Source of the DNA: an uncultured delta proteobacterium
Lineage (GTDB): Bacteria > Desulfobacterota > Binatia > DP-6
DNA: 64,000 nt
Direction of reading: 5' to 3'
Assembly: GCA_963815115.1 (NCBI GenBank)
Contig: CAWFFN010000007.1
Coordinates: forward strand, 160,001 to 224,000
Shown: one piece after another, positions 1-64,000 of the stretch
How positions within the stretch are numbered: the stretch's first letter is position 1
Layout of the letters: the number at the start of each line of letters is the position of its first letter
Program-made: the position numbers and the translations under genes
The notes under the pieces: model-generated
What the model was told of the DNA's origin: nothing
Databases searched by the model: none
What the model saw: the letters and a program-made list of their open reading frames with translations, nothing else

Positions 1-1
1 C

Positions 2-1015
2 GTGGTGACGGCGAACAAGGCGCTCCTCGCCGTGCACGGCGAGGAGATCGTCGCGGCCGCGGAGCGGGCCGGCGTCCGGCTCGGGTTCGAGGCCAGCGTC
101 GGCGGCGGCATCCCGATCCTGCGCACGCTCAAGGAGGCGCTGGCGGGTGACCGGACGACGGCGGTCTACGGCATCGTGAACGGCACGTGCAATCACATCC
201 TCACGACCATGACCCGCGAAGGGCGCAGCTTCGACGACGTCCTCGCCGAGGCGCAGCGGCTCGGGCTCGCCGAGGCGAATCCGGCGACCGACATCGACGG
301 GACCGACTCGGCCCACAAGCTCGCGCTGCTGACGGTGCTCGCCTTCGGCGTGCGGCCGCGCTTCGCCGACATTCCGACGGAGGGGATCCGGCGCGTCGAC
401 GCCATCGACATCGCGTTCGCGCGCGAGCTGGGCTACACGATCAAGCTGCTCGCCATCGCGAAGCAGGGCGAGCGCGCGATCGAGGCCCGCGTCCATCCGA
501 CCATGATTCCCGAGCGGCATCTGCTGGCCGACGTGAGCGGCAACTTCAACGCCATCTTCGTCCGGGGCGTGGCGCTCGGTCCGACGATGTACTACGGGCA
601 GGGTGCCGGCGCGTCGCCCACGGCGACGGCGGTGGTCGCCGACCTCGTCGCCGCGGCGCGCGACCGCGCGGTCGGTGCGGCGGTGCGGGTGCCGCCGTGG
701 GGCGTTCCCCAGGCCGCGCTGCGCAAAGCCCGCATCCGGCCGCTGGCAGAGCTGGAGGGAGAGTACTATCTGCGCTTCATGGCCCTCGACCGCCCGGGCG
801 TGCTGGCGCGCATTGCTGGAGTCCTGGGTCGGTTCGATATTAGTATCGCCGCCGTGATCCAGAAGGAGCGGCGCGCGGGAACGACCGTGCCGGTGGTGAT
901 CCGGACCCACCGCGCGCGCGAGCGTGATCTCACCAGGGCGCTCGGCGCGATCGCGCGCCTGCAGGCGGTGCGGGGGACGCCGGTGTGCATCCGCATCGAG
1001 GAGCAGCTCACGTGA
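2..1015 (+). CDS. hom: homoserine dehydrogenase (5' truncated by window edge), C-terminal ACT domain
   Basis: VTANK, FEASVGGGIP, GIVNGTCN, YGQGAG motifs; ACT DRPGVLA; upstream of thrC. Confidence 0.95.
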   Translation: MVTANKALLAVHGEEIVAAAERAGVRLGFEASVGGGIPILRTLKEALAGDRTTAVYGIVNGTCNHILTTMTREGRSFDDVLAEAQRLGLAEANPATDIDGTDSAHKLALLTVLAFGVRPRFADIPTEGIRRVDAIDIAFARELGYTIKLLAIAKQGERAIEARVHPTMIPERHLLADVSGNFNAIFVRGVALGPTMYYGQGAGASPTATAVVADLVAAARDRAVGAAVRVPPWGVPQAALRKARIRPLAELEGEYYLRFMALDRPGVLARIAGVLGRFDISIAAVIQKERRAGTTVPVVIRTHRARERDLTRALGAIARLQAVRGTPVCIRIEEQLT

Positions 1016-2088
1016 CGCCGAGCGGTGCCTGGGGCGGCCTGATCGCGCACTACCGCGACCGCCTGCCGATCGAGCAGGGCGATCGCATCGTCACCCTGAA
1101 CGAGGGCAACACGCCCCTGGTGCGCGCCGACCGCCTGGCGGCGGTGGTCGCGCCCGGCGTCGAGATCTATCTCAAGTGCGAGGGGCAGAACCCGACCGGC
1201 TCGTTCAAGGATCGGGGCATGACCGTCGCGGTGACCCGCGCGCTGGCCGAGGGCGCGGAGGCCATCATCTGCGCGTCGACCGGCAACACCTCGGCGTCGG
1301 CCGCGGCCTACGCGGCGCGCGCCGGCATCCGGGCCTACGTCGTGGTGCCGCAGGGCAAGATCGCGCTCGGCAAGCTGTCGCAGGCGGTGATGCACGGGGC
1401 CCGCGTCATCCAGATCGAGGGCAACTTCGATCAGGCGCTGACGCTGGTGCGCGACGTGAAGGAGCGCTACCCCACGCGCCTCTCGCTCGTGAACTCGGTG
1501 AACCCGCACCGCATCCAGGGCCAGAAGACGGCCGCCTTCGAGATCTGTGACGCGCTCGGCCGCGCGCCGGACTTTCATCTCCTGCCGGTCGGCAACGCCG
1601 GCAACATCACCGCCTACTGGCGCGGGTACGGCGAGTATTTCGAGGCCGGCGTGGTGAACGGCCGGCCCCGGATGATGGGCTTCGAGGCCGCGGGTGCAGC
1701 GCCGTTGGTGCACGGCAAGGTGGTGGCCGAGCCGCGCACGGTCGCCACCGCGATCCGCATCGGCAACCCGGCGAGCTGGCAGGGTGCGATCGCGGCACGC
1801 GACGAGTCGGGCGGGGCCATCGAGGCCATCGAGGACGACGACATCCTCGCCGCCTACCGGCTGCTGGCGCGCACCGAGGGGGTCTTCGCCGAGCCGGCGT
1901 CGGCCATCAGCCTGGCCGGTGCGATCCGCATGGGCGCCCGCGGACAGCTGCGGCCCGGCGACGTCCTCGTGCTCACCTTGACGGGACACGGGCTCAAGGA
2001 TCCCGATACCGCCATCGCCAACTCGGAGGCCACGCTCTCCATCACCCCCGATCTCGCCCGGCTCGCCGCCGTGCTCGAGCTCGACTAG
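1012..2088 (+). CDS. thrC: threonine synthase
   Basis: PLP-lysine motif NPTGSFKDRG, ASTGNT, PVGNAGN, TGHGLKD; GTG start overlaps hom TGA. Confidence 0.95.
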   Translation: MTPSGAWGGLIAHYRDRLPIEQGDRIVTLNEGNTPLVRADRLAAVVAPGVEIYLKCEGQNPTGSFKDRGMTVAVTRALAEGAEAIICASTGNTSASAAAYAARAGIRAYVVVPQGKIALGKLSQAVMHGARVIQIEGNFDQALTLVRDVKERYPTRLSLVNSVNPHRIQGQKTAAFEICDALGRAPDFHLLPVGNAGNITAYWRGYGEYFEAGVVNGRPRMMGFEAAGAAPLVHGKVVAEPRTVATAIRIGNPASWQGAIAARDESGGAIEAIEDDDILAAYRLLARTEGVFAEPASAISLAGAIRMGARGQLRPGDVLVLTLTGHGLKDPDTAIANSEATLSITPDLARLAAVLELD

Positions 2089-2102
2089 CGAGGGAACCCG
2101 GG

Positions 2103-3314
2103 ATGAAGTGCGTGGTCGTGGTGGGTGACGGGATGGCGGACGAGCCGATCGGCTCGCTCGGCGGCAAGACGCCGCTCGAGGTGGCCCGCACGCCGAACCT
2201 CGACCGCATGGCGTCCCGTGGCATCCTCGGCCTCACGCGCACCTTGCCGCCGGGGAGCGCGCCGGCGGGCGGCTCGGCGAGCCTGGCGGTCCTGGGCTAC
2301 GATCCGGGCCGCTTTCCGAACGGCTGCGCGTCCTTCGAGGCTGCCGCCCGCGGCCTCGTGCTCGAACCCGGCGACGTGGTCTTCCGGATGAACCTCGTGA
2401 CGCTGGAACGGCGCGAGGATGGAACGCTCGTGATGGCCGACTTCGCCGGCGGGCGCCCGCCGACGGCGGATGCCCGCACCGTCGTCGAGGACGTGGCGCG
2501 CGCGATTGCCGGCGACGGCATCGAGCTCTATCCCGGCGTCGGCTACCGCCATCTGCTCGTCTGGCGTGGCGGGGAGCAGGGCATCGAGACGACGCCTCCG
2601 CATGCGATCGCGGGGAAGCCGGTGGCGCCGGCGCTCCCGCGTGGACCGGGCGGGGAACGCGTGCGCGCGATGATGGACCGCGCCGGCGACGTGGTGCGCA
2701 GCCATCCGTGGTGCGAGACGAGACGCACGCGGGGGGAGGACGCGCCCAATGGCGTGTGGCTCTGGGGGCAGGGCAGCCGGCGGAGCCTGCCCCAGATGCG
2801 CGAGCGCTTCGGGATCGAGGGCGCGGTGATCGCGGGCGCGGACCTGGTGCGCGGGCTCGGAAAGCTCGCGGGTCTCCGGGTCATCGAACTGCCGGAGTCG
2901 ACGGGGCGGCTGGACGCCGACCTCCGCGCCGAGGTGGATAGCGGTCTCCGGGCGCTCGACGAGGGCGACTTCCTGCTGCTGCACGTCGAGGCACCCGACG
3001 AGAGTGGCCACCTCGGGGACCCGCCGAAGAAGGTCGAGGCCATCGAGCGTCTCGACGAGGAGCTGCTCGGCCCGTTGCTCGACGGCTTGCGCGCGCGCGG
3101 CGGCGAGTGGCGCGTGATGGCGCTGGCGGACCACCCGACTCCCTGCGACCGGCGCATCCACACCGCCGACGCGGTGCCCTTCGTGGTGTACGTGTCCCGC
3201 GACGAGGAGAAGAGTCGCACGCTGAAGCGCAGCTACCACGAGCGCGACGCGCGCGAGCAGGGTATCTTCATCCCCGAGGCCTACACGCTCCTGGAGCGCC
3301 TGCTGCGCGTCTGA
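2103..3314 (+). CDS. apgM: ApgM-family cofactor-independent phosphoglycerate mutase / proposed homoserine phosphotransferase, atypical active site
   Basis: GDGMAD, HVEAPDESGH, ADHPTP, HTADAVPF metal motifs; thr-operon context; canonical PGSD nucleophile motif altered. Confidence 0.8.
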   Translation: MKCVVVVGDGMADEPIGSLGGKTPLEVARTPNLDRMASRGILGLTRTLPPGSAPAGGSASLAVLGYDPGRFPNGCASFEAAARGLVLEPGDVVFRMNLVTLERREDGTLVMADFAGGRPPTADARTVVEDVARAIAGDGIELYPGVGYRHLLVWRGGEQGIETTPPHAIAGKPVAPALPRGPGGERVRAMMDRAGDVVRSHPWCETRRTRGEDAPNGVWLWGQGSRRSLPQMRERFGIEGAVIAGADLVRGLGKLAGLRVIELPESTGRLDADLRAEVDSGLRALDEGDFLLLHVEAPDESGHLGDPPKKVEAIERLDEELLGPLLDGLRARGGEWRVMALADHPTPCDRRIHTADAVPFVVYVSRDEEKSRTLKRSYHERDAREQGIFIPEAYTLLERLLRV

Positions 3315-3323
3315 GGAAGTCCG

Positions 3324-4277
3324 ATGGAACGCAACCTCGCGATGGATCTGGTCCGGGTCACGGAGGCGGCCGCGCTCGCCTCGGCCCGGCACATGGGCCG
3401 CGGCGACGACGTGGCGGCGGATACGGCGGCGGTCGAGGCCATGCGGAGGGCGTTCGACGCCATCGCGATCGACGGGACCGTGGTCATCGGGGAGGGGCCG
3501 GAGGACGCCATCCCGATGCTCTACGTCGGCGAGCGGGTGGGCACCGCGCAGGGTCCGCAGGTCGACGTCGCCCTCGATGCGATCGAGGGTGCGACCAGCT
3601 GTGCCACGGGCGCCTACAACGCGATCTCCGTCATCGCCATCGCCGATCCGGGCACGCTGCTGCGCGTTCCCGACACCTACATGGAGAAGATCGCGTGCGG
3701 CCCCGAGGGCCGCGGCGTGGTCGATCTCGACCGCACGCCCACCGAGAATCTCCATGCCCTGGCGGAGGCGAAGGGGGTCTACGTCGAGGACGTCACGGTG
3801 GTGATCCTCGACCGCCCGCGGCACGAGAGTCTGGTCGACGAGGTGCGGCGGACCGGAGCGCGGATCAAGCTGATCAGCGACGGCGACGTCTCGGCGGCGC
3901 TTGCCACCACGATGCCGGAGGCCGGCATCGACCTGCTCCTCGGCACGGGGCGCGCCCCGCAGGGCATCATCGCGGCCGCTGCGCTGCACTGTCTCGGAGG
4001 CGAGATGCAGGCGCGGCTCCGGCCCCGGAACGAGTTCGAGGCCGGACAGTGCCGCGCGCTCGGCCTCTTCGACCTGCAACGGAAATACACGCTCGAGCAG
4101 CTCACCTCGGGCATGGTGATGTGCGCGGCGACCGGAGTCACACCCGGCGACTATCTCGCCGGCGTGCGCTACGTACGCGGCGGCGCGGTCACCAACTCGG
4201 TCGTCATGCGCGTGGCGACGCGAACGGTGCGCTTCATCCAGGCGCACCATCACTTCGACCGCAAGCCGGAATACTGA
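3324..4277 (+). CDS. glpX: class II fructose-1,6-bisphosphatase family protein with substituted catalytic residues
   Basis: VTEAAA, VIGEG, YMEK, DRPRH, SDGDV motifs; DAIEGA and GRAPQG deviate from consensus. Confidence 0.85.
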   Translation: MERNLAMDLVRVTEAAALASARHMGRGDDVAADTAAVEAMRRAFDAIAIDGTVVIGEGPEDAIPMLYVGERVGTAQGPQVDVALDAIEGATSCATGAYNAISVIAIADPGTLLRVPDTYMEKIACGPEGRGVVDLDRTPTENLHALAEAKGVYVEDVTVVILDRPRHESLVDEVRRTGARIKLISDGDVSAALATTMPEAGIDLLLGTGRAPQGIIAAAALHCLGGEMQARLRPRNEFEAGQCRALGLFDLQRKYTLEQLTSGMVMCAATGVTPGDYLAGVRYVRGGAVTNSVVMRVATRTVRFIQAHHHFDRKPEY

Positions 4278-4289
4278 CCCCGTTTCTGC

Positions 4290-4320
4290 TCGCCCGCATT
4301 GACTCTATGCGTGCGGGCGA
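4290..4320 (+). terminator. stem-loop after the hom-thrC-apgM-glpX operon (possible terminator)
   Basis: TCGCCCGCA ... TGCGGGCGA 9-bp inverted repeat just after the glpX stop; no clear U-tract. Confidence 0.3.
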
Positions 4321-4347
4321 CTCTGCTCGCGCTCAGGGAGGTGTGAC

Positions 4348-4839
4348 ATGGCAGGAAAAGACGACTTCACGGCCGACGAGTGGTCGCTGCTGTGCCGGAG
4401 TCCGATGCTCGCAGGCCTGGTCGTCGTGGCGGCGAGTCCCAGCGGCCCCTTCGGCGTCATCAAGGAGATGATCGCCTTGGCGAAGCTGGTCGCCGAGACC
4501 AAGGCGAAGGGGGGCGGCGATGCGCTGGTGAGCGCACTGGTGGGCGAGATCACCACGCGCGAGGGCATCGAGCGCGCGAAGCCGACCGACGTCCAGGGCA
4601 TGTCGCCCGAGAAGGCGCGGAGCCATGGGCTCGAGCAGCTGAAGCAGGTCGCGGCACTGCTCCGTCAGAAGGCGCCGGGCGATGCGGCCGGGTTCTCGCA
4701 GTGGTTGCAGGAGGTCGCGCAGCGGGTGGCGAACGCGTCGAAGGAGGGCGGCTTCCTGGGCTTCGGCGGGACGCTGGTCAGCGAGCAGGAGCAGGCGGCG
4801 TTGCGCGACATCGCTGCGGCTCTCGGGCCGGTCTCCTAG
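4348..4839 (+). CDS. conserved-looking hypothetical protein
   Basis: GGAGG Shine-Dalgarno; coding-like codon use; C-terminal KEGGFLGFGG motif. Confidence 0.75.
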   Translation: MAGKDDFTADEWSLLCRSPMLAGLVVVAASPSGPFGVIKEMIALAKLVAETKAKGGGDALVSALVGEITTREGIERAKPTDVQGMSPEKARSHGLEQLKQVAALLRQKAPGDAAGFSQWLQEVAQRVANASKEGGFLGFGGTLVSEQEQAALRDIAAALGPVS

Positions 4840-5672
4840 CGCCCGGCCCGGTGGCGGTGGCCGCGCTGCGCACCCGAGCCCCTCGGGCGCGCGCCGCCGC
4901 GCGGCCTCGCCTTCCCGGTCGCTCGCCGGCGCACGGGAGGCGGAACGTAGGTGGCACGCTTCAGGATGGAGAAGTAGCGCTTCAGGTACGGGACGCCGGT
5001 GTCGGCGGCCGTCTGCGCTTCCCGCGATCCCCCGATCGACGCGAAGACGGAGCGCACGCCGTGGTAGTGATACGCGTAGAGGAGGCGATAGAGGTACTCC
5101 GTCCGCTGCACCTCGTCGGGCACGCCCTGGAGCAGCCGGCGCGCGTCGCCGAGTCGGACCAGGTCGAGCTTGGTGAGATGTCGCACACCCGCCCAGGCAT
5201 TCACGTACGGGTCGAAGCAGCGGTCACGCGTGTCGGCGTACGACTGCCAGGTGCCCTCGACGAACTGAAAGATGCCGCACGCGGTCGAGGCGGGGTTCTC
5301 GGAGAACGGATTGAACCCCGACTCCACCCGCGCGATCGCCAGGATCATTGCGCTCAGGTCGATCGGCGGACGTGCCTTGGACAGGGCGTCCACGACCGCG
5401 CGCACGGCGAGGTCCTGATCGTCGGGCGCCGCCCGACCCCAGCGCTTCCACTGCAGCGGATCGGGCGGCAGGTCGGCCGTGACGCGGCCAGCCTGGGTGA
5501 TGTCGTGCAGGAGATCGTCCGAGACGTTGTCGGGAAAGCGCAGGACGGGCGGGGGCGCAGGCGCGGCGGGCTTCCGCTTGGCGGCGGAGGCGCTGCCCGC
5601 GGCGAAGGCGACGGACAGCAGGACGACGACGGAGGCTCGCCAGAGCCGGGTGGTCGCGCGCGACGTCGGCAT
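4836..5672 (-). CDS. secreted SLT-domain lytic transglycosylase-like protein
   Basis: signal peptide; AIARVESGFNP (catalytic Glu) and ACGIFQF motifs; start estimated at ATG 5672. Confidence 0.75.
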   Translation of the reverse strand: MPTSRATTRLWRASVVVLLSVAFAAGSASAAKRKPAAPAPPPVLRFPDNVSDDLLHDITQAGRVTADLPPDPLQWKRWGRAAPDDQDLAVRAVVDALSKARPPIDLSAMILAIARVESGFNPFSENPASTACGIFQFVEGTWQSYADTRDRCFDPYVNAWAGVRHLTKLDLVRLGDARRLLQGVPDEVQRTEYLYRLLYAYHYHGVRSVFASIGGSREAQTAADTGVPYLKRYFSILKRATYVPPPVRRRATGKARPRGGARPRGSGAQRGHRHRAGR

Positions 5673-5767
5673 GCACGGGGCCGGTCCGGAGGACCGTCCC
5701 GCAGGCGATAGCAGACCGCCTCCTCGGCGCCAAGCCAAACTTCGTGACGCGGCGCGCGAGCCGACTA

Positions 5768-6862
5768 TCAGCCGACTGCGTGCTGCGCCCGATTCGAGCG
5801 TGGCGGCAACGCACCGGCTCCAGGCGGCGCCGTCGCCGCCTCGTAGCCCGTCCAGCAGCCGAGCGTGAAGTCGTAGAGCTTGCAGCGACGGGTCGCCGCC
5901 AGCCATGCGCGCAGGCGCAATGGCCGGACGGCCATCGCGCCGCCGCTCTCGCGCGCCAGCACCGCGGTGGCAAGCGGCAGATGGTAGAAGGGAATGCGCG
6001 GGTCCAGGTGGTGCGCCGTGTGCAGGAAGATGTTGTGCCAGAAGACGTTCAGCCAGCCGGGAATCACGTGGCTCGTCGCGCCGTCCAGCGGGGCGACGCT
6101 GCCGCGGCCGTCGGTGCGCGGCTGCCAGGCTGCTTCGGGGCCGATGTGGTGGATGTGCACCGTCGCGCCGATCAGCCAGTTCCACGCCAGCCACGGCGCG
6201 ACCAGCACCTTGGCCCAGATCCAGAGCGCGCCGCCGGCACTGCCGGTCCGCGTCCACCCCACCCACAGGAGCGCAGCCGTGGCGAGCACGAGGTACGTCC
6301 ACACGCGGCGGCGATCCCGGCGGAAGGCACGCCGCAGCCGTGGCGGCGGCTCGATGCGCATCATGCGTTGCCACCACATGACGCGCAGATAGTAGAGTCC
6401 CGCGCCCCACGCGGACCACTCGACGCGATGGAGCAGCCTGCCGAGCCGTCCCAGCCGGGCGTACTGCGAGGGCGTCAGCGGATGCCACACGAAGTCGATG
6501 CCAGCGCGCCCCGCGTGCCCGTGGTGTACGCGGTTGTGGCCGAGCACCCACACCTCGTAGGCGTGCAGGCTCGGCAGGAGCGCCAGCTGGGCCGTCCAGT
6601 AGGCGAGGGGGCGGCTCCGGAAGAGCGCGCCGTGGGCGGCGTCGTGCCCCAGCACGAAGAGCGCGCCGATCGCCAGCCCGCCGGCGAGCCAGAGGAGGGG
6701 CAGCAGGGCGGGCTGGTCGACGGCGAGGAGCAGGGCGGTGACGCCGGCGAACATCGCCAGGTCGCGCGTCAGGTAGGCGAGGCCGCGCCACGCGGGGTTG
6801 GCGTAGCAGGCGGGCGGCAATGTGCCGATGAGCGCCTTCACGTCGCGGGACGACGCTACCAT
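5768..6862 (-). CDS. membrane fatty acid desaturase (delta-12/omega-6-like)
   Basis: His boxes GHDAAH, HNRVHH, HTAHH; GGAGGT SD before ATG 6862; frame stays open upstream. Confidence 0.9.
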   Translation of the reverse strand: MVASSRDVKALIGTLPPACYANPAWRGLAYLTRDLAMFAGVTALLLAVDQPALLPLLWLAGGLAIGALFVLGHDAAHGALFRSRPLAYWTAQLALLPSLHAYEVWVLGHNRVHHGHAGRAGIDFVWHPLTPSQYARLGRLGRLLHRVEWSAWGAGLYYLRVMWWQRMMRIEPPPRLRRAFRRDRRRVWTYLVLATAALLWVGWTRTGSAGGALWIWAKVLVAPWLAWNWLIGATVHIHHIGPEAAWQPRTDGRGSVAPLDGATSHVIPGWLNVFWHNIFLHTAHHLDPRIPFYHLPLATAVLARESGGAMAVRPLRLRAWLAATRRCKLYDFTLGCWTGYEAATAPPGAGALPPRSNRAQHAVG

Positions 6863-6912
6863 GCGTGGCACCTCCGGCTCGCGGCCGTCGAGCAGCGCCG
6901 TGATGTGCGCCA

Positions 6913-7596
6913 TCAGGCCGTCGGCCTGTGCCTGCAACTCGTCGCGGCCGGTCGCGCCGGCGGTGGTGGTAGCGGCCGGCCGAACGCGACCGTCACCCGG
7001 CCGGGGCGGGGCAGGCGCTGCCAGCGCGGGAAGGCCTCGAAGGCGCCGCGGATGGCGACGGGCACGATCGGTGCCTGCGCCGCGGCCGCGATGTGCACGA
7101 TGCCCGGCTGCGCGTGCTGCGGGCGGCCGGTGCGGGAGATGCGGCCCTCGGGGAAGACGATCAGCGGCTCGCCGCCTGCGAGCACGGCACAGGCCAGACG
7201 GATCGCGCGCGGATCGGGGCGGCCCGTCCGTACCGGCACGGCGCCGTTGAAGCGCATCCAGGTGCCGAGCTGCGGATGGTCCCAGTAGGTGCGATCGACC
7301 AGGAAGCGCACCTGCCAGGGCAGGAAGTAGGAGATGAACGCCCAGTCGAGCATGGAGACGTGGTTGGAGGCGATCACGAACGGGCCGTACGGTGGCACGT
7401 GGGCGTGGCCTTCGCCGCGCATGCCGAAGTAGACGCGAAACAGCGGACGCAAGATCCAGCGCAGGGCGTGATGGATGGCCGGCGTCCGTGGCGGCACGAC
7501 GACCCGCCGGCGCGTGCGGAGCGACGACCGACGCGGTCCGGAGGGCGTGTCTGCCGCAGGCTCGCACGGGACGGGCCGCACGGCCGGCGTTACCAT
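6913..7596 (-). CDS. 1-acyl-sn-glycerol-3-phosphate acyltransferase (PlsC family), apparent frameshift near the 3' end
   Basis: NHVSMLD (HX4D), IVFPEGRIS, PIVPVAI motifs; ATG overlaps the cyclase stop. Confidence 0.85.
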   Translation of the reverse strand: MVTPAVRPVPCEPAADTPSGPRRSSLRTRRRVVVPPRTPAIHHALRWILRPLFRVYFGMRGEGHAHVPPYGPFVIASNHVSMLDWAFISYFLPWQVRFLVDRTYWDHPQLGTWMRFNGAVPVRTGRPDPRAIRLACAVLAGGEPLIVFPEGRISRTGRPQHAQPGIVHIAAAAQAPIVPVAIRGAFEAFPRWQRLPRPGRVTVAFGRPLPPPPARPAATSCRHRPTA

Positions 7597-10500
7597 GGCG
7601 TCCCGCTCGCCCGCAACGTTTCCGGTTCCGGCGTAGCGTGGAACGTGCGTTGCCGCGTGTGCTCGGCCTCGCGCTCGAGGCCCAGGGCGCCGAACATCTC
7701 GAGCGACCGCGCCAGGCAGGCCGCGCCGTTCAGTCCAAGCAGCCGCGTGCCGCCGTCCGCCAGGCTCCCGCCGGCGACGGCCCAGGTCCGCGCCACCTCG
7801 GGCCGTGCCCCCATCTGCGCGCCCACGGTGAGCGCGCGCTCCCAGGCGCGGAGCGCCCGCGCGGGTCGTCCGAGCAGCCACCAGATGCGGCCCGCCAGCT
7901 GGTGGATCTCGGTGCGCTGGATCGAGACCTTGGCCGCGATGCGGAGCGCGTAGCGGATGCTGCCGCGCGCGTGCCAGCCGAGGAGGGCCGTCGAGCCGCC
8001 GCCGGCGACCGCCTCCTCGAGCAGCGCCACCTGGTGGCGGAGCCGAGCCGCGGCATAGGCGCTCAGGTGCCAGGGCGGCACTTCGATCGTGCGGCTGGTG
8101 ATCCGCTCCGCCGCCGCCAGGCTGCGTTCGGCTGCCCCGCGCCGGCCGAGCAGGAGCTGCGCCTTGGCGTAGGTGCCGAGCCCGAGCACGCGCAGCGCGT
8201 CTTCGTGGCGCATCGCGGTGTAGTCCTCGGCGGCGGCGCTGGCCTCGGCCAGCCGACGCTCTTCCAGCAGCAGCAAGGACGTCATGCCGTCGTGGTTCGC
8301 GCCCGCGAAGGCGTAGCCGTAGCTGTCGTTCATGTCGTCGAGCTGGCCGAGCAGCGCGCGCGCCCCCGCGAAGTCGCCCTGTCGCAGCCGCCGATCGCAG
8401 TAGAGGCCGAGGTACGTGTTCACGTCCCACAGCTGGCCGCAGCGCAGCGCCTCCTCCACCAGCCCCTCGTCGATCACGGAGCCATCCCCCCAGTCGCCGA
8501 GAAGGTACTGATGGATGAAGCTCATCGAGGCGCAGGTGAAGACGTCACGCACGTTGCCCGGGCGAATCAGACCCTTTGCGATGGCGAGCGCCCGCCGGCT
8601 CACCGCGAACGACAGGCCCGAGTAGCAGAACATGGTGGCGAACGAGGCGTACATGGCGCTCGCCTGGTCGATCTGCCGCATGTCGAGGCGGTTGAAGCGC
8701 CGGAAGGCCCCGACCAGGTCGATGAGGAGCCTGGTGGGGTCGCTGGTGATCTCGGCCCGGCCCCGGTTGAAGTAGATGTCGCTGATCTGCCGCTCGCGCG
8801 GCCAGTCGGTCACCTCGCGCCGGCGCCCCGTGCGGACGTAGAGCTGGCCCAGCACGCCCAGGAGATCGACCGCGAAGCGGACGTAGCCGCCGAGACGGCT
8901 CCGCGGCACGTGCTCGCCGAGCAGGCTCAGCGCCGCGTCGAAGTGCTCGATCGCCTCCGTCAGGTCGCCCTTGTTGAGCAACGCCAGGCCGATGCTCTGC
9001 TCCAGCACCGCCTTCTTCCGGGGATCGCCGCCGTCGCGATGGAGCTGGAGGTAGAGCCGCGAGGCATCGCGGAAGAAGGTCAGCGCCTCGTTCGACGCCG
9101 CCGAGCGCGTGGCCTCCTCGCCGGCCTGGAAGAGATACTGCTCGGCCTTCTCGAGCTCCTCGGCGCGGCTGTAGTGGTACGCCAGCATGCCGTAGAAATC
9201 GCTCAGCCGGTCCGCGTAGATGCTCTCGATGGCCCGGGCCACGCGCCGGTGCAGTGCCTGCCGCGTTTTCTGCAGGATCGCCTCGTAGATCGTCTCCTGC
9301 ACGAGGGCATGGGTGAAGACGTACCCGCGCTCCGGGAAGAGCAGTCGGCGGCGGACGGCACCGGTGCGGCGGGTCCGGCGGGCGCGGATCAGCTGGCGGC
9401 GAATCAGGTCGTCGAGGATGCCGTCGAGGTTCTGCTCGTCGCCCAGGATATCGGCAATGAGCTGGTGCTGGAACGAGCGGCCGATCGCGGCCGCCACCTG
9501 CAACACGCGCCGCGTGGGCTCGTCGAGGCGATCGACGCGGCTCATCACGACCTCCTGCACCGTGCCGGGGATGACCGCGGCCTGCAGCCTGTCGGTCAAC
9601 CGCACCTGGCCGTCCTCGTAGGTCACCGCGCCGTCCTCGATGAGCGAGCGGATCACCTCCTCGATGTAGAACGGATTGCCCTCTGCCCGCCCGACGATCA
9701 GCTCGCGCGTCGCGTACGGCAGGTCGGGCGTGCCGAGCAGGTTCTGGATGAGCGCGTAGCACTGTGGTGCGGTGAGATGGCCGAGGCGGATCTCGGTGTA
9801 GAGGGCCGCATGCTCGGTCCGGGCCGTCGCCAGGATGCGATCCGAGGTCTCCGGCGCCTCCGGGCGTGCGAGCACCACGAAGAGGAGAGGGTACCGGCCC
9901 GCCAGCCGCAGCAGGGCTTCGAGGAGCTCGATCGACGACTGATCCGCCCAGTGCAGATCCTCGAAGACCAGCACCGTGGGACGCACGTCCGTCAGACGCC
10001 GGAGCACGTGCCGGACGTGCTTCAGGATCAGCTCGACCATGGCCTCGCCTTCGCCGCCGCGTACGGGCGCGGCGTGCTCGCCGGTCGGCCGCATGCCCAT
10101 CATCATGGCGACGAACGGGAACACCTCGTCGCGCTCGGCCTCCGGCATGATGCCGGCCAGGGCGGCGAGGAGCTTCATCTCGGCGGCTGCCTCGTCGTCG
10201 TCGACGATGCCCGCCCAGCGCTGCAGGAGATCGACGAAGGGATGGAAGCTGAGGCCGTGGCCGACGGAGAAGGCGCGTCCCTCGAGGACCGTCACGTGAC
10301 GCGCGGGCTCCAGTCGCAGCAGCTCGGCGAGGAGCCGCGACTTGCCGAGCCCGGCCTCGCCCACGATGCCGACGATGCCGCCGCTCCCGTCGGCCAGGCG
10401 ACGCACGCAGTCCGCGAGCGTCGCCAGCTCCGCCTCGCGCCCGATCACCGCCGACGCGATGGACCATGTCGCTGCGGCGCTCGTGCGGGGCGTGCGGTGG

Positions 10501-11684
10501 AGCTGCTCCCGGGACGAGCGCAGCGCGAACGCCGGCTGCGGATTCGCCTTGCCCTTCAGCCGGAGCGGCTCGAGGGCCTCGAACTCGAACTCGGCGGCGG
10601 TCGCCCGATGGGTGTCGGCGCCCACCCAGACGTCGCCATCGCCGGCGGCATCGCACAGCCGGGCCGCCAGGTTGACGGCATCGCCCATCACGGTGAAGCC
10701 GCGCTTCGTGCGCCCGCCGACTTCACCTGCGATGACCAGTCCCGTGTTGATGCCGATCTGCAGCGTGAGCGGGACGAGCAGGGCGGCGCGGACCTCGGGT
10801 TCCTCCAGGAAGGCGGCGAGGCGTCGCCGGAGATCGATGGCCGCGTTCAGCGCCTGGCGCGGGGCGTGCTCGATGGCGTTGGGCACGCCGAACAGTGCCA
10901 TCATGCACTCGCCCACATACTTGTCGACGACCCCGCCGTACGCCTGCACGGCCGCCTCCAGCTCGCCGAAGCAGCGGTCGAGCAGGGCCTTCAGGCGCTC
11001 GGCCGGCAGCGTGCCGTAGAGCGCGGCGAAGCCGCCGACGTTGGCGAACAGCATCGTCGCCTGGCGGCGCTCGCTGGGACGGACGGCGGGCCGGGGGGGT
11101 CGGGCCTCGCCCTCGAGCGCGCGAGCGACGACGGGCTCCCCGCCGGCCCCGACCACCCGGGTCGCCTCCGAGCGGTACGGGAACGCGTCGTCGGTCTCGG
11201 CAGCGGTGCGGGGACAGACGAGGATGCCGCCGGTCTCGCACGTCGCCGCAAGCCGCTCGGCCAGGCGCACCGTCTCGCCCATCACGCCCGCGCTGCGCCC
11301 CGGCACGTCGCCGATGCCGCCGATGATGACCGGGCCGGTGGCCATGCCGACATGCAGGTCGAGCGCCGTCGGCTGCCCATCCAGATCGCCGATCTCGCGG
11401 ACGGCCGCGCGCATCGCGAGCGCTGCGGTCACGCCACGCCGCGTGCCCTCGGTCCCCGTCTCACCGAGTCCGAAGACGGCCAGAACACAGTCGCCGACGT
11501 ACTGCTCGACCGTGCCGCCATACGCCGTGACCACGTCCTCGAGCGCCGCGAGGCAGCGGTTGATGAGCTCGGTGACTGCTTCGGGGTCGAGGGTCTCGGC
11601 GAGTGCGGTGAAGCCGGAGACGTCCGCCACGACCACGGTCGCGTCGTGCCGCGAGTGCGCGCTCGAGCCTCGATCCGACACCAT
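7590..11684 (-). CDS. tandem class III nucleotide cyclase domains + STAND/AAA ATPase + TPR-like helical region (sAC-like architecture)
   Basis: CHD1 ADVSGF...VGDC; CHD2 FANVGGF...DKYVGE...GDAVNLAARL; Walker A GEAGLGKS; Walker B VFEDLHWAD; AEGNPFYIEE. Confidence 0.9.
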   Translation of the reverse strand: MVSDRGSSAHSRHDATVVVADVSGFTALAETLDPEAVTELINRCLAALEDVVTAYGGTVEQYVGDCVLAVFGLGETGTEGTRRGVTAALAMRAAVREIGDLDGQPTALDLHVGMATGPVIIGGIGDVPGRSAGVMGETVRLAERLAATCETGGILVCPRTAAETDDAFPYRSEATRVVGAGGEPVVARALEGEARPPRPAVRPSERRQATMLFANVGGFAALYGTLPAERLKALLDRCFGELEAAVQAYGGVVDKYVGECMMALFGVPNAIEHAPRQALNAAIDLRRRLAAFLEEPEVRAALLVPLTLQIGINTGLVIAGEVGGRTKRGFTVMGDAVNLAARLCDAAGDGDVWVGADTHRATAAEFEFEALEPLRLKGKANPQPAFALRSSREQLHRTPRTSAAATWSIASAVIGREAELATLADCVRRLADGSGGIVGIVGEAGLGKSRLLAELLRLEPARHVTVLEGRAFSVGHGLSFHPFVDLLQRWAGIVDDDEAAAEMKLLAALAGIMPEAERDEVFPFVAMMMGMRPTGEHAAPVRGGEGEAMVELILKHVRHVLRRLTDVRPTVLVFEDLHWADQSSIELLEALLRLAGRYPLLFVVLARPEAPETSDRILATARTEHAALYTEIRLGHLTAPQCYALIQNLLGTPDLPYATRELIVGRAEGNPFYIEEVIRSLIEDGAVTYEDGQVRLTDRLQAAVIPGTVQEVVMSRVDRLDEPTRRVLQVAAAIGRSFQHQLIADILGDEQNLDGILDDLIRRQLIRARRTRRTGAVRRRLLFPERGYVFTHALVQETIYEAILQKTRQALHRRVARAIESIYADRLSDFYGMLAYHYSRAEELEKAEQYLFQAGEEATRSAASNEALTFFRDASRLYLQLHRDGGDPRKKAVLEQSIGLALLNKGDLTEAIEHFDAALSLLGEHVPRSRLGGYVRFAVDLLGVLGQLYVRTGRRREVTDWPRERQISDIYFNRGRAEITSDPTRLLIDLVGAFRRFNRLDMRQIDQASAMYASFATMFCYSGLSFAVSRRALAIAKGLIRPGNVRDVFTCASMSFIHQYLLGDWGDGSVIDEGLVEEALRCGQLWDVNTYLGLYCDRRLRQGDFAGARALLGQLDDMNDSYGYAFAGANHDGMTSLLLLEERRLAEASAAAEDYTAMRHEDALRVLGLGTYAKAQLLLGRRGAAERSLAAAERITSRTIEVPPWHLSAYAAARLRHQVALLEEAVAGGGSTALLGWHARGSIRYALRIAAKVSIQRTEIHQLAGRIWWLLGRPARALRAWERALTVGAQMGARPEVARTWAVAGGSLADGGTRLLGLNGAACLARSLEMFGALGLEREAEHTRQRTFHATPEPETLRASGTPW

Positions 11685-11748
11685 GAGGAACGCTATGAGA
11701 ACGCCCCGGCCGCTGCCCCGGGGCCGGGTCCAACGAGCCAGCGCGCTG

Positions 11749-12450
11749 CTAGTTCGCCACGAAGCCGCCCTTCACCTTGAGTCGCAGGACGGTGGCGAGC
11801 CCGTCGGCGCCCCGATCGGTCAGACTCACCGAGCTCACCTTGGTCACGACGGGAGTGCCGGTAGCGCCGAAGATCGCGCGCAGGGCGTCGGCAAGCTCGG
11901 GGTCCTGGGGCCGGAAGAGCAGGTCGTTGACGATCGGCTCTTTCCCGTCAAGACGGATGTCGGTGTCGGTCTCGCTCACCAGACGCTGCTCGTCGATGGC
12001 CACCCCGAAGGTGTCTCTTGGCGCGGAGGTGATGGTGCTCAGGTCCGTACCGCTCAGGTCCTGATAGGTCTGCGACAGGACGCCTCTCTTGCCGAGGTCG
12101 ATGATCACCGTGAGCGCGACGGCGTTCTGGATCGTCTGCGAGCCGTCGAGGGCGCTCACGTTGTTGTCCGCGATCATCGTCATGACGGCGGAGAAGGTCG
12201 CGCCCTTCTCGAAGACCATGGTGCACTTGGCGCCGAGGCAGAAGTCGTTCTCCGCGGGCCGCGAGACGCTGCAGGTGAGGGTGTCGGTGACGGAGCCGAA
12301 GTCGGGGACGCACGCCAGCCCGGCGTTGGTCCCCTTGTCACAGACGTGCGGCAGTTTGGGCTCGCGGGCCGTGCAGTCGACGGCGGCGCGAGCAAGGCCG
12401 GGAAGCGTGGCGAGCAGGGCGAGCGCGAGAAGCGAACGCGACGATGTCAT
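11749..12450 (-). CDS. secreted hypothetical protein with N-terminal Cys-rich region
   Basis: Sec-type signal peptide (LLALALLATLPGLARA); six Cys in the first 80 aa; ATG overlaps the lnt stop. Confidence 0.75.
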   Translation of the reverse strand: MTSSRSLLALALLATLPGLARAAVDCTAREPKLPHVCDKGTNAGLACVPDFGSVTDTLTCSVSRPAENDFCLGAKCTMVFEKGATFSAVMTMIADNNVSALDGSQTIQNAVALTVIIDLGKRGVLSQTYQDLSGTDLSTITSAPRDTFGVAIDEQRLVSETDTDIRLDGKEPIVNDLLFRPQDPELADALRAIFGATGTPVVTKVSSVSLTDRGADGLATVLRLKVKGGFVAN

Positions 12451-13910
12451 AGAGTTCCTCCGCTTCGAGACTTGCGTATCTGTACCCAGATTGGTGCGGC
12501 AACCACAAGGCCGAGGGTACACCAGGCCGTGAGGTCACCCCAGCGTTGGTAGGGGGTTGTGGCATGCGACGGGGAGACCTCCCCCTCGAGGAGGGCCGGG
12601 GTCCCGACGCCGGTGGCCGCCACCACCCGGCCGGCCGGGTCGACGATGGCCGAGATGCCGGTGGTGGTGGCTCGGAGCAGCCAGCGGCGCTCCTCGACGG
12701 CGCGCAGCCGTGCCATGTCGAGGTGTGCCTGTGCCGGGGCGTGTGCCCCGAACCAGGCATCGTTCGAGAGGTTCGCGAGCAGCGTCGCGCCGCCAACGAC
12801 GATGCGCCGGACAAGCTCCGGATACATCGCCTCGAAACAGATGAAGGGACCGACGAGGCCCACCTCCGTGCGCAGCGCATAGGGGTGGAGGCCGGGCTCG
12901 AACGTCCCCTCGGCGAACGGGACCAGGTGCATCTTGTCGTACCGTCCGGCCACCGTGCCGCGGTGGAGGAGGTAGACGGAGTTCCGGTAGCGGATCCCGC
13001 GCTCGCCGTGACGATACGAGGGTGCCCCGACGACGACGTCGGCGTCGAGATCGCGGAGCGCCGAGAGGAGCGCGTCCCGCGCAGGCGAGGGTTCTTCGAG
13101 ATAGAAGTCGACGGCGTTCTCCGGCCACACCACCAGCCGGCTACCCCGTGCCACCGCGCGCCGCGTGGCGTCGAGCTGGAACGCCACGGCGCGCGCACGG
13201 CCTGTCTCGGTACGGCGCTCGGCCGCCGGCACCGCCGGCTGCACGAGGGCGACGCGGACGGCCTTGCCCTCGTCGCGCCGCTCCCCGAGGCGGTAGGCGC
13301 CGTAGCCGAGCGCCGCCGCTGCGAGCAGCACGACGGCAGCTGCCGACCAGCGGAAGTGCGGGCCGCGCAGCGCGGGTGCCACGAGCGCGGCAAGGAGGGC
13401 GTTCACGCCCGCCAGGACCATCCCCGGGCCGTAGGGTCCGGTGGCGTCGGCGAGCTGCACCACTGGCAGCCAGGACAGCTGCGAGTAGGCGATGAGCCCC
13501 CACGGATTGCCGACCCAGACCCGGGCGCGCACGAACTCGCAAGCACCCCATGCCGCGGCGACGAGAAGCGGCGACGCGGCCCCGCGCCGGGCCATCCAGC
13601 TCGTCCAGACTGCGAACGGCACCAGCTGGAGACCGACGGAAGCGGTGCAGAAGACGAGCCAGGCGAGCACGCCGGCGAGCGCCGCGGTGCCGAAGTAGGC
13701 GCTCACCATGGACGGGAACCACCAGGTGACGCCCAGCGCCCCGGCCGGTGCCAGGAGGAGCGCGAGTCCCGCAGCACGGCGCGGAGGGACGCGTGCGAGC
13801 GCCACCATGAAGGGTGCGAGTGCCGCCCAGGCGAGCGGCGTGGCGCCGACGGGTGGAAACGACAGCCCGAAGAGGACGGCCGTCGCGAGCGTCAGGAGAA
13901 CCGGCGTCAC
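12447..13910 (-). CDS. lnt: apolipoprotein N-acyltransferase
   Basis: multi-TM N-terminus; nitrilase triad motifs VWPEN, YDKMHLVPF, ICFEA; NLSNDAWFG; start uncertain (GTG 13910 or 13928). Confidence 0.85.
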   Translation of the reverse strand: MTPVLLTLATAVLFGLSFPPVGATPLAWAALAPFMVALARVPPRRAAGLALLLAPAGALGVTWWFPSMVSAYFGTAALAGVLAWLVFCTASVGLQLVPFAVWTSWMARRGAASPLLVAAAWGACEFVRARVWVGNPWGLIAYSQLSWLPVVQLADATGPYGPGMVLAGVNALLAALVAPALRGPHFRWSAAAVVLLAAAALGYGAYRLGERRDEGKAVRVALVQPAVPAAERRTETGRARAVAFQLDATRRAVARGSRLVVWPENAVDFYLEEPSPARDALLSALRDLDADVVVGAPSYRHGERGIRYRNSVYLLHRGTVAGRYDKMHLVPFAEGTFEPGLHPYALRTEVGLVGPFICFEAMYPELVRRIVVGGATLLANLSNDAWFGAHAPAQAHLDMARLRAVEERRWLLRATTTGISAIVDPAGRVVAATGVGTPALLEGEVSPSHATTPYQRWGDLTAWCTLGLVVAAPIWVQIRKSRSGGTL

Positions 13911-14253
13911 GTCGCGCCGCGGCGACACATAGCCTACTGACGGGAGCCCTGCCACTGGAGCGCGAAGCCGTGTCCCGGTGCCGGAAGGCTGATCTCGTGG
14001 GTCGAATCTGTTCGTCGTGCTGCGTTCACGGTCGTCGTCCTCTTCTGTTCGCCATTCTCGGGTGTGGAGCGGGCACGCTGTTTCAATCACATGGTGCTAC
14101 CTTTCGAGTGGCGGCCTGCTACCTCGGTTTCCGACCGGACGGCCGTCGTGTCGTGGCCGGCCGCAAGCGCGCGAATCTTCAGAGGATCGCGATCGTTCTC
14201 CGCAGTGGATGATTGGCAACGCCGGCAGGTTCGGGCTATGAGCCGACCGTCTC

Positions 14254-15045
14254 ATGGCAGATGCGGCGGCCGATCTCATCGCAGTCCAGCGCACCGGCGG
14301 CGTCGCAACGCTGCGGCTCCAGCGGCCGAAGGCGCTCAACGCTCTCGGCCCGGAGATGCTGGCCGCGCTGGATCGAGCGCTCGACGAGGTCGAGTCGGAC
14401 GAGGGAGTTCGCAGCGTGGTGATCACCGGCTCGGGAGAGCGCGCCTTCTCGGCCGGGGCCGACATCACGGCCATGGCCGCGATGGCCCCGGTCGAGGGCC
14501 ATGCCTACTCGCGGCTCGGCCACGCGGTGCTGGGCCGCCTGGACGACCTGCGCGTCCCGGCGGTGGCCGCGGTCAACGGGGTGGCGCTCGGCGGCGGGCT
14601 CGAGCTCGCGCTGGCGTGCGACCTCATCGTTGCCGCGGAGCGCGCCAGGCTGGGCCTGCCGGAGATCACCCTCGGGCTCATCCCGGGATTCGGCGGCACG
14701 CAAAGGCTGGTCCGCCGCTGCGGGTTGGCGCGGGGTCGCGAGCTGGTGTACCTCGGGACGATGGTAGGTGCCGCGGAGGGTCTGCGCCTCGGGCTCGTCG
14801 ACCGCGTGGTGCCCGACGATCGCCTGGCGGACGAGGCCGCGGCGCTCGCGGCCGAGCTGGCGACGCGGGCGCCGGTCGCGCTCCGGCAGGCCAAGCGCGC
14901 GACGCGCGCGGCGGTGGAGACCGACCTGGCGGCGGGCCTGCGTTTCGAGGTCGAGGCCTTCGCGACCGTGTTCGCCACCGAGGATCGCGCCGAGGGACTG
15001 CGCGCCTTCCTCGACAAGCGGCCACCCCGGTGGACGGGCCGCTAG
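14254..15045 (+). CDS. enoyl-CoA hydratase (crotonase)
   Basis: AFSAGADI, AVNGVALGGGLELALACD, PEITLGLIPGFGGTQRL. Confidence 0.92.
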   Translation: MADAAADLIAVQRTGGVATLRLQRPKALNALGPEMLAALDRALDEVESDEGVRSVVITGSGERAFSAGADITAMAAMAPVEGHAYSRLGHAVLGRLDDLRVPAVAAVNGVALGGGLELALACDLIVAAERARLGLPEITLGLIPGFGGTQRLVRRCGLARGRELVYLGTMVGAAEGLRLGLVDRVVPDDRLADEAAALAAELATRAPVALRQAKRATRAAVETDLAAGLRFEVEAFATVFATEDRAEGLRAFLDKRPPRWTGR

Positions 15046-15060
15046 GTCGGGGGACGTGAC

Positions 15061-16692
<1,632 letters not shown>

Positions 16693-16699
16693 GACCGCC

Positions 16700-17098
16700 G
16701 TGCGCCCGCTGCGGATCCTCGTCGCCAAGCCCGGCCTCGACGGCCACGATCGCGGCGCGAAGATCATCGCCCGCGCGCTGCGCGACGCCGGCTTCGAGGT
16801 GATCTACACCGGCTTGCACCAGACGCCGGAGATGATCGCGGAGGCGGCGATCCAGGAAGACGTCGACGCCGTCGGCCTGTCGATCCTGTCCGGCGCCCAC
16901 CTGACGCTCTTCCCGGCAGTGCTCGACGAGCTGCGCGGGCGCGGCGGCGGCGACATCCCGGTGTTCGGCGGCGGCATCATCCCCGACGAGGACCGGCAGG
17001 CCCTGCGGGCGGCAGGCGTGGCGGAGCTGTTCGGGCCTGGCACCTCGACGCAGGACATCGTCGACTGGGTGCACGGGGCGCTGCACCCGCGCGCCTGA
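16700..17098 (+). CDS. icmB: cobalamin-binding small subunit of acyl-CoA mutase
   Basis: [12 protein letters not shown] (DxHxxG), [16 protein letters not shown]. Confidence 0.85.
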
Positions 17099-17103
17099 GC
17101 CCA

Positions 17104-17763
17104 TCAGCGCGCGCGCCGCACGCCGCGCCGCGCGCACGACCGGCGCACCGGACAGCGGGAGCAGTGCGGCGACGTCGGACGGCAGAGGTTCTGACCGAAC
17201 GACACCAGCAGGTCGTTGAGGCCGATCCAGTATCGCTGCGGCAGGCGGCGGCGGAGCGCGTGCTCGGTCTCCTCGGGCGTCCGGGTGCGCACGAAGCCGA
17301 GGCGGTTGGTGATGCGGTGGACGTGCGTGTCGACGCAGATGCCGGGGAGCCCGAAGGCGAAGGTCACCACCAGGTTTGCGGTCTTGCGGCCGACGCCGTG
17401 CAGGGTGAGCAGGTCGTCGAGGTCCGACGGGACCCGCCCGCCGAAGCGCGCGAGCAGGTCGCGGCAGACCCGATGCAGCACGCGGGCCTTGGTGCGGTAG
17501 AAGCCGACCGGGTAGATCGCGCGCTCGATCGTCCGGAGCGGCAGGGCGAGCAGGCGCTCCGGGGTGTCGGCCAGCGCGAATAGCCGGGCGGACGCGGGTC
17601 CCGTGGTCTCGTCCTTGGTCCGCAGCGAGAGCAGGCAGCCGACGAGGACGCGGAAGGGATCGCGTCCGCTCTCGCGCGCCACCGCCGCCAGGGCCGTGGT
17701 GTCCCACGACGGCGCGGCGCGCCCGAGACGGGCGACGACGCGGCCCATGGTCCGCGCATCCAT
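17104..17763 (-). CDS. nth: endonuclease III
   Basis: HhH LHGVGRKTANLV, VDTHVHR, C-terminal 4Fe-4S CRPTSPHCSRCPVRRSC. Confidence 0.93.
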   Translation of the reverse strand: MDARTMGRVVARLGRAAPSWDTTALAAVARESGRDPFRVLVGCLLSLRTKDETTGPASARLFALADTPERLLALPLRTIERAIYPVGFYRTKARVLHRVCRDLLARFGGRVPSDLDDLLTLHGVGRKTANLVVTFAFGLPGICVDTHVHRITNRLGFVRTRTPEETEHALRRRLPQRYWIGLNDLLVSFGQNLCRPTSPHCSRCPVRRSCARRGVRRAR

Positions 17764-17780
17764 CAGGCGAGCCACGCGCG

Positions 17781-18825
17781 TCAGGAGGCGGCCGGTAAGG
17801 CGGGGGCCGGCTGCGCGGGCGGTCGGTGGATCCCCTGCCAGAAGTCCTCGTCGGTCGACGTGGCCTCGCTCAGCGTGAGCGGCGGCCGCCCGAGGAACGG
17901 CTCGACCCGCACGGGACAGCCCTCGACGTCGCAGATGGCGCACAGCGCGCGCCGGCAAGGATCGGTGTGGACGATGATCTCGCCCTCGACGGTGCACGCC
18001 GCCAGGACCTGGTCGGCGAACGCATCGGTGGCCTCGTGGGCCTGCTCCACCGTCCAGTACTCGGGGACGATGAGGTGCGCGTCGACGTGGGTGAAGCGGC
18101 CGGCGCGCTGGGCGCGCAGGCGGTGCAGCCGGATGATCCCCGGATGCAGGCTCCGATCGAACGCCCGTACGAGCCGATCGAGGAGGGCGCTGTCCTCCTC
18201 GTCGAGCAGACCGCCGGCCGCCTGACGGACCAGGCGTGCGCCGGTGACGGCGAGGTTCACCCCCACGGCGGCGGCGGCGAGCGGGTCGAGCCACGCGATG
18301 CCCGTGAGGCGGACGAGGAGCAGGCCGACGAAGACGCCGAGGCTGGTCCAGAAGTCCGACAGCACGTGCTTGCCGTCGGCCATCAGCGTGATCGAGCGCA
18401 CCCGCTCGCCGGTCCGCACGAGGTACCAGCCGAGCGCGGCGTTCACGACGCCGGCCGCGACCGTGAGCGCGATGCCGAGATCGACGTCGCGCACGACGTG
18501 TCCCGCCCGCAGGCTCTGGAATGCCTGCCAGAGGATCAGCACCGCCGCGAAGGCGATCAGGCCGCCCTCGAAGACCGCGCTGAAGTACTCGATCTTGCCG
18601 TGCCCGTAGGGATGTCCGCGATCGGCGGGGCGCCCTGCGAACACGATGACGCCGAGCGCGAACATGGCGGCGACCACGTTGGTGATCGACTCGAGCGCGT
18701 CGGACAGCACGGCCGACGAGCCGGTCAGGCGGTAGGCGAAGTACTTGACGGCGAGCAGCGCGATGGCGACGACGAGAGAGGAGGCCGGCGCGTAGCCGGA
18801 TCGACTCGTCGGACGGCGCGCGCAC
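17781..18825 (-). CDS. cation diffusion facilitator transporter, frameshifted near the 5' end
   Basis: SDALES, HPYGHGKIEY, ADGKHVLSD, HTDP motifs; the N-terminal IRLRAGLLS lies in another frame across a CT repeat at about 18774-18780. Confidence 0.85.
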
Positions 18826-18927
18826 AGCGGTGGGCTCCGCCTGCACGGGATCCCGAGTAGCAGACGTCCGCCGCCCGGCCAAGTGCGATCGTTGACCCAC
18901 CCGGAAGCGCGTGGGATGTGCGCGGGC

Positions 18928-19347
18928 ATGGAGATCAACGGCCTGGCGCACGTCGTCGTCACGGTGAGCGACTTCGCGGCGGCGCGCGCCTTCTACGGTG
19001 AGCTGCTGCCGTTCCTCGGGTTGCAGCCCGTGCTCGACATCGACGAGTTCTTCTACTGCGTCGGCGGCCGGACCGCGTTCGGCATCGCGCCGGCCGAGGC
19101 GGCATACGCCGGCGAGCGCTTCCAGCAGCGACGCGTGGGCCTGCACCACGTCTGCTTCCGGGCGCGGGAGCGGGCCGACGTCGACGCCGTGCACGCGCTG
19201 GCGTGCCGGCTCGGGGCCACCATCGTCCATCCGCCCGAGGAGGGGGCGTGGGCTCCCGGCTACTACTCCGTCCTCTTCGAGGATCCCGACGGCATCCGGC
19301 TCGAGGTGAACCACGTGCCGGGCAAAGGACTGCTCGCGCCGAGCTGA
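18928..19347 (+). CDS. VOC/glyoxalase family protein
   Basis: GLAHVVVTVSD, GLHHVCFR, YYSVLFEDPDGIRLEV. Confidence 0.9.
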   Translation: MEINGLAHVVVTVSDFAAARAFYGELLPFLGLQPVLDIDEFFYCVGGRTAFGIAPAEAAYAGERFQQRRVGLHHVCFRARERADVDAVHALACRLGATIVHPPEEGAWAPGYYSVLFEDPDGIRLEVNHVPGKGLLAPS

Positions 19348-19388
19348 GCGGTGGAAGCCGTCGCCGTCCTGCGCTACAGAGCGCGGAC

Positions 19389-20570
19389 GTGGAGCGGCGG
19401 TCGGCGATCATCGTCGGGTCGGGGCCGGCGGGAGCCGCGACGGCGCTGCGGCTCGCCGGGCGCGAGCCCGCACTGGCCGCGGACGCGGTGCTCCTCGAGA
19501 AGACGCGCCATCCGCGCGACAAGACCTGTGCGGGCGGCGTGATCCCCAAGGCGAGCGCGCTGCTCCGGACGCTCGGCGTGCCGCTCGACGTGCCGCAGGC
19601 GCGGGTCGACAGCGCGGCGGTTGCGGTCCCAGGCGCGGCCCCGCTGTCCATCGCCGGCGACGACATGTGCCGGGTGGTCCGCCGGCGCGAGTTCGACGCC
19701 CGTCTCGCGTGGGCGGCCCGCGATCGGGGGGTCGAGCTGCGCGAGGACTGCCGGGTGACCGCCATCGTGCGGGACGGCGCCGGCGTGCGGGTGGAGACGG
19801 AGGCCGGCGCCCTGTGGGCGCCGGTGGTGGTGGGAGCCGACGGCAGCGGCAGCCTCGTGCGCCGGTCGCTGGTGACGGCCGGGGCCGGGGTGCTCGGAAG
19901 AGCGGTCATGTGCGACGTGCCGGTCGCCGGGAGCGCCTGGGACGGACACGCCGCACGGCGCTACGACTTCGACTTCCGCGCCTGCCTGGGCGGCCTGCGC
20001 GGCTACGCGTGGGCGTTCCCGTGCTGGATCGACGGCGTCCCGCACGTCAACGTGGGCGTGTACGCGCTGCCGCCGACATCGGGTGCGGCGCTCCAGGCCG
20101 AGCTGGACGCGGCCCTGCGGCAGGTCGGGGCGCGTCCGGTCACGTGGCGGGCGTTTCCCATCCGGGGCTTCACGCCGGGCGCGCCGGTCGCGGCGCCTGG
20201 CGCGCTCCTGGTCGGGGACGCGGCGGGCGTCGATCCCCTCCTCGGCGAGGGCATCTCGTACGCGCTCGAGTACGGGATGCTCGCCGCGGACGCGATCGTG
20301 GCGTCACCCGGCGACCCCGCCGCCGCGGCGGCCGCCTACACGCGCGTCGTCCAGGGCGGCGCACTGGGACGGAAGCTCCGCCGGCTCGAGTGGGCGGCCC
20401 GGCGGTTCTACGGGCCTCGGTCCGCGTTCTGGTTCGGGCTCGCACGGCTGAGCCGGCGGGCGCAACGGATCGGGCTCGCCTGGTACAACGGCGTCGACGG
20501 CTGGGACGAGCGCAGCGGGCTGGCGGCGCTGTGGGCGCTCGTACGACCACGGGCATGGCAGAGCGCCTGA
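19389..20570 (+). CDS. geranylgeranyl reductase-like FAD-dependent oxidoreductase
   Basis: IVGSGPAG, PRDKTCAGG, VGADG, LVGDAAG..GEGI. Confidence 0.85.
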   Translation: MERRSAIIVGSGPAGAATALRLAGREPALAADAVLLEKTRHPRDKTCAGGVIPKASALLRTLGVPLDVPQARVDSAAVAVPGAAPLSIAGDDMCRVVRRREFDARLAWAARDRGVELREDCRVTAIVRDGAGVRVETEAGALWAPVVVGADGSGSLVRRSLVTAGAGVLGRAVMCDVPVAGSAWDGHAARRYDFDFRACLGGLRGYAWAFPCWIDGVPHVNVGVYALPPTSGAALQAELDAALRQVGARPVTWRAFPIRGFTPGAPVAAPGALLVGDAAGVDPLLGEGISYALEYGMLAADAIVASPGDPAAAAAAYTRVVQGGALGRKLRRLEWAARRFYGPRSAFWFGLARLSRRAQRIGLAWYNGVDGWDERSGLAALWALVRPRAWQSA

Positions 20571-21250
20571 AAGTCGGCCCCCGGCGCACGGTGGCGACCG
20601 CGGGGCCGCATCTCGAGCGGCTCCTCTGGCGCGTCGGCATCCGGCACGTCGCCGGAGTCGACGAGGTCGGCATGGGACCGCTCGCCGGCCCGGTGGTCGC
20701 GGCCGCCGTCGTGTTGCCCGGAGAGACGCACATCCCCGGGGTGGCCGATTCGAAGGTGCTGCCCGCCGCCGTGCGCGAGAAGCTGTGCGCCGAGGTGCGT
20801 CGGCGCGCCCTCGCGGTCGGCGTCGCCGTGGTCGAGCCGGCCGACATCGATCGCCTGAACATCTATCAGGCCGGACTGCTCGCGCTCCGGCTCGCCGTCG
20901 AGCAGCTTCGTCCCCTGGTCCCAGGCTTCGTCCTGGTCGACGGACGCGAGATTCCAGAGCTCGGTATCCCGCAGAGCGCCTATCCCAAGGGTGACGCGTT
21001 CGTGGCCAGCATCGCCGCCGCCTCGATCGTCGCCAAGACCCATCGCGACGCGCTCATGCGCATCCTCGACGAGAGCTATCCCGCGTACGGCTTCGGGCGC
21101 CACATGGGCTACGCGACGCGCGCACATCTGGCGGCGCTGCGGGCGCACGGTCCGTCACCCGTCCACCGACGGTCGTTTGCGCCGGTGCTCGCAGCGATGC
21201 CCGCCGAGCCGACGCGGCAGCTCGGCCTGCTCGACGTCGCCGGCCGCTGA
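20555..21250 (+). CDS. rnhB: ribonuclease HII
   Basis: AGVDEVG, DSK, LVDG, KGD, SIAAASIVAK, HRRSF. Confidence 0.93.
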   Translation: MAERLKVGPRRTVATAGPHLERLLWRVGIRHVAGVDEVGMGPLAGPVVAAAVVLPGETHIPGVADSKVLPAAVREKLCAEVRRRALAVGVAVVEPADIDRLNIYQAGLLALRLAVEQLRPLVPGFVLVDGREIPELGIPQSAYPKGDAFVASIAAASIVAKTHRDALMRILDESYPAYGFGRHMGYATRAHLAALRAHGPSPVHRRSFAPVLAAMPAEPTRQLGLLDVAGR

Positions 21251-21298
21251 TCGCGCGGCACGGCGCAGCGCGCGGCTTTTCCCGGGCGGAGATTCCCC

Positions 21299-21304
21299 TA
21301 TAAT
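21299..21304 (+). promoter_or_regulatory. -10 element (TATAAT) of the pdh operon promoter
   Basis: perfect TATAAT in an AT patch 12 nt before ATG 21317. Confidence 0.55.
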
Positions 21305-21316
21305 TCGGTGGTCATC

Positions 21317-22270
21317 ATGGATTCCGCGTTGCTGGTCGAGCTCTACCGGCAGATGGCGCTCTGCCGGCGCTTCGAGGAGGCGGCCGCACGCGCCTACTCG
21401 CAGGGTAAGATCAGCGGCTTCCTGCACCTCGGTGTGGGGCAGGAGGCGGTCTCCGTGGGGGCCGTTTCCGGCGCGGCGCCCACCGACTACATCGTCGCCA
21501 CCTACCGCGAGCACGCCCACTACCTGGCCCGTACCGGTGACGCGCGCGGCGCGATGGCCGAGCTCTACGGACGCGCCGGCGGGTGCGTCGGGGGCCGCGG
21601 CGGCTCGATGCACCTTTTCGATGCCGGCGCGCGCTTCCTCGGTGGCTGGGCCATCGTCGGCGGCCACGTGCCGATCGCCGCCGGGGTGGCCTTCGCGTCC
21701 AAGTACCGCGCCGAGAAGGACGTCACGCTGTGCTTCTTCGGCGACGGCACGGCCAACATGGGCGCCTTCCACGAGGGGCTCGCCCTGGCGTCGCAGTGGA
21801 AGCTGCCCATCGTGTTCATCTGCGAGAACAACCAGTACGCCATGGGGACGCCGCTCTACCGCACGCTGGCCGTCGAGGACGTCGCCGTCCGCGCCCGCGG
21901 CTATCCCATCGAGGAGGAGATCGTGAACGGGGACGACGTTCTCGAGATGCGGGAGGGGGTCCGCCAGGCCGTCGAGCGCGCGCGTGCGAAGAGCCTGCCG
22001 TTCTTCCTCGAGGCGAAGACCTACCGCTTCCGCGGACACTCCATGGCCGACCCCGCCAAGTACCGCTCCAAGGACGAGGTGCAGAAGTGGATGGAGCGTG
22101 ATCCGATCAACGTCCTCGGCCATCGCATGCAGACGCTCGGCATCGCCACCCAGGAGCGCCTGAAGCAGCTCGACGACGAGGCCAAGGCCGCGGTGCAGGA
22201 CGCCGTGGCCTTCGCCGAAGCGTCGCCGCCGCCCGCGCCGGAGACGGTCCTCGAGCACGTCTATGTCTGA
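21317..22270 (+). CDS. pdhA: pyruvate dehydrogenase E1 alpha
   Basis: GFLHLGVGQEA, GGSMH, TPP motif FGDG...CENN, RFRGHSMADP. Confidence 0.93.
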   Translation: MDSALLVELYRQMALCRRFEEAAARAYSQGKISGFLHLGVGQEAVSVGAVSGAAPTDYIVATYREHAHYLARTGDARGAMAELYGRAGGCVGGRGGSMHLFDAGARFLGGWAIVGGHVPIAAGVAFASKYRAEKDVTLCFFGDGTANMGAFHEGLALASQWKLPIVFICENNQYAMGTPLYRTLAVEDVAVRARGYPIEEEIVNGDDVLEMREGVRQAVERARAKSLPFFLEAKTYRFRGHSMADPAKYRSKDEVQKWMERDPINVLGHRMQTLGIATQERLKQLDDEAKAAVQDAVAFAEASPPPAPETVLEHVYV

Positions 22271-23291
22271 GCCTTCCCGCGTCATCACCTTCCGCGAAGC
22301 GCTCCGGGAGGCCATGAGCGAGGAGATGGAGCGCGACGACGCCATCTTCCTGATGGGGGAGGAGGTCGGCCATTACAACGGCGCCTACAAGGTGTCCCAG
22401 GGCATGCTCGAGCGCTTTGGCGAGCGCCGGGTGATCGACACGCCGATCGCGGAGACCGGCTTTGCCGGTGTGGGTATCGGCGCCGCCATGATCGGCCTGC
22501 GACCGATCATCGAGTTCATGACCTGGAACTTCTCCCTGACCGCCTACGACCAGATCGTGAACAACGCCGCCAAGCTGCGCTACATGTCGAACGGCCAGTT
22601 CACCCTGCCGATCGTCTTTCGCGGTCCGGGTGGGGCGGCGCACGCGCTCGGCGCGCAGCACTCGCAGGCGCTGGAATCGCTCTATGCGCACGTTCCCGGC
22701 CTGAAGGTGGTGGTCCCGTCGACGCCGGCGGACGGCAAGGGGCTGCTGAAGGCCTCCATCCGCGACGACAATCCGGTGTGCTTCGTCGAGAGCGAGACGA
22801 TGTATGCGCTGAAGGGCGAGGTGCCCGAGGGCGAGCATGTCGTGCCGCTCGGGGTCGCGGACGTGAAGCGGCCCGGCCGCGACCTCAGCCTGATCACCTG
22901 GGGCAAGATGGTGCATGCTTCGCTCAAGGCCTCGTCGGCACTGGCCGAGGAAGGAATCGAGGTGGAGGTGCTCGATCTGCGTACGGTCCGTCCGCTCGAC
23001 GTCGATGCGGTGGTCGAGTCGGTGCGCCGCACCAAGCACTGCGTGGTCGTTCAGGAGGGATGGCCGTTCGCGGGAGTGGCCGCCGAGGTGATCGCGCTGG
23101 TGGTGCACGAGGCGTTCGACTGGCTGGATGCGCCGCCCGAGCGGGTGACGAACCTCGACGTGCCCATGCCGTACGCGCGCAACCTCGAGGACGACGTGCT
23201 GCCGTCGGCAGAGCGCATCGCGGCGACCGTGCGGCGCATGCTGGGACGGGACGCCGAGCCGGCGCTGCCGGCCGCGGCCGTCGCGCACTGA
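22263..23291 (+). CDS. pdhB: pyruvate dehydrogenase E1 beta
   Basis: DTPIAE, EFMTWNF, AQHSQ, DLRTVRPLD. Confidence 0.93.
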   Translation: MSEPSRVITFREALREAMSEEMERDDAIFLMGEEVGHYNGAYKVSQGMLERFGERRVIDTPIAETGFAGVGIGAAMIGLRPIIEFMTWNFSLTAYDQIVNNAAKLRYMSNGQFTLPIVFRGPGGAAHALGAQHSQALESLYAHVPGLKVVVPSTPADGKGLLKASIRDDNPVCFVESETMYALKGEVPEGEHVVPLGVADVKRPGRDLSLITWGKMVHASLKASSALAEEGIEVEVLDLRTVRPLDVDAVVESVRRTKHCVVVQEGWPFAGVAAEVIALVVHEAFDWLDAPPERVTNLDVPMPYARNLEDDVLPSAERIAATVRRMLGRDAEPALPAAAVAH

Positions 23292-23300
23292 GGCGTGGCG

Positions 23301-24743
23301 ATGCCGCCCGACGTTCTGATGCCGAAGCTCTCCGACACGATGGAAGAGGGCAAGATCATTCGCTGGCTCAAGCAACGCGGAGAGCCGGTCGCGATCGGTG
23401 ACATTCTCGCCGAGGTGGAGACCGACAAGGCGAACATGGAGCTCGAGGCCTTCGACGAGGGCGTGCTGGCCGAGATCCGGACGCCCGAGGGAGAGTCGGC
23501 CCCGGTGGGGGCCGTGATCGCGGTGCTCGGCGATGCCGCCGCTGCCGCCGAGGGCGCTGCCGCGTCGCGGTCGAAGGGAGTGCCCGACGAGGGGTGGCAG
23601 GACGCCGCCGCCGCACGGAAGGACGCCGCGGAGCCGAAGGACGCCCGGGTGCGCCGGCCTGCGGACGCGAAGGAACCCGATGCCGCGCGATCGGGACAGG
23701 CTGCCAAGCGTCCGGAGCCGCCCGCGCCCCAGCGTGAGCCTCCCGACGAGGAGGAGCCCGAGCCGGAGCGGCGCGAGCCGCCGGCCGATGAAGGAGAGCC
23801 CGAGCCCGCCGAGGTGCAGCACGAAGCCGCGCCGGCGGCGAAGGCGCGGCAGAGCGCCGCCGGGGACGCGGAGCCCGAGCCGCGCGTGCGGGCATCGCCG
23901 CTGGCGAAGCGCCGGGCGCGCGAGGAGGGCGTCGCGCTCGATCGGCTGCGCGGGACCGGCCCCGGCGGTCGGATCGTCGAGCGTGACGTCGCGGCGGCCG
24001 TCGCGGACGCTGCCCCGCGGCCAGCGGCTGGCCCGCCGGGGCGCCCGGTGGTGGCGCCGACGGGACGACGGGTCGAGCCCGGCAAGATGCGCCAGACGAC
24101 GGCCAGGCGCGTGGCGGAGGCGAAGCGCGACATCCCGCACTTCTACGCCAGCAGCGACGTTCCGATGGACGAGTGCGCGCGTTTGAAGGAGGGACTCGCC
24201 GAGCTCGGTGGGGAGTACGACGGGATCACCTATACCCACCTCGTGCTCAAGGCCGTCGGCCTGGCCCTGCGGCGCGTGCCCGAGATGAACGCCAGCCTCG
24301 ACGGCGACGCCATCGTCCTGCACGAGACGGTCCACGTCGGTCTCGCGACCGCGGTGGACGACGGGCTGATCGTGCCGGTCGTGCGCGACTGCGATCGTCA
24401 GCCGCTCGGCATGCTGGTCGCGCAGGTGCGCGGCCTGGTCGGGCGCGCACGCGCCGGCAAGTTCGCTGCAGACGATCTGCGCGGCGGCACGTTCACGGTC
24501 TCCAACCTGGGCATGTACCCGGTGTCGCACTTCGCCGCGGTGGTGAATCCGCCCCAGGCCGCCATCCTCGCGGTGGGCGCGGTGCGCGCCGTCCCGGTGG
24601 TGCGCGCCGGGGAGGTGGTCCCCGGCCAGGTCATGACGGTGACCCTGTCCTGTGACCACCGCATCGTCGACGGCGTGCTGGCCGGGCGTTTCCTGCGCGA
24701 GCTGGTATCGCTCCTGGGTTCCCCGCTCGCCCTGGTGGCCTAG
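23301..24743 (+). CDS. pdhC: dihydrolipoamide acetyltransferase E2
   Basis: lipoyl ETDKA, E3-binding RASPLA...GTGPGGRI, catalytic DHRIVDG; long acidic Pro/Glu linker. Confidence 0.92.
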   Translation: MPPDVLMPKLSDTMEEGKIIRWLKQRGEPVAIGDILAEVETDKANMELEAFDEGVLAEIRTPEGESAPVGAVIAVLGDAAAAAEGAAASRSKGVPDEGWQDAAAARKDAAEPKDARVRRPADAKEPDAARSGQAAKRPEPPAPQREPPDEEEPEPERREPPADEGEPEPAEVQHEAAPAAKARQSAAGDAEPEPRVRASPLAKRRAREEGVALDRLRGTGPGGRIVERDVAAAVADAAPRPAAGPPGRPVVAPTGRRVEPGKMRQTTARRVAEAKRDIPHFYASSDVPMDECARLKEGLAELGGEYDGITYTHLVLKAVGLALRRVPEMNASLDGDAIVLHETVHVGLATAVDDGLIVPVVRDCDRQPLGMLVAQVRGLVGRARAGKFAADDLRGGTFTVSNLGMYPVSHFAAVVNPPQAAILAVGAVRAVPVVRAGEVVPGQVMTVTLSCDHRIVDGVLAGRFLRELVSLLGSPLALVA

Positions 24744-24791
24744 TGGTGATCTAGTGCGGGACTGCCCGCGGCCGCCGCGCTGACCCGAGCC

Positions 24792-26189
24792 ATGGCCGAG
24801 CGAGAGCTGGATCTGGTGGTGATCGGCGCGGGACCCGGCGGCTACGTCGCCGCGATCCGGGCGGCCCAGCTCGGCGTGCGGACCGCGGTCGTGGAGCAGG
24901 AGCGCGCGGGAGGGGTGTGCGGCAACTGGGGGTGCATCCCGTCCAAGGCGATTCTGGCCGACGCCGAGCTCTACCGGGAGCTGCGTCACGGTGGGTCGCG
25001 AGGGATCGTCGCCGACGGCCTGCGGGTCGACTTCGCTCGCGTGCTCGCGCGCAGCCGCGCCGTGGCGGAGAAGCAAGCGAAGGGCGTCGAGTCCCTCTTC
25101 CGCAAGCACCACATCGACCTCGTGCAGGGACGCGGCCGACCCGTGCGGGGCGGCGTCGAGGTGACGAGTGGTGGCGCGGCGCCCGAGCGTCTCGCCGCGC
25201 GCCACGTCCTGCTCGCCACCGGAAGCCGGGAGCGCATGCTGCCCGGTCTCGCGATCGACGGCAGGGTCGTGCAGACGAGTCGTGAGGCGCTCGACGATCC
25301 GCGACTGCCCGCCTCGATCGTGGTGATCGGAGGCGGTGCGGTCGGCGTCGAGCTCGCATATGCCTACGCGAGCTTCGGAAGTCGCGTCACGGTGGTGGAG
25401 ATGGCCGAGAACCTGCTGCCCGGCATGGACGTCGACCTGGGGCGCGAGCTGGCGCGCTGCTTTCACCGGCAAGGGGTGGAGGTGCTCGTCGGGCATCGCT
25501 TCGAGCGACTGGAGTACGAGGGCGAAGGGGCTCGCGTCACGATGAGCGCGGAATCGGGGTCCCGCACCCTGACCGCGCAACGGGTGCTGGTTGCCGTCGG
25601 TCGCGCGCCGCTCACCGACGGGCTCGCGCTGGACGGGCTGGGCGTGCGCACCGAGCGCGGCTTCGTCGCCGTCGACGGCACGATGCGCACGAGTGCGCCG
25701 GGGCTCTTCGCCATCGGCGATCTCGTCGGCCCCCTGCTCCTGGCGCACGCCGCGTCGGCGCAGGGGATCGTCGCGGCGGAGGCGATCGCGGGGCAGCGCA
25801 ACGACGCGCGCGGGGTCGACCCGGCGCGCATCCCGATGTGCGTGTACTGCCAGCCCGAGGTGGCATCCGTCGGACTCACGGAAGAGCAAGCGCGCGCTCG
25901 TGGCCCGGTCAAGGTGGGCAAGGTGCCGTTCCGCGCGCTCGGCAAGGCGATCGCGACCGGGCGCACGGAGGGGTTCGTCAAGGTCGTCGTCGGCGCGCGT
26001 CACGGCGAGATCCTCGGCGCCCACCTCATCGGTCACGGCGTGACCGAGCTGGTGGGGGAGGCCGGGCTGGCGCTCGCGCTCGAGGCCACCACCCGCGAGC
26101 TGCGCGAGACCGTGCACGCGCATCCCACCCTCTCCGAGGCGCTGCGGGAGGCCGCACTTGCGGCGCAAGGCGAGGCGGTCAACATATGA
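24792..26189 (+). CDS. lpdA: dihydrolipoamide dehydrogenase
   Basis: GAGPGGY, GGVCGNWGCIPSK, HAHPTLSE. Confidence 0.95.
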   Translation: MAERELDLVVIGAGPGGYVAAIRAAQLGVRTAVVEQERAGGVCGNWGCIPSKAILADAELYRELRHGGSRGIVADGLRVDFARVLARSRAVAEKQAKGVESLFRKHHIDLVQGRGRPVRGGVEVTSGGAAPERLAARHVLLATGSRERMLPGLAIDGRVVQTSREALDDPRLPASIVVIGGGAVGVELAYAYASFGSRVTVVEMAENLLPGMDVDLGRELARCFHRQGVEVLVGHRFERLEYEGEGARVTMSAESGSRTLTAQRVLVAVGRAPLTDGLALDGLGVRTERGFVAVDGTMRTSAPGLFAIGDLVGPLLLAHAASAQGIVAAEAIAGQRNDARGVDPARIPMCVYCQPEVASVGLTEEQARARGPVKVGKVPFRALGKAIATGRTEGFVKVVVGARHGEILGAHLIGHGVTELVGEAGLALALEATTRELRETVHAHPTLSEALREAALAAQGEAVNI

Positions 26190-26863
26190 GCGTGGAGCTT
26201 CGCATCGGGCGCTGCGGGCGCGTGCCGTACGAGACCGCGCTCCGCTGGCAGGAGGCGCTGGTCGCGCGCCGGCTCGACGGCGGCAGGGACACGTTGCTGA
26301 TCCTGGAGCATCCGCCCGTCTACACGCTGGGCCGCGGTGCGGACGCACGCTTTCTCGGCGCCGCGGCGAGCGGTGACATCCCCGTGGTACGGGTCGGCCG
26401 GGGCGGGCAAGTCACGTACCATGGTCCCGGACAGCTCGTGGGATACCCGATCGTCGGCCTCCGGGATCTCCGGCCCGACGTGCGCTGGTACGTACGCGGA
26501 CTCGAGGAGGTTCTGATCGACTCGCTCGCCGACATGGGGGTCGCCGCCACGCGGCGCCCCGGCCTGACGGGTGTGTGGGTCGGCAGGCGCAAGATCGCCT
26601 CGATCGGGGTCGGGATCCGGCGCTGGGTCACCTCGCACGGGTTCGCACTGAACGTGGCACACGATGTGTCGGGATTCGCCGCGATCACGCCCTGCGGCCT
26701 GGACGGTGTGGTGATGACGTCGGTCGCAGGCGAGGGCGGTCCCTCCGCCGTGGAGGACGTCGCCGACGTCGTCGTGCGTCGCTTCATGCGGCACTTCGGA
26801 TACACGATGTCGAGCGCCCTGGACCTGTTCCCCGAGGCGGTCCACCCGGAGCAACGGCCGTGA
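26186..26863 (+). CDS. lipB: lipoyl(octanoyl) transferase
   Basis: EHPPVYTLG, RGGQVTYHGPGQ, KIASIG, HGFALN, PCG. Confidence 0.95.
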   Translation: MSVELRIGRCGRVPYETALRWQEALVARRLDGGRDTLLILEHPPVYTLGRGADARFLGAAASGDIPVVRVGRGGQVTYHGPGQLVGYPIVGLRDLRPDVRWYVRGLEEVLIDSLADMGVAATRRPGLTGVWVGRRKIASIGVGIRRWVTSHGFALNVAHDVSGFAAITPCGLDGVVMTSVAGEGGPSAVEDVADVVVRRFMRHFGYTMSSALDLFPEAVHPEQRP

Positions 26864-27747
26864 GCACCGGGAATACGGCGCCAGTTTCCCGCCACCCGCC
26901 CTGGCTCAAGGTTCGGATGCCCGCGGGGCCCGGGTTCCTCGAGACGCGGGCCGTGGTGAAGCAGCTCGGGTTACACACGGTCTGCGAGGAAGCGCGCTGT
27001 CCGAACCTCGGCGAGTGCTGGGGCCACCAGACCGCCACGTTCATGCTCCTCGGCGACACGTGCACCCGGAACTGCGGCTTCTGCGCCGTCACCCATGGCC
27101 GGCCGCTGGTGGTCGACGCCGACGAGCCGCAGCGGGTGGCTCGCGCGGTGTCGCGACTCGGGTTGCGGCACGTCGTCGTGACGTCGGTCAACCGCGACGA
27201 CCTGCCGGACGGGGGGGCCGCGCACTTCGCGGCCACGGCCAGAGCGATCAGGGATATGGTTCCGAGCACCCGCATCGAGGTCCTCGTGCCCGACTTCCAG
27301 GGAGATCACGACGCGGTGCGCACCGTCGTCGAGTCGCCGATCGACATCCTGAACCACAACCTCGAGACCGTCCCGCGCCTGTACAAGCGTGTACGGCCCG
27401 GGGCTCGCTACGAACGCTCGCTCGACCTGCTCGCCGAGGCGAGACGGGTTCGATCGGGCTGTCTCACTAAGGCCGGTCTGATGCTCGGGCTCGGCGAGTC
27501 GCGGCAGGAGTTGAAGCGTGTGTTTGGCGACTTACGAGCGGTCGACTGTGACATCCTGACTCTGGGCCAGTATCTTCGGCCCTCACAGGCGCATCTGCCG
27601 GTGGAGCGCTACGTGCCTCCAGAAGAGTTCGGCTCCCTCAAGGATGAGGCGTTGACGATTGGATTCCGCCACGTCGAGTCGGGGCCGCTGGTGCGAAGCT
27701 CTTATCACGCATGGGCGCACGTTCCCGAAGAAACTCGGGAAAAATGA
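26860..27747 (+). CDS. lipA: lipoyl synthase
   Basis: CEEARCPNLGEC, CTRNCGFC, VRSSY. Confidence 0.96.
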   Translation: MSTGNTAPVSRHPPWLKVRMPAGPGFLETRAVVKQLGLHTVCEEARCPNLGECWGHQTATFMLLGDTCTRNCGFCAVTHGRPLVVDADEPQRVARAVSRLGLRHVVVTSVNRDDLPDGGAAHFAATARAIRDMVPSTRIEVLVPDFQGDHDAVRTVVESPIDILNHNLETVPRLYKRVRPGARYERSLDLLAEARRVRSGCLTKAGLMLGLGESRQELKRVFGDLRAVDCDILTLGQYLRPSQAHLPVERYVPPEEFGSLKDEALTIGFRHVESGPLVRSSYHAWAHVPEETREK

Positions 27748-27822
27748 CACTTTTTTGCCCCGGGAACATTGCACGGGCGCCGGTTTTCACATACCGTGCC
27801 GTTCCGCTGAGGAGGCGCCCCC

Positions 27823-28431
27823 ATGCTCAAACTGTACGATTATCCCGACTGCCCGTTCTGCCAGAAGGTGCGGGTGGTCCTGGCGGAGAAGGACCTCGAG
27901 TACGAGAAGGTGTTCGTCGATCTGCGCAAGCAGGACCAGAAAACCGCTGAATTCCTGCGGATGAACCCCTATGGCAAAGTCCCGGTTCTGGAAGACGAGG
28001 ACGAGGTCATCTACGATTCGACGGTCATCAACGAGTATCTGGAGGACGAGTACCCTCTTCCGCGGTTGATGCCCGAGGATTCGCAGGCGCGTGCCAAGGT
28101 CCGTCTCCTCGAGGACTACTGCGACAACTCGTTCATCCCCCCGACGACGATGCTTCTCGCGCAGCTGCGCAAGCCCGAGGCGGAGCGGGATGGACAGCGC
28201 GTCGAGCAGGCCCGCGACGAGCTCCGGCGGTGCCTCTACTTCCTGCGAGACAAGCTCGACAGCGGCGAGTACCTGGTCGGTCCCGAGTTCACGCTCGCCG
28301 ACGCCGCGTTCGCTCCTCGGATGATGGTGCTCGGACGCCTGGGCTTCGAGTTCGAGCCCGCGCTGGCCCCGGTGCAGGCGTGGCTCGATCGCATCCGCTC
28401 GCGGCCCAGCGTGCGCGGTCTGGGACTCTAG
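27823..28431 (+). CDS. glutathione S-transferase family protein
   Basis: CPFC, NPYGKVPVL, DSTVINEYLE, FTLAD. Confidence 0.9.
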   Translation: MLKLYDYPDCPFCQKVRVVLAEKDLEYEKVFVDLRKQDQKTAEFLRMNPYGKVPVLEDEDEVIYDSTVINEYLEDEYPLPRLMPEDSQARAKVRLLEDYCDNSFIPPTTMLLAQLRKPEAERDGQRVEQARDELRRCLYFLRDKLDSGEYLVGPEFTLADAAFAPRMMVLGRLGFEFEPALAPVQAWLDRIRSRPSVRGLGL

Positions 28432-28445
28432 TCGCGCGGCCAACA

Positions 28446-28488
28446 TTGACAGGATCGCTGCGTCCTGCCACTAGGAATCGTTCCTAGT
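28446..28488 (+). promoter_or_regulatory. rubrerythrin-operon promoter (-35 TTGACA) with 8-3-8 palindromic operator ACTAGGAA-TCG-TTCCTAGT
   Basis: TTGACA at 28446-28451; perfect inverted repeat at 28470-28488 over the expected -10 region; Fur-family gene in the operon. Confidence 0.7.
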
Positions 28489-28536
28489 ACAGCTCGAAAC
28501 TGGATGGGACATCGTCCCGCCCGGGAGGCAGAGGCC

Positions 28537-28965
28537 ATGGCGAAGGCGCTGAAGGGCACGAAGACGCACGAGAACTTGAAGGAGGCGTTCCGGGGCGAGT
28601 CGCAGGCGAACCGGCGCTACCTGTACTTCGCGCGGCGCGCGGACATCGAAGGCTATCCCGACATCGGCGGTCTGTTCCGCGACACGTCCGAGGCCGAGAC
28701 CGGACACGCCTTCGGACATCTCGACTTCCTGAAGGAAGTGGGCGATCCGGCGACCGAGGAGCCTTTCGGATCGACCGAGCAGAACCTCAAGTCCGCCGTC
28801 GCGGGCGAAACCTACGAGTTCACGCAGATGTATCCCGGGTTCGCGAAGGCGGCGCGCGAAGAGGGATTCGACGAGATCGCCGAATGGTTCGAGACGCTCG
28901 CCAAGGCCGAGAAGTCGCACGCCGGCCGCTTCAGCAAGGGGCTCCAGGGCTTGAGCCTCGGGTGA
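28537..28965 (+). CDS. short rubrerythrin lacking a rubredoxin domain
   Basis: [24 protein letters not shown] di-iron motifs. Confidence 0.92.
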
Positions 28966-30240
28966 GTGCAGATCGCGCGGCAGATCGCGGCGCCGGAGTT
29001 CCGTGATCCGGCAGCCCTGGCCGCCGAGTCGCAGCGGGTCTACGACATCTGCGCCGGCTGCCGGCGCTGTTACAATCTCTGCCCGTCGTTCACCCACCTG
29101 CTCGACACCATCGATGAGCATCACGACGGCGACGGGACGGCGCTCGCCGCTGGCGAGGAGCGTGAGGTCGTCGACCTCTGCTTCTCGTGTCAACTCTGCT
29201 ATCCCCACTGCCCCTACACACCGCCGCACCGCTGGGCCGTGGATTTCCCGCGCCTCATGCTGCGTGCGCGCGTGACCCGTGCGACCGCCGAGGGCATCCC
29301 GCTGCGGGAGCGCCTCCTCGGCAATCCGGAGCTGCTCGGGAACCTCGCCTGCCGGATGCCGGCGCTGGCGAACTGGGCGAACGGCAACCGCGTCCTGCGT
29401 GCGCTGGCGGAACGCTGGCTCGGCATCGACCGGCGGCGCCGCCTGCCGCGGTATGGCGAACGGTTCAGCGTGTGGTTCCGCCGCCAGGTCGCCCCGCCCG
29501 GTGTCGGCACGAGCGGGAAGGTCGCGCTCTTCTACACCACGCCGGTGGAGTACAACGCCGCCGACACGGGCAAGGCCGCGGTGCGGGTGCTGTGGCGCAA
29601 CCGCCTCGAGGTCGTGTGTCCGCCGCAGCGTTGCTGTGGCATGCCCGCGCTCGACGCGGGCGACGTGCCGGCGGCGGTGCGGCGCGCGCGCTTCAACCTC
29701 GAGCATCTCGGCCGTGCGATCGACGCCGGCTGCGACGTCGTGGTGCCGGGCCCGACCTGCAGCCGCATGCTGAAGCAGGAGTACCCGTTGCTGGTGCCGG
29801 GGGCGGAGGCGGAACGCGTCGCGGCGCGCGTGTTCGACCTCGGGGAGTACCTGGCGCGACTGAACGCGGCGGGACGGCTCGATCGGCGATTCGGCCAGGG
29901 GCTCGGGCGGGTGGCCTATCATGCGCCGTGCCATCTCCGCGTTCAGGAGATCGGCTTCAAGGCGCGCGACCTGCTCCGGCTGGTGCCGGACACCTCGGTC
30001 GAGGTGTTCGAGCGCTGCACCGGGATGGACGGGACGTGGGGCTTCAAGCGGGAGTTCTTTGACGAATCCGTTCGCGTGGCGCGGCCGCTCCTGCACGAGC
30101 TCGGCGAGATGGCTCCGTCTGTCATCGTGTCCGACTGCCCGCTGGCAGCGCTCCAGCTCGAGCAGCAGCGGGGCCAGCGGGTGTACCATCCCGTCGAGGC
30201 GCTCGACGCGGCCTACGGGGGCACGCCGCTGCCGGCGTGA
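28966..30240 (+). CDS. rubrerythrin-associated Fe-S oxidoreductase (GlpC/HdrD-like, CCG domains)
   Basis: [33 protein letters not shown]. Confidence 0.88.
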
Positions 30241-30866
30241 TGCAGATGGATCCCATCCGGCTCGAGGAGATACTGGGGCGCGAGCGGTACGGAGCGATGC
30301 GTGAGGCGGTCCGCCGCCGGGTCATCGAGCACAAGCGCAGCCGCCGGGTGACGGTCGGCGACCGCATCTCGCTCCTCTTCGAAGATCGGGCCACGGTGTG
30401 GTACCAGACGCAGGAGATGATCTGGGTCGAGCACATCACCGACCTGGATGCGATCCGCGCGGAGCTCTCCGTGTACGGGGCGCTGCTGCCCCGCCCCTCG
30501 GAGGTGTCGGCCACCCTGCTCATCGAGATCGCCGACCAGGCGCACATCCGCGAGGCGCTGGCGCAGCTCCTCGGCATCGACCGCCACGTCTGGCTGGAGG
30601 TGGGATCGGAGCACCGCGTGCCCGCCGTCTTCGACGAGGGCCGGCAGACGGCAGAGAAGCTGTCGGCCGTGCAGTTCGTGCGCTTCGCGCTCGACGCGAA
30701 GGCCGAGCATGACGCCCTGGCCGGGGCACCGCTCGCCGTCGCGGTCGACCACCCGGCGTATCGGCATCGTACGGTGCTCTCCGACGACGTGCGCCGGAGC
30801 CTGGTCGCGGACCTGACCGACGCGGGCGCCGCCGAGGAGGCGCTGCGGCGGGTGCGAGATGGCTGA
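30237..30866 (+). CDS. DUF3501 family protein
   Basis: FEDRATVWYQTQEM, SATLLIEI, KLSAVQFVRF; typical partner of short rubrerythrin. Confidence 0.85.
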   Translation: MMQMDPIRLEEILGRERYGAMREAVRRRVIEHKRSRRVTVGDRISLLFEDRATVWYQTQEMIWVEHITDLDAIRAELSVYGALLPRPSEVSATLLIEIADQAHIREALAQLLGIDRHVWLEVGSEHRVPAVFDEGRQTAEKLSAVQFVRFALDAKAEHDALAGAPLAVAVDHPAYRHRTVLSDDVRRSLVADLTDAGAAEEALRRVRDG

Positions 30867-31263
30867 GGGGACGCGCGAGAGACGACGCAGCACGATGCAG
30901 CTCGCGGTCGTGCTCCACGACGTGCAGAGCTCGGGCACCGAACACCCGACGGCCGAGCATATCTACGAGCGCGTGCGGCGCATCCTGCCGTCGATCAGCC
31001 TCGGAACGGTGTACCGCAACCTGCAGCGCCTGGTGCAGGAGGGACGGATCGGCGCGGCGCAGCTCGGCGCCCGCTCGCTGCACTACGACCCGACCCCCGA
31101 CGCGCACGATCACTTCGTGTGCCAGCAGTGTGGCCGGGTCGAGGATCTGATGGAGAGCGCTCCCGAGCCCGCGCGCCAGGCGGCACATCACGCCGGGCAC
31201 GACGTCACCTCGCACACGCTCGTTCTCTTCGGACGCTGCCGCGAGTGCCGGGAGTCGGCATGA
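30859..31263 (+). CDS. Fur-family regulator (PerR-like)
   Basis: HPTAE, SLGTVYRNL, HDHFVCQQCG, CREC. Confidence 0.9.
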   Translation: MAEGTRERRRSTMQLAVVLHDVQSSGTEHPTAEHIYERVRRILPSISLGTVYRNLQRLVQEGRIGAAQLGARSLHYDPTPDAHDHFVCQQCGRVEDLMESAPEPARQAAHHAGHDVTSHTLVLFGRCRECRESA

Positions 31264-31904
31264 GGCTGCCCGACATCATTCCGCTCTTTCCCTTGCCGAA
31301 CGTGGTCTTTTTCCCACGCATGCCGCTGCCGCTGCACATCTTCGAGCCGCGCTACCGTGCCATGGTGCGCGACGCCGTGCGCGGGCCGCGGTTGATCGGC
31401 ATGGTGCTGCTGCGGGGCGACTGGGAGAAGGACTACGCGGGCGCGCCCGAGATCTTCGGCGTCGGCACGGTAGGCGAGCTGGCCCGCATGGACGAGCTGC
31501 CCGACGGGCGCTTCGACATCGTGCTGCGCGGGTTGCGCGAGTTCGTGATCCATCGCGAGCTCACCCGCTCGCCGTACCGCGAGGCGGTGGTCAGCTGGCG
31601 TGAGCCCCCGCGCGACGCCCTCGGTGCGGACATGCGAGCGGGGATCGGGGACGTCGTGCTGCGCTACCTCCGGCGCACCGGCCGCGCGGCGGAGCAGGCG
31701 AGCCTGGTCGAGAGCGGCATCGACGACGAGACCTTCGTCAACTTCCTCGCCCAGCACCTCGACCTCGACCCGCTCGAGAAGCAGGCACTGCTGGAGGCTC
31801 GTGACCTCGCCGGGCGCGGCCGCCGCCTCCTCGACGTGCTCGAGTTCCGGCTCGAGGAGCTGCGCCTCGATCCGGGCGGGCGCGGCGTACGCCGGGCGCA
31901 TTGA
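31260..31904 (+). CDS. LON peptidase substrate-binding domain protein
   Basis: IPLFPLPNVVFFP, LPLHIFEPRY, EKQALLE. Confidence 0.88.
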   Translation: MRLPDIIPLFPLPNVVFFPRMPLPLHIFEPRYRAMVRDAVRGPRLIGMVLLRGDWEKDYAGAPEIFGVGTVGELARMDELPDGRFDIVLRGLREFVIHRELTRSPYREAVVSWREPPRDALGADMRAGIGDVVLRYLRRTGRAAEQASLVESGIDDETFVNFLAQHLDLDPLEKQALLEARDLAGRGRRLLDVLEFRLEELRLDPGGRGVRRAH

Positions 31905-31960
31905 GCGTGGCGGCGCCGCCTGTAGCAGCGGCTGGCGGGGGGTGCTAGGGTCGCCGCCCA

Positions 31961-32557
31961 ATGCAGGTGAAGCAGGCACCGCTGTCGCTGGTGGAGCGCT
32001 TCTATCTCCCGGAGGTGATGCGCGGCGTCGCCGTCACCACGGGTCACTTCGTGCGCAACATGGCCCTGCACACGCTGCATCTCTTCGGGCTGGCGCGGAC
32101 GCGCGCGGCGATGGTCACGGTCCAGTACCCCGAGCAGCGCAAGACCTACTCGGAAGGCTACCGGGGAGCGCACCGGCTGACCCTCAAGCCCGACGGCTCG
32201 GTGCGCTGCACGTCGTGCTTCCTGTGTGCCACCGCCTGCCCGGCGAAGTGCATCCACATCGAGGCCGGGGAGCACCCCAGTCCAGAGGTCGAGAAGTTCC
32301 CCGTGCGCTACGAGATCGACACCTTGCAGTGCATCTACTGCGGGATGTGCGTCGAGGCGTGCCCGTGCGATGCGATCCGGATGGACACCTTCGTGCACCC
32401 GCGTATCTGGGGATACCAGCGCGAGGATTTCGTCGAGACCAAGCAGGTGCTGATGGAGCGCTCGCACATCCTCGAAACGCGGGGCCGGGAAGCGCTCATG
32501 GACGACATGCTCGGCGGCTATCGCGAGGATGAGTCGCTCGCGGCGGAGGGCCGGTGA
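31961..32557 (+). CDS. nuoI: NADH-quinone oxidoreductase subunit I-like 2x[4Fe-4S] protein
   Basis: TVQYPE, YRGAHRL, CTSCFLCATACP, CIYCGMCVEACP. Confidence 0.85.
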   Translation: MQVKQAPLSLVERFYLPEVMRGVAVTTGHFVRNMALHTLHLFGLARTRAAMVTVQYPEQRKTYSEGYRGAHRLTLKPDGSVRCTSCFLCATACPAKCIHIEAGEHPSPEVEKFPVRYEIDTLQCIYCGMCVEACPCDAIRMDTFVHPRIWGYQREDFVETKQVLMERSHILETRGREALMDDMLGGYREDESLAAEGR

Positions 32558-32778
32558 TCCTGCTCGCGCTCTGGCGGCGGGGCCTGCTGCGGCGAGCCGA
32601 CCGGGAGAAGATCGAGCTCTTCCTCGGCCGCGCGCGCGACCCGCTCCAGCTCTCCCGGCGCTACCCCCTGTGGCGCAGCCTGGGGCTCTTCCGGCTCCTC
32701 GTCTCGCCGGCGTACGCGGCCGGCGTTGCGCGCTGGCTCGAGTACCGCATGAACCTCTTTGACGGCATCGAGGGATGA
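32554..32778 (+). CDS. small hypothetical protein (74 aa)
   Basis: 4-nt start/stop overlaps with both neighbours; coding-like GC3. Confidence 0.6.
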   Translation: MILLALWRRGLLRRADREKIELFLGRARDPLQLSRRYPLWRSLGLFRLLVSPAYAAGVARWLEYRMNLFDGIEG

Positions 32779-33977
32779 CGATGGCGAAGACGTATCAGCA
32801 GATCATGACGGAGGCGAAGCAGATCGTCCCGGAGATCTCGCCCGACGAGGTCAAGACACGCCTCGCCAGCGCGAAGAAGCCGGTCGTGCTCGACGTGCGC
32901 GAGCGCGAGGAGGTTCGCCAGGGCTACGTACCCGGTGCGCTGGCGATCCCGCGTGGCTTCTTGGAGATGCGTGTCGAGGAGTCGCTGCCGGACAAGAGCA
33001 CGCCGATCGTGGCCTACTGCGCCGGCGGCACGCGCTCGCTGCTCGCGGGCCGCATCCTGAAGGAGCTCGGCTACCAGGACGTGGCGTCCATGCGCGGCGG
33101 CTTCACGGCGTGGAAGAACCAGGGGCTTCCGGTCACCGAGGACCGGCAGTTCACCGCCGAGCAGCAGATCCGCTACAGCCGCCACTTCCTGCTTCCGGAG
33201 GTGGGCGAGGCGGGCCAGGCGAAGCTGCTCGACGCCAAGGTGCTGTGCATCGGCGCCGGCGGGCTCGGCTCGCCGGCGGCGTTCTACCTGGCCGCCGCCG
33301 GCGTCGGGACCATCGGCATCGTCGACATGGACGTGGTCGATCTCTCCAACCTGCAGCGCCAGATCCTGCACACCAACGATCGAATCGGCATGCCGAAGGC
33401 GGAGTCGGCCCGTCTCACGCTCCAGGCCCTCAACCCCGACGTCCGCGTGCTCGAGTTCCGCGAGCGCCTGTCGTCGGAGAACGCCTTCCGGCTCTTCGAG
33501 CAGTTCGACATCATCGTGAACGGCTGCGACAACTTCCCCACCCGCTACCTGGCGAACGACGCCTGCGTCATGCTGCACAAGCCGCTCGTCGACGGTGCCA
33601 TCTGGCAGTTCGAGGGCCAGGCGACGGTGTTCGATCCGCCGGAGGGTCCGTGCTACCGCTGCCTCTTCCCGGAGCCGCCGCCGCCCGGCGCGGTGCCGTC
33701 GTGCGCCGAGGCGGGCGTCCTCGGCGTGCTGCCGGGCATCGTGGGCTCCGTGCAGGCGCTCGAGGCGATCAAGCTGATCCTCGGCATCGGCAAGCCGTTG
33801 CTCGGGCGCATGATGCACTTCGACACGCTGGCGGGCGACGTCCGCTTCCTGAAGCTGCGGCGCGATCCCAAGTGCGTGGTGTGCGGCGAGAACCCGACGG
33901 TCAAGAAGCTGATCGACTACGAGGTGTTCTGCGGCCTCGCCGACCCGGGCCAGCCGGCGCGCCACCACGCGGCGTGA
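32775..33977 (+). CDS. moeB: rhodanese + ThiF/MoeB sulfur-carrier adenylyltransferase
   Basis: N-terminal rhodanese YCAGGTRS; RYSRH, GAGGLG, SNLQRQ, DNFPTRY, CYRC, CVVC. Confidence 0.9.
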   Translation: MTMAKTYQQIMTEAKQIVPEISPDEVKTRLASAKKPVVLDVREREEVRQGYVPGALAIPRGFLEMRVEESLPDKSTPIVAYCAGGTRSLLAGRILKELGYQDVASMRGGFTAWKNQGLPVTEDRQFTAEQQIRYSRHFLLPEVGEAGQAKLLDAKVLCIGAGGLGSPAAFYLAAAGVGTIGIVDMDVVDLSNLQRQILHTNDRIGMPKAESARLTLQALNPDVRVLEFRERLSSENAFRLFEQFDIIVNGCDNFPTRYLANDACVMLHKPLVDGAIWQFEGQATVFDPPEGPCYRCLFPEPPPPGAVPSCAEAGVLGVLPGIVGSVQALEAIKLILGIGKPLLGRMMHFDTLAGDVRFLKLRRDPKCVVCGENPTVKKLIDYEVFCGLADPGQPARHHAA

Positions 33978-34003
33978 GCCTCGGCCGCGGCTGAGACCGA
34001 GCG

Positions 34004-35347
34004 CTACGCCTCCGCGGGCTCGATGTTCTGATTGAGCCGGAAGAGGTTGGTCGGGTCGTAGGCTCGCTTGACGACGCGCAGCCGCTCGTACGCCGATCCG
34101 TATGCCGCCCGCACGCGGGCATCCTCGCCGTCCGCCAGGTAGTTCGAGTACACACCGCTCCCGAAGTACGGCGCCATGGCATCGGAGAAGCCGCGTGCCC
34201 ACGCCCCCGATGCGTCGGCGTGTTCCGGCTCCATCCAGATCGCGAGGGCCGCGAAGTTGTACGCCTCGGCCCGGTGGCTGAACGCGGCATCCCGGGCCCG
34301 CGTCGCGGCGCCGTGGAAGTGTTCCACGAAGAACGCCCCGAGCATGGGCGGCACGGCGGCGCCGTAGTCCACCATCGCCCCGATGGCGTCGTCGCCGAGC
34401 CCGCGCAGGAAGCTGCTGCGAGCATACGCCGCGGTGCGAATCGGTGGCGGGCTCAGGAGCTGCTGCATCTCGAGGTAGGGCATCGTCCGGAGATCGACGG
34501 TGTGGGGGCTGCCGAAGGTGGCGAGGGGTGCGAGGGCGGTCTCACCCCGCGCCGGATCGCCGCACCAGCACGCCGCGACCGAGAAGGCCGGACCGGCGGC
34601 GAGGGGGAGGACCCCCGCGAAGGCGGTGAGCTCGTCGGGCGCTTCCGAGGTGAACTCGCGATAGGCGCGAAGGACCTGGGCGGCCTCCGGGAACGGATAG
34701 CTGACGAAGCCGCCGTGGACGGTCGCGATCGGGTGGAGGCGGAACTCGAAGCCGGTGACGACGCCGAAGTTGCCGCCGCCGCCGCGCAGTCCCCACAGCA
34801 GATCGGGATGCTCCTCGCCGGACGCCCGCAGCAGCCGGCCGTCCGCGGTGACCACGTCGGCGCCGAGCAGGTTGTCGCAGGCCAGTCCGTACTTCCCCAT
34901 GAGCCAGCCGAGCCCGCCGCCGAGGGTGAGGCCGGCGACCCCGGTCGGCGGCGCCGTGCCCATCGGGGTGGCGAGGCCGTGGAGGTGCGTCGCCTGGTCG
35001 AGATCCCCGAGGGTGCAGCCGGCACCCACCTGGACGACTCGCCGCACCGGGTCGACCACCACGTCCCGCATCGGAGAGCAGTCGATCACGAGGCCGCCGT
35101 CGCAGGTCGCGTGACCCGAGAAGCCGTGGCCGCCTCCGCGGACCGCGATCGAGAGGTCGTGGCTGCGCGCGAACTCGATCGCACGCTGCACGTCGCCGGG
35201 ATCCGCGCAGCGCACGACGGCCGCCGGTCGCCGATCGATGCCCGCGTTCCACACGGCACGCGCGTCGTCGTAGCCGGCGTCTTCGGGGAGGACGACGTGC
35301 CCCCCGAGCGAGGCGGCGAACCGTCGAACCGTCGCGTCGTCGAGCAT
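34004..35347 (-). CDS. FAD-binding oxidoreductase (berberine bridge-like)
   Basis: RGGGH, GLTLGGG, GGGGNFGVVT, YSNY, YDPTNLFRLNQNI. Confidence 0.92.
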   Translation of the reverse strand: MLDDATVRRFAASLGGHVVLPEDAGYDDARAVWNAGIDRRPAAVVRCADPGDVQRAIEFARSHDLSIAVRGGGHGFSGHATCDGGLVIDCSPMRDVVVDPVRRVVQVGAGCTLGDLDQATHLHGLATPMGTAPPTGVAGLTLGGGLGWLMGKYGLACDNLLGADVVTADGRLLRASGEEHPDLLWGLRGGGGNFGVVTGFEFRLHPIATVHGGFVSYPFPEAAQVLRAYREFTSEAPDELTAFAGVLPLAAGPAFSVAACWCGDPARGETALAPLATFGSPHTVDLRTMPYLEMQQLLSPPPIRTAAYARSSFLRGLGDDAIGAMVDYGAAVPPMLGAFFVEHFHGAATRARDAAFSHRAEAYNFAALAIWMEPEHADASGAWARGFSDAMAPYFGSGVYSNYLADGEDARVRAAYGSAYERLRVVKRAYDPTNLFRLNQNIEPAEA

Positions 35348-35409
35348 GTCGTCTCATCCCGCACTCGCGAAGACGGGTCAAATCTTCGACCGTGGACGGC
35401 GACACTCGG

Positions 35410-35952
35410 TCAACCGGCCTTGATGAACGTCGCGGCGTGGGTGCCGGCGACCGCGTACTTCCGCTCGAACTTGGAGAGCGGCCGCATCGGCGGCGCCGTG
35501 CCGGGCGTCAGACCGGCGGCGGCGAGCTGCCGGCTCATGCGCTCGTGCAGCAATGGCAGGTCGGTCGCGATGTGCACCAGACCTCCCGGGACGAGCGCGC
35601 GGGCCATCGCGCGGGCGAGCTGCGCATCGTCGAAGAGGCGACGGTGCCGGTGGCGCGTCTTCGGCCAGGGGTCCGGGAAGTAGACGTGGAAGGCTGCCAC
35701 CGACCCCGGGGGAACGAGCCGGCCGACGATGCACCGGGCATCGCCCGCGACCACACGGACGTTCGACAGCCGGCGCCCCACGGCCCGGGCGTCGAGGGCG
35801 CCGGCCAGGCCGACCGAGTGCTCGACGGCGAAGAAGTTGATGTCCCGCCGGGTGGCGGCGAAGGCGAGCAGCACCTCGCCGCGTCCCGGACCGATCTCGA
35901 TCTCGACCGCACGGGCGTTGCCGAACACGCCCAGCCAGAGGTCGGTCTCCAC
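35410..35952 (-). CDS. trmB: tRNA (guanine-N7)-methyltransferase
   Basis: EIGPGRG, FPDPWPKTRHRHRRL, ATD, SKFE. Confidence 0.88.
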   Translation of the reverse strand: METDLWLGVFGNARAVEIEIGPGRGEVLLAFAATRRDINFFAVEHSVGLAGALDARAVGRRLSNVRVVAGDARCIVGRLVPPGSVAAFHVYFPDPWPKTRHRHRRLFDDAQLARAMARALVPGGLVHIATDLPLLHERMSRQLAAAGLTPGTAPPMRPLSKFERKYAVAGTHAATFIKAG

Positions 35953-35963
35953 GAGCCATGCCC

Positions 35964-37730
35964 TCAGCGGCGGACCCCGGCCCGGCTCGATGCCGGCGTC
36001 CGAGGGCGCACGTTCCCGCCCTTCAGGCCGGCCAGGAACTGGGGGAGCGGCCTGGTGTTCAGCACGTCCGCCGCGGCCACCCAGCCGCGGCGGGCCTGGT
36101 CGATGCCGTAGCGCTCGCCGAACGCGAGCTGCGCGACGCTGTGCGCGTCGGAGTCGATGACCAGCTTGATGCCCGCCGCGACCGCCCGGCGGAGATGCTC
36201 GTCGCGCAGGTCGAGCCGCTCCGGGTAGGCGTCCAGCTCGAGCACGGTGCCGGTCTCGTGCGCCGTGGCGATGATCGCGTCGAGGTCGACGTCGTACGGC
36301 TCGCGCTTCTGGAGGATTCGCCCGGTGGGGTGGAAGAGGATGTCCGCGTTCGGATTCCGCATGGCGCGCAGGATGCGCGCCGTCTGCTCCGCGCGCGGGA
36401 GATGGAAGTGCGAATGGACGGCGATGCCGACGACGTCGAGTGCCGCCAGGGTCTCGTCGTCGATGTCGAGCGTGCCGTCCCGGGTGATGTTCACCTCGGC
36501 GCCGGCGAGTATCCGGATGCCGTCGAGGCCCTCATTCAGACGCGCGATCTCGCGCATCTGGCGCCGGAGCTTGGCGGCATCGGAGCCGCCGGTCATGGCG
36601 AGGCTGACGGTGTGATCGGTGATGGCGATGTACTCCATGCCGAGGTCACGCGCGCCTCGCGCCATCGCCTCGAGTGAATCGGCACCGTCGGTCCAGTCGG
36701 TCTGCGTCTGCAGGTCGCCGTGCAGCGTGCCGTGCTCGATGAGCTGCGGCAGGCGGCCGGCGAGCGCGGCCTGGATCTCGCCCTGATCCTCACGCAGCTC
36801 GGGCGGCACGAACGGGAGCCCGAGACGCTCGTAGACCTCGCGCTCGGTCCGTCCGGCCACCCGGCGCGTCCCGCGGAAGAGACCGTACTCGTTCAGCTTG
36901 AGGCCCTGCTGGATGGCGAGCTGGCGGAGGCCGACGTTGTGCGCCTTGCTCCCCGTGAAGTAGAGCAGGGCGGCGCCGAGGCTCTCGGCGAGGACGACCC
37001 GGAGGTCGACCTGGAACCCCGAGCGCAGCCGGACGCTGGAGCGCGTGCCGCCCCTGCCGAGGACGCGCTCGACCTCGGGCAAGCCGACGAAGGCGTCCAT
37101 CACCGCGGCGGGACGGCGCGCGACCGCGAGCAGATCGGCGTCCCCGATGGTCTCGCGGCGACGACGGATCGATCCGGCGATGACCAGCTGCGCGACACCG
37201 GGTACCGCCGCGAGGCGGCGGGCGAGGTCATCGACCACCGGCAGCACGGCAGACAGCGGATGCCGACCGGCGGCGGCCGCTCCGGACAGCGCCCGCAGGA
37301 TGTTCTGCTCGCTGCGCTCGCCGAAGTGGGACAGGGCCCGGACCTTGCCGGCGCGGGCGGCGGCTGCCAGATCGTCCACGGTTCGCACGCCGAGCGTCTC
37401 GTAGAGCGTGCGGACCGCCTTGGGTCCGATGCCCTCGAGCGCGGTGAGCCCTGCGATGTCGACCGGGAGGCGCTGGCGGTACTCCTCGTGGAGTGCGCAC
37501 CGCCCGGTGGTGAGCAGCTCCTCGAGCTTCTGCGCCATCGAGGCTCCGATGCCGGGGATGGCGCGCAGGACTTTCGGGCCGCGTTCGCGGAGGACGTCGG
37601 CGAGCGGACGGTCCTGTGACTCGATCGCCTGCGCCGCCTTCTCGTATGCCCGAGGCTTGAACTGGATGCCGTCCATCTCGAGGTAGGCGGCGAGGTCGCG
37701 GAAGACACGAGCCAGTCGGACGTTCTCCAT
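35964..37730 (-). CDS. polX: DNA polymerase X with PHP domain
   Basis: HhH IPGIG, GSIRR, GDADLL, QVDLR, YFTGSK; PHP ITDH, DSDAH. Confidence 0.93.
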   Translation of the reverse strand: MENVRLARVFRDLAAYLEMDGIQFKPRAYEKAAQAIESQDRPLADVLRERGPKVLRAIPGIGASMAQKLEELLTTGRCALHEEYRQRLPVDIAGLTALEGIGPKAVRTLYETLGVRTVDDLAAAARAGKVRALSHFGERSEQNILRALSGAAAAGRHPLSAVLPVVDDLARRLAAVPGVAQLVIAGSIRRRRETIGDADLLAVARRPAAVMDAFVGLPEVERVLGRGGTRSSVRLRSGFQVDLRVVLAESLGAALLYFTGSKAHNVGLRQLAIQQGLKLNEYGLFRGTRRVAGRTEREVYERLGLPFVPPELREDQGEIQAALAGRLPQLIEHGTLHGDLQTQTDWTDGADSLEAMARGARDLGMEYIAITDHTVSLAMTGGSDAAKLRRQMREIARLNEGLDGIRILAGAEVNITRDGTLDIDDETLAALDVVGIAVHSHFHLPRAEQTARILRAMRNPNADILFHPTGRILQKREPYDVDLDAIIATAHETGTVLELDAYPERLDLRDEHLRRAVAAGIKLVIDSDAHSVAQLAFGERYGIDQARRGWVAAADVLNTRPLPQFLAGLKGGNVRPRTPASSRAGVRR

Positions 37731-37757
37731 CGCAGCGAGCGGGCGGGACGCGATCCC

Positions 37758-38672
37758 CTAGCCGAGGAACTCGAGGAGCCAGCGGTTCACCAGCTCGGGC
37801 TGCTCCTGCTGCACCCAGTGACCGGAGTCGGCGATGTAGCGCACCTCGAAGGGGCCGCTGAAGAGCGGCTCCATGCCGACGGTCAGCTCCTTCCCCAGCG
37901 CGACGTCCTGCTCGCCCCAGACGAGGAGCGTGGGAGCCGCGATGGTCGGCCAGTCGGCGAGGGCACGCCGCGGCGGCGCCATCGGTCGTTCGCCGTAGAG
38001 GAAGTGGCGGGCGGGCTCGGGCAGGTTGGCGGGATCGCGGAAGGCGGCACGATAGTAGTTGATCGCGCTGTGGAGCGCCCCCGAGTGCATCGCCGCATCG
38101 CGCAGCCGCCGCAGGTCGTCCTCGCTGATCGCGTCGGTGCGCACGGTCGAGCGCCGGATGGCGCGGCCGATCGCCCGGGCGTGCCCGAGGCGGAGGAGGA
38201 ACTCGGGGAGCCAGGGAATCTGGAAGAAGAACATGTACCAGCTACGCGCGAGCTGGCGCGGACTGCCCCGCAGGTGCTGCACCATCATCGCGGGATGCGG
38301 GCAGTTCAGGACGGCGAGCTTGCGGACCACCGCCGGCCGCTCCATGGCGACGGACCAGGCGACCGCGCCGCCCCAGTCGTGCCCGACGATCGCCGCGTCG
38401 CGCTCGCCCAGGGCGTGGATCAGGCCTTCCACGTCGGCGATCAGCTCGGGCATGGCGTAGGCCGCCACGCCGGCAGGCTTCTCGCTCTCGTTGTAGCCGC
38501 GCAGATCCGGTGCCACGACCCGGAAGCGCGTCGCCAGCGCCGGAATCTGGTGGCGCCACGAGTACCAGAACTCGGGAAAGCCGTGGAGCAGGATCACGAG
38601 CGGTCCGTCACCGTCGACGACGCAGTGCAGGCGCACGCCGTTCGTGCGTATCTGTCGGTGCTGGAGGGGCAT
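37758..38672 (-). CDS. epoxide hydrolase-like alpha/beta hydrolase
   Basis: LHGFPE, GHDWGG, NYYRA, GHWVQQE. Confidence 0.9.
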   Translation of the reverse strand: MPLQHRQIRTNGVRLHCVVDGDGPLVILLHGFPEFWYSWRHQIPALATRFRVVAPDLRGYNESEKPAGVAAYAMPELIADVEGLIHALGERDAAIVGHDWGGAVAWSVAMERPAVVRKLAVLNCPHPAMMVQHLRGSPRQLARSWYMFFFQIPWLPEFLLRLGHARAIGRAIRRSTVRTDAISEDDLRRLRDAAMHSGALHSAINYYRAAFRDPANLPEPARHFLYGERPMAPPRRALADWPTIAAPTLLVWGEQDVALGKELTVGMEPLFSGPFEVRYIADSGHWVQQEQPELVNRWLLEFLG

Positions 38673-38736
38673 GGGGGCTCGATAGGAAGCGGGTCGCGGC
38701 CTGTCAAACGGTTGCGGGCTGGGCTATGAGCCCGAC

Positions 38737-39510
38737 ATGGCCTTCGAGTTCATCCGCTACGAGACCCACGATCACGTCGCCCGCGTCACCATCGACCGAC
38801 CGCAGGTCATGAACGCCCTGCACCCGGCAGCGAACGACGAGCTGGCCAGGGCGTGGGACGACTTCGCGGCCGACCCCGAGGCGTGGGTGGCCATCCTCAC
38901 CGGCGCGGGCGAGAAAGCGTTCTCCGCGGGGAACGATCTCAAGTGGACGGCGGAGCACGGCATGCCGCGCATGCCGGCGACCGGATTCGGCGGCATCACG
39001 GCGCGCTTCGATCTCTGGAAGCCGGTCATCGCCGCCGTGAACGGCTTCGCCCTCGGCGGCGGGCTCGAGATCGCCCTGGCGTGCGACGTCATCGTCGCCG
39101 CCGAGCACGCCACGCTCGGCCTGCCCGAGCCGCGCGTCGGGCTGATGGCGGCGGCCGGCGGCGTCCACCGGCTGCCCCGGCACATCCCCCTCAAGGTGGC
39201 CATGGGCATGATGCTCACCGGGAAGCCCATCACGGCCCCGGAGGCGCTCCGGCTCGGGCTCGTCAACGAGGTGGTCCCATCGGCGAAGCTCATGGAGGTG
39301 GCCGAGCGCTGGGCGCGCGAGATCGCCGAGTGCTCGCCGCTGTGCGTGCAGGCGACGAAACAGGCCGCGCTCCAGGGTCTGGGCAAGCCCCTGCAGGAGG
39401 CGCTCACGACGGCGTACGAAGCAGTGGGACGCCTGTGGGCCAGCGAGGACTCGAAGGAAGGACCGCTCGCCTTCGCCCAGAAGCGCAAGCCTCGCTGGAC
39501 AGGGGCCTAG
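38737..39510 (+). CDS. enoyl-CoA hydratase/isomerase (CaiD-like)
   Basis: AFSAGNDLK, AVNGFALGGGLEIALACD, PEPRVG. Confidence 0.9.
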   Translation: MAFEFIRYETHDHVARVTIDRPQVMNALHPAANDELARAWDDFAADPEAWVAILTGAGEKAFSAGNDLKWTAEHGMPRMPATGFGGITARFDLWKPVIAAVNGFALGGGLEIALACDVIVAAEHATLGLPEPRVGLMAAAGGVHRLPRHIPLKVAMGMMLTGKPITAPEALRLGLVNEVVPSAKLMEVAERWAREIAECSPLCVQATKQAALQGLGKPLQEALTTAYEAVGRLWASEDSKEGPLAFAQKRKPRWTGA

Positions 39511-39805
39511 CAGAGCGACCCGAGACTCCGTCTCGGGTCGAGAGTGAAGGCGAACGTGTGGCGTTCGGTGGATTGGGCGGACGCCGTGCCGCGGCCGGCG
39601 AAGCCGGCGCGGCAAAACGTGACACGCCCGACGTTCCAGCCCAATCCGTCGTGTGCCCCCCGCACCGTGCCGTCTTGGCTATCCGGTCGTGCTCCGGTCG
39701 CTCTGCTGCGGCGGCTTCGCCGCCCGCGGCATGACGGCCGCAGTGTTCATCACGTCTCACCCTCGCTTTCCGTCTCGACCCGAGACGGAGTCTCGGGTCG
39801 CGCTC
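39511..39805. repeat. two inverted copies of an approximately 105-nt two-hairpin REP/BIME-like unit
   Basis: hairpin CGACCCGAGAC-TCC-GTCTCGGGTCG at 39516-39540 and its reverse complement at 39776-39800; second hairpin GGC-GAA-GCC at 39587-39614 and 39704-39731. Confidence 0.85.
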
Positions 39806-40375
39806 CTACTCGCCCTTGGCGCGCGACAGGTACGCCCCCGTCTCCGTGTCGACGCGGATCAGGTCGCCCTCGTTGACGAAGTTGGGCACCTGGACGATGA
39901 GGCCGGTCTCGAGGGTGGCGGGCTTGAGGGCGTTGGTGACCGTGGCGCTCTTGAGCCCCGGGGCGGTCTCGACGATCTTCAGATCGACGGTCTTCGGCAG
40001 GCTCACGCCGATCGGAGTGGTGTCGAAGAACTCGATCTGGATGCGCGAGTTCGGCGTGAGGTAGTTGACCGCGTCGCCCAGCGCCTCGCGGTCGAGCGCG
40101 ATCTGGTCGTAGGTCTCGGTGTTCATGAAGTGGTAGTGCCCGTCCTCGTAGAGGAATTCCATCTCCTGCTGGTCGAGGGTGGCGCGATCGACGCGATCCT
40201 CCGAGCGGAAGCGGTGCTCGGTCTGGGTGCCGGTCTTCAGGTTGCGCAGCTTGCTCTGCACCATGCCGCGCCAGTTGCCCGGCGTGACGTGTGTGATGCT
40301 CATGACGCGCCAGAGCGCGTTCTCGTGCTGAATGGTCATGCCCGCGCGGAGCTGCGTGGCGGGAATCAACGGCAT
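39806..40375 (-). CDS. efp: elongation factor P (Asn at position 34)
   Basis: HVTPGNWRG, FMNTETYDQ, KPATLETG, VPNFV...DT. Confidence 0.93.
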   Translation of the reverse strand: MPLIPATQLRAGMTIQHENALWRVMSITHVTPGNWRGMVQSKLRNLKTGTQTEHRFRSEDRVDRATLDQQEMEFLYEDGHYHFMNTETYDQIALDREALGDAVNYLTPNSRIQIEFFDTTPIGVSLPKTVDLKIVETAPGLKSATVTNALKPATLETGLIVQVPNFVNEGDLIRVDTETGAYLSRAKGE

Positions 40376-40438
40376 CGGGAAATCCTCCGGGGGGAATTGC
40401 GGTGAGCCGAGCTTCCTAGCACCGGCGAGCGCCGGGAT

Positions 40439-40762
40439 TCAACCCGGCTTGGGTGCCATCATCACGAGCAGCACCAGCCGTTCCGGCCCCGGGTTGTGCA
40501 CGCCGTGGTCCTCGCCGGCGGGCGCACACACGAGGTCGCCGGGTGCGACCGGGCGCTCCTCGCCGCCCACTCGGATGCGACCGGCGCCGGAGAGCACGTA
40601 GTAGAGCTTGTCGCCGACGGCGTGCTTGTGCCCGGCTTGCTCCTGGCCGGGCTCGAAGCAGTAGACGTCGCAGAAGAGGCTCGCGGTGTCGACGAGGCCG
40701 ACCTTCTTCATCTTCTCGGCGGCGAACGCGAGACGGTCGGGGACGCGGATGAAGCGCTCCAT
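40439..40762 (-). CDS. cupin domain protein
   Basis: FEPGQEQAGHKH, YVLSG, PAGEDHGV; GGAGG SD. Confidence 0.85.
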   Translation of the reverse strand: MERFIRVPDRLAFAAEKMKKVGLVDTASLFCDVYCFEPGQEQAGHKHAVGDKLYYVLSGAGRIRVGGEERPVAPGDLVCAPAGEDHGVHNPGPERLVLLVMMAPKPG

Positions 40763-40803
40763 CGTGTCGTCCTCCCAAGGCGGCGCCGCCGACGCAAGCC
40801 CGC

Positions 40804-41283
40804 TCAGCGGCCGAGGCCGAGACCGACCCAGGTCGTCCACACGGCCAGCGCGATCGCCAGCCATCCGCCGGCAGCCAGGCGCTTCAGCATCGACCGCTGG
40901 AGGTCGGGCTCGACCGGCAGGCCGCCGAGCTCCGCGCGCACGAGGCGGTGGGCCAGCCCGAACGACAGCCACGTGCCGACCATGGTGAGGAGGAAGGTCA
41001 GGGTCAGCTTGCCAGCGAGTGGCCAGACCAGGCGCGCGTACGCCGGACCGAGCGCCTGCTTCCACTCGGTGAGCGACGACGCACCCGACAGGATGAGGAC
41101 GCCGAGGGCGCCGACGCTGAGGACGTTGTACGGCCGCAGTCCGCGCGCGAGGACCCGGCGCTGCAACGCCGGGTCCTCGCCCAGGATGCGCGTGGCGGGC
41201 AGGAACACGACCACCAGAGCGAGGGTGCTTCCCAGGTAGGTAGCGAGCGCGAGAATGTGGAGGAGGCGGGCGAGGAAATTCAT
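40804..41283 (-). CDS. four-TM hypothetical membrane protein (CopD-like)
   Basis: LHILALATYLG, four hydrophobic segments. Confidence 0.65.
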   Translation of the reverse strand: MNFLARLLHILALATYLGSTLALVVVFLPATRILGEDPALQRRVLARGLRPYNVLSVGALGVLILSGASSLTEWKQALGPAYARLVWPLAGKLTLTFLLTMVGTWLSFGLAHRLVRAELGGLPVEPDLQRSMLKRLAAGGWLAIALAVWTTWVGLGLGR

Positions 41284-41361
41284 GGCAGGCGGGTAGCGTG
41301 CGCGTTCGCGCCCTGCAAACCCGACTTTGACACGCGGATGCTCCAGGGCTACTTGAGCGAC

Positions 41362-41907
41362 ATGCCCAAGCCGCTCCCGCCGCCGCGCCTCCAGCGCGCC
41401 ACCTCGGGCGAGGAGTCGCTGATCGCGGAGTCGGTGGTCGTCACCCGCATCGATCGCGCGATCGGCTGGGCGCGCAAGTACTCGATCTTCCCGTATCCGT
41501 TCGCGACCGCATGCTGCGCCATGGAGTACATGTCGCTCTCCATGTCGCCCTACGACATCGACCGCTTCGGTGCGCTGCTGCCGCGCTTCACCCCCCGACA
41601 GGCGGATCTGCTCATGGTGATCGGCACCGTGACCATGCGGCAGGCGCCGATCCTGCGGCGGGTCTACGAGCAGATGGGCGATCCCAAGTGGGTGATGGCG
41701 TTCGGCGCCTGCGCGTCCAGCGGAGGCTTCTACGACAACTACGCCACGCTGCCGGGCATCGACCGCGTCGTGCCGGTCGACGTGTACGTGCCGGGCTGCC
41801 CGCCGCGTCCGGAGGGCGTGCTCGACGGCCTGATGGCGCTGCAGCGCAAGATCCAGCGCCAGAAGCAGTCGTTGCGGGCCAACGACCCGGCCGCGGCCGC
41901 CAGCTGA
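41362..41907 (+). CDS. nuoB: NADH-quinone oxidoreductase subunit B
   Basis: TACCAME, PRQAD, GACASSGG, PGCPPRPE. Confidence 0.92.
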   Translation: MPKPLPPPRLQRATSGEESLIAESVVVTRIDRAIGWARKYSIFPYPFATACCAMEYMSLSMSPYDIDRFGALLPRFTPRQADLLMVIGTVTMRQAPILRRVYEQMGDPKWVMAFGACASSGGFYDNYATLPGIDRVVPVDVYVPGCPPRPEGVLDGLMALQRKIQRQKQSLRANDPAAAAS

Positions 41908-41915
41908 CCCTCGGC

Positions 41916-43203
<1,288 letters not shown>

Positions 43204-43217
<14 letters not shown>

Positions 43218-44787
43218 GATCGACGGCCGGACGATCGAGGTCGAGGACGGCGTCACCGTCATCCAGGCGGCCGACCGCCTCGGCATCGAGATTCCCCACT
43301 ACTGCTGGCATCCCGGACTCTCGATCGCGGGCAACTGCCGCATGTGTCTGGTGGAGATCGAGAAGTCGCCCAAGCTGCAGATCGCCTGCAACACGCGGGT
43401 GACCGACGGCATGGTCGTGCACACGGAGAGCGACAAGACCAAGACGGCGCAGAAGGCCGTCCTCGAGTTCCTGCTCATCAACCACCCGATCGACTGTCCG
43501 GTGTGCGATCAGGCGGGCGAGTGCAAGCTGCAAGAGTACTACATGGACTACGACCGCCAGAAGAGCCGGGTGCCGCTCGCTGGCAAGGTCCACAAGGCGA
43601 AAGCGCTCACGCTCGGTCCCCACATCATGCTCGATCAGGAGCGCTGCGTGCTCTGCTCGCGCTGCGTCCGGTTCCTCGACGAGGTGACGAAGACCCACGA
43701 GCTGGGCTTCTACGAGCGCGGCGACCACACCGTGCTGGCCCCGGCGCCCGGCAAGACGCTCGACAATCCCTACTCGACGAACGTCGCCGACATCTGTCCC
43801 GTCGGCGCCCTCACCAACCGCGACTTCCGCTTCCGCGCCCGCGTCTGGTACCTGGAGCGCACCGACTCCCTCTGCGCGGGCTGCGCCAACGGGTGCAACA
43901 TCGAGATCTATCACCGCGAGGGGCGAATCTTCCGGTACATGCCGCGCTTCAATCCGGAGGTGAACCAGTACTGGATGTGCGACGACGGGCGCATGACGGC
44001 CTACGCCCTGCAGCGCGAGGGCCGGCTGGCGCAGCCGCTGGTGCGGGGCGACAGCGCCTTCGCGGCGGCCGGGTGGAACGTTGCGCTCGGCGGAGCCGCG
44101 GAGCGCCTGGCGGCGCTGTCGCGCGGGGACGGACGGGATGCGATCGGCGTCATCGTCTCCGCGCAGGCCTCGAACGAAGAGATCGTGCTGCTGCGGCGGA
44201 TCGGGCAGACGCTCGGCGCGACCGTCGCCGGCATCTTCTGGTCGCCACCGGGTGCCTACCACGACGATCTCCTCATCAAGGCCGACAAGAACCCGAACAC
44301 GCGTGGTCTCGCGCTCCAGGGTGTGCCGCTCGACGGCACGGCCGACGGGCTGCTCGAGGCGGCCGCGGCGGGTACGCTGCAGGCGCTCGTTCTCTACCGT
44401 AGCGATCTGACCGCGTGGCGCGACGGGGCCCGGGTGCGGGCCGCGCTGGAGCGGGTGCCGTACCTGGTGGTGCTCGACACCGAGCAGCGAGAGGCGGTCG
44501 AGTTCGCGAGCGTCGTGCTGCCGGTAGGGACCCACGCGGAGAGCGACGGTACGTTCACGAATCACGCCGGACGCGTGCAGCGCTTCCGGGCCGCGGTGTC
44601 CCCGCCCGGCGAGGCGCGGCCGGGCTGGACCGTGCTCGCCGACCTGCTCGCGCGGCTCACGGGGTCGCTGCCCCTCCCGAGCGTGGAGGCGGCCTTCGCG
44701 CTCCTCGCCGAGGAGGCCGGTGCGTTCCGCGACCTCGGTTACGCGCGCCTCGGCGATCAGGGGCTCGCGACGGCCGGCTCTTCCTGA
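43204..44787 (+). CDS. nuoG: NADH-quinone oxidoreductase subunit G-like (compact)
   Basis: HYCWH...GNCRMC, NHPIDCPVCDQAGEC, CVLCSRC, N7 motif CAGCANGC. Confidence 0.88.
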
Positions 44788-45712
44788 GCGCGGCTCCGTT
44801 CGACACCGGACCGGAACGCGCTCGCGCGTCGAGCACCTGACCGCACCAGAGCGCGAGACCGCCCCACGGCCGTCGGCGTGCGACCCAGGCCTCCAGGGTG
44901 GAAGCCGCCAGGCCTCCCGGGCCGAACGCGCGCGCGGCGAAGCGGAGGGCGGCGCGGTCGAGCACGGGGCGCTCGTGCTTGCCGAGCAGCAGGAGGAGCC
45001 AGGCGAGGGTGAGCCGTCCCACACCCGGGATGCGGGCGAGCCGCGCGGCCAGGCGCGCCTCCGGCAGTCGCTCGACCGCGTCGAGATCGAGCCGCGCGGC
45101 GTCGACGTTCCGGGCGAGAGCCGAAACCCATGCCGCTCGGTGCCCGAGGCCGGTCCGGCTGGCAAGCTTCCGGACGTCCAGCCGCGCGAGTGCTCGCGGG
45201 CTCGGGAAGGCACGCAGGTCCGGCCTCACCGGGCAGCGGCGGCCGAGCGCGGTGAGAGCGGCCGCCGGGCGGAGGCCGCTGATCCCCGTCGCGCGCGCAC
45301 ACGCGATCGATCGCACGAGGTCCTCGAACAGCGAGGTCCCACGGAGCAATCGTCCCAGGCCGAGCGGGACCGCGGACCGGAGCAGCGGGTCGCCCCGGCA
45401 GAGACGGTGGAAGGGCGCGAGGTCGAGGTCGAGGTCGAGCGACCGTCGAACCCGTGCCGCCAGGGGGGCCAGTGCCTCGATCTCGCTCGCGTCCTCGCCG
45501 GTCACCCGCAGCACGACGCCGCCCGGGGCGGGCCGGATCGCGAGGTGGTAGACCACGCCGCCCGGCAGCTCCTCGGCACGCTCCAGGAGCGGGCGGGCGC
45601 CATCGTGCCACCGGAAGGGCGCCAGCTCGCCGTGACCATGCGAGAGCACGGTCGCCCGCAGGTCGAAGCGACCCCGAGCCGGCAGGACGATCTCGGCACG
45701 CTCCACCTCCAC
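44657..45712 (-). CDS. AlkA/OGG-like HhH-GPD DNA glycosylase
   Basis: GRLLRGTSLFED, AFPSP, GLGHRA, HhH IPGVG...PVLD; 3' end overlaps nuoG; start estimated. Confidence 0.75.
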   Translation of the reverse strand: MEVERAEIVLPARGRFDLRATVLSHGHGELAPFRWHDGARPLLERAEELPGGVVYHLAIRPAPGGVVLRVTGEDASEIEALAPLAARVRRSLDLDLDLAPFHRLCRGDPLLRSAVPLGLGRLLRGTSLFEDLVRSIACARATGISGLRPAAALTALGRRCPVRPDLRAFPSPRALARLDVRKLASRTGLGHRAAWVSALARNVDAARLDLDAVERLPEARLAARLARIPGVGRLTLAWLLLLLGKHERPVLDRAALRFAARAFGPGGLAASTLEAWVARRRPWGGLALWCGQVLDARARSGPVSNGAALRKSRPSRAPDRRGARNRGRGTHRPPRRGARRPPPRSGGAATP

Positions 45713-45765
45713 GGCAGTCCCATCGTGCCGCCGGAGGGGTATCTTCGCCAGCGGTCCGGGGCGCG

Positions 45766-45795
45766 TTGACTTCGCGGAAGGCGCGCCCCCATACT
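45766..45795 (+). promoter_or_regulatory. sigma70-type promoter TTGACT-N18-CATACT
   Basis: near-consensus hexamers upstream of the reductase ATG 45812. Confidence 0.5.
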
Positions 45796-45811
45796 CGAGG
45801 GACCCCGTCTC

Positions 45812-47482
45812 ATGCGACCCACCGAGCAGCAGCACCGACAAGCCCTGGCCGGCCACGCGAATCGTCTGGCACGCTTCCTGAAGGGCGAGCTTCCGGCCGA
45901 CTCGTGGCGGCCCGTCCGGCTGTCTTACGGCCTCTACTACCAGCTCGACCACACGAGCCACATGCAGCGCATCAAGATTCCGGGCGGCATGCTCACCGCG
46001 GATCAGATGGACGTCATGGCCGAGGTCGCCGACCGCTATGGCCGGGGGATCGGCCACGTCACCACGCGCCAGGACATCCAGATCCACTGGGTGCCCGTCG
46101 AGCAGATCGTCGACATGTACGAGCGGCTGCTCGCGGTCGACATCACCACGCGCGGGGCCTGCTCGGACAGCGTGCGCAACGTCACGGCCTGCCCCTATGC
46201 GGGCGTAGCTCCGGACGAGCCCTTCGACGTCGCGCCGTACTGCATGGCCATCCATGCCTACTTCCTGTTCAACCCGCTGAACCTCACCCTCCCGCGGAAG
46301 TTCAAGATCGCCGTCGAGGGGTGCCCCGAGGACTGCGCCCAGGGACCGGTGAACGACATCGGGTTCTACGCCAAGCTGCGCGACGGCGTGCGCGGGTTCT
46401 CGGTGTATGCAGGCGGTGGCCTCGGTGCCCAGCCCTTCCTCGCCAAGCACCTCGCCGACTTCGTTCCTGCCGACGACGCGCTCATCTGGTGCGAGGCGAT
46501 CGTGCGCGTGCAGCATCGCCACGGGGAGCGCAAGAACCGCAGCCGGGCGCGAATGAAGTACGTCGTCAAGAAGCTCGGTATCGATGGCTTCCGGCGCCTG
46601 GTCGAGGAGGAGGTGCGGCGGGTCGAGGCGGAGCGCGGCGAGGAGCTGCGGGCGGAAGTGCGCGAGGAGGTGGCAGCGTATGCCGTGCCGCCGCCCATGA
46701 CTGCGAGCGCTCGCTCGGCGCCAGTGAGCCCGGGTCCGGGCTTCGAGCACTGGCGCCGCACCAACGCCCGGCCTCAGCGCCAGCAGGGCTTCACCGCCGC
46801 GCTCGTTCAGCTCCCCCTGGGTGACATCACGAGCGATCAGATGCGGGCCGTGGCGCAGCTTGCGCGCGAGCTCGGCAACGGCACGCTGCGCACCACCAAC
46901 GACCAGAATCTGGTCGTGCCCTGGGTCGCCGAGGCGGAGCTGGCGGCCTTCCATGCCGCACTGCTCGAGATGGGGCTCGGCAATCCGGACGTCGGGACGC
47001 TGGTCGACGTGGTCTCCTGCCCCGGCATGGACTACTGCTCGCTGGCCATCACCCGATCAATGGGCGTGGCGGAGCGCATCCGTGCTCAGCTTCTCGACGA
47101 TCCCGACACGTCCAACGGCTTCGCGGCGCGGCTGGGGCGATTCGGCATCAAGATCAGCGGCTGCCCGAACTCCTGCGGGCAGCATCACGTCGGCGACATC
47201 GGGCTCACCGGGCACTCGGTCAAGGAGGACGACGGGGCCGAGCATCCCTACTACTCGATCCTCGTCGGCGGCAGCGTCGGTGAGGGGCAGGGTCGCGTCG
47301 GTCATCGACTCGGCCGTTTCCGCGAGGACGACACTCCCGTCGCGATCGCGGCGCTGGCCCGCTTCTTCGAGGCGCGGCGCGAGGCCCGTGAGACGTTCCC
47401 GACCTTCGTCGAGCGGATCGGCATCAAGGAGCTGGCCAAGGTGGCCGATGGAGCCATCGCCGCCGGCACCGGACATGACTGA
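45812..47482 (+). CDS. siroheme/[4Fe-4S] sulfite/nitrite reductase
   Basis: HVTTRQDIQ, LPRKFK, CPGMDYC, SGCPNSCG. Confidence 0.9.
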   Translation: MRPTEQQHRQALAGHANRLARFLKGELPADSWRPVRLSYGLYYQLDHTSHMQRIKIPGGMLTADQMDVMAEVADRYGRGIGHVTTRQDIQIHWVPVEQIVDMYERLLAVDITTRGACSDSVRNVTACPYAGVAPDEPFDVAPYCMAIHAYFLFNPLNLTLPRKFKIAVEGCPEDCAQGPVNDIGFYAKLRDGVRGFSVYAGGGLGAQPFLAKHLADFVPADDALIWCEAIVRVQHRHGERKNRSRARMKYVVKKLGIDGFRRLVEEEVRRVEAERGEELRAEVREEVAAYAVPPPMTASARSAPVSPGPGFEHWRRTNARPQRQQGFTAALVQLPLGDITSDQMRAVAQLARELGNGTLRTTNDQNLVVPWVAEAELAAFHAALLEMGLGNPDVGTLVDVVSCPGMDYCSLAITRSMGVAERIRAQLLDDPDTSNGFAARLGRFGIKISGCPNSCGQHHVGDIGLTGHSVKEDDGAEHPYYSILVGGSVGEGQGRVGHRLGRFREDDTPVAIAALARFFEARREARETFPTFVERIGIKELAKVADGAIAAGTGHD

Positions 47483-47753
47483 CGACCCGGGCGAGGGCGA
47501 GGTCGCCGCCGGCCTGGACGAGGCGCGGGACCTCTACTACCGCGGTGTGATCACCCGGGTCTACTACGGGAGCGAGAGCGGCACGCTGCGCAGCGAGGGA
47601 AGCGGCCGCGAGTACCGTTTCCGCTATCCGTTCGTGGAGATCCGGGGAGCCATCCCTCGCATCGACGGCCTGCGCGAAGGCATGACCGTCGGCTTCGACC
47701 TGGGATGGACGTCGCGCGGCCGCCGCGTGACGGTCATCCGGGTCTACGACTGA
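47475..47753 (+). CDS. small OB-fold/cold-shock-like hypothetical protein
   Basis: overlaps the reductase stop; pattern YRGVI...SGTL...F...LREGMTVGF...G..V. Confidence 0.6.
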   Translation: MTDDPGEGEVAAGLDEARDLYYRGVITRVYYGSESGTLRSEGSGREYRFRYPFVEIRGAIPRIDGLREGMTVGFDLGWTSRGRRVTVIRVYD

Positions 47754-47786
47754 GCGCTCCGCCCAGAGCGGTCCAGCCGGAGCGGC

Positions 47787-48608
47787 CTAGAGCGGTAGGG
47801 ACGTGCGGAAGAGGATGAGCCGTCCCAGCAGCTCCCCGACCAGCACGGCCAGGATGGCGACGTAGAACAGGCCGGTCGCGGCCATGGTCTGCGGAATCTG
47901 CAGGCTCCGGTGGATCATGTAGGCGATGGCGAGGGCGGCGAGCGGGCCGAGCACGACACGCAGCGCCAGGAGCGGGGCGTGGTCGTGCCAGAGGCGCGCG
48001 ATGGCGGCCGCGCCATCGCTCGAGGTGAGGCCGAGGACCAGCAGAGTGAACAGCCCGAGAGCCAGCTGGATCAGCAGGACCGCGACGAAGTACCGGAACA
48101 GGCGTCGCAGCGGATCGATCGAGAGCCCGAGGTCGATCAGGTACCAGTGACCAAGGAGCATGCCGCAGGCGACCGCTCCGAGCACGAGCGCACCCGTGAG
48201 GAAGGCGATCGGATAGAGCAGGGTGGCCGGACCCGTCCAGGGGCCGAGGCGAAAGCGGAGCGCGCTGACCGTCAGGGCCACGATCCCGAGAAGCAGGCCG
48301 GCGGCAAAGGCGCGAGCCCGGAGCGCGTTCGAATCGGTCCAGAGCGAGGCGAGATAGGTGCCGAGGGCAGCCGTGAAGGCTACCCAGAGGGCGAGCTCGC
48401 CCACGTCGGCGCTCGTCAGCGCCCCGGAGCGAAACACGAGGGCCACCTTGCCGGCGACGAACAGCACGGCGAAGCCGAGAAAGATGCCGGCGCTCGAGCG
48501 GTAGAAGCCGCGGTCGAGCACGCTGAAGGGTGGGACCGCGAGCCCGGCGAGGCCTCCCACCGCCAGCTGCCCGAAGAGCAGCAGGAAGCAGTCGCTGAAG
48601 CGCGACAC
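47787..48608 (-). CDS. polytopic membrane protein (DmsC/NrfD-like)
   Basis: about 8 TM segments; MLLGHWYL; C-terminal GELLGR. Confidence 0.65.
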   Translation of the reverse strand: MSRFSDCFLLLFGQLAVGGLAGLAVPPFSVLDRGFYRSSAGIFLGFAVLFVAGKVALVFRSGALTSADVGELALWVAFTAALGTYLASLWTDSNALRARAFAAGLLLGIVALTVSALRFRLGPWTGPATLLYPIAFLTGALVLGAVACGMLLGHWYLIDLGLSIDPLRRLFRYFVAVLLIQLALGLFTLLVLGLTSSDGAAAIARLWHDHAPLLALRVVLGPLAALAIAYMIHRSLQIPQTMAATGLFYVAILAVLVGELLGRLILFRTSLPL

Positions 48609-48694
48609 GGCGCGGAGGTCTAGTGGAGGTGGCGCGTGGGAGCAAGCGTCGGGCGGCTACCGTGCGGGTCGCGTCTGCGGGCCTGGTGCCTGGC

Positions 48695-49042
48695 TCAGCC
48701 CCCGCGGCGCTCGGTCGGCGGCGGCGGTGGTGGAGGCGGCGGTGGCGGTGGAGGTGGCGGCGGCGGTGCGGCTTCGCGAATCGGATCGCAGATCACGTGG
48801 CCCAGGAGCGCGCCGAGTCCAGCTCCGACGATCGTGCTGCCGATGATGCCGCCGGCCCGCGCGCCGTCCGATGGGTCGCCGTTGTTGTTCAGCACCACTC
48901 CGGTGGTGATGCCGCCGGCGGCACCGCCGAGGATGGCGCCGCCCACGGCGCACGATCCCCACTCACGATCGGCGAAGTTCGCGCATCCCGAGAGCGTCAG
49001 GACAGCCACCAGCCCCCCAACAACAGCGTGCGGTCTCCGCAT
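48695..49042 (-). CDS. glycine-zipper lipoprotein with a 17-Pro tail
   Basis: lipobox LSGC; GAILGGAAGG / GAGLGALLG; 17 consecutive Pro codons at 48716-48766. Confidence 0.75.
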   Translation of the reverse strand: MRRPHAVVGGLVAVLTLSGCANFADREWGSCAVGGAILGGAAGGITTGVVLNNNGDPSDGARAGGIIGSTIVGAGLGALLGHVICDPIREAAPPPPPPPPPPPPPPPPPTERRGG

Positions 49043-49168
49043 GGTCCCCTCCTCAGGTGTCGTCCGGTCGTGGGCGCAGTAACGGGAACGAGGCGTGCGG
49101 TAACCGAAAGGGTCCTGGGAGTCAAGGCGTATGAAGCACGCAGCCGCAGTCCAGGTGTCGTTCGTATC

Positions 49169-49197
49169 TTGACACGACGGCGGAGCCTCAATTTAAT
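49169..49197 (+). promoter_or_regulatory. sigma70-type promoter TTGACA-N17-TTTAAT
   Basis: near-consensus, upstream of GGAGG and ATG 49221. Confidence 0.6.
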
Positions 49198-49220
49198 CCC
49201 GCGCCACGGGAGGTTGGCAC

Positions 49221-49952
49221 ATGCGGACTCGGGTGCGGACGGTGACGCTCGCGCTCCTCCTCGCCTGCTGCGCGTGTGGCGGCAACCCGGCAGACGTCGA
49301 GGACATCAAGAAGGGGCAGAAGGAGATCCTCGACCGCCTCACCGCGCTCGAGAAGTCGGTGCAGCAGGTGAAGCAGGCAGCGCCCGCTCCCGCCCCGGCT
49401 CGCCCGCAGGTCGATCCGGCGAAGGTCTACAACATCCCGCTGGCGAGCTCCCCTGCGCGCGGCCCGAGCGACGCCAAGGTGACGGTCGTCGAGTTTGCCG
49501 ACTACCAGTGTCCGTTCTGTGGCCAGGCCGAAGGTCTGGTGAAGGAGGTACTCGAGACGTACCCCAAGGACGTTCGTCTGGTCTACAAGCAGTTTCCGCT
49601 GCCTTCGATCCATCCGCAGGCGATGGCCGCGGCGAAGGCGGCACTCGCCGCCGGCCGGCAGGGAAAGTTCTGGGAGATGCATGACCTGCTCTTCCAGAAT
49701 CAGCGCGACTTGAGCCCCGAGAAGCTCACCGAGCTGGCCGAGTCCTTGCATCTCGACGTCATGCAGTTCCAGAAGGACCTGGAATCGCCGGAGGTGCTCG
49801 CGCAGATCTCTCGCGAGCAGCAGGAAGGCAAGAGCGTCGACGTCATCGGCACGCCGACGATCTTCGTGAACGGCCGGCGGCTGATGAACCGCTCGCTCGA
49901 CGGCTTCCGGCAGATGATCGACGGCTCCCTCGGGCGACAAACGACGGGGTGA
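49221..49952 (+). CDS. DsbA-family thioredoxin-fold lipoprotein
   Basis: EFADYQCPFC, GKFWEMHD, GTPT; N-terminal lipoprotein signal and coiled coil. Confidence 0.9.
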   Translation: MRTRVRTVTLALLLACCACGGNPADVEDIKKGQKEILDRLTALEKSVQQVKQAAPAPAPARPQVDPAKVYNIPLASSPARGPSDAKVTVVEFADYQCPFCGQAEGLVKEVLETYPKDVRLVYKQFPLPSIHPQAMAAAKAALAAGRQGKFWEMHDLLFQNQRDLSPEKLTELAESLHLDVMQFQKDLESPEVLAQISREQQEGKSVDVIGTPTIFVNGRRLMNRSLDGFRQMIDGSLGRQTTG

Positions 49953-50526
49953 GTCGCCGCGCCGTCCAGGAAGTTTGTCAGCGCCTGGCTACGGTGGCGA
50001 ACCGCCCGGACTTCCAGTGGAACTTCGTGGGTCGACGACGACCAGCGGGTGAATGCGTTCTGTCTTCCCGGCGGCAAGGCGGCGGTCTACACGGGCATCC
50101 CGCCGGTCGCACAGGATCAAGCAGCTCGCCGTCGTGCTCGGCGACGAGACCGCACGCGCGTCGCGCGCCAGAGCACGTTGGCACAAACTCGGCGGCGCGG
50201 CTCTCGCCATCGGACTCGGCAGCAGCGCAGGCGCGTCCGCTATCGGCCTGTAGCCCTATGGTCGCATGCGGGAGCCGGGGCGGATCACATCGGCCTGCTG
50301 CTCATGGCGCAGGCAGGATACGATCCGCGTGCCGAAATTGACTTCTGGCAGCGCATGGAGGAGACGAGGCGGCGATGCGCCACCGGAAGTTCTCTCCACG
50401 CATCCGAGCCGCGGCACGCGCACGGTGCAGCTTCGCGCGTGGATCCCTGAAGCGATGCGGCTTTACGAGGCCGCCGCGCCCGCTCCCACCGCGCCGCTCG
50501 CGCGCGGCGGCGACGTGAAGCGCTGA
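49949..50526 (+). pseudogene. M48 (HtpX/Oma1-like) metallopeptidase remnant
   Basis: fragments in different frames: FQW, NAFCLPGGK, LAVVLGDETA (degraded HExxH), ADHIGLLLMAQAGYDP, LSTHPS. Confidence 0.85.
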
Positions 50527-50819
50527 TCACGGACGCGCGCCGCGGAAATCTTCGCGTGCCGGAAAATTTTTTTCCCGAAGATGCGCGCGATGTTACGGCG
50601 TCGCGACAAGATCGCGACGATCTCCCACCTTGCAATACTCGCTGAACCGCGCTAAACGCAGACCCTCCCGCGACATATTGCTTTCTTGAACATGACGGAG
50701 GTTAAGGGTTGGATGCGGTCGCTCCCGGGATGGGAGCGGCGGTGTGGCGGGTGGGTGTCGGAGGCGGCCGCAGTCGTGAACGGCTTGTCCCGCGGGGTGT
50801 TCTGCGACTTCTCCCCACG

Positions 50820-50828
50820 TGTGGATAA
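50820..50828 (-). promoter_or_regulatory. perfect DnaA box (TTATCCACA)
   Basis: TGTGGATAA on the + strand, about 60 nt before the dnaA ATG. Confidence 0.75.
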
Positions 50829-50887
50829 CGCCGCGCGGGGCATCTCGAAGGAACCGATCGGGGATCGGTGCAACGAGGGGTCGGTGG

Positions 50888-52210
50888 ATGCTCGACGCCG
50901 TGTGGGGGGAGATGCGACGGCAGCTCCGTGCTTGCCTGTTCGCGAAGGACTTCGATACCTGGATCGCCCCCCTGCGGGCGACCTGCTTCGAGGCCGGGGA
51001 GCTCACCATTGAAGTTCCGAGCGCCTTCAGCCTCGAGTGGATTCGGGAGCACTATCTGGACGCACTGACACAGGCGACCGAAGGCGCTGCTGGGCACGGA
51101 ACGCGCCTGAGATTCGTCGTGAACCGGGCGCTCGAGGCCGGACCGCCGCCTCGACGACCGCTGCGGCGAGCCGAGGCGCTTCCGGTCGAGAGCACTCCGT
51201 CACCGGCACCGCGCTGCACGTTCGAGAGCTTCGTCGTCGGGCGGAGCAACGAGGTGGCGTGGCGGGGTGCACGCGCCGTGGTCGATGAACCGGGCAAGCG
51301 CTTCAACCCGCTGTTCATCTACGGCGGCACCGGACTCGGCAAGACTCATCTGCTCAACGCGACGGCCCATGCGATGCACCAGCGGCGCACGCTCTCGGGC
51401 GTCGCGTGCCTGACCGCCGAGTCCTTCGTGAACGAGATGATCGCCGCTCTCAGACGCCATCAGATGGATCAGTTCCGTCAGCGCTTCCGGGGCATCGGCA
51501 CGCTGATCCTCGACGACATCCAGTTCCTCGCCGACAAGAAGCGGTCGCAGGAGGAGTTCACGCACACCTTCAACGCGTTGCACGACGGCCGGAAGCAGAT
51601 CGTGATCGCCTCGGACCGGGCGCCGCACGAGCTGCCGGGCTTCGAGGACACGCTGCGGAGCCGCCTGGCAGCCGGCCTCCTGGCCGACATCCAGCCGCCC
51701 GATCCCGAGCTGCGATTGGCCCTCGTGCGTCGCAAGGCGGCCGAGGCCGGCCTCGAGCTGGACGACGAGGTGGCGAGCCACCTTGCCGAGCACTGGTGCC
51801 GCAACGGGCGTGAGCTCGAAGGGGTCCTGAAGCGCATCGAAGCATTCGCCACGCACGCGCAGCGGCCCGTGACGCTCACCCTGGTGCGCGAGGCGCTGGC
51901 GCCATACCGGCGTCCCGACGACGCGCGCAAATCGCTTGCCCGCATCGTCGGGGAGGTCTGCCGCCAGTATCAGGTGACTCGCGCCGAGCTGGCGTCCTCC
52001 CGTCGGACGGCACGTGTCGTGCTTCCCCGACACGTCGCGATGTATCTCTGCCGCCGGCACACCGACGCGCCGCTCGGCGTGATCGGCAAGGAGCTGGGCG
52101 GCCGAGACCATTCCACGGTGGTGCACGCCCTGGGCGCCATCGAGGAGCGGCTTCGTACCGATGCGGAGCTGCGAGCCGTCGTGTCCACGCTGGAGGCACG
52201 ACTCGCCTAG
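50888..52210 (+). CDS. dnaA: chromosomal replication initiator DnaA (possibly a paralog)
   Basis: domain I FDTWI, NPLFIYGGTGLGKTHL, LDDIQF, RELEG, domain IV GGRDHSTV. Confidence 0.9.
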   Translation: MLDAVWGEMRRQLRACLFAKDFDTWIAPLRATCFEAGELTIEVPSAFSLEWIREHYLDALTQATEGAAGHGTRLRFVVNRALEAGPPPRRPLRRAEALPVESTPSPAPRCTFESFVVGRSNEVAWRGARAVVDEPGKRFNPLFIYGGTGLGKTHLLNATAHAMHQRRTLSGVACLTAESFVNEMIAALRRHQMDQFRQRFRGIGTLILDDIQFLADKKRSQEEFTHTFNALHDGRKQIVIASDRAPHELPGFEDTLRSRLAAGLLADIQPPDPELRLALVRRKAAEAGLELDDEVASHLAEHWCRNGRELEGVLKRIEAFATHAQRPVTLTLVREALAPYRRPDDARKSLARIVGEVCRQYQVTRAELASSRRTARVVLPRHVAMYLCRRHTDAPLGVIGKELGGRDHSTVVHALGAIEERLRTDAELRAVVSTLEARLA

Positions 52211-52287
52211 CCGGGGTGGTGGGGTAGAGGAGGCGCGCCAGGGATGGCGCCGCGAGGTGCCCGCGGCACGATGAGTGCCGCGGGCAC

Positions 52288-53061
52288 CTACGCGCACGCC
52301 GCTGGGACACCCGCGTGCCGGAGGGCACGAAGCAGGTCGTCACGGTATCGGACCTGATCGAACGAGATCTCGCCGACCTCGTCCGGGTCGAGCGACTCGG
52401 CCACCAGGACCTCGAACGGTGCCGTGAGCAGGCGGACGTGGACGAGATGATCGCCGCTGTCGACCAGGCGGAACACCGCCGGCGGTAGCGCGTCGGGCGC
52501 GAACCGCAGGCTGACCGGGTCCCCCGCCGGCCGCTGGTCGAGGAGCGGCACCGCCGGGAGCCCCGTAGCCATTCCCCGTGCCAGGGCGTCGCTCTCCGCC
52601 TCGATGCCGTCGTGTCGGAGCCGCGCGATCTCGCCGGCGACGTCTGCCGGCGGCCGCGGCCGATTGCGTCGTAGCCACGGGATGGCGTGGAAGAGCGGTG
52701 GCGGAGCGGGCACGAGCTCGAGTCCCTCGAACAGATCGGGCAGCAGCGCGGCGAGCGTGGCATGGTCGCCTGCGCCGTGCGCGGCGGTCGCGGCCCGAAA
52801 GGCGGGCGAATCCCGCAGCTCCCGCAGGCGCGTCCGGAAGCGCTCGACCAGCAGGCTGCCCTCCTGCAGCAGCGGTCCGGTCGCGTCCGCCAGGAGGTGC
52901 TCGCGATGCAGACGGCGTGCCCGGTCGCCCAGGGCGAGGGCGTCCGCCCGCAGCGTCGCGAGGTCGCCACGGCTCCCGGCGCGAAACTTCTCGAGCTCGA
53001 CCAGCAGTCCGCCCGCCTCGGCGACCGCCTGCTCCAGCGCATCGGCAGCCCCGTCGTCCAT
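52288..53061 (-). CDS. hypothetical protein
   Basis: 257-aa ORF with coding-like GC3 filling the gap; divergent from the 53109 operon. Confidence 0.7.
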   Translation of the reverse strand: MDDGAADALEQAVAEAGGLLVELEKFRAGSRGDLATLRADALALGDRARRLHREHLLADATGPLLQEGSLLVERFRTRLRELRDSPAFRAATAAHGAGDHATLAALLPDLFEGLELVPAPPPLFHAIPWLRRNRPRPPADVAGEIARLRHDGIEAESDALARGMATGLPAVPLLDQRPAGDPVSLRFAPDALPPAVFRLVDSGDHLVHVRLLTAPFEVLVAESLDPDEVGEISFDQVRYRDDLLRALRHAGVPAACA

Positions 53062-53108
53062 GATCCGGCTTCTTACAACCGGGCGCGGCCTTTGCTAAGA
53101 AGGGGGCG

Positions 53109-53720
53109 ATGCCCCTCCGGTCGCGGACTCGGAGAGCGCGCCGCGCGACCATCCGCGAGGTGCTCGACATCGCCATCGAGCTCGAGAAGAAGACGATGGC
53201 GCTGTACGTCGCCTTCGTCCAGGGCTTCCCGCGGCCCGAGGAAGTGCGCAACTTCTGGTTCTCGATGGCGCGTCACGAGGCGGGGCACTGCGGCGCGCTC
53301 GCCCTGGTCGAGAGCATCGTGGAATCCGATCCGAGCCGCGCGGCGGCGGCACGGGTGTGGTTCGACGAGCATACCGTGGCACGGCTGCGGGCGCTCCTCA
53401 CCGCCTATCTGCGCGAGGTGCGGAGCGGCAGCGTGTCGCTCGAGCGGGCCTTCGAGATGGCCATCGACGTCGAGGGATCGGAGCTCGAGGACGTCGTGGT
53501 CGACATGCTGAGCGTGGTGCGAAGCCCGCGGTGGCGCGAGCGCGCCATCCAGCTCCTGCTCCACGACCTGGGTGATCTCTCCTACATGGTCGAGCGCTAC
53601 ACCAAGAACGAGGGGTTGCTGACACGGGCCGACGCGCTCCTCGAGCGCCACCTGGGAGGCCTCAAGCGGCGCCGGTCAGCGACGGCGCGGGCCGCCGGGG
53701 GGCCGCGGGCGGCGGGGTAG
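53109..53720 (+). CDS. ferritin-like (rubrerythrin-fold) protein
   Basis: AIELEKK..ALY, HEAGH, AIDVE pattern. Confidence 0.7.
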   Translation: MPLRSRTRRARRATIREVLDIAIELEKKTMALYVAFVQGFPRPEEVRNFWFSMARHEAGHCGALALVESIVESDPSRAAAARVWFDEHTVARLRALLTAYLREVRSGSVSLERAFEMAIDVEGSELEDVVVDMLSVVRSPRWRERAIQLLLHDLGDLSYMVERYTKNEGLLTRADALLERHLGGLKRRRSATARAAGGPRAAG

Positions 53721-53722
53721 CG

Positions 53723-54118
53723 ATGGCCGGGGCCACGACCACGCGCCGGAACGGCCGCTCCGAGGGCGGGGCGTTCGTCACCGTGCCGATCTACCTCGAG
53801 GCGGTCGGGCGCTTGCATGGCGTGGGGCCGGGTGAGATGGCCCGCGCGTTGCGCGTCAGCCCCTCGGTCTTGCGGCGCTGGGCGCGCGGCACGCTGGTGC
53901 CATCGTGGCGGCGGCTCCGCGTGATGACCGACCTGTGGGGCGGCAGCGCGGAGCTTCTCGCCCTGGGCGCAGCGTTGCAGCGCTACTCGCGCTCCACCGG
54001 CATCTCCATCGAGGACGCGGTGCGGATGGTTCGCAGCGGCCGCCGCAACGCCCCGGAGCGCCGCACGGCCGGGCGGCGCCGCGACCGCCGGCAGCTTTCG
54101 CTGCCCATCGGAGGCTGA
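53723..54118 (+). CDS. XRE-like helix-turn-helix protein
   Basis: GEMARALRVSPSVLRRWARGTLVPS. Confidence 0.7.
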   Translation: MAGATTTRRNGRSEGGAFVTVPIYLEAVGRLHGVGPGEMARALRVSPSVLRRWARGTLVPSWRRLRVMTDLWGGSAELLALGAALQRYSRSTGISIEDAVRMVRSGRRNAPERRTAGRRRDRRQLSLPIGG

Positions 54119-54121
54119 GAC

Positions 54122-54607
54122 GTGACGGGCGAGGGCATCGGTGAGGGCATCACGGAGCGCGGGCTGGCGGCGACCTCCCACGTCGAGACGGCCGAGGGTC
54201 CGGTGCGCATGTCGGAGACGCCCAACAAGGGCTTCGCCGTGCTGACGCGGCTGCCCTCGGGGCAGCTCGGCTTCCGCCAGCTGATCAAGCTCGTCTCGCG
54301 TGGTCCGGTGCCGCTGGTCCGGGTCGTCCTGAGCACGGGGCACGAGGTCCTGGCGGCACGCGGACATCCCTTCTATCGCGCCGGAATGGAGGCCGTCGCC
54401 GCGGAGCGGCTCATGCCCGGCGATCCCCTCGAGACCGCCTTCCGCTATCCCGAAGGCTACACGCCTCCGGACCTGCCGGATGCCGAGTCGAGCGCCCCGA
54501 TCCGTGTCGTGCGGGTGGAAGCGGCGGGGGAGGGCGAGGTGATGACGGGCACGGTGCGGGACACGCATGCGCTCTTCATCACGGCTGGCGTCCTCTGTGG
54601 CGAGTGA
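54122..54607 (+). CDS. free-standing Hint (intein-like) domain protein lacking splicing residues
   Basis: block A GLAATSHVETAEG, block B GHEVLAARGHPFY, LMPGD, blocks [25 protein letters not shown]. Confidence 0.75.
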   Translation: MTGEGIGEGITERGLAATSHVETAEGPVRMSETPNKGFAVLTRLPSGQLGFRQLIKLVSRGPVPLVRVVLSTGHEVLAARGHPFYRAGMEAVAAERLMPGDPLETAFRYPEGYTPPDLPDAESSAPIRVVRVEAAGEGEVMTGTVRDTHALFITAGVLCGE

Positions 54608-55313
54608 CGGGCTGGCGCGCCTCGAGGCCCGCCTCGTCCGCTGCCGGCGCTGCCCGCGGCTGGTCGCCTACCGCCAGCGCGTCGCGACGGAGCGCGTCGC
54701 GCGCTTCCGAAGCTGGCACTACTGGGGGCGGCCCGTCCCGGGGTTCGGCGATCCGGCGGCCCGCGTCCTGGTCGTCGGCCTTGCGCCCGCGGCGCACGGT
54801 GGCAACCGGACGGGCCGCATCTTCACGGGCGACGAGAGCGGCAACTGGCTCTTCGCTGGACTGCATCGCGCCGGGTTCGCGAATCAGCCGGCCTCCGTGC
54901 ATCGGGACGACGGGCTGGCGCTGCGCGGCGCCTGGGTGACGGCGGCGGCGCGCTGCGCGCCGCCAGCCAACCGGCCGACGCCGCAGGAGCTCGAGACCTG
55001 CCGGAGCTGGCTGCTCGCCGAGCTGGCGCTCCTGGAACGCCTGCGGGTCGTCGTCGTGCTTGGCCGCGTCGCGCACGACGCCTTCCTGGCGGCGGAGGCC
55101 GCCCGCGGCCGGATGGTGCCACGCCCGCGGCCGGCGTTCGCGCATGGAGCGGAGCATCGGCTGCCGTCGGGACTCGTGCTGCTCTGCTCCTACCACCCGA
55201 GCCAGCAGAACACCTTCACCGGCAGGTTGACGCGGCCGATGCTCGACCGCGTGCTCGGACGGGCGGCCGCGCTCGCCGAGGCGCGAGTTCCTCGTCCGGC
55301 CGAAGGGTGGTAA
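54597..55313 (+). CDS. family 5 uracil-DNA glycosylase (UdgB-like)
   Basis: [32 protein letters not shown]. Confidence 0.92.
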
Positions 55314-55329
55314 CGAGGGCCCGCGGCGC

Positions 55330-56205
55330 ATGAAGGGGATCATCCTTGCCGGCGGAGCAGGCACGCGGTTGCATCCGCTCACCCTCGCGGTGAGCAAGCA
55401 GCTCCTGCCGGTCTACGACAAGCCGATGATCTACTATCCGTTGTCGTCGCTCATGCTCGCGGGCATCCGCGACATCCTGGTCATCACGACGCCGCACGAG
55501 CAGGAGCCTTTCCGGCGGCTCCTGGGTGACGGCGCCCCGCTCGGTCTCTCCATCAGCTATGCCGTCCAGCCGCGGCCCGAGGGGCTCGCCCAGGCCTTCG
55601 TCGTCGGACGGCAGTTCATCGACGGCGGCTCGGTCGCCCTCGCGCTCGGCGACAACATCTTCTACGGACACGGGTTCCCGGAGAGCCTGCGGCGCGCCGC
55701 CACGCGCACGCGCGGCGCAACCGTGTTCGCCTATCACGTCCGCGATCCGGAGCGGTACGGCGTGGTCGAGTTCGACGCGGCCGGACAGGCGGTCTCGCTG
55801 GAGGAGAAACCCGCGCTGCCGCGTTCGTCGTACGCGGTGACCGGGCTCTATTTCTACGACGCCCGCATCACCGACATCGCCGCCGGTCTGCGGCCGTCAG
55901 CCCGGGGCGAGCTGGAGATCACCGACGTGAATCTGCACTATCTGCGCCTCGGCGACCTCCAGGTCGAGAAGCTCGGCCGCGGCGTCGCGTGGCTGGACAC
56001 CGGAACGCACGAAGCGCTGGCCCAGGCCTCGAGCTTCATCCAGGTCATCGAGGAGCGGCAGGGCCTCAAGGTGGCCTGCCTCGAGGAGATCGCGCTGCGC
56101 ATGGCCTACATCGGGCCGGAGGAGGTGCGTCGCGCGGCCCACGGCATGCAGCAGACGGGCTACGGACAGTACCTGCTCCGGCTGCTCGAGCAGTGGCCGA
56201 CGTAG
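55330..56205 (+). CDS. rfbA: glucose-1-phosphate thymidylyltransferase
   Basis: [37 protein letters not shown]. Confidence 0.96.
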
Positions 56206-56501
56206 ACCTGGCACGGAATCGAGTGCCCGCTGGCGACCACCGTGACCGCGCGGCGCAGGTAGAGCCGCCCCTCGTCCTCGTACACGTCCAGGGCGTGCAG
56301 CGCGTCGGAATCGAGGTCGTCGAGGACGACGCCATCGACCGCGGCGCCAGGCGAGGGATGGATCACCGGATAGCCGTGCGTGCCGACGGCGCGGATCCAG
56401 CCGTGCAGCGTCGCCGCCCGGCGCGCGAATTGGCGACCCGTGACGCGCTCGACGGACGCCGGCTCCGTGAGCGTTCCGTAGACGAACAGACGCGTCGGTC
56501 C
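56160..56501 (-). CDS. gamma-glutamylcyclotransferase (AIG2-like) family protein, no canonical start codon visible
   Basis: [22 protein letters not shown] all in one frame; in-frame TGA at 56538-56540 upstream. Confidence 0.75.
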
Positions 56502-56508
56502 GCGCGGC

Positions 56509-57051
56509 TCAGGCCGCGTTGGGCTGATGGCCGCCGCTCAGGCTGCGCTCGCGCTGGACGAGCACGTGTACGCCGCGATTCGTGAGCCACCCGAAGGTCT
56601 CACGCACGCGGCGGAGCGCCAGCTCCTCCGCGGGAGCCGGCACCAGCACCTCGAGGCTGGCGCCCGGTCCGCTCCGCAGCACGTCGTCGGCGAGCGTCTC
56701 GGCGAGGTACGGCGTGAGAACGCCGGCGCGCTCGAGCACACCTTCGGTGCCGAGCGTCGGACGCCGGACGCGCACCACCACCGGGATCGGCGGAGCTTGC
56801 GTTTCGAGACGCGCTCGCGCGAGCACGAGCGTGGCTTCGACCAGGTCGCCGTAGGTCCGGACCGGTTCCAGCACATCCTCGGGGACGACGAGGTCGAGCT
56901 CTTCCTCGATGGCGAGCGCGAGCTCGGCGAAATCGAGCGAATCTGCAGCCAGATCCTCGACCAGGGACAGCTCAGGGGACAGGGAATCCTCGGTGACGCC
57001 GAGGTGTTCCGCAACCAGCCGCCGCACTCGCGGCTCCACAAGACTCCACAT
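56509..57051 (-). CDS. acyl carrier protein domain fused to an unknown C-terminal domain
   Basis: EDLAADSLD phosphopantetheine motif, EEELD, TYGDL; about 100 extra aa. Confidence 0.8.
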   Translation of the reverse strand: MWSLVEPRVRRLVAEHLGVTEDSLSPELSLVEDLAADSLDFAELALAIEEELDLVVPEDVLEPVRTYGDLVEATLVLARARLETQAPPIPVVVRVRRPTLGTEGVLERAGVLTPYLAETLADDVLRSGPGASLEVLVPAPAEELALRRVRETFGWLTNRGVHVLVQRERSLSGGHQPNAA

Positions 57052-57176
57052 ACTCACCTGCCGATCGAATTCGTTGCGTCGAAGGTTGACTCCTAGCATA
57101 CCTCGCGAGCTTCGACAGTACGCGGCGACGAGAATTCACCCGCCCGTAGCAACGCGCTGCGGCGTGCGGCGGTTGC

Positions 57177-57205
57177 TGGACGCTGCCACGGCGCTTCGGT
57201 ACCTT
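57177..57205 (+). promoter_or_regulatory. tRNA promoter TGGACG-N17-TACCTT
   Basis: spacing and position 10 nt before the tRNA. Confidence 0.45.
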
Positions 57206-57215
57206 CGGACGATAC

Positions 57216-57288
57216 GCCCTCGTAGCTCAGTGGATAGAGCACCTGCCTCCTAAGCAGGGGGTCGCAGGTTCGATTCCTGCCGGGGGCA
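57216..57288 (+). tRNA. tRNA-Arg (anticodon CCT), CCA not encoded
   Basis: acceptor GCCCTCG/CGGGGGC, D-arm GCTC/GAGC, anticodon stem CCTGC/GCAGG with loop CTCCTAA, GGTTCGATTCC T-arm. Confidence 0.96.
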
Positions 57289-57477
57289 TCGAGACTTCAA
57301 CGGCTCGCGCACGCACGCCGGCCCCGCAGCGGCGGATGGGCGACAATGTCACCACTTGCGCGCGGTGACACCGGCACCCCTCTCGCGCGTTGCGTTCGAG
57401 CACTCGTGGATCGGGCGCTCAGCCGGCGAGGAGCGACACAGGGCGGGGCACAACCTCGCCCTGTGCGATGCAGACGA

Positions 57478-57768
57478 TCAGAAGCGACGCGAGCCGTTCC
57501 GGCCGCCACCGCCACCGGACGAGCGTTCCTTCGCTTCGCTGACGTTCAGGGTGCGACCCTGGAGATCCGTGCCGTTGAACTGCGAGATCGCCTTCTGCGC
57601 CTCGCCCGACGAGCTCATCTCGACGAACCCGAAGCCGCGCGATTGTCCGGTCTCGCGGTCCGTGATGACCGCGGCCGACTCGCACGTGCCTGCCTGCGCG
57701 AACAGGGTCTCGAGATCCGAACTCCTGGTCTCGAACGACAGATTGCCGACGAACAGCTTCTTACCCAT
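57478..57768 (-). CDS. RRM RNA-binding protein with Gly-rich tail
   Basis: RNP2 LFVGNL, RNP1 RGFGFVEM; GGAGGA SD. Confidence 0.93.
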   Translation of the reverse strand: MGKKLFVGNLSFETRSSDLETLFAQAGTCESAAVITDRETGQSRGFGFVEMSSSGEAQKAISQFNGTDLQGRTLNVSEAKERSSGGGGGRNGSRRF

Positions 57769-58160
57769 TGCTCCTCCTGGGCCCCGCAGGGCCGGTTCGA
57801 CATCGACGCATCGTCTGGGCGGGAAGCCTGTCGTGGCAGAACGGATGGACGCTGATTCACGCACAAACAAGACGACGGTGGACGCATAGACCAATCCGAA
57901 GGCCAGCACAATGCGCCGCCCGCAGATCGCGCCGCATGGCAGAGGCGCCATGACCCAGCATCACCAGCGCCTGCCCAGCATAATCGTAAGACCGCAAGCA
58001 CGGCCCGCGGCGGCATCAGGTACGCGCCACGACGGGTGGACTCACATGCCATGTTCTCCGGGCGCCCGGATCGAAGGCAGAAGGCAAGCACGGCAGGCCA
58101 CGGTCACGACGGACGCCGTGAGCACGGTGCCGGTGTCCTCAACGGAAGGAGGATCCGAGG

Positions 58161-58604
58161 ATGAAGCGGTTCGCGCTGACGACAATGGCGCTGGCAGGCA
58201 CCCTCGCGCTTGGTGCTCTCCCTGCACGGGCCGAGTTTTGCATCGAGCTCCAGGATGGAGGGTCGGCCGTCGCGTTCCTGCGCTTCAAGCAGAAGTACTC
58301 CACCAAGGTCGACAAGTTCACGGCACTGACGGGAAAGATCATCGCTCTCGAGGCGGGAAGCATCGTGGGCATCGGGCCTGCGTTTGGTCAGATGCTCGGC
58401 CTGCCGGAGGCGGACGCCGGGAATTCGCTCGGCGTGACGTTCGCATACGGCGGCGACACCGTCGGGCACGCGTCCATCGTCCTGGATGACAACGCGCTCA
58501 TGTCGGGCTCCGGCACTCTCTTCGTGGAGTCCCCGGCTGCCCTGCCGACCAGCGTCACCGCCGAGATCGTCGGCTGCGCGAACGAGCCGCAGCCCTCACC
58601 GTGA
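58161..58604 (+). CDS. secreted hypothetical protein
   Basis: GAGG SD; signal peptide ending ARA; paired terminal Cys. Confidence 0.7.
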   Translation: MKRFALTTMALAGTLALGALPARAEFCIELQDGGSAVAFLRFKQKYSTKVDKFTALTGKIIALEAGSIVGIGPAFGQMLGLPEADAGNSLGVTFAYGGDTVGHASIVLDDNALMSGSGTLFVESPAALPTSVTAEIVGCANEPQPSP

Positions 58605-58802
58605 GCACGGCGGGACCGGGCGCACCGCCGGCGATCGAGAGCCGCCGCTCGACCGCGATGGTCGGCGGCGGCTTCCATACGGGCGTGGCCGTCGGCGGGG
58701 TAGCGCGTGACTTCACCGTCGCCCGCGGTTGGGCAGAGCTTGCGCCGACCTGTTCGGGTTGGTGAGAGCAGGGGACAGAAGACCCGCGCGGCGCGGTCTA
58801 CC

Positions 58803-60062
58803 CTACGCCGTGTGTCCCTGATGGGAATCCTTCCGCAGGGACATGAGCTCCACTTCCAACGCGAGGGCGACTTGCTTGGCCAGCGATTCCAGGAGTGTCA
58901 TTTGCTCGCGGAGCAGAAAGCGTTCGGGCTCCCTGGGCCGCAAGGCCAGAATGCCGGCGGGGGTATCGCCCGCCTGCAGGGGGACGTAGAGAACCTCTGC
59001 CGTCGGTGAGCTCCCGGTACCCCATCCTGCCATCTGGCCACTCTCGTAGGCCGATCGCGCAAAGTGCATTTGTTCCACGAGGTCTTTTTGCATCACCGAC
59101 GACACGTCACCCGCAGCGACGTGCAGCGAGCGCTTCTCATCCGGCAGGAGCGCCAGGACCTCGCAATCGAAGATCTCCGAGATGTACTGTACCGCCACCT
59201 GTAGTATGCTCTCGACCCCCCTGGTGCTGGCGAGTTGCCGGCTGAGACCGTGCATCGCTGCCGCCTGCCGCTCCTGTAAACGGGCAAGCGTGATCTGCTG
59301 GCGCATCCCGGCGGCCAGGTGACTGATCACCAGAGCCACCAGACACATCACCACGAAGGTGACGATGTACTGGGCGTCCTCCACGGTGAACGAGAATCGG
59401 GGAGGTACAAAACAGAAATCAAAGGCCAGGACGCTCAGGAGAGACGATAGGATCGCCGGCCCACGCCCGCAGTCAGTGGCGGTGAGGATCACCCCCAGCA
59501 AGTACACCATGATGAGGTTGCTGAGGTGGAAGTACGGGTACATCGCAAAACAGATCGCGGTGGCCAGGGCGAGGTACAGGACACCCGTGCCATAGTCCGA
59601 CAGCTGGATCCTCTTGGATCGAAGGACGTAGGTCGCTTCTCTTTGTTCTCCCGGCTCGCCGGCAATGACGTAGACGTCGGCCGCTCGGCTGATTCGCACC
59701 AGTTGATCCACGGGGCTTCGTGCAAGGATGCCTCTGGCCGAAGAGCGGCCTGGCTTGCCAACGATGATCCGCGTGATGTTCCGTTGCCTTGCGAAGTTGA
59801 CGATTTCCTCGGCCACGTTGCGGCCGGGTAGGGTGACCGCCTCTCCCCCCGATTCGTCAGCCAACCTCAGATTGTCGGCGGCCTGGCTGCGCGCCGCCTC
59901 GGATAGCATCGCCATTCTGGGTTGCTCGACGTATACGGCGAACCATTTGGCATGGAGGCTGGCGGCCATCCTCTTGGCGGAGGTTATCAGCTGGGCCGAG
60001 GAGGAGCTCGGGCTCACGCACACCAAGAGCCTTTCTTCGGTGGGCTTTGGAATGTCCGCCAT
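58803..60062 (-). CDS. KdpD-like sensor fragment (Usp + DUF4118 TM + GAF) without histidine kinase
   Basis: ERLLVCVS, FARQRNITRIIVGK, MVYLLGV, AFDFCFVPPRFSF, QVALALE then stop; lower GC. Confidence 0.85.
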   Translation of the reverse strand: MADIPKPTEERLLVCVSPSSSSAQLITSAKRMAASLHAKWFAVYVEQPRMAMLSEAARSQAADNLRLADESGGEAVTLPGRNVAEEIVNFARQRNITRIIVGKPGRSSARGILARSPVDQLVRISRAADVYVIAGEPGEQREATYVLRSKRIQLSDYGTGVLYLALATAICFAMYPYFHLSNLIMVYLLGVILTATDCGRGPAILSSLLSVLAFDFCFVPPRFSFTVEDAQYIVTFVVMCLVALVISHLAAGMRQQITLARLQERQAAAMHGLSRQLASTRGVESILQVAVQYISEIFDCEVLALLPDEKRSLHVAAGDVSSVMQKDLVEQMHFARSAYESGQMAGWGTGSSPTAEVLYVPLQAGDTPAGILALRPREPERFLLREQMTLLESLAKQVALALEVELMSLRKDSHQGHTA

Positions 60063-60356
60063 CGTCACGCTCCCTCGGTCATGTGCCGATGTCCAGGTGT
60101 GATTGCGCCTCTACATCAGAGACGACGATCGTGAAACTGGCGCTTGGAGGATCAGGCGGCCGCGCCGCGAAGCTGTCATCGCCCGTCGGGGCCCGCGGTG
60201 CTGCCCGCGGCCAGCGAGGAGGTGTTGCGCTAGACGATCGCCGTCGCTAGCGATGAGCCGGGGAGTTCCACAACCCGTGGACGATGATCAGCGTCGAGCG
60301 GTTGCCCGTGGATGCCCAGGCCGCATGAAGCTGGACGTCCATTCGCGAGGTGCATC

Positions 60357-60605
60357 GTGCGAGAGAAGATCGAAGTCGGGTACCAGGCGTTCGTGGCCGA
60401 TGGGGGCGAGGAGTTCGGCGCGATCCGGGAGGTCTCGGTCGGCGACCTGCTCGTCTACGTAGAGAATGCGGGCGACTTCCGCATCCCGCTGGAGGCGGTC
60501 CAGGCGGTGCATTCCCAGAAGGTCATCTTCCGGTGTGACAGGCTCGACCGTCGCCTGCGGGAGGCGATCGGCCATGCGCACGACGCCGAAGAGCCCGGGC
60601 GGTAG
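60357..60605 (+). CDS. small hypothetical protein (PRC-barrel-like)
   Basis: GAGGT SD; DGGEEFGAIREV...IPLEAV pattern. Confidence 0.7.
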   Translation: MREKIEVGYQAFVADGGEEFGAIREVSVGDLLVYVENAGDFRIPLEAVQAVHSQKVIFRCDRLDRRLREAIGHAHDAEEPGR

Positions 60606-60641
60606 CAGGGTCCCGAGCCAACCGATTCCCGCCGGCGCGAG

Positions 60642-61025
60642 CTACTGGAGGATGCCGGGGACCTGGAGCGTGAAGCGCGGGATGCGCGCCTGGAAGACCT
60701 GGCCCGTCTCGGTGTGCATCTCGTAGGTGCCTTCCATCGTGCCGAAGGGCGTCGCGAGGACGGCACCGCTGGTGTAGCGATGCACCTCGCCACGCGCGAG
60801 CGTGGGCTGCTGGCCGACGACGCCTGGACCCTCCACCTCCTCGACGTGCCCGTCGCCATCGGTGATGATCCAGTGCCGGCGGCGAAGCTGTGCGCGCGGG
60901 GCGCCCTCGTTCGCGATCGTGACCGTGTATGCGAAGGCGTAGCTCCCCTCGTCGGGCGCCGAGCGATCCGGCAGGTATGTCGACTCCACCGAGATGCGGA
61001 TTCCGTCGGTCAGGGCCGTGGGCAT
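60642..61025 (-). CDS. apaG: ApaG protein
   Basis: YAFAYTVTI, RHWIITD, VEGPGVVGQQP, YTSG, GTMEG. Confidence 0.95.
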   Translation of the reverse strand: MPTALTDGIRISVESTYLPDRSAPDEGSYAFAYTVTIANEGAPRAQLRRRHWIITDGDGHVEEVEGPGVVGQQPTLARGEVHRYTSGAVLATPFGTMEGTYEMHTETGQVFQARIPRFTLQVPGILQ

Positions 61026-61091
61026 GGGGCGCTCTTCCTAGGTGGGCGACGGCTCCGCGTCAATGCGCAGATGCGGTATCAGCGGCCGCTT

Positions 61092-61913
61092 CTAGCCGTC
61101 GATGCCGAAGCGCAAGAGCAGATGCGCGTAGGGCTCCGGCTGCTCGAGCCCGATCAGGTGACCGGCATGCGGAATCGTCTCGAGACGCGCGTGTGGAATC
61201 TTCTCCCGGAATATGTTGCCGTACGACGGCGCCACGAAGCGATCGCCAGCGCCCCAGACGACGAGGGTGGGTGCGGTGATGCGGGGCAGCCGCTTCTCCA
61301 GCCCGTGCTCCGGGATCGGGAAGTGAAACTTGGCGGCCGTCCGGAAGCCGCGCACGAGGCTGATCAGGAGCTCGACCTGGTCCTCGGTGCGGTCGTCCTT
61401 CTCGCTGATCAACCCCGTGAGCGCGAGCATCTGCTGGGCCGCGGGGCAGGACTGATCGTGGAAGAGATACGGCACCAGCTCGTGCGTCATGTGCCCGAAG
61501 AGGTCGACGACGGGCGCCTCGTCGCGCCACAGACCGATCGGTGCCGCCAGCGCCAGGCGGCCGACCTCCCGCGGGCGCAGGGCAGCGATCTCGGCCGCCA
61601 GCCAGCCGCCCAGGGACTCGCCGACGACGTACGGGCGCTCGATCTCGAGCGCCTCCATGACGTCGAAGACGTGGAAGAACAGATCCCACTGGTCGTCCAG
61701 CAGCTCGAGGCCCGTCGACCGACCGAAGCCGGGGAGGAGCGGTGCGTAGATGCGGTAGTTGCGCGAGAGCAGGGGCAGGGCGCCCTCCCAGGCCGCGACC
61801 CCGCCGGCGCCGTGCAGGAAGAGGAGCGGGTCTCCGGCTCCGCCCTCGAGCACCTCGATCGTCGGACGGCCCCGTCCGAGGTCGAGCATCCGCGACGACG
61901 GCACATCGCTCAT
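61092..61913 (-). CDS. alpha/beta fold hydrolase
   Basis: FLHGAGG, GESLGG, WGAGD, AGH; coupled to the LLM gene. Confidence 0.88.
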   Translation of the reverse strand: MSDVPSSRMLDLGRGRPTIEVLEGGAGDPLLFLHGAGGVAAWEGALPLLSRNYRIYAPLLPGFGRSTGLELLDDQWDLFFHVFDVMEALEIERPYVVGESLGGWLAAEIAALRPREVGRLALAAPIGLWRDEAPVVDLFGHMTHELVPYLFHDQSCPAAQQMLALTGLISEKDDRTEDQVELLISLVRGFRTAAKFHFPIPEHGLEKRLPRITAPTLVVWGAGDRFVAPSYGNIFREKIPHARLETIPHAGHLIGLEQPEPYAHLLLRFGIDG

Positions 61914-63169
61914 GCCGCCGCTCCCACGTGCGACGCGCCGTCGACGAACTGGCCCGGCTTGCTGCGCGCGCTCGCGGCGAGCGGCTTCGGCCAGACGACG
62001 TCCTCGTAGTCGGAGAACATCGGGCGCAGGTGCGGCATGACCTGGGTGGCGAAGAGCTCCGTGCTGCGCTTCACCAGATCGACCGGAGCCGAGCCGATGT
62101 GCAGCCCGAGCGCCAGGTGCCCGACGCGCAGCGAGCGGGCCAGCTCCTCGAGCTGCTGGCGTACCGTCTCGGGCGAGCCGGCGACGATGTAGCGCTGCTC
62201 GCACAGCTCCTTCCAGGTCTTGTTCATGCCCATGTTGCCGGTGGTGTTGCCGATCTGGGCGACGACGCCGGCGCGCAGGGACGCCTCGGTGCGATAGCCG
62301 GGCGCTTCCGCCATGCCGGGGTAGAGGTGCAGGCACTTGTTGAAGAAGTAGTCGACGTGCGGCCACCACTCGCGCTCGCAGGCCTCGTCGGTGTCGCTGA
62401 CGCAGACCTGCTGGAAGAACGCGGCGGTGTAGGGATTCTCCGGCTTGTTCCGCTTCGCCATGTGCTCCCAGTAGCCCTCCATCATGCGCTGCGCGCGCTT
62501 GTAGCCGCTGAAGGAGAGGTAGCTGTAGTTGTAGCCGTGCTCGATGCAGAAGTCCCAGGTCTCGATCGAGCCGAGCCCGGGGATCCAGATCGGCGGGTGC
62601 GGCTTCTGGATGGGCTGGGGCCAGAGGTTGACGTAGCGCAGCTTGGTGTACTTCCCGTTCCAGGCGAACGGCTCGCGCTCCGCCCAGGCCTTGATGATCA
62701 GGTCGTGCGCCTCGCGGTACTTGTCGCGCAGCGTGGCCGGGTTCTCGCCGTAGCAGTAGTTGGTGTCCATCGACGTCCCGACCGGGAACCCCGCGATCAG
62801 CCGGCCGCCGGTGATGACGTCCAGCATCGCGAACTCCTCGGCGACGCGGATGGGCGGGTTGTAGAGCGCGATCGAGTTGCCCAGCACCAGGATCATGGCG
62901 TTGGTCGTGCGCCTGGCGAGCGCCCCGGCCATGATGTTGGGCGATGGCATCATGCCGTAGGCGTTCTGGTGGTGCTCGTTCACGCCGATGGCGTCGAAGC
63001 CCACGCGGTCGGCGTACTCGAGGGTGTCGAGGTACTCGTTGTAGAGCTGGTGGCCGCGCTCCGGGTCGTAGAGTCGGTTCGGGACGTCGACCCACACCCC
63101 GTGATAGCGCTCGCGGAAGTCGGCAGGCAGCCAGCGCCACGGCATCAGATGGAACCAGCTGAATTTCAT
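61910..63169 (-). CDS. luciferase-like (LLM) flavin-dependent monooxygenase
   Basis: NEHHQ, PSP, RVAEEFAMLD, PIQKPHPPIW, GSPETV. Confidence 0.92.
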   Translation of the reverse strand: MKFSWFHLMPWRWLPADFRERYHGVWVDVPNRLYDPERGHQLYNEYLDTLEYADRVGFDAIGVNEHHQNAYGMMPSPNIMAGALARRTTNAMILVLGNSIALYNPPIRVAEEFAMLDVITGGRLIAGFPVGTSMDTNYCYGENPATLRDKYREAHDLIIKAWAEREPFAWNGKYTKLRYVNLWPQPIQKPHPPIWIPGLGSIETWDFCIEHGYNYSYLSFSGYKRAQRMMEGYWEHMAKRNKPENPYTAAFFQQVCVSDTDEACEREWWPHVDYFFNKCLHLYPGMAEAPGYRTEASLRAGVVAQIGNTTGNMGMNKTWKELCEQRYIVAGSPETVRQQLEELARSLRVGHLALGLHIGSAPVDLVKRSTELFATQVMPHLRPMFSDYEDVVWPKPLAASARSKPGQFVDGASHVGAAA

Positions 63170-63301
63170 GGTCTCCTCCTCGTGCGCCGGGGCGGCGCGG
63201 GCTCGGTCAGGCGTGACATGGCAGATGCGGAAAGGCAAGGGTGATGGTGGACGCGGCGCGTCCTTGGCGGGCGCGGGTGTTTCTGGCTAAGAAGGCGGGC
63301 A

Positions 63302-64000
63302 ATGAGCGACCTGGTCATCCGCGACGCGCTGCTGTGCGACGGCTCGGGGCGCGAGGCTCGGCGGGGCGACCTCGCCGTCGAGGACGGCCGGATCAGGGCC
63401 GTGGGCACGGTGGCGGCGCGCGGGACGATCGAGCTCGACGCCGGTGGTCTCGCCCTCGCGCCGGGCTTCATCGACCTGCACACGCACTACGACTGCCAGC
63501 TCTTCTGGGATCCGTCGGCGAGCCCGTCGCCGTGGCACGGCGTGACGACCGTGGTGATGGGCAACTGCGGCTTCACCGTCGCCCCGTGCCTCCCCGAGCA
63601 CCGCGAGACCCTCATGCGGTTGCTGCAGTTCGTCGAGGGCATGCCGCTCGAGTCGCTGCGCGCGGGGCTGCCGTGGACGTGGGAGGACTATCCCGACTAC
63701 CTGACGGCGCTCGAGACCCGTGGGGTCGGGGTGAACGTTGCCTCGTTCGTCGGCCACTCCGCGATTCGGGTGCGCGTGATGGGCGAGGCCGCCACCGAGC
63801 GCGCGGCCACCGCCGAGGAGCGCGCGGCGATGGCGGCGCTGGTGCGGGAGGCCGTGACGGCCGGCGCGATCGGCTGGTCGACGTCGCTCTCGCCCACGCA
63901 CTTCTTCGCCGACGACGGCAGGCCCGCGCCGAGCCGGGCGGCCGAACGCGGCGAGCTGGTCGAACTCGCCGAGGCGCTGCGGGGCTTCGACCGCGGCGTC
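63302..64000 (+). CDS. N-acyl-D-amino acid deacylase family amidohydrolase (3' truncated by window edge)
   Basis: MSDLVIRDALLCDGSG, APGFIDLHTHYD, GVTTVVMGNCG read from the DNA. Confidence 0.9.
   Translation, partial: MSDLVIRDALLCDGSGREARRGDLAVEDGRIRAVGTVAARGTIELDAGGLALAPGFIDLHTHYDCQLFWDPSASPSPWHGVTTVVMGNCGFTVAPCLPEHRETLMRLLQFVEGMPLESLRAGLPWTWEDYPDYLTALETRGVGVNVASFVGHSAIRVRVMGEAATERAATAEERAAMAALVREAVTAGAIGWSTSLSPTHFFADDGRPAPSRAAERGELVELAEALRGFDRGV

Follow-up and report, generated by a model that had tools for sequence, protein, structure and literature searches.

The gene at 54122..54607 of the window, by which we mean the whole 64,000-nucleotide stretch of an uncultured delta proteobacterium that was analysed, raises the question of how a protein that resembles a mini-intein from end to end came to be encoded on its own, and what it would do there. 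A sequence-only reading had taken the product for a free-standing, apparently catalytically dead Hint protein, domesticated for binding, metal sensing or scaffolding, or serving as a decoy for split inteins. Here we examine its fold, its family and its neighbours.

The Hint fold of the window protein

The gene and its parts are given below.

54122..54607, +: gene of a free-standing, apparently splicing-dead Hint protein of 161 aa, from GTG at 54122 to TGA ending at 54607
54110..54114, +: GGAGG, Shine-Dalgarno-like, 7 nt 5' of the GTG, read from the sequence
54122..54160, +: 13-aa leader, of low confidence in the AlphaFold model, with Arg13 as its sole conserved residue
54161..54604, +: predicted Hint fold, from Gly14 (Cys1 position) to Glu161 (terminal Asn position), the range aligned by VIA-align on whole inteins
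54215..54289, +: residues 32-56, of sequence ETPNKGFAV...GFRQLIK, with hardly any variation in subfamily A
54356..54367, +: block B by alignment, with Ala79 in place of Thr and His82 retained
54446..54460, +: YPEGY motif, residues 109-113, conserved family-wide, directly after the N-terminal intein half
54539..54568, +: block F by alignment, VMTGTVRDTH, with Thr142 at F4 and the xGxVxxTH signature of reductase inteins
54596..54607, +: end of block G by alignment and VIA-align, with Cys159 (G5, gained by the family), Gly160, Glu161 and the stop

The ORF starts 3 nt past the stop of an upstream HTH gene, and its 3' end overlaps the downstream gene. Its GC content per codon position (0.74/0.52/0.88) resembles that of the neighbour genes, and no promoter or terminator consensus was found in 52900-56600. 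The 13-aa leader, the missing C-extein, the intact frame and the tight spacing to both neighbours, all pointed out earlier, were confirmed. A 12-nt duplication in the leader, at 54128-54151, gives GEGI twice; close relatives mostly have leaders of 6-9 aa as compared to 13 aa in the window protein. The protein, of ~17 kDa, has just one cysteine, residue 19 being Ser.

Pfam, NCBIfam and PDB sequences searched with the single window protein gave zero matches, and the Hint relationship was detectable only through profiles and folds. A profile of 118 close homologues gave weak matches, at E 0.005-0.015, to a RadA intein and a BIL domain, Intein_splicing of Pfam weakly matched 35 of the 118 close members (best E 0.0049), and PF14890 was precomputed on three subfamily B records. 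One NCBI record, P0053, already carries the name 'Hint domain-containing protein'. When the AlphaFold model (pLDDT 87.5) was searched with Foldseek, the listed matches were all Hint proteins, inteins at the top (best E 2e-8). VIA-align placed residues 14-161 of the model on residues 1-440 of the Mtu RecA intein (Z 19.5, rmsd 2.4, 134 aligned), and retrieved 32 Hint chains at Z>=8, the row after those dropping to 4.1. The model of a subfamily B protein (pLDDT 94.7) gave Z 20.9, rmsd 2.1 and 134 aligned residues, i.e. a whole Hint. Since residues 14-161 were aligned on entire inteins, the Cys1 position is taken by Gly14, that of the terminal Asn by Glu161, and G5 by Cys159. The model is thus that of a complete Hint beta fold, whole on one chain, as the earlier reading of this 161-aa ORF had expected, and not that of a split intein fragment, in which an N- or C-part is fused to an extein.

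The family, its lost residues and its kinship with reductase inteins

Among 801 candidates, 448 were homologues of the window protein; the best 120 of these 448 have 66-92% identity and are nearly all 150-161 aa long, free-standing members being mostly of 150-175 aa. A profile search without length restriction gave 241 hits, and the best 150 of these comprised 76 long proteins with inteins, 16 divergent full-length proteins, which were chosen by hand, and also fragments and frameshift artefacts. With the profile of the divergent set 247 proteins were hit, and subfamily B was defined from the best 120 of them. The divergent subfamilies, at ~30-45% identity, yet keep the full fold. The alignment held 256 sequences, and the 253 with both ends were the basis of all residue counts; in these the tail past G7 does not exceed 29 aa and the median leader is 6 aa. 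The best 150 of the 241 hits contained no natural fusion of the Hint protein, and a search of longer proteins returned a single hit, a gyrase B intein, which is weak evidence against fusions. Four records that might pass for fusions (P0122, P0137, P0156, P0161) were read by eye as frameshift artefacts.

A scan of GTDB genomes, with patterns that fit subfamily A only, matched 42 stretches, of which 19 loci were confirmed. By genome label 9 loci belong to Binatia/Binatus, 6 to Deltaproteobacteria and 4 to other phyla; these last are probably mislabelled, because the gene order is common to all. Binatota is also indicated by the source names of homologues and by the nearest Atlas cluster, in which the phylum is known for 4 of 77 members; the hosts appear to be uncultured. 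Against the window, dN/dS of the Hint gene was 0.13-0.34 in 18 of the 19 loci and 0.50 in the remaining one (L019), and that of the glycosylase gene 0.13-0.39; synonymous sites were near saturation, so these values are rough and probably high. Uncorrected pN/pS was 0.31 for residues 14-57, had a median of 0.41 for residues 14-140, which lie outside the overlap with the glycosylase gene, reached 0.71 in the loop and was lowest, 0.18, in the zone of the last 20 codons, where the glycosylase gene overlaps. The Hint gene is under purifying selection. Its pairwise distances track those of 9 neighbour genes (Spearman 0.35-0.69), and mostly vertical descent is compatible with the data. A lone decaying remnant among ordinary inteins had been named as the alternative to domestication; what was found instead is a conserved family of free-standing proteins.

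The residues of splicing are replaced throughout this family. Position 1 is Gly in 180 of the 253 members and Ala in 66, with Ser in 4, Cys in 1, Val in 1 and one gap. B7 is Ala/Gly in 238/253 and Thr in 7/253; B10 is Gln in 133 and His in 120, the window protein having His82 (AxxH). No member has Cys at F4, where the window protein has Thr142. At G7 we counted Ala 128, Glu 118, Asn 0 and Asp 2, both Asp being followed by Gly. The window protein ends in Glu161 and the stop, with neither a +1 residue nor a C-extein, and a position-1 nucleophile together with a terminal Asn/Gln/Asp occurred in 0/253 members. According to passages of PMC4031507 and PMC7664689, the intein classes and BIL types need Cys1/Ser1, Cys F4 or Cys+1, and C-terminal cleavage requires Asn/Gln/Asp. 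The window protein has none of the class 1 set, i.e. Cys1/Ser1, block-B TxxH, and terminal Asn/Gln/Asp with Cys/Ser/Thr at +1 and a C-extein. Class 2 (KlbA type) is defined by Ala1, Cys+1 and Asp F4 in passages of PMC4031507, and here the +1 residue is missing and F4 is Thr. As to class 3 with its WCT motif, Trp B12, Cys F4 and Thr G5 each occurred in 0/253. The Gly-Glu-stop end and the free-standing state set the protein apart from BIL type A, and Gly at position 1 and the median leader of 6 aa from BIL type B, Hedgehog, Vint and pre-toxin Hint domains. With the required nucleophiles and terminal residue missing, splicing is excluded on sequence. The family is very probably domesticated and splicing-dead, and the window protein would have no cleavage activity.

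The changes of Cys1 to Gly and of the block-B Thr to Ala with its His kept (Gly14, Ala79, His82) were thus read correctly before. Of two other proposed replacements only part stood. Thr142 does lie at F4, but the Asp that it was said to replace is mostly absent already from the parent inteins, the 22 nearest inteins having Asn in 11, Cys in 8 and Asp in 3; Glu161 does lie at the terminal Asn, but the penultimate His is present in only 3/22 of these inteins. What the family itself lost is Cys1, Thr B7 and Asn G7, together with the +1 nucleophile.

There are gains as well. In comparison to the parent inteins the family has acquired Glu22, Lys36, Arg43, YPxGY and Cys159. Cys159 (G5) is Cys in 239/253, where the parent reductase inteins have Val/Ser/Thr, and this near-invariance suggests chemistry. 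In subfamily A, among 120 members, Arg13 is conserved in 114, Gly14 in 118, His82 in 118, His149 in 120 and Cys159 in 119; Cys19 occurs in 85/120, and 29/120 have a single Cys. Subfamily B (e.g. P0144) has Cys-1 in 122/135, Cys150 in 101/135 and Cys159 in 121/135, its block-B His is changed to Gln in 131, and its members typically have 3-4 Cys. Cys-1 and Cys150 co-occur in subfamily B (Fisher p 0.0005, ignoring relatedness). A disulfide between Cys-1 and Cys159 was unsupported, with no covariation (p 1.0). Within residues 32-56, Lys36, Arg43, Phe51 and Arg52 are conserved in both subfamilies, and we infer that this stretch is a candidate binding surface.

Of the 76 long intein-bearing proteins, 23 carry the intein between NP and C[GS]E, and the two intein hosts tested were ribonucleotide reductases with a TSCPD domain. 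We take the hosts of these inteins to be class II reductases, in which the site Cys presumably has a role, and the NP-C site inteins P0164 and P0234 to be those labelled 'RIR1-b'. A tree was built of 70 rows, namely 28 free-standing proteins, 22 reductase-site inteins (P0224 was dropped as a near-copy) and 20 randomly chosen members of a set of 43 other clean inteins, the endonuclease middles having been cut out; all its inteins were found with the family's own profile, so the set is biased. The 28 free-standing rows formed one clade (100/100) with a stem of 0.93 changes per site, which grouped with 20/22 reductase inteins at 98/88 and had P0164+P0234 as sister at 90/86. An AU test on a quick tree did not reject the reductase inteins as a clade of their own (p 0.227), and the family may be sister to them or nested inside. 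Independently of the tree, the block-F signature was present in 16/23 reductase-site inteins vs 2/84 other inteins, and median profile scores were 79 bits for reductase-site inteins and 43 bits for others. A regex test for descent of YPxGY from an intein linker did not discriminate (3/23 vs 4/57); by eye, an N[QST]KGY stretch was seen in 8/23 reductase-site inteins. Since the family is one clade and its nearest relatives are active-looking ribonucleotide reductase inteins, it points to a single origin and is most likely a domesticated intein; the direction would be from intein to stand-alone protein. The domesticated, non-splicing Hint of the earlier reading is in this respect supported by sequence.

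Among the 22 reductase inteins (e.g. P0164, P0234, P0240), position 1 and F4 are both Cys in 8, and the penultimate His is missing from most of the 22; inteins such as these are an unusual lineage. P0127, P0130 and P0132 are divergent free-standing members with intermediate features and have His at B10. By eye P0130 has Cys at position 1, where the alignment has a gap. P0127 and P0132, which are basal in the free-standing clade with weak support, share Asp at G7 and a Pro at -1, the end of P0127 being Gly-Glu. As a lead from two sequences, the Pro at -1 and the Gly-Glu end of P0127 may be relics of both exteins. Reading the terminal CGE of the window protein as the reductase C-extein CGE minus three residues was dropped as the main register, because the structures set Glu161 on the terminal Asn and the CKA of subfamily B matches the VKN of inteins; by way of P0127, Gly-Glu as an extein relic is possible.

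Neighbourhood and the overlapping glycosylase gene

The genes around the Hint gene that bear on its role are listed below.

54567..55313, +: uracil-DNA glycosylase with an N-terminal CxxC, starting at ATG 54567 or GTG 54597, inside the Hint gene and in its +1 frame
53723..54118, +: HTH protein, probable operon partner, with the C-terminus RRQLSLP
53109..53720, +: probably a ferritin/rubrerythrin-like protein, on a Pfam match of E 0.11 only; the probable operon begins with it
50819..52210, +: DnaA-family gene, a conserved neighbourhood marker, with a DnaA box at its start

The glycosylase, which we take to be family-5-like, lies downstream of the Hint gene in 19/19 loci, all of subfamily A. The HTH and ferritin-like genes lie upstream in all 18 loci with room for them, the dnaA-like gene is nearby in 16/19, and each locus examined has one Hint copy. 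In 18/18 loci by eye, and in 15/18 by a stricter regex, the C-terminus of the HTH protein reads RRQLx[LF]P, and we assume that an end of the RRQLSLP type resembles a sliding-clamp-binding motif. A start codon in the +1 frame was present within the last 20 Hint codons in 19/20 loci as compared to 33/104 control bins, other Hint bins having such starts in 1-9 of 20; the loci are related, and this enrichment is no formal test. In 19/20 loci the glycosylase is read in the +1 frame relative to Hint, so the GTG of GAGTGA is out of frame, and the glycosylase start wanders from -59 to +10 nt across the Hint-glycosylase junctions. A programmed frameshift joining Hint to glycosylase was considered and rejected, there being no slippery site in common and the +1-frame starts being enriched. 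Embedded starts are the simpler reading because of that enrichment, although one locus, L015, does not fit. There, no ATG/GTG/TTG occurs across 120 open codons before the CxxC, and the glycosylase gene looks intact. An insertion in L015 parts the Hint gene from the HTH gene, and the Hint-glycosylase link persists; by eye, the 5.6-kb insertion (2350-7960) has ORFs resembling a dltB/A/C/D cluster. P0161, a record of the divergent clade, seems by eye to continue into another downstream gene, and the glycosylase link may be local.

The remainder of the window, in which 30 ORFs were scanned, is ordinary metabolism. The perfect DnaA box at 50820-50828 overlaps the start of the dnaA-like gene, is exact in 6/19 loci and is the sole box with <=1 mismatch in the window. 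No dnaN was seen adjoining the dnaA-like gene, which may be a second dnaA. Between this gene and the ferritin-like gene, 52288-53061 (-) encodes a syntenic, faster evolving protein of 257 aa (dN/dS 0.28-0.75), for which Pfam, NCBIfam, PADLOC and PHROG gave no match. On the other side, 56509-57099 (-) encodes an acyl-carrier domain with an unknown C-terminal half and is near the locus in most related genomes, and a tRNA at 57216-57288 was the sole Rfam match in 49000-58000. Past the tRNA, 58803-60068 (-) encodes a KdpD-like piece (Usp, DUF4118, GAF) in which no kinase domain was found; it is absent from 19/19 related loci.

Proposed role and comparison with known systems

We hold with moderate confidence that the locus is best explained as a whole by a domesticated reductase intein working as a non-catalytic binding or regulatory module. 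An intein in a ribonucleotide reductase gene, at the site just before the NPCGE cysteine, would have left its host gene once, shedding both exteins and the splicing residues to become a small cytoplasmic stand-alone protein, and would have been passed on mostly vertically within Candidatus Binatia. The rigid Hint fold may then offer a conserved basic/aromatic surface (Lys36, Arg43, Phe51, Arg52, YPxGY) to a partner, the pocket Cys159 being structural or tuning partner binding; these basic and aromatic residues could themselves be structural rather than on the surface. In subfamily A the protein's partners would most likely be encoded in a DNA replication/repair operon, with the uracil-DNA glycosylase as the foremost candidate; this role is suggested because the glycosylase start is embedded in the Hint gene and the end of the HTH protein is clamp-binding-like. 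Granted that the family is domesticated and splicing-dead, we consider a non-catalytic binder probable. For splicing, 'non-catalytic' as used in the earlier reading holds, the residues being lost, but it needs the caveat that Cys159 was gained, near-invariant, at G5, which is a class 3 triad position, together with the block-B His.

The cysteine could be put to use in more than one way. If the protein sensed redox state or metal through a thiol, Cys159 would bind Zn or oxidise reversibly with help from His82 and a second cysteine, and the switch would control binding to a partner, e.g. the Fe-S glycosylase or the ferritin-like neighbour. The conservation of Cys159, the 3-4 Cys of subfamily B with co-occurring Cys-1 and Cys150, the Cys19 of most subfamily A members, and the redox-conditional splicing with active-site disulfides known in inteins from passages of PMC5874633 all fit such a sensor; the single Cys of the window protein (Ser19), shared with the 29 subfamily A members noted above, a second Cys that differs by subfamily and the missing covariation of Cys-1 with Cys159 do not, and we regard the sensor as rather unlikely. 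A repurposed enzyme, in which a Cys159-His82 dyad would clip the leader at Arg13-Gly14 or act in trans as a hydrolase or acyl carrier, appears less likely still. Its dyad occupies two of the three positions of the class 3 triad, which in passages of PMC7664689 is Cys124-His65-Thr143 of MchDnaB1: VIA-align placed model residues 14-161 on MchDnaB1 1-145, with His82 at His65 and Cys159 at Thr143. Subfamily A conserves Arg13, Gly14, His82, His149 and Cys159, and Hedgehog offers the precedent of a C-terminal Cys as nucleophile in passages of PMC12054796. However, that Cys depends on Cys1 and aligns at or past Glu161, at least 2 residues after 159; F4 is never Cys, Thr B7 is lost, the short and variable leader leaves little to release, and Gln at B10 in 133/253 argues against a family-wide acid-base role. 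Both ideas meet in a doubtful joint reading, to which we give about the same weight as to the sensor, that the Hint fold was rebuilt as a new pocket in which Cys159 with His82 (or Gln) is a reactive thiol acting in trans, whether as an enzyme or by switching the translationally coupled Fe-S uracil-DNA glycosylase in response to redox state or metal. If true, an intein would have been made into a reusable catalyst or sensor without any exteins.

An anti-phage decoy, which would swap strands with split-intein halves or with precursors carrying inteins, trap them and so block their splicing, fits poorly and seems very unlikely to us. The whole fold is kept, and inteins of phage terminases and reductases are related to the protein, weakly in sequence (E 1e-2 to 2e-4) and also in fold; phage genomes gave only weak intein matches. 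But the gene is syntenic and keeps its position in a housekeeping region, each locus examined having a single copy, it has no PADLOC or PHROG match, its strong conservation is unlike that of an arms-race gene, and a complete single-chain Hint would offer no open groove for a split half. That the frame has no function of its own, as a relic kept for the glycosylase start or a decaying intein, is highly improbable. The glycosylase start does lie in the zone of lowest pN/pS, but residues 14-57, distant from the overlap, are also constrained and nearly invariant in 120 homologues, and subfamilies at ~30-45% identity keep the full fold, so this reading is largely refuted.

In the open-access literature, so far as its passages go, we found no free-standing, splicing-dead Hint family and nothing pairing Binatota with an intein; mention in a large structure or family survey is possible. 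Being small and expressible, the protein offers a concrete way to ask if a Hint fold can do anything other than autoprocessing. The path from parasite to host gene is traceable, with P0127, P0130 and P0132 keeping intermediate features.

By profile score and tree, the nearest relatives are the class 1 inteins of the NP/C...N/CGE site in reductases, which share with the family the GP, VLT, GxLxF/YR, GTVxxTH/G and GVL features. These inteins keep Cys1, TxxH, the terminal Asn and Cys+1 within the reductase, whereas the family is without Cys1, Thr B7, Asn and exteins. Class 3 inteins such as MchDnaB1 (Z 19.0 to 6riy) resemble the family in having no position-1 nucleophile, a block-B His and a polar G5; their nucleophile is Cys F4, with Trp B12 and Thr G5, where the window protein has Thr F4, Phe B12 and Cys G5, and unlike them it lacks the Asn and the +1 residue. 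BIL domains A and B are likewise small Hint domains (Z 18.5 to 2lwy), which according to passages of PMC4031507 cleave rather than splice and have no +1 nucleophile. They sit, however, in larger variable proteins and still cleave, type A ending in His-Asn, whereas the family is free-standing and lacks Cys1. The Hint/Hog domains of Hedgehog and the Vint domains, which align at Z 17.8 (1at0) and 10.4 (8r2c), serve the host without intein-type splicing; Hedgehog requires Cys1 and TxxH for processing the flanking domain in passages of PMC12054796, and the window protein has neither a flanking domain nor Cys1. The Pho RadA mini-intein is, in passages of PMC8987985, a mobile element recruited like the family for a host role in DNA metabolism, and the main text of that review, in the passages available, treats inteins only as conditional splicing switches. 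In the passages cited here, Hint families cut or join their own host protein, and exapted inteins such as Pho RadA still splice within it. In contrast, the present family appears to have gone a step further, its intein having left the host gene and lost its chemistry, and having been kept by selection across a bacterial class.
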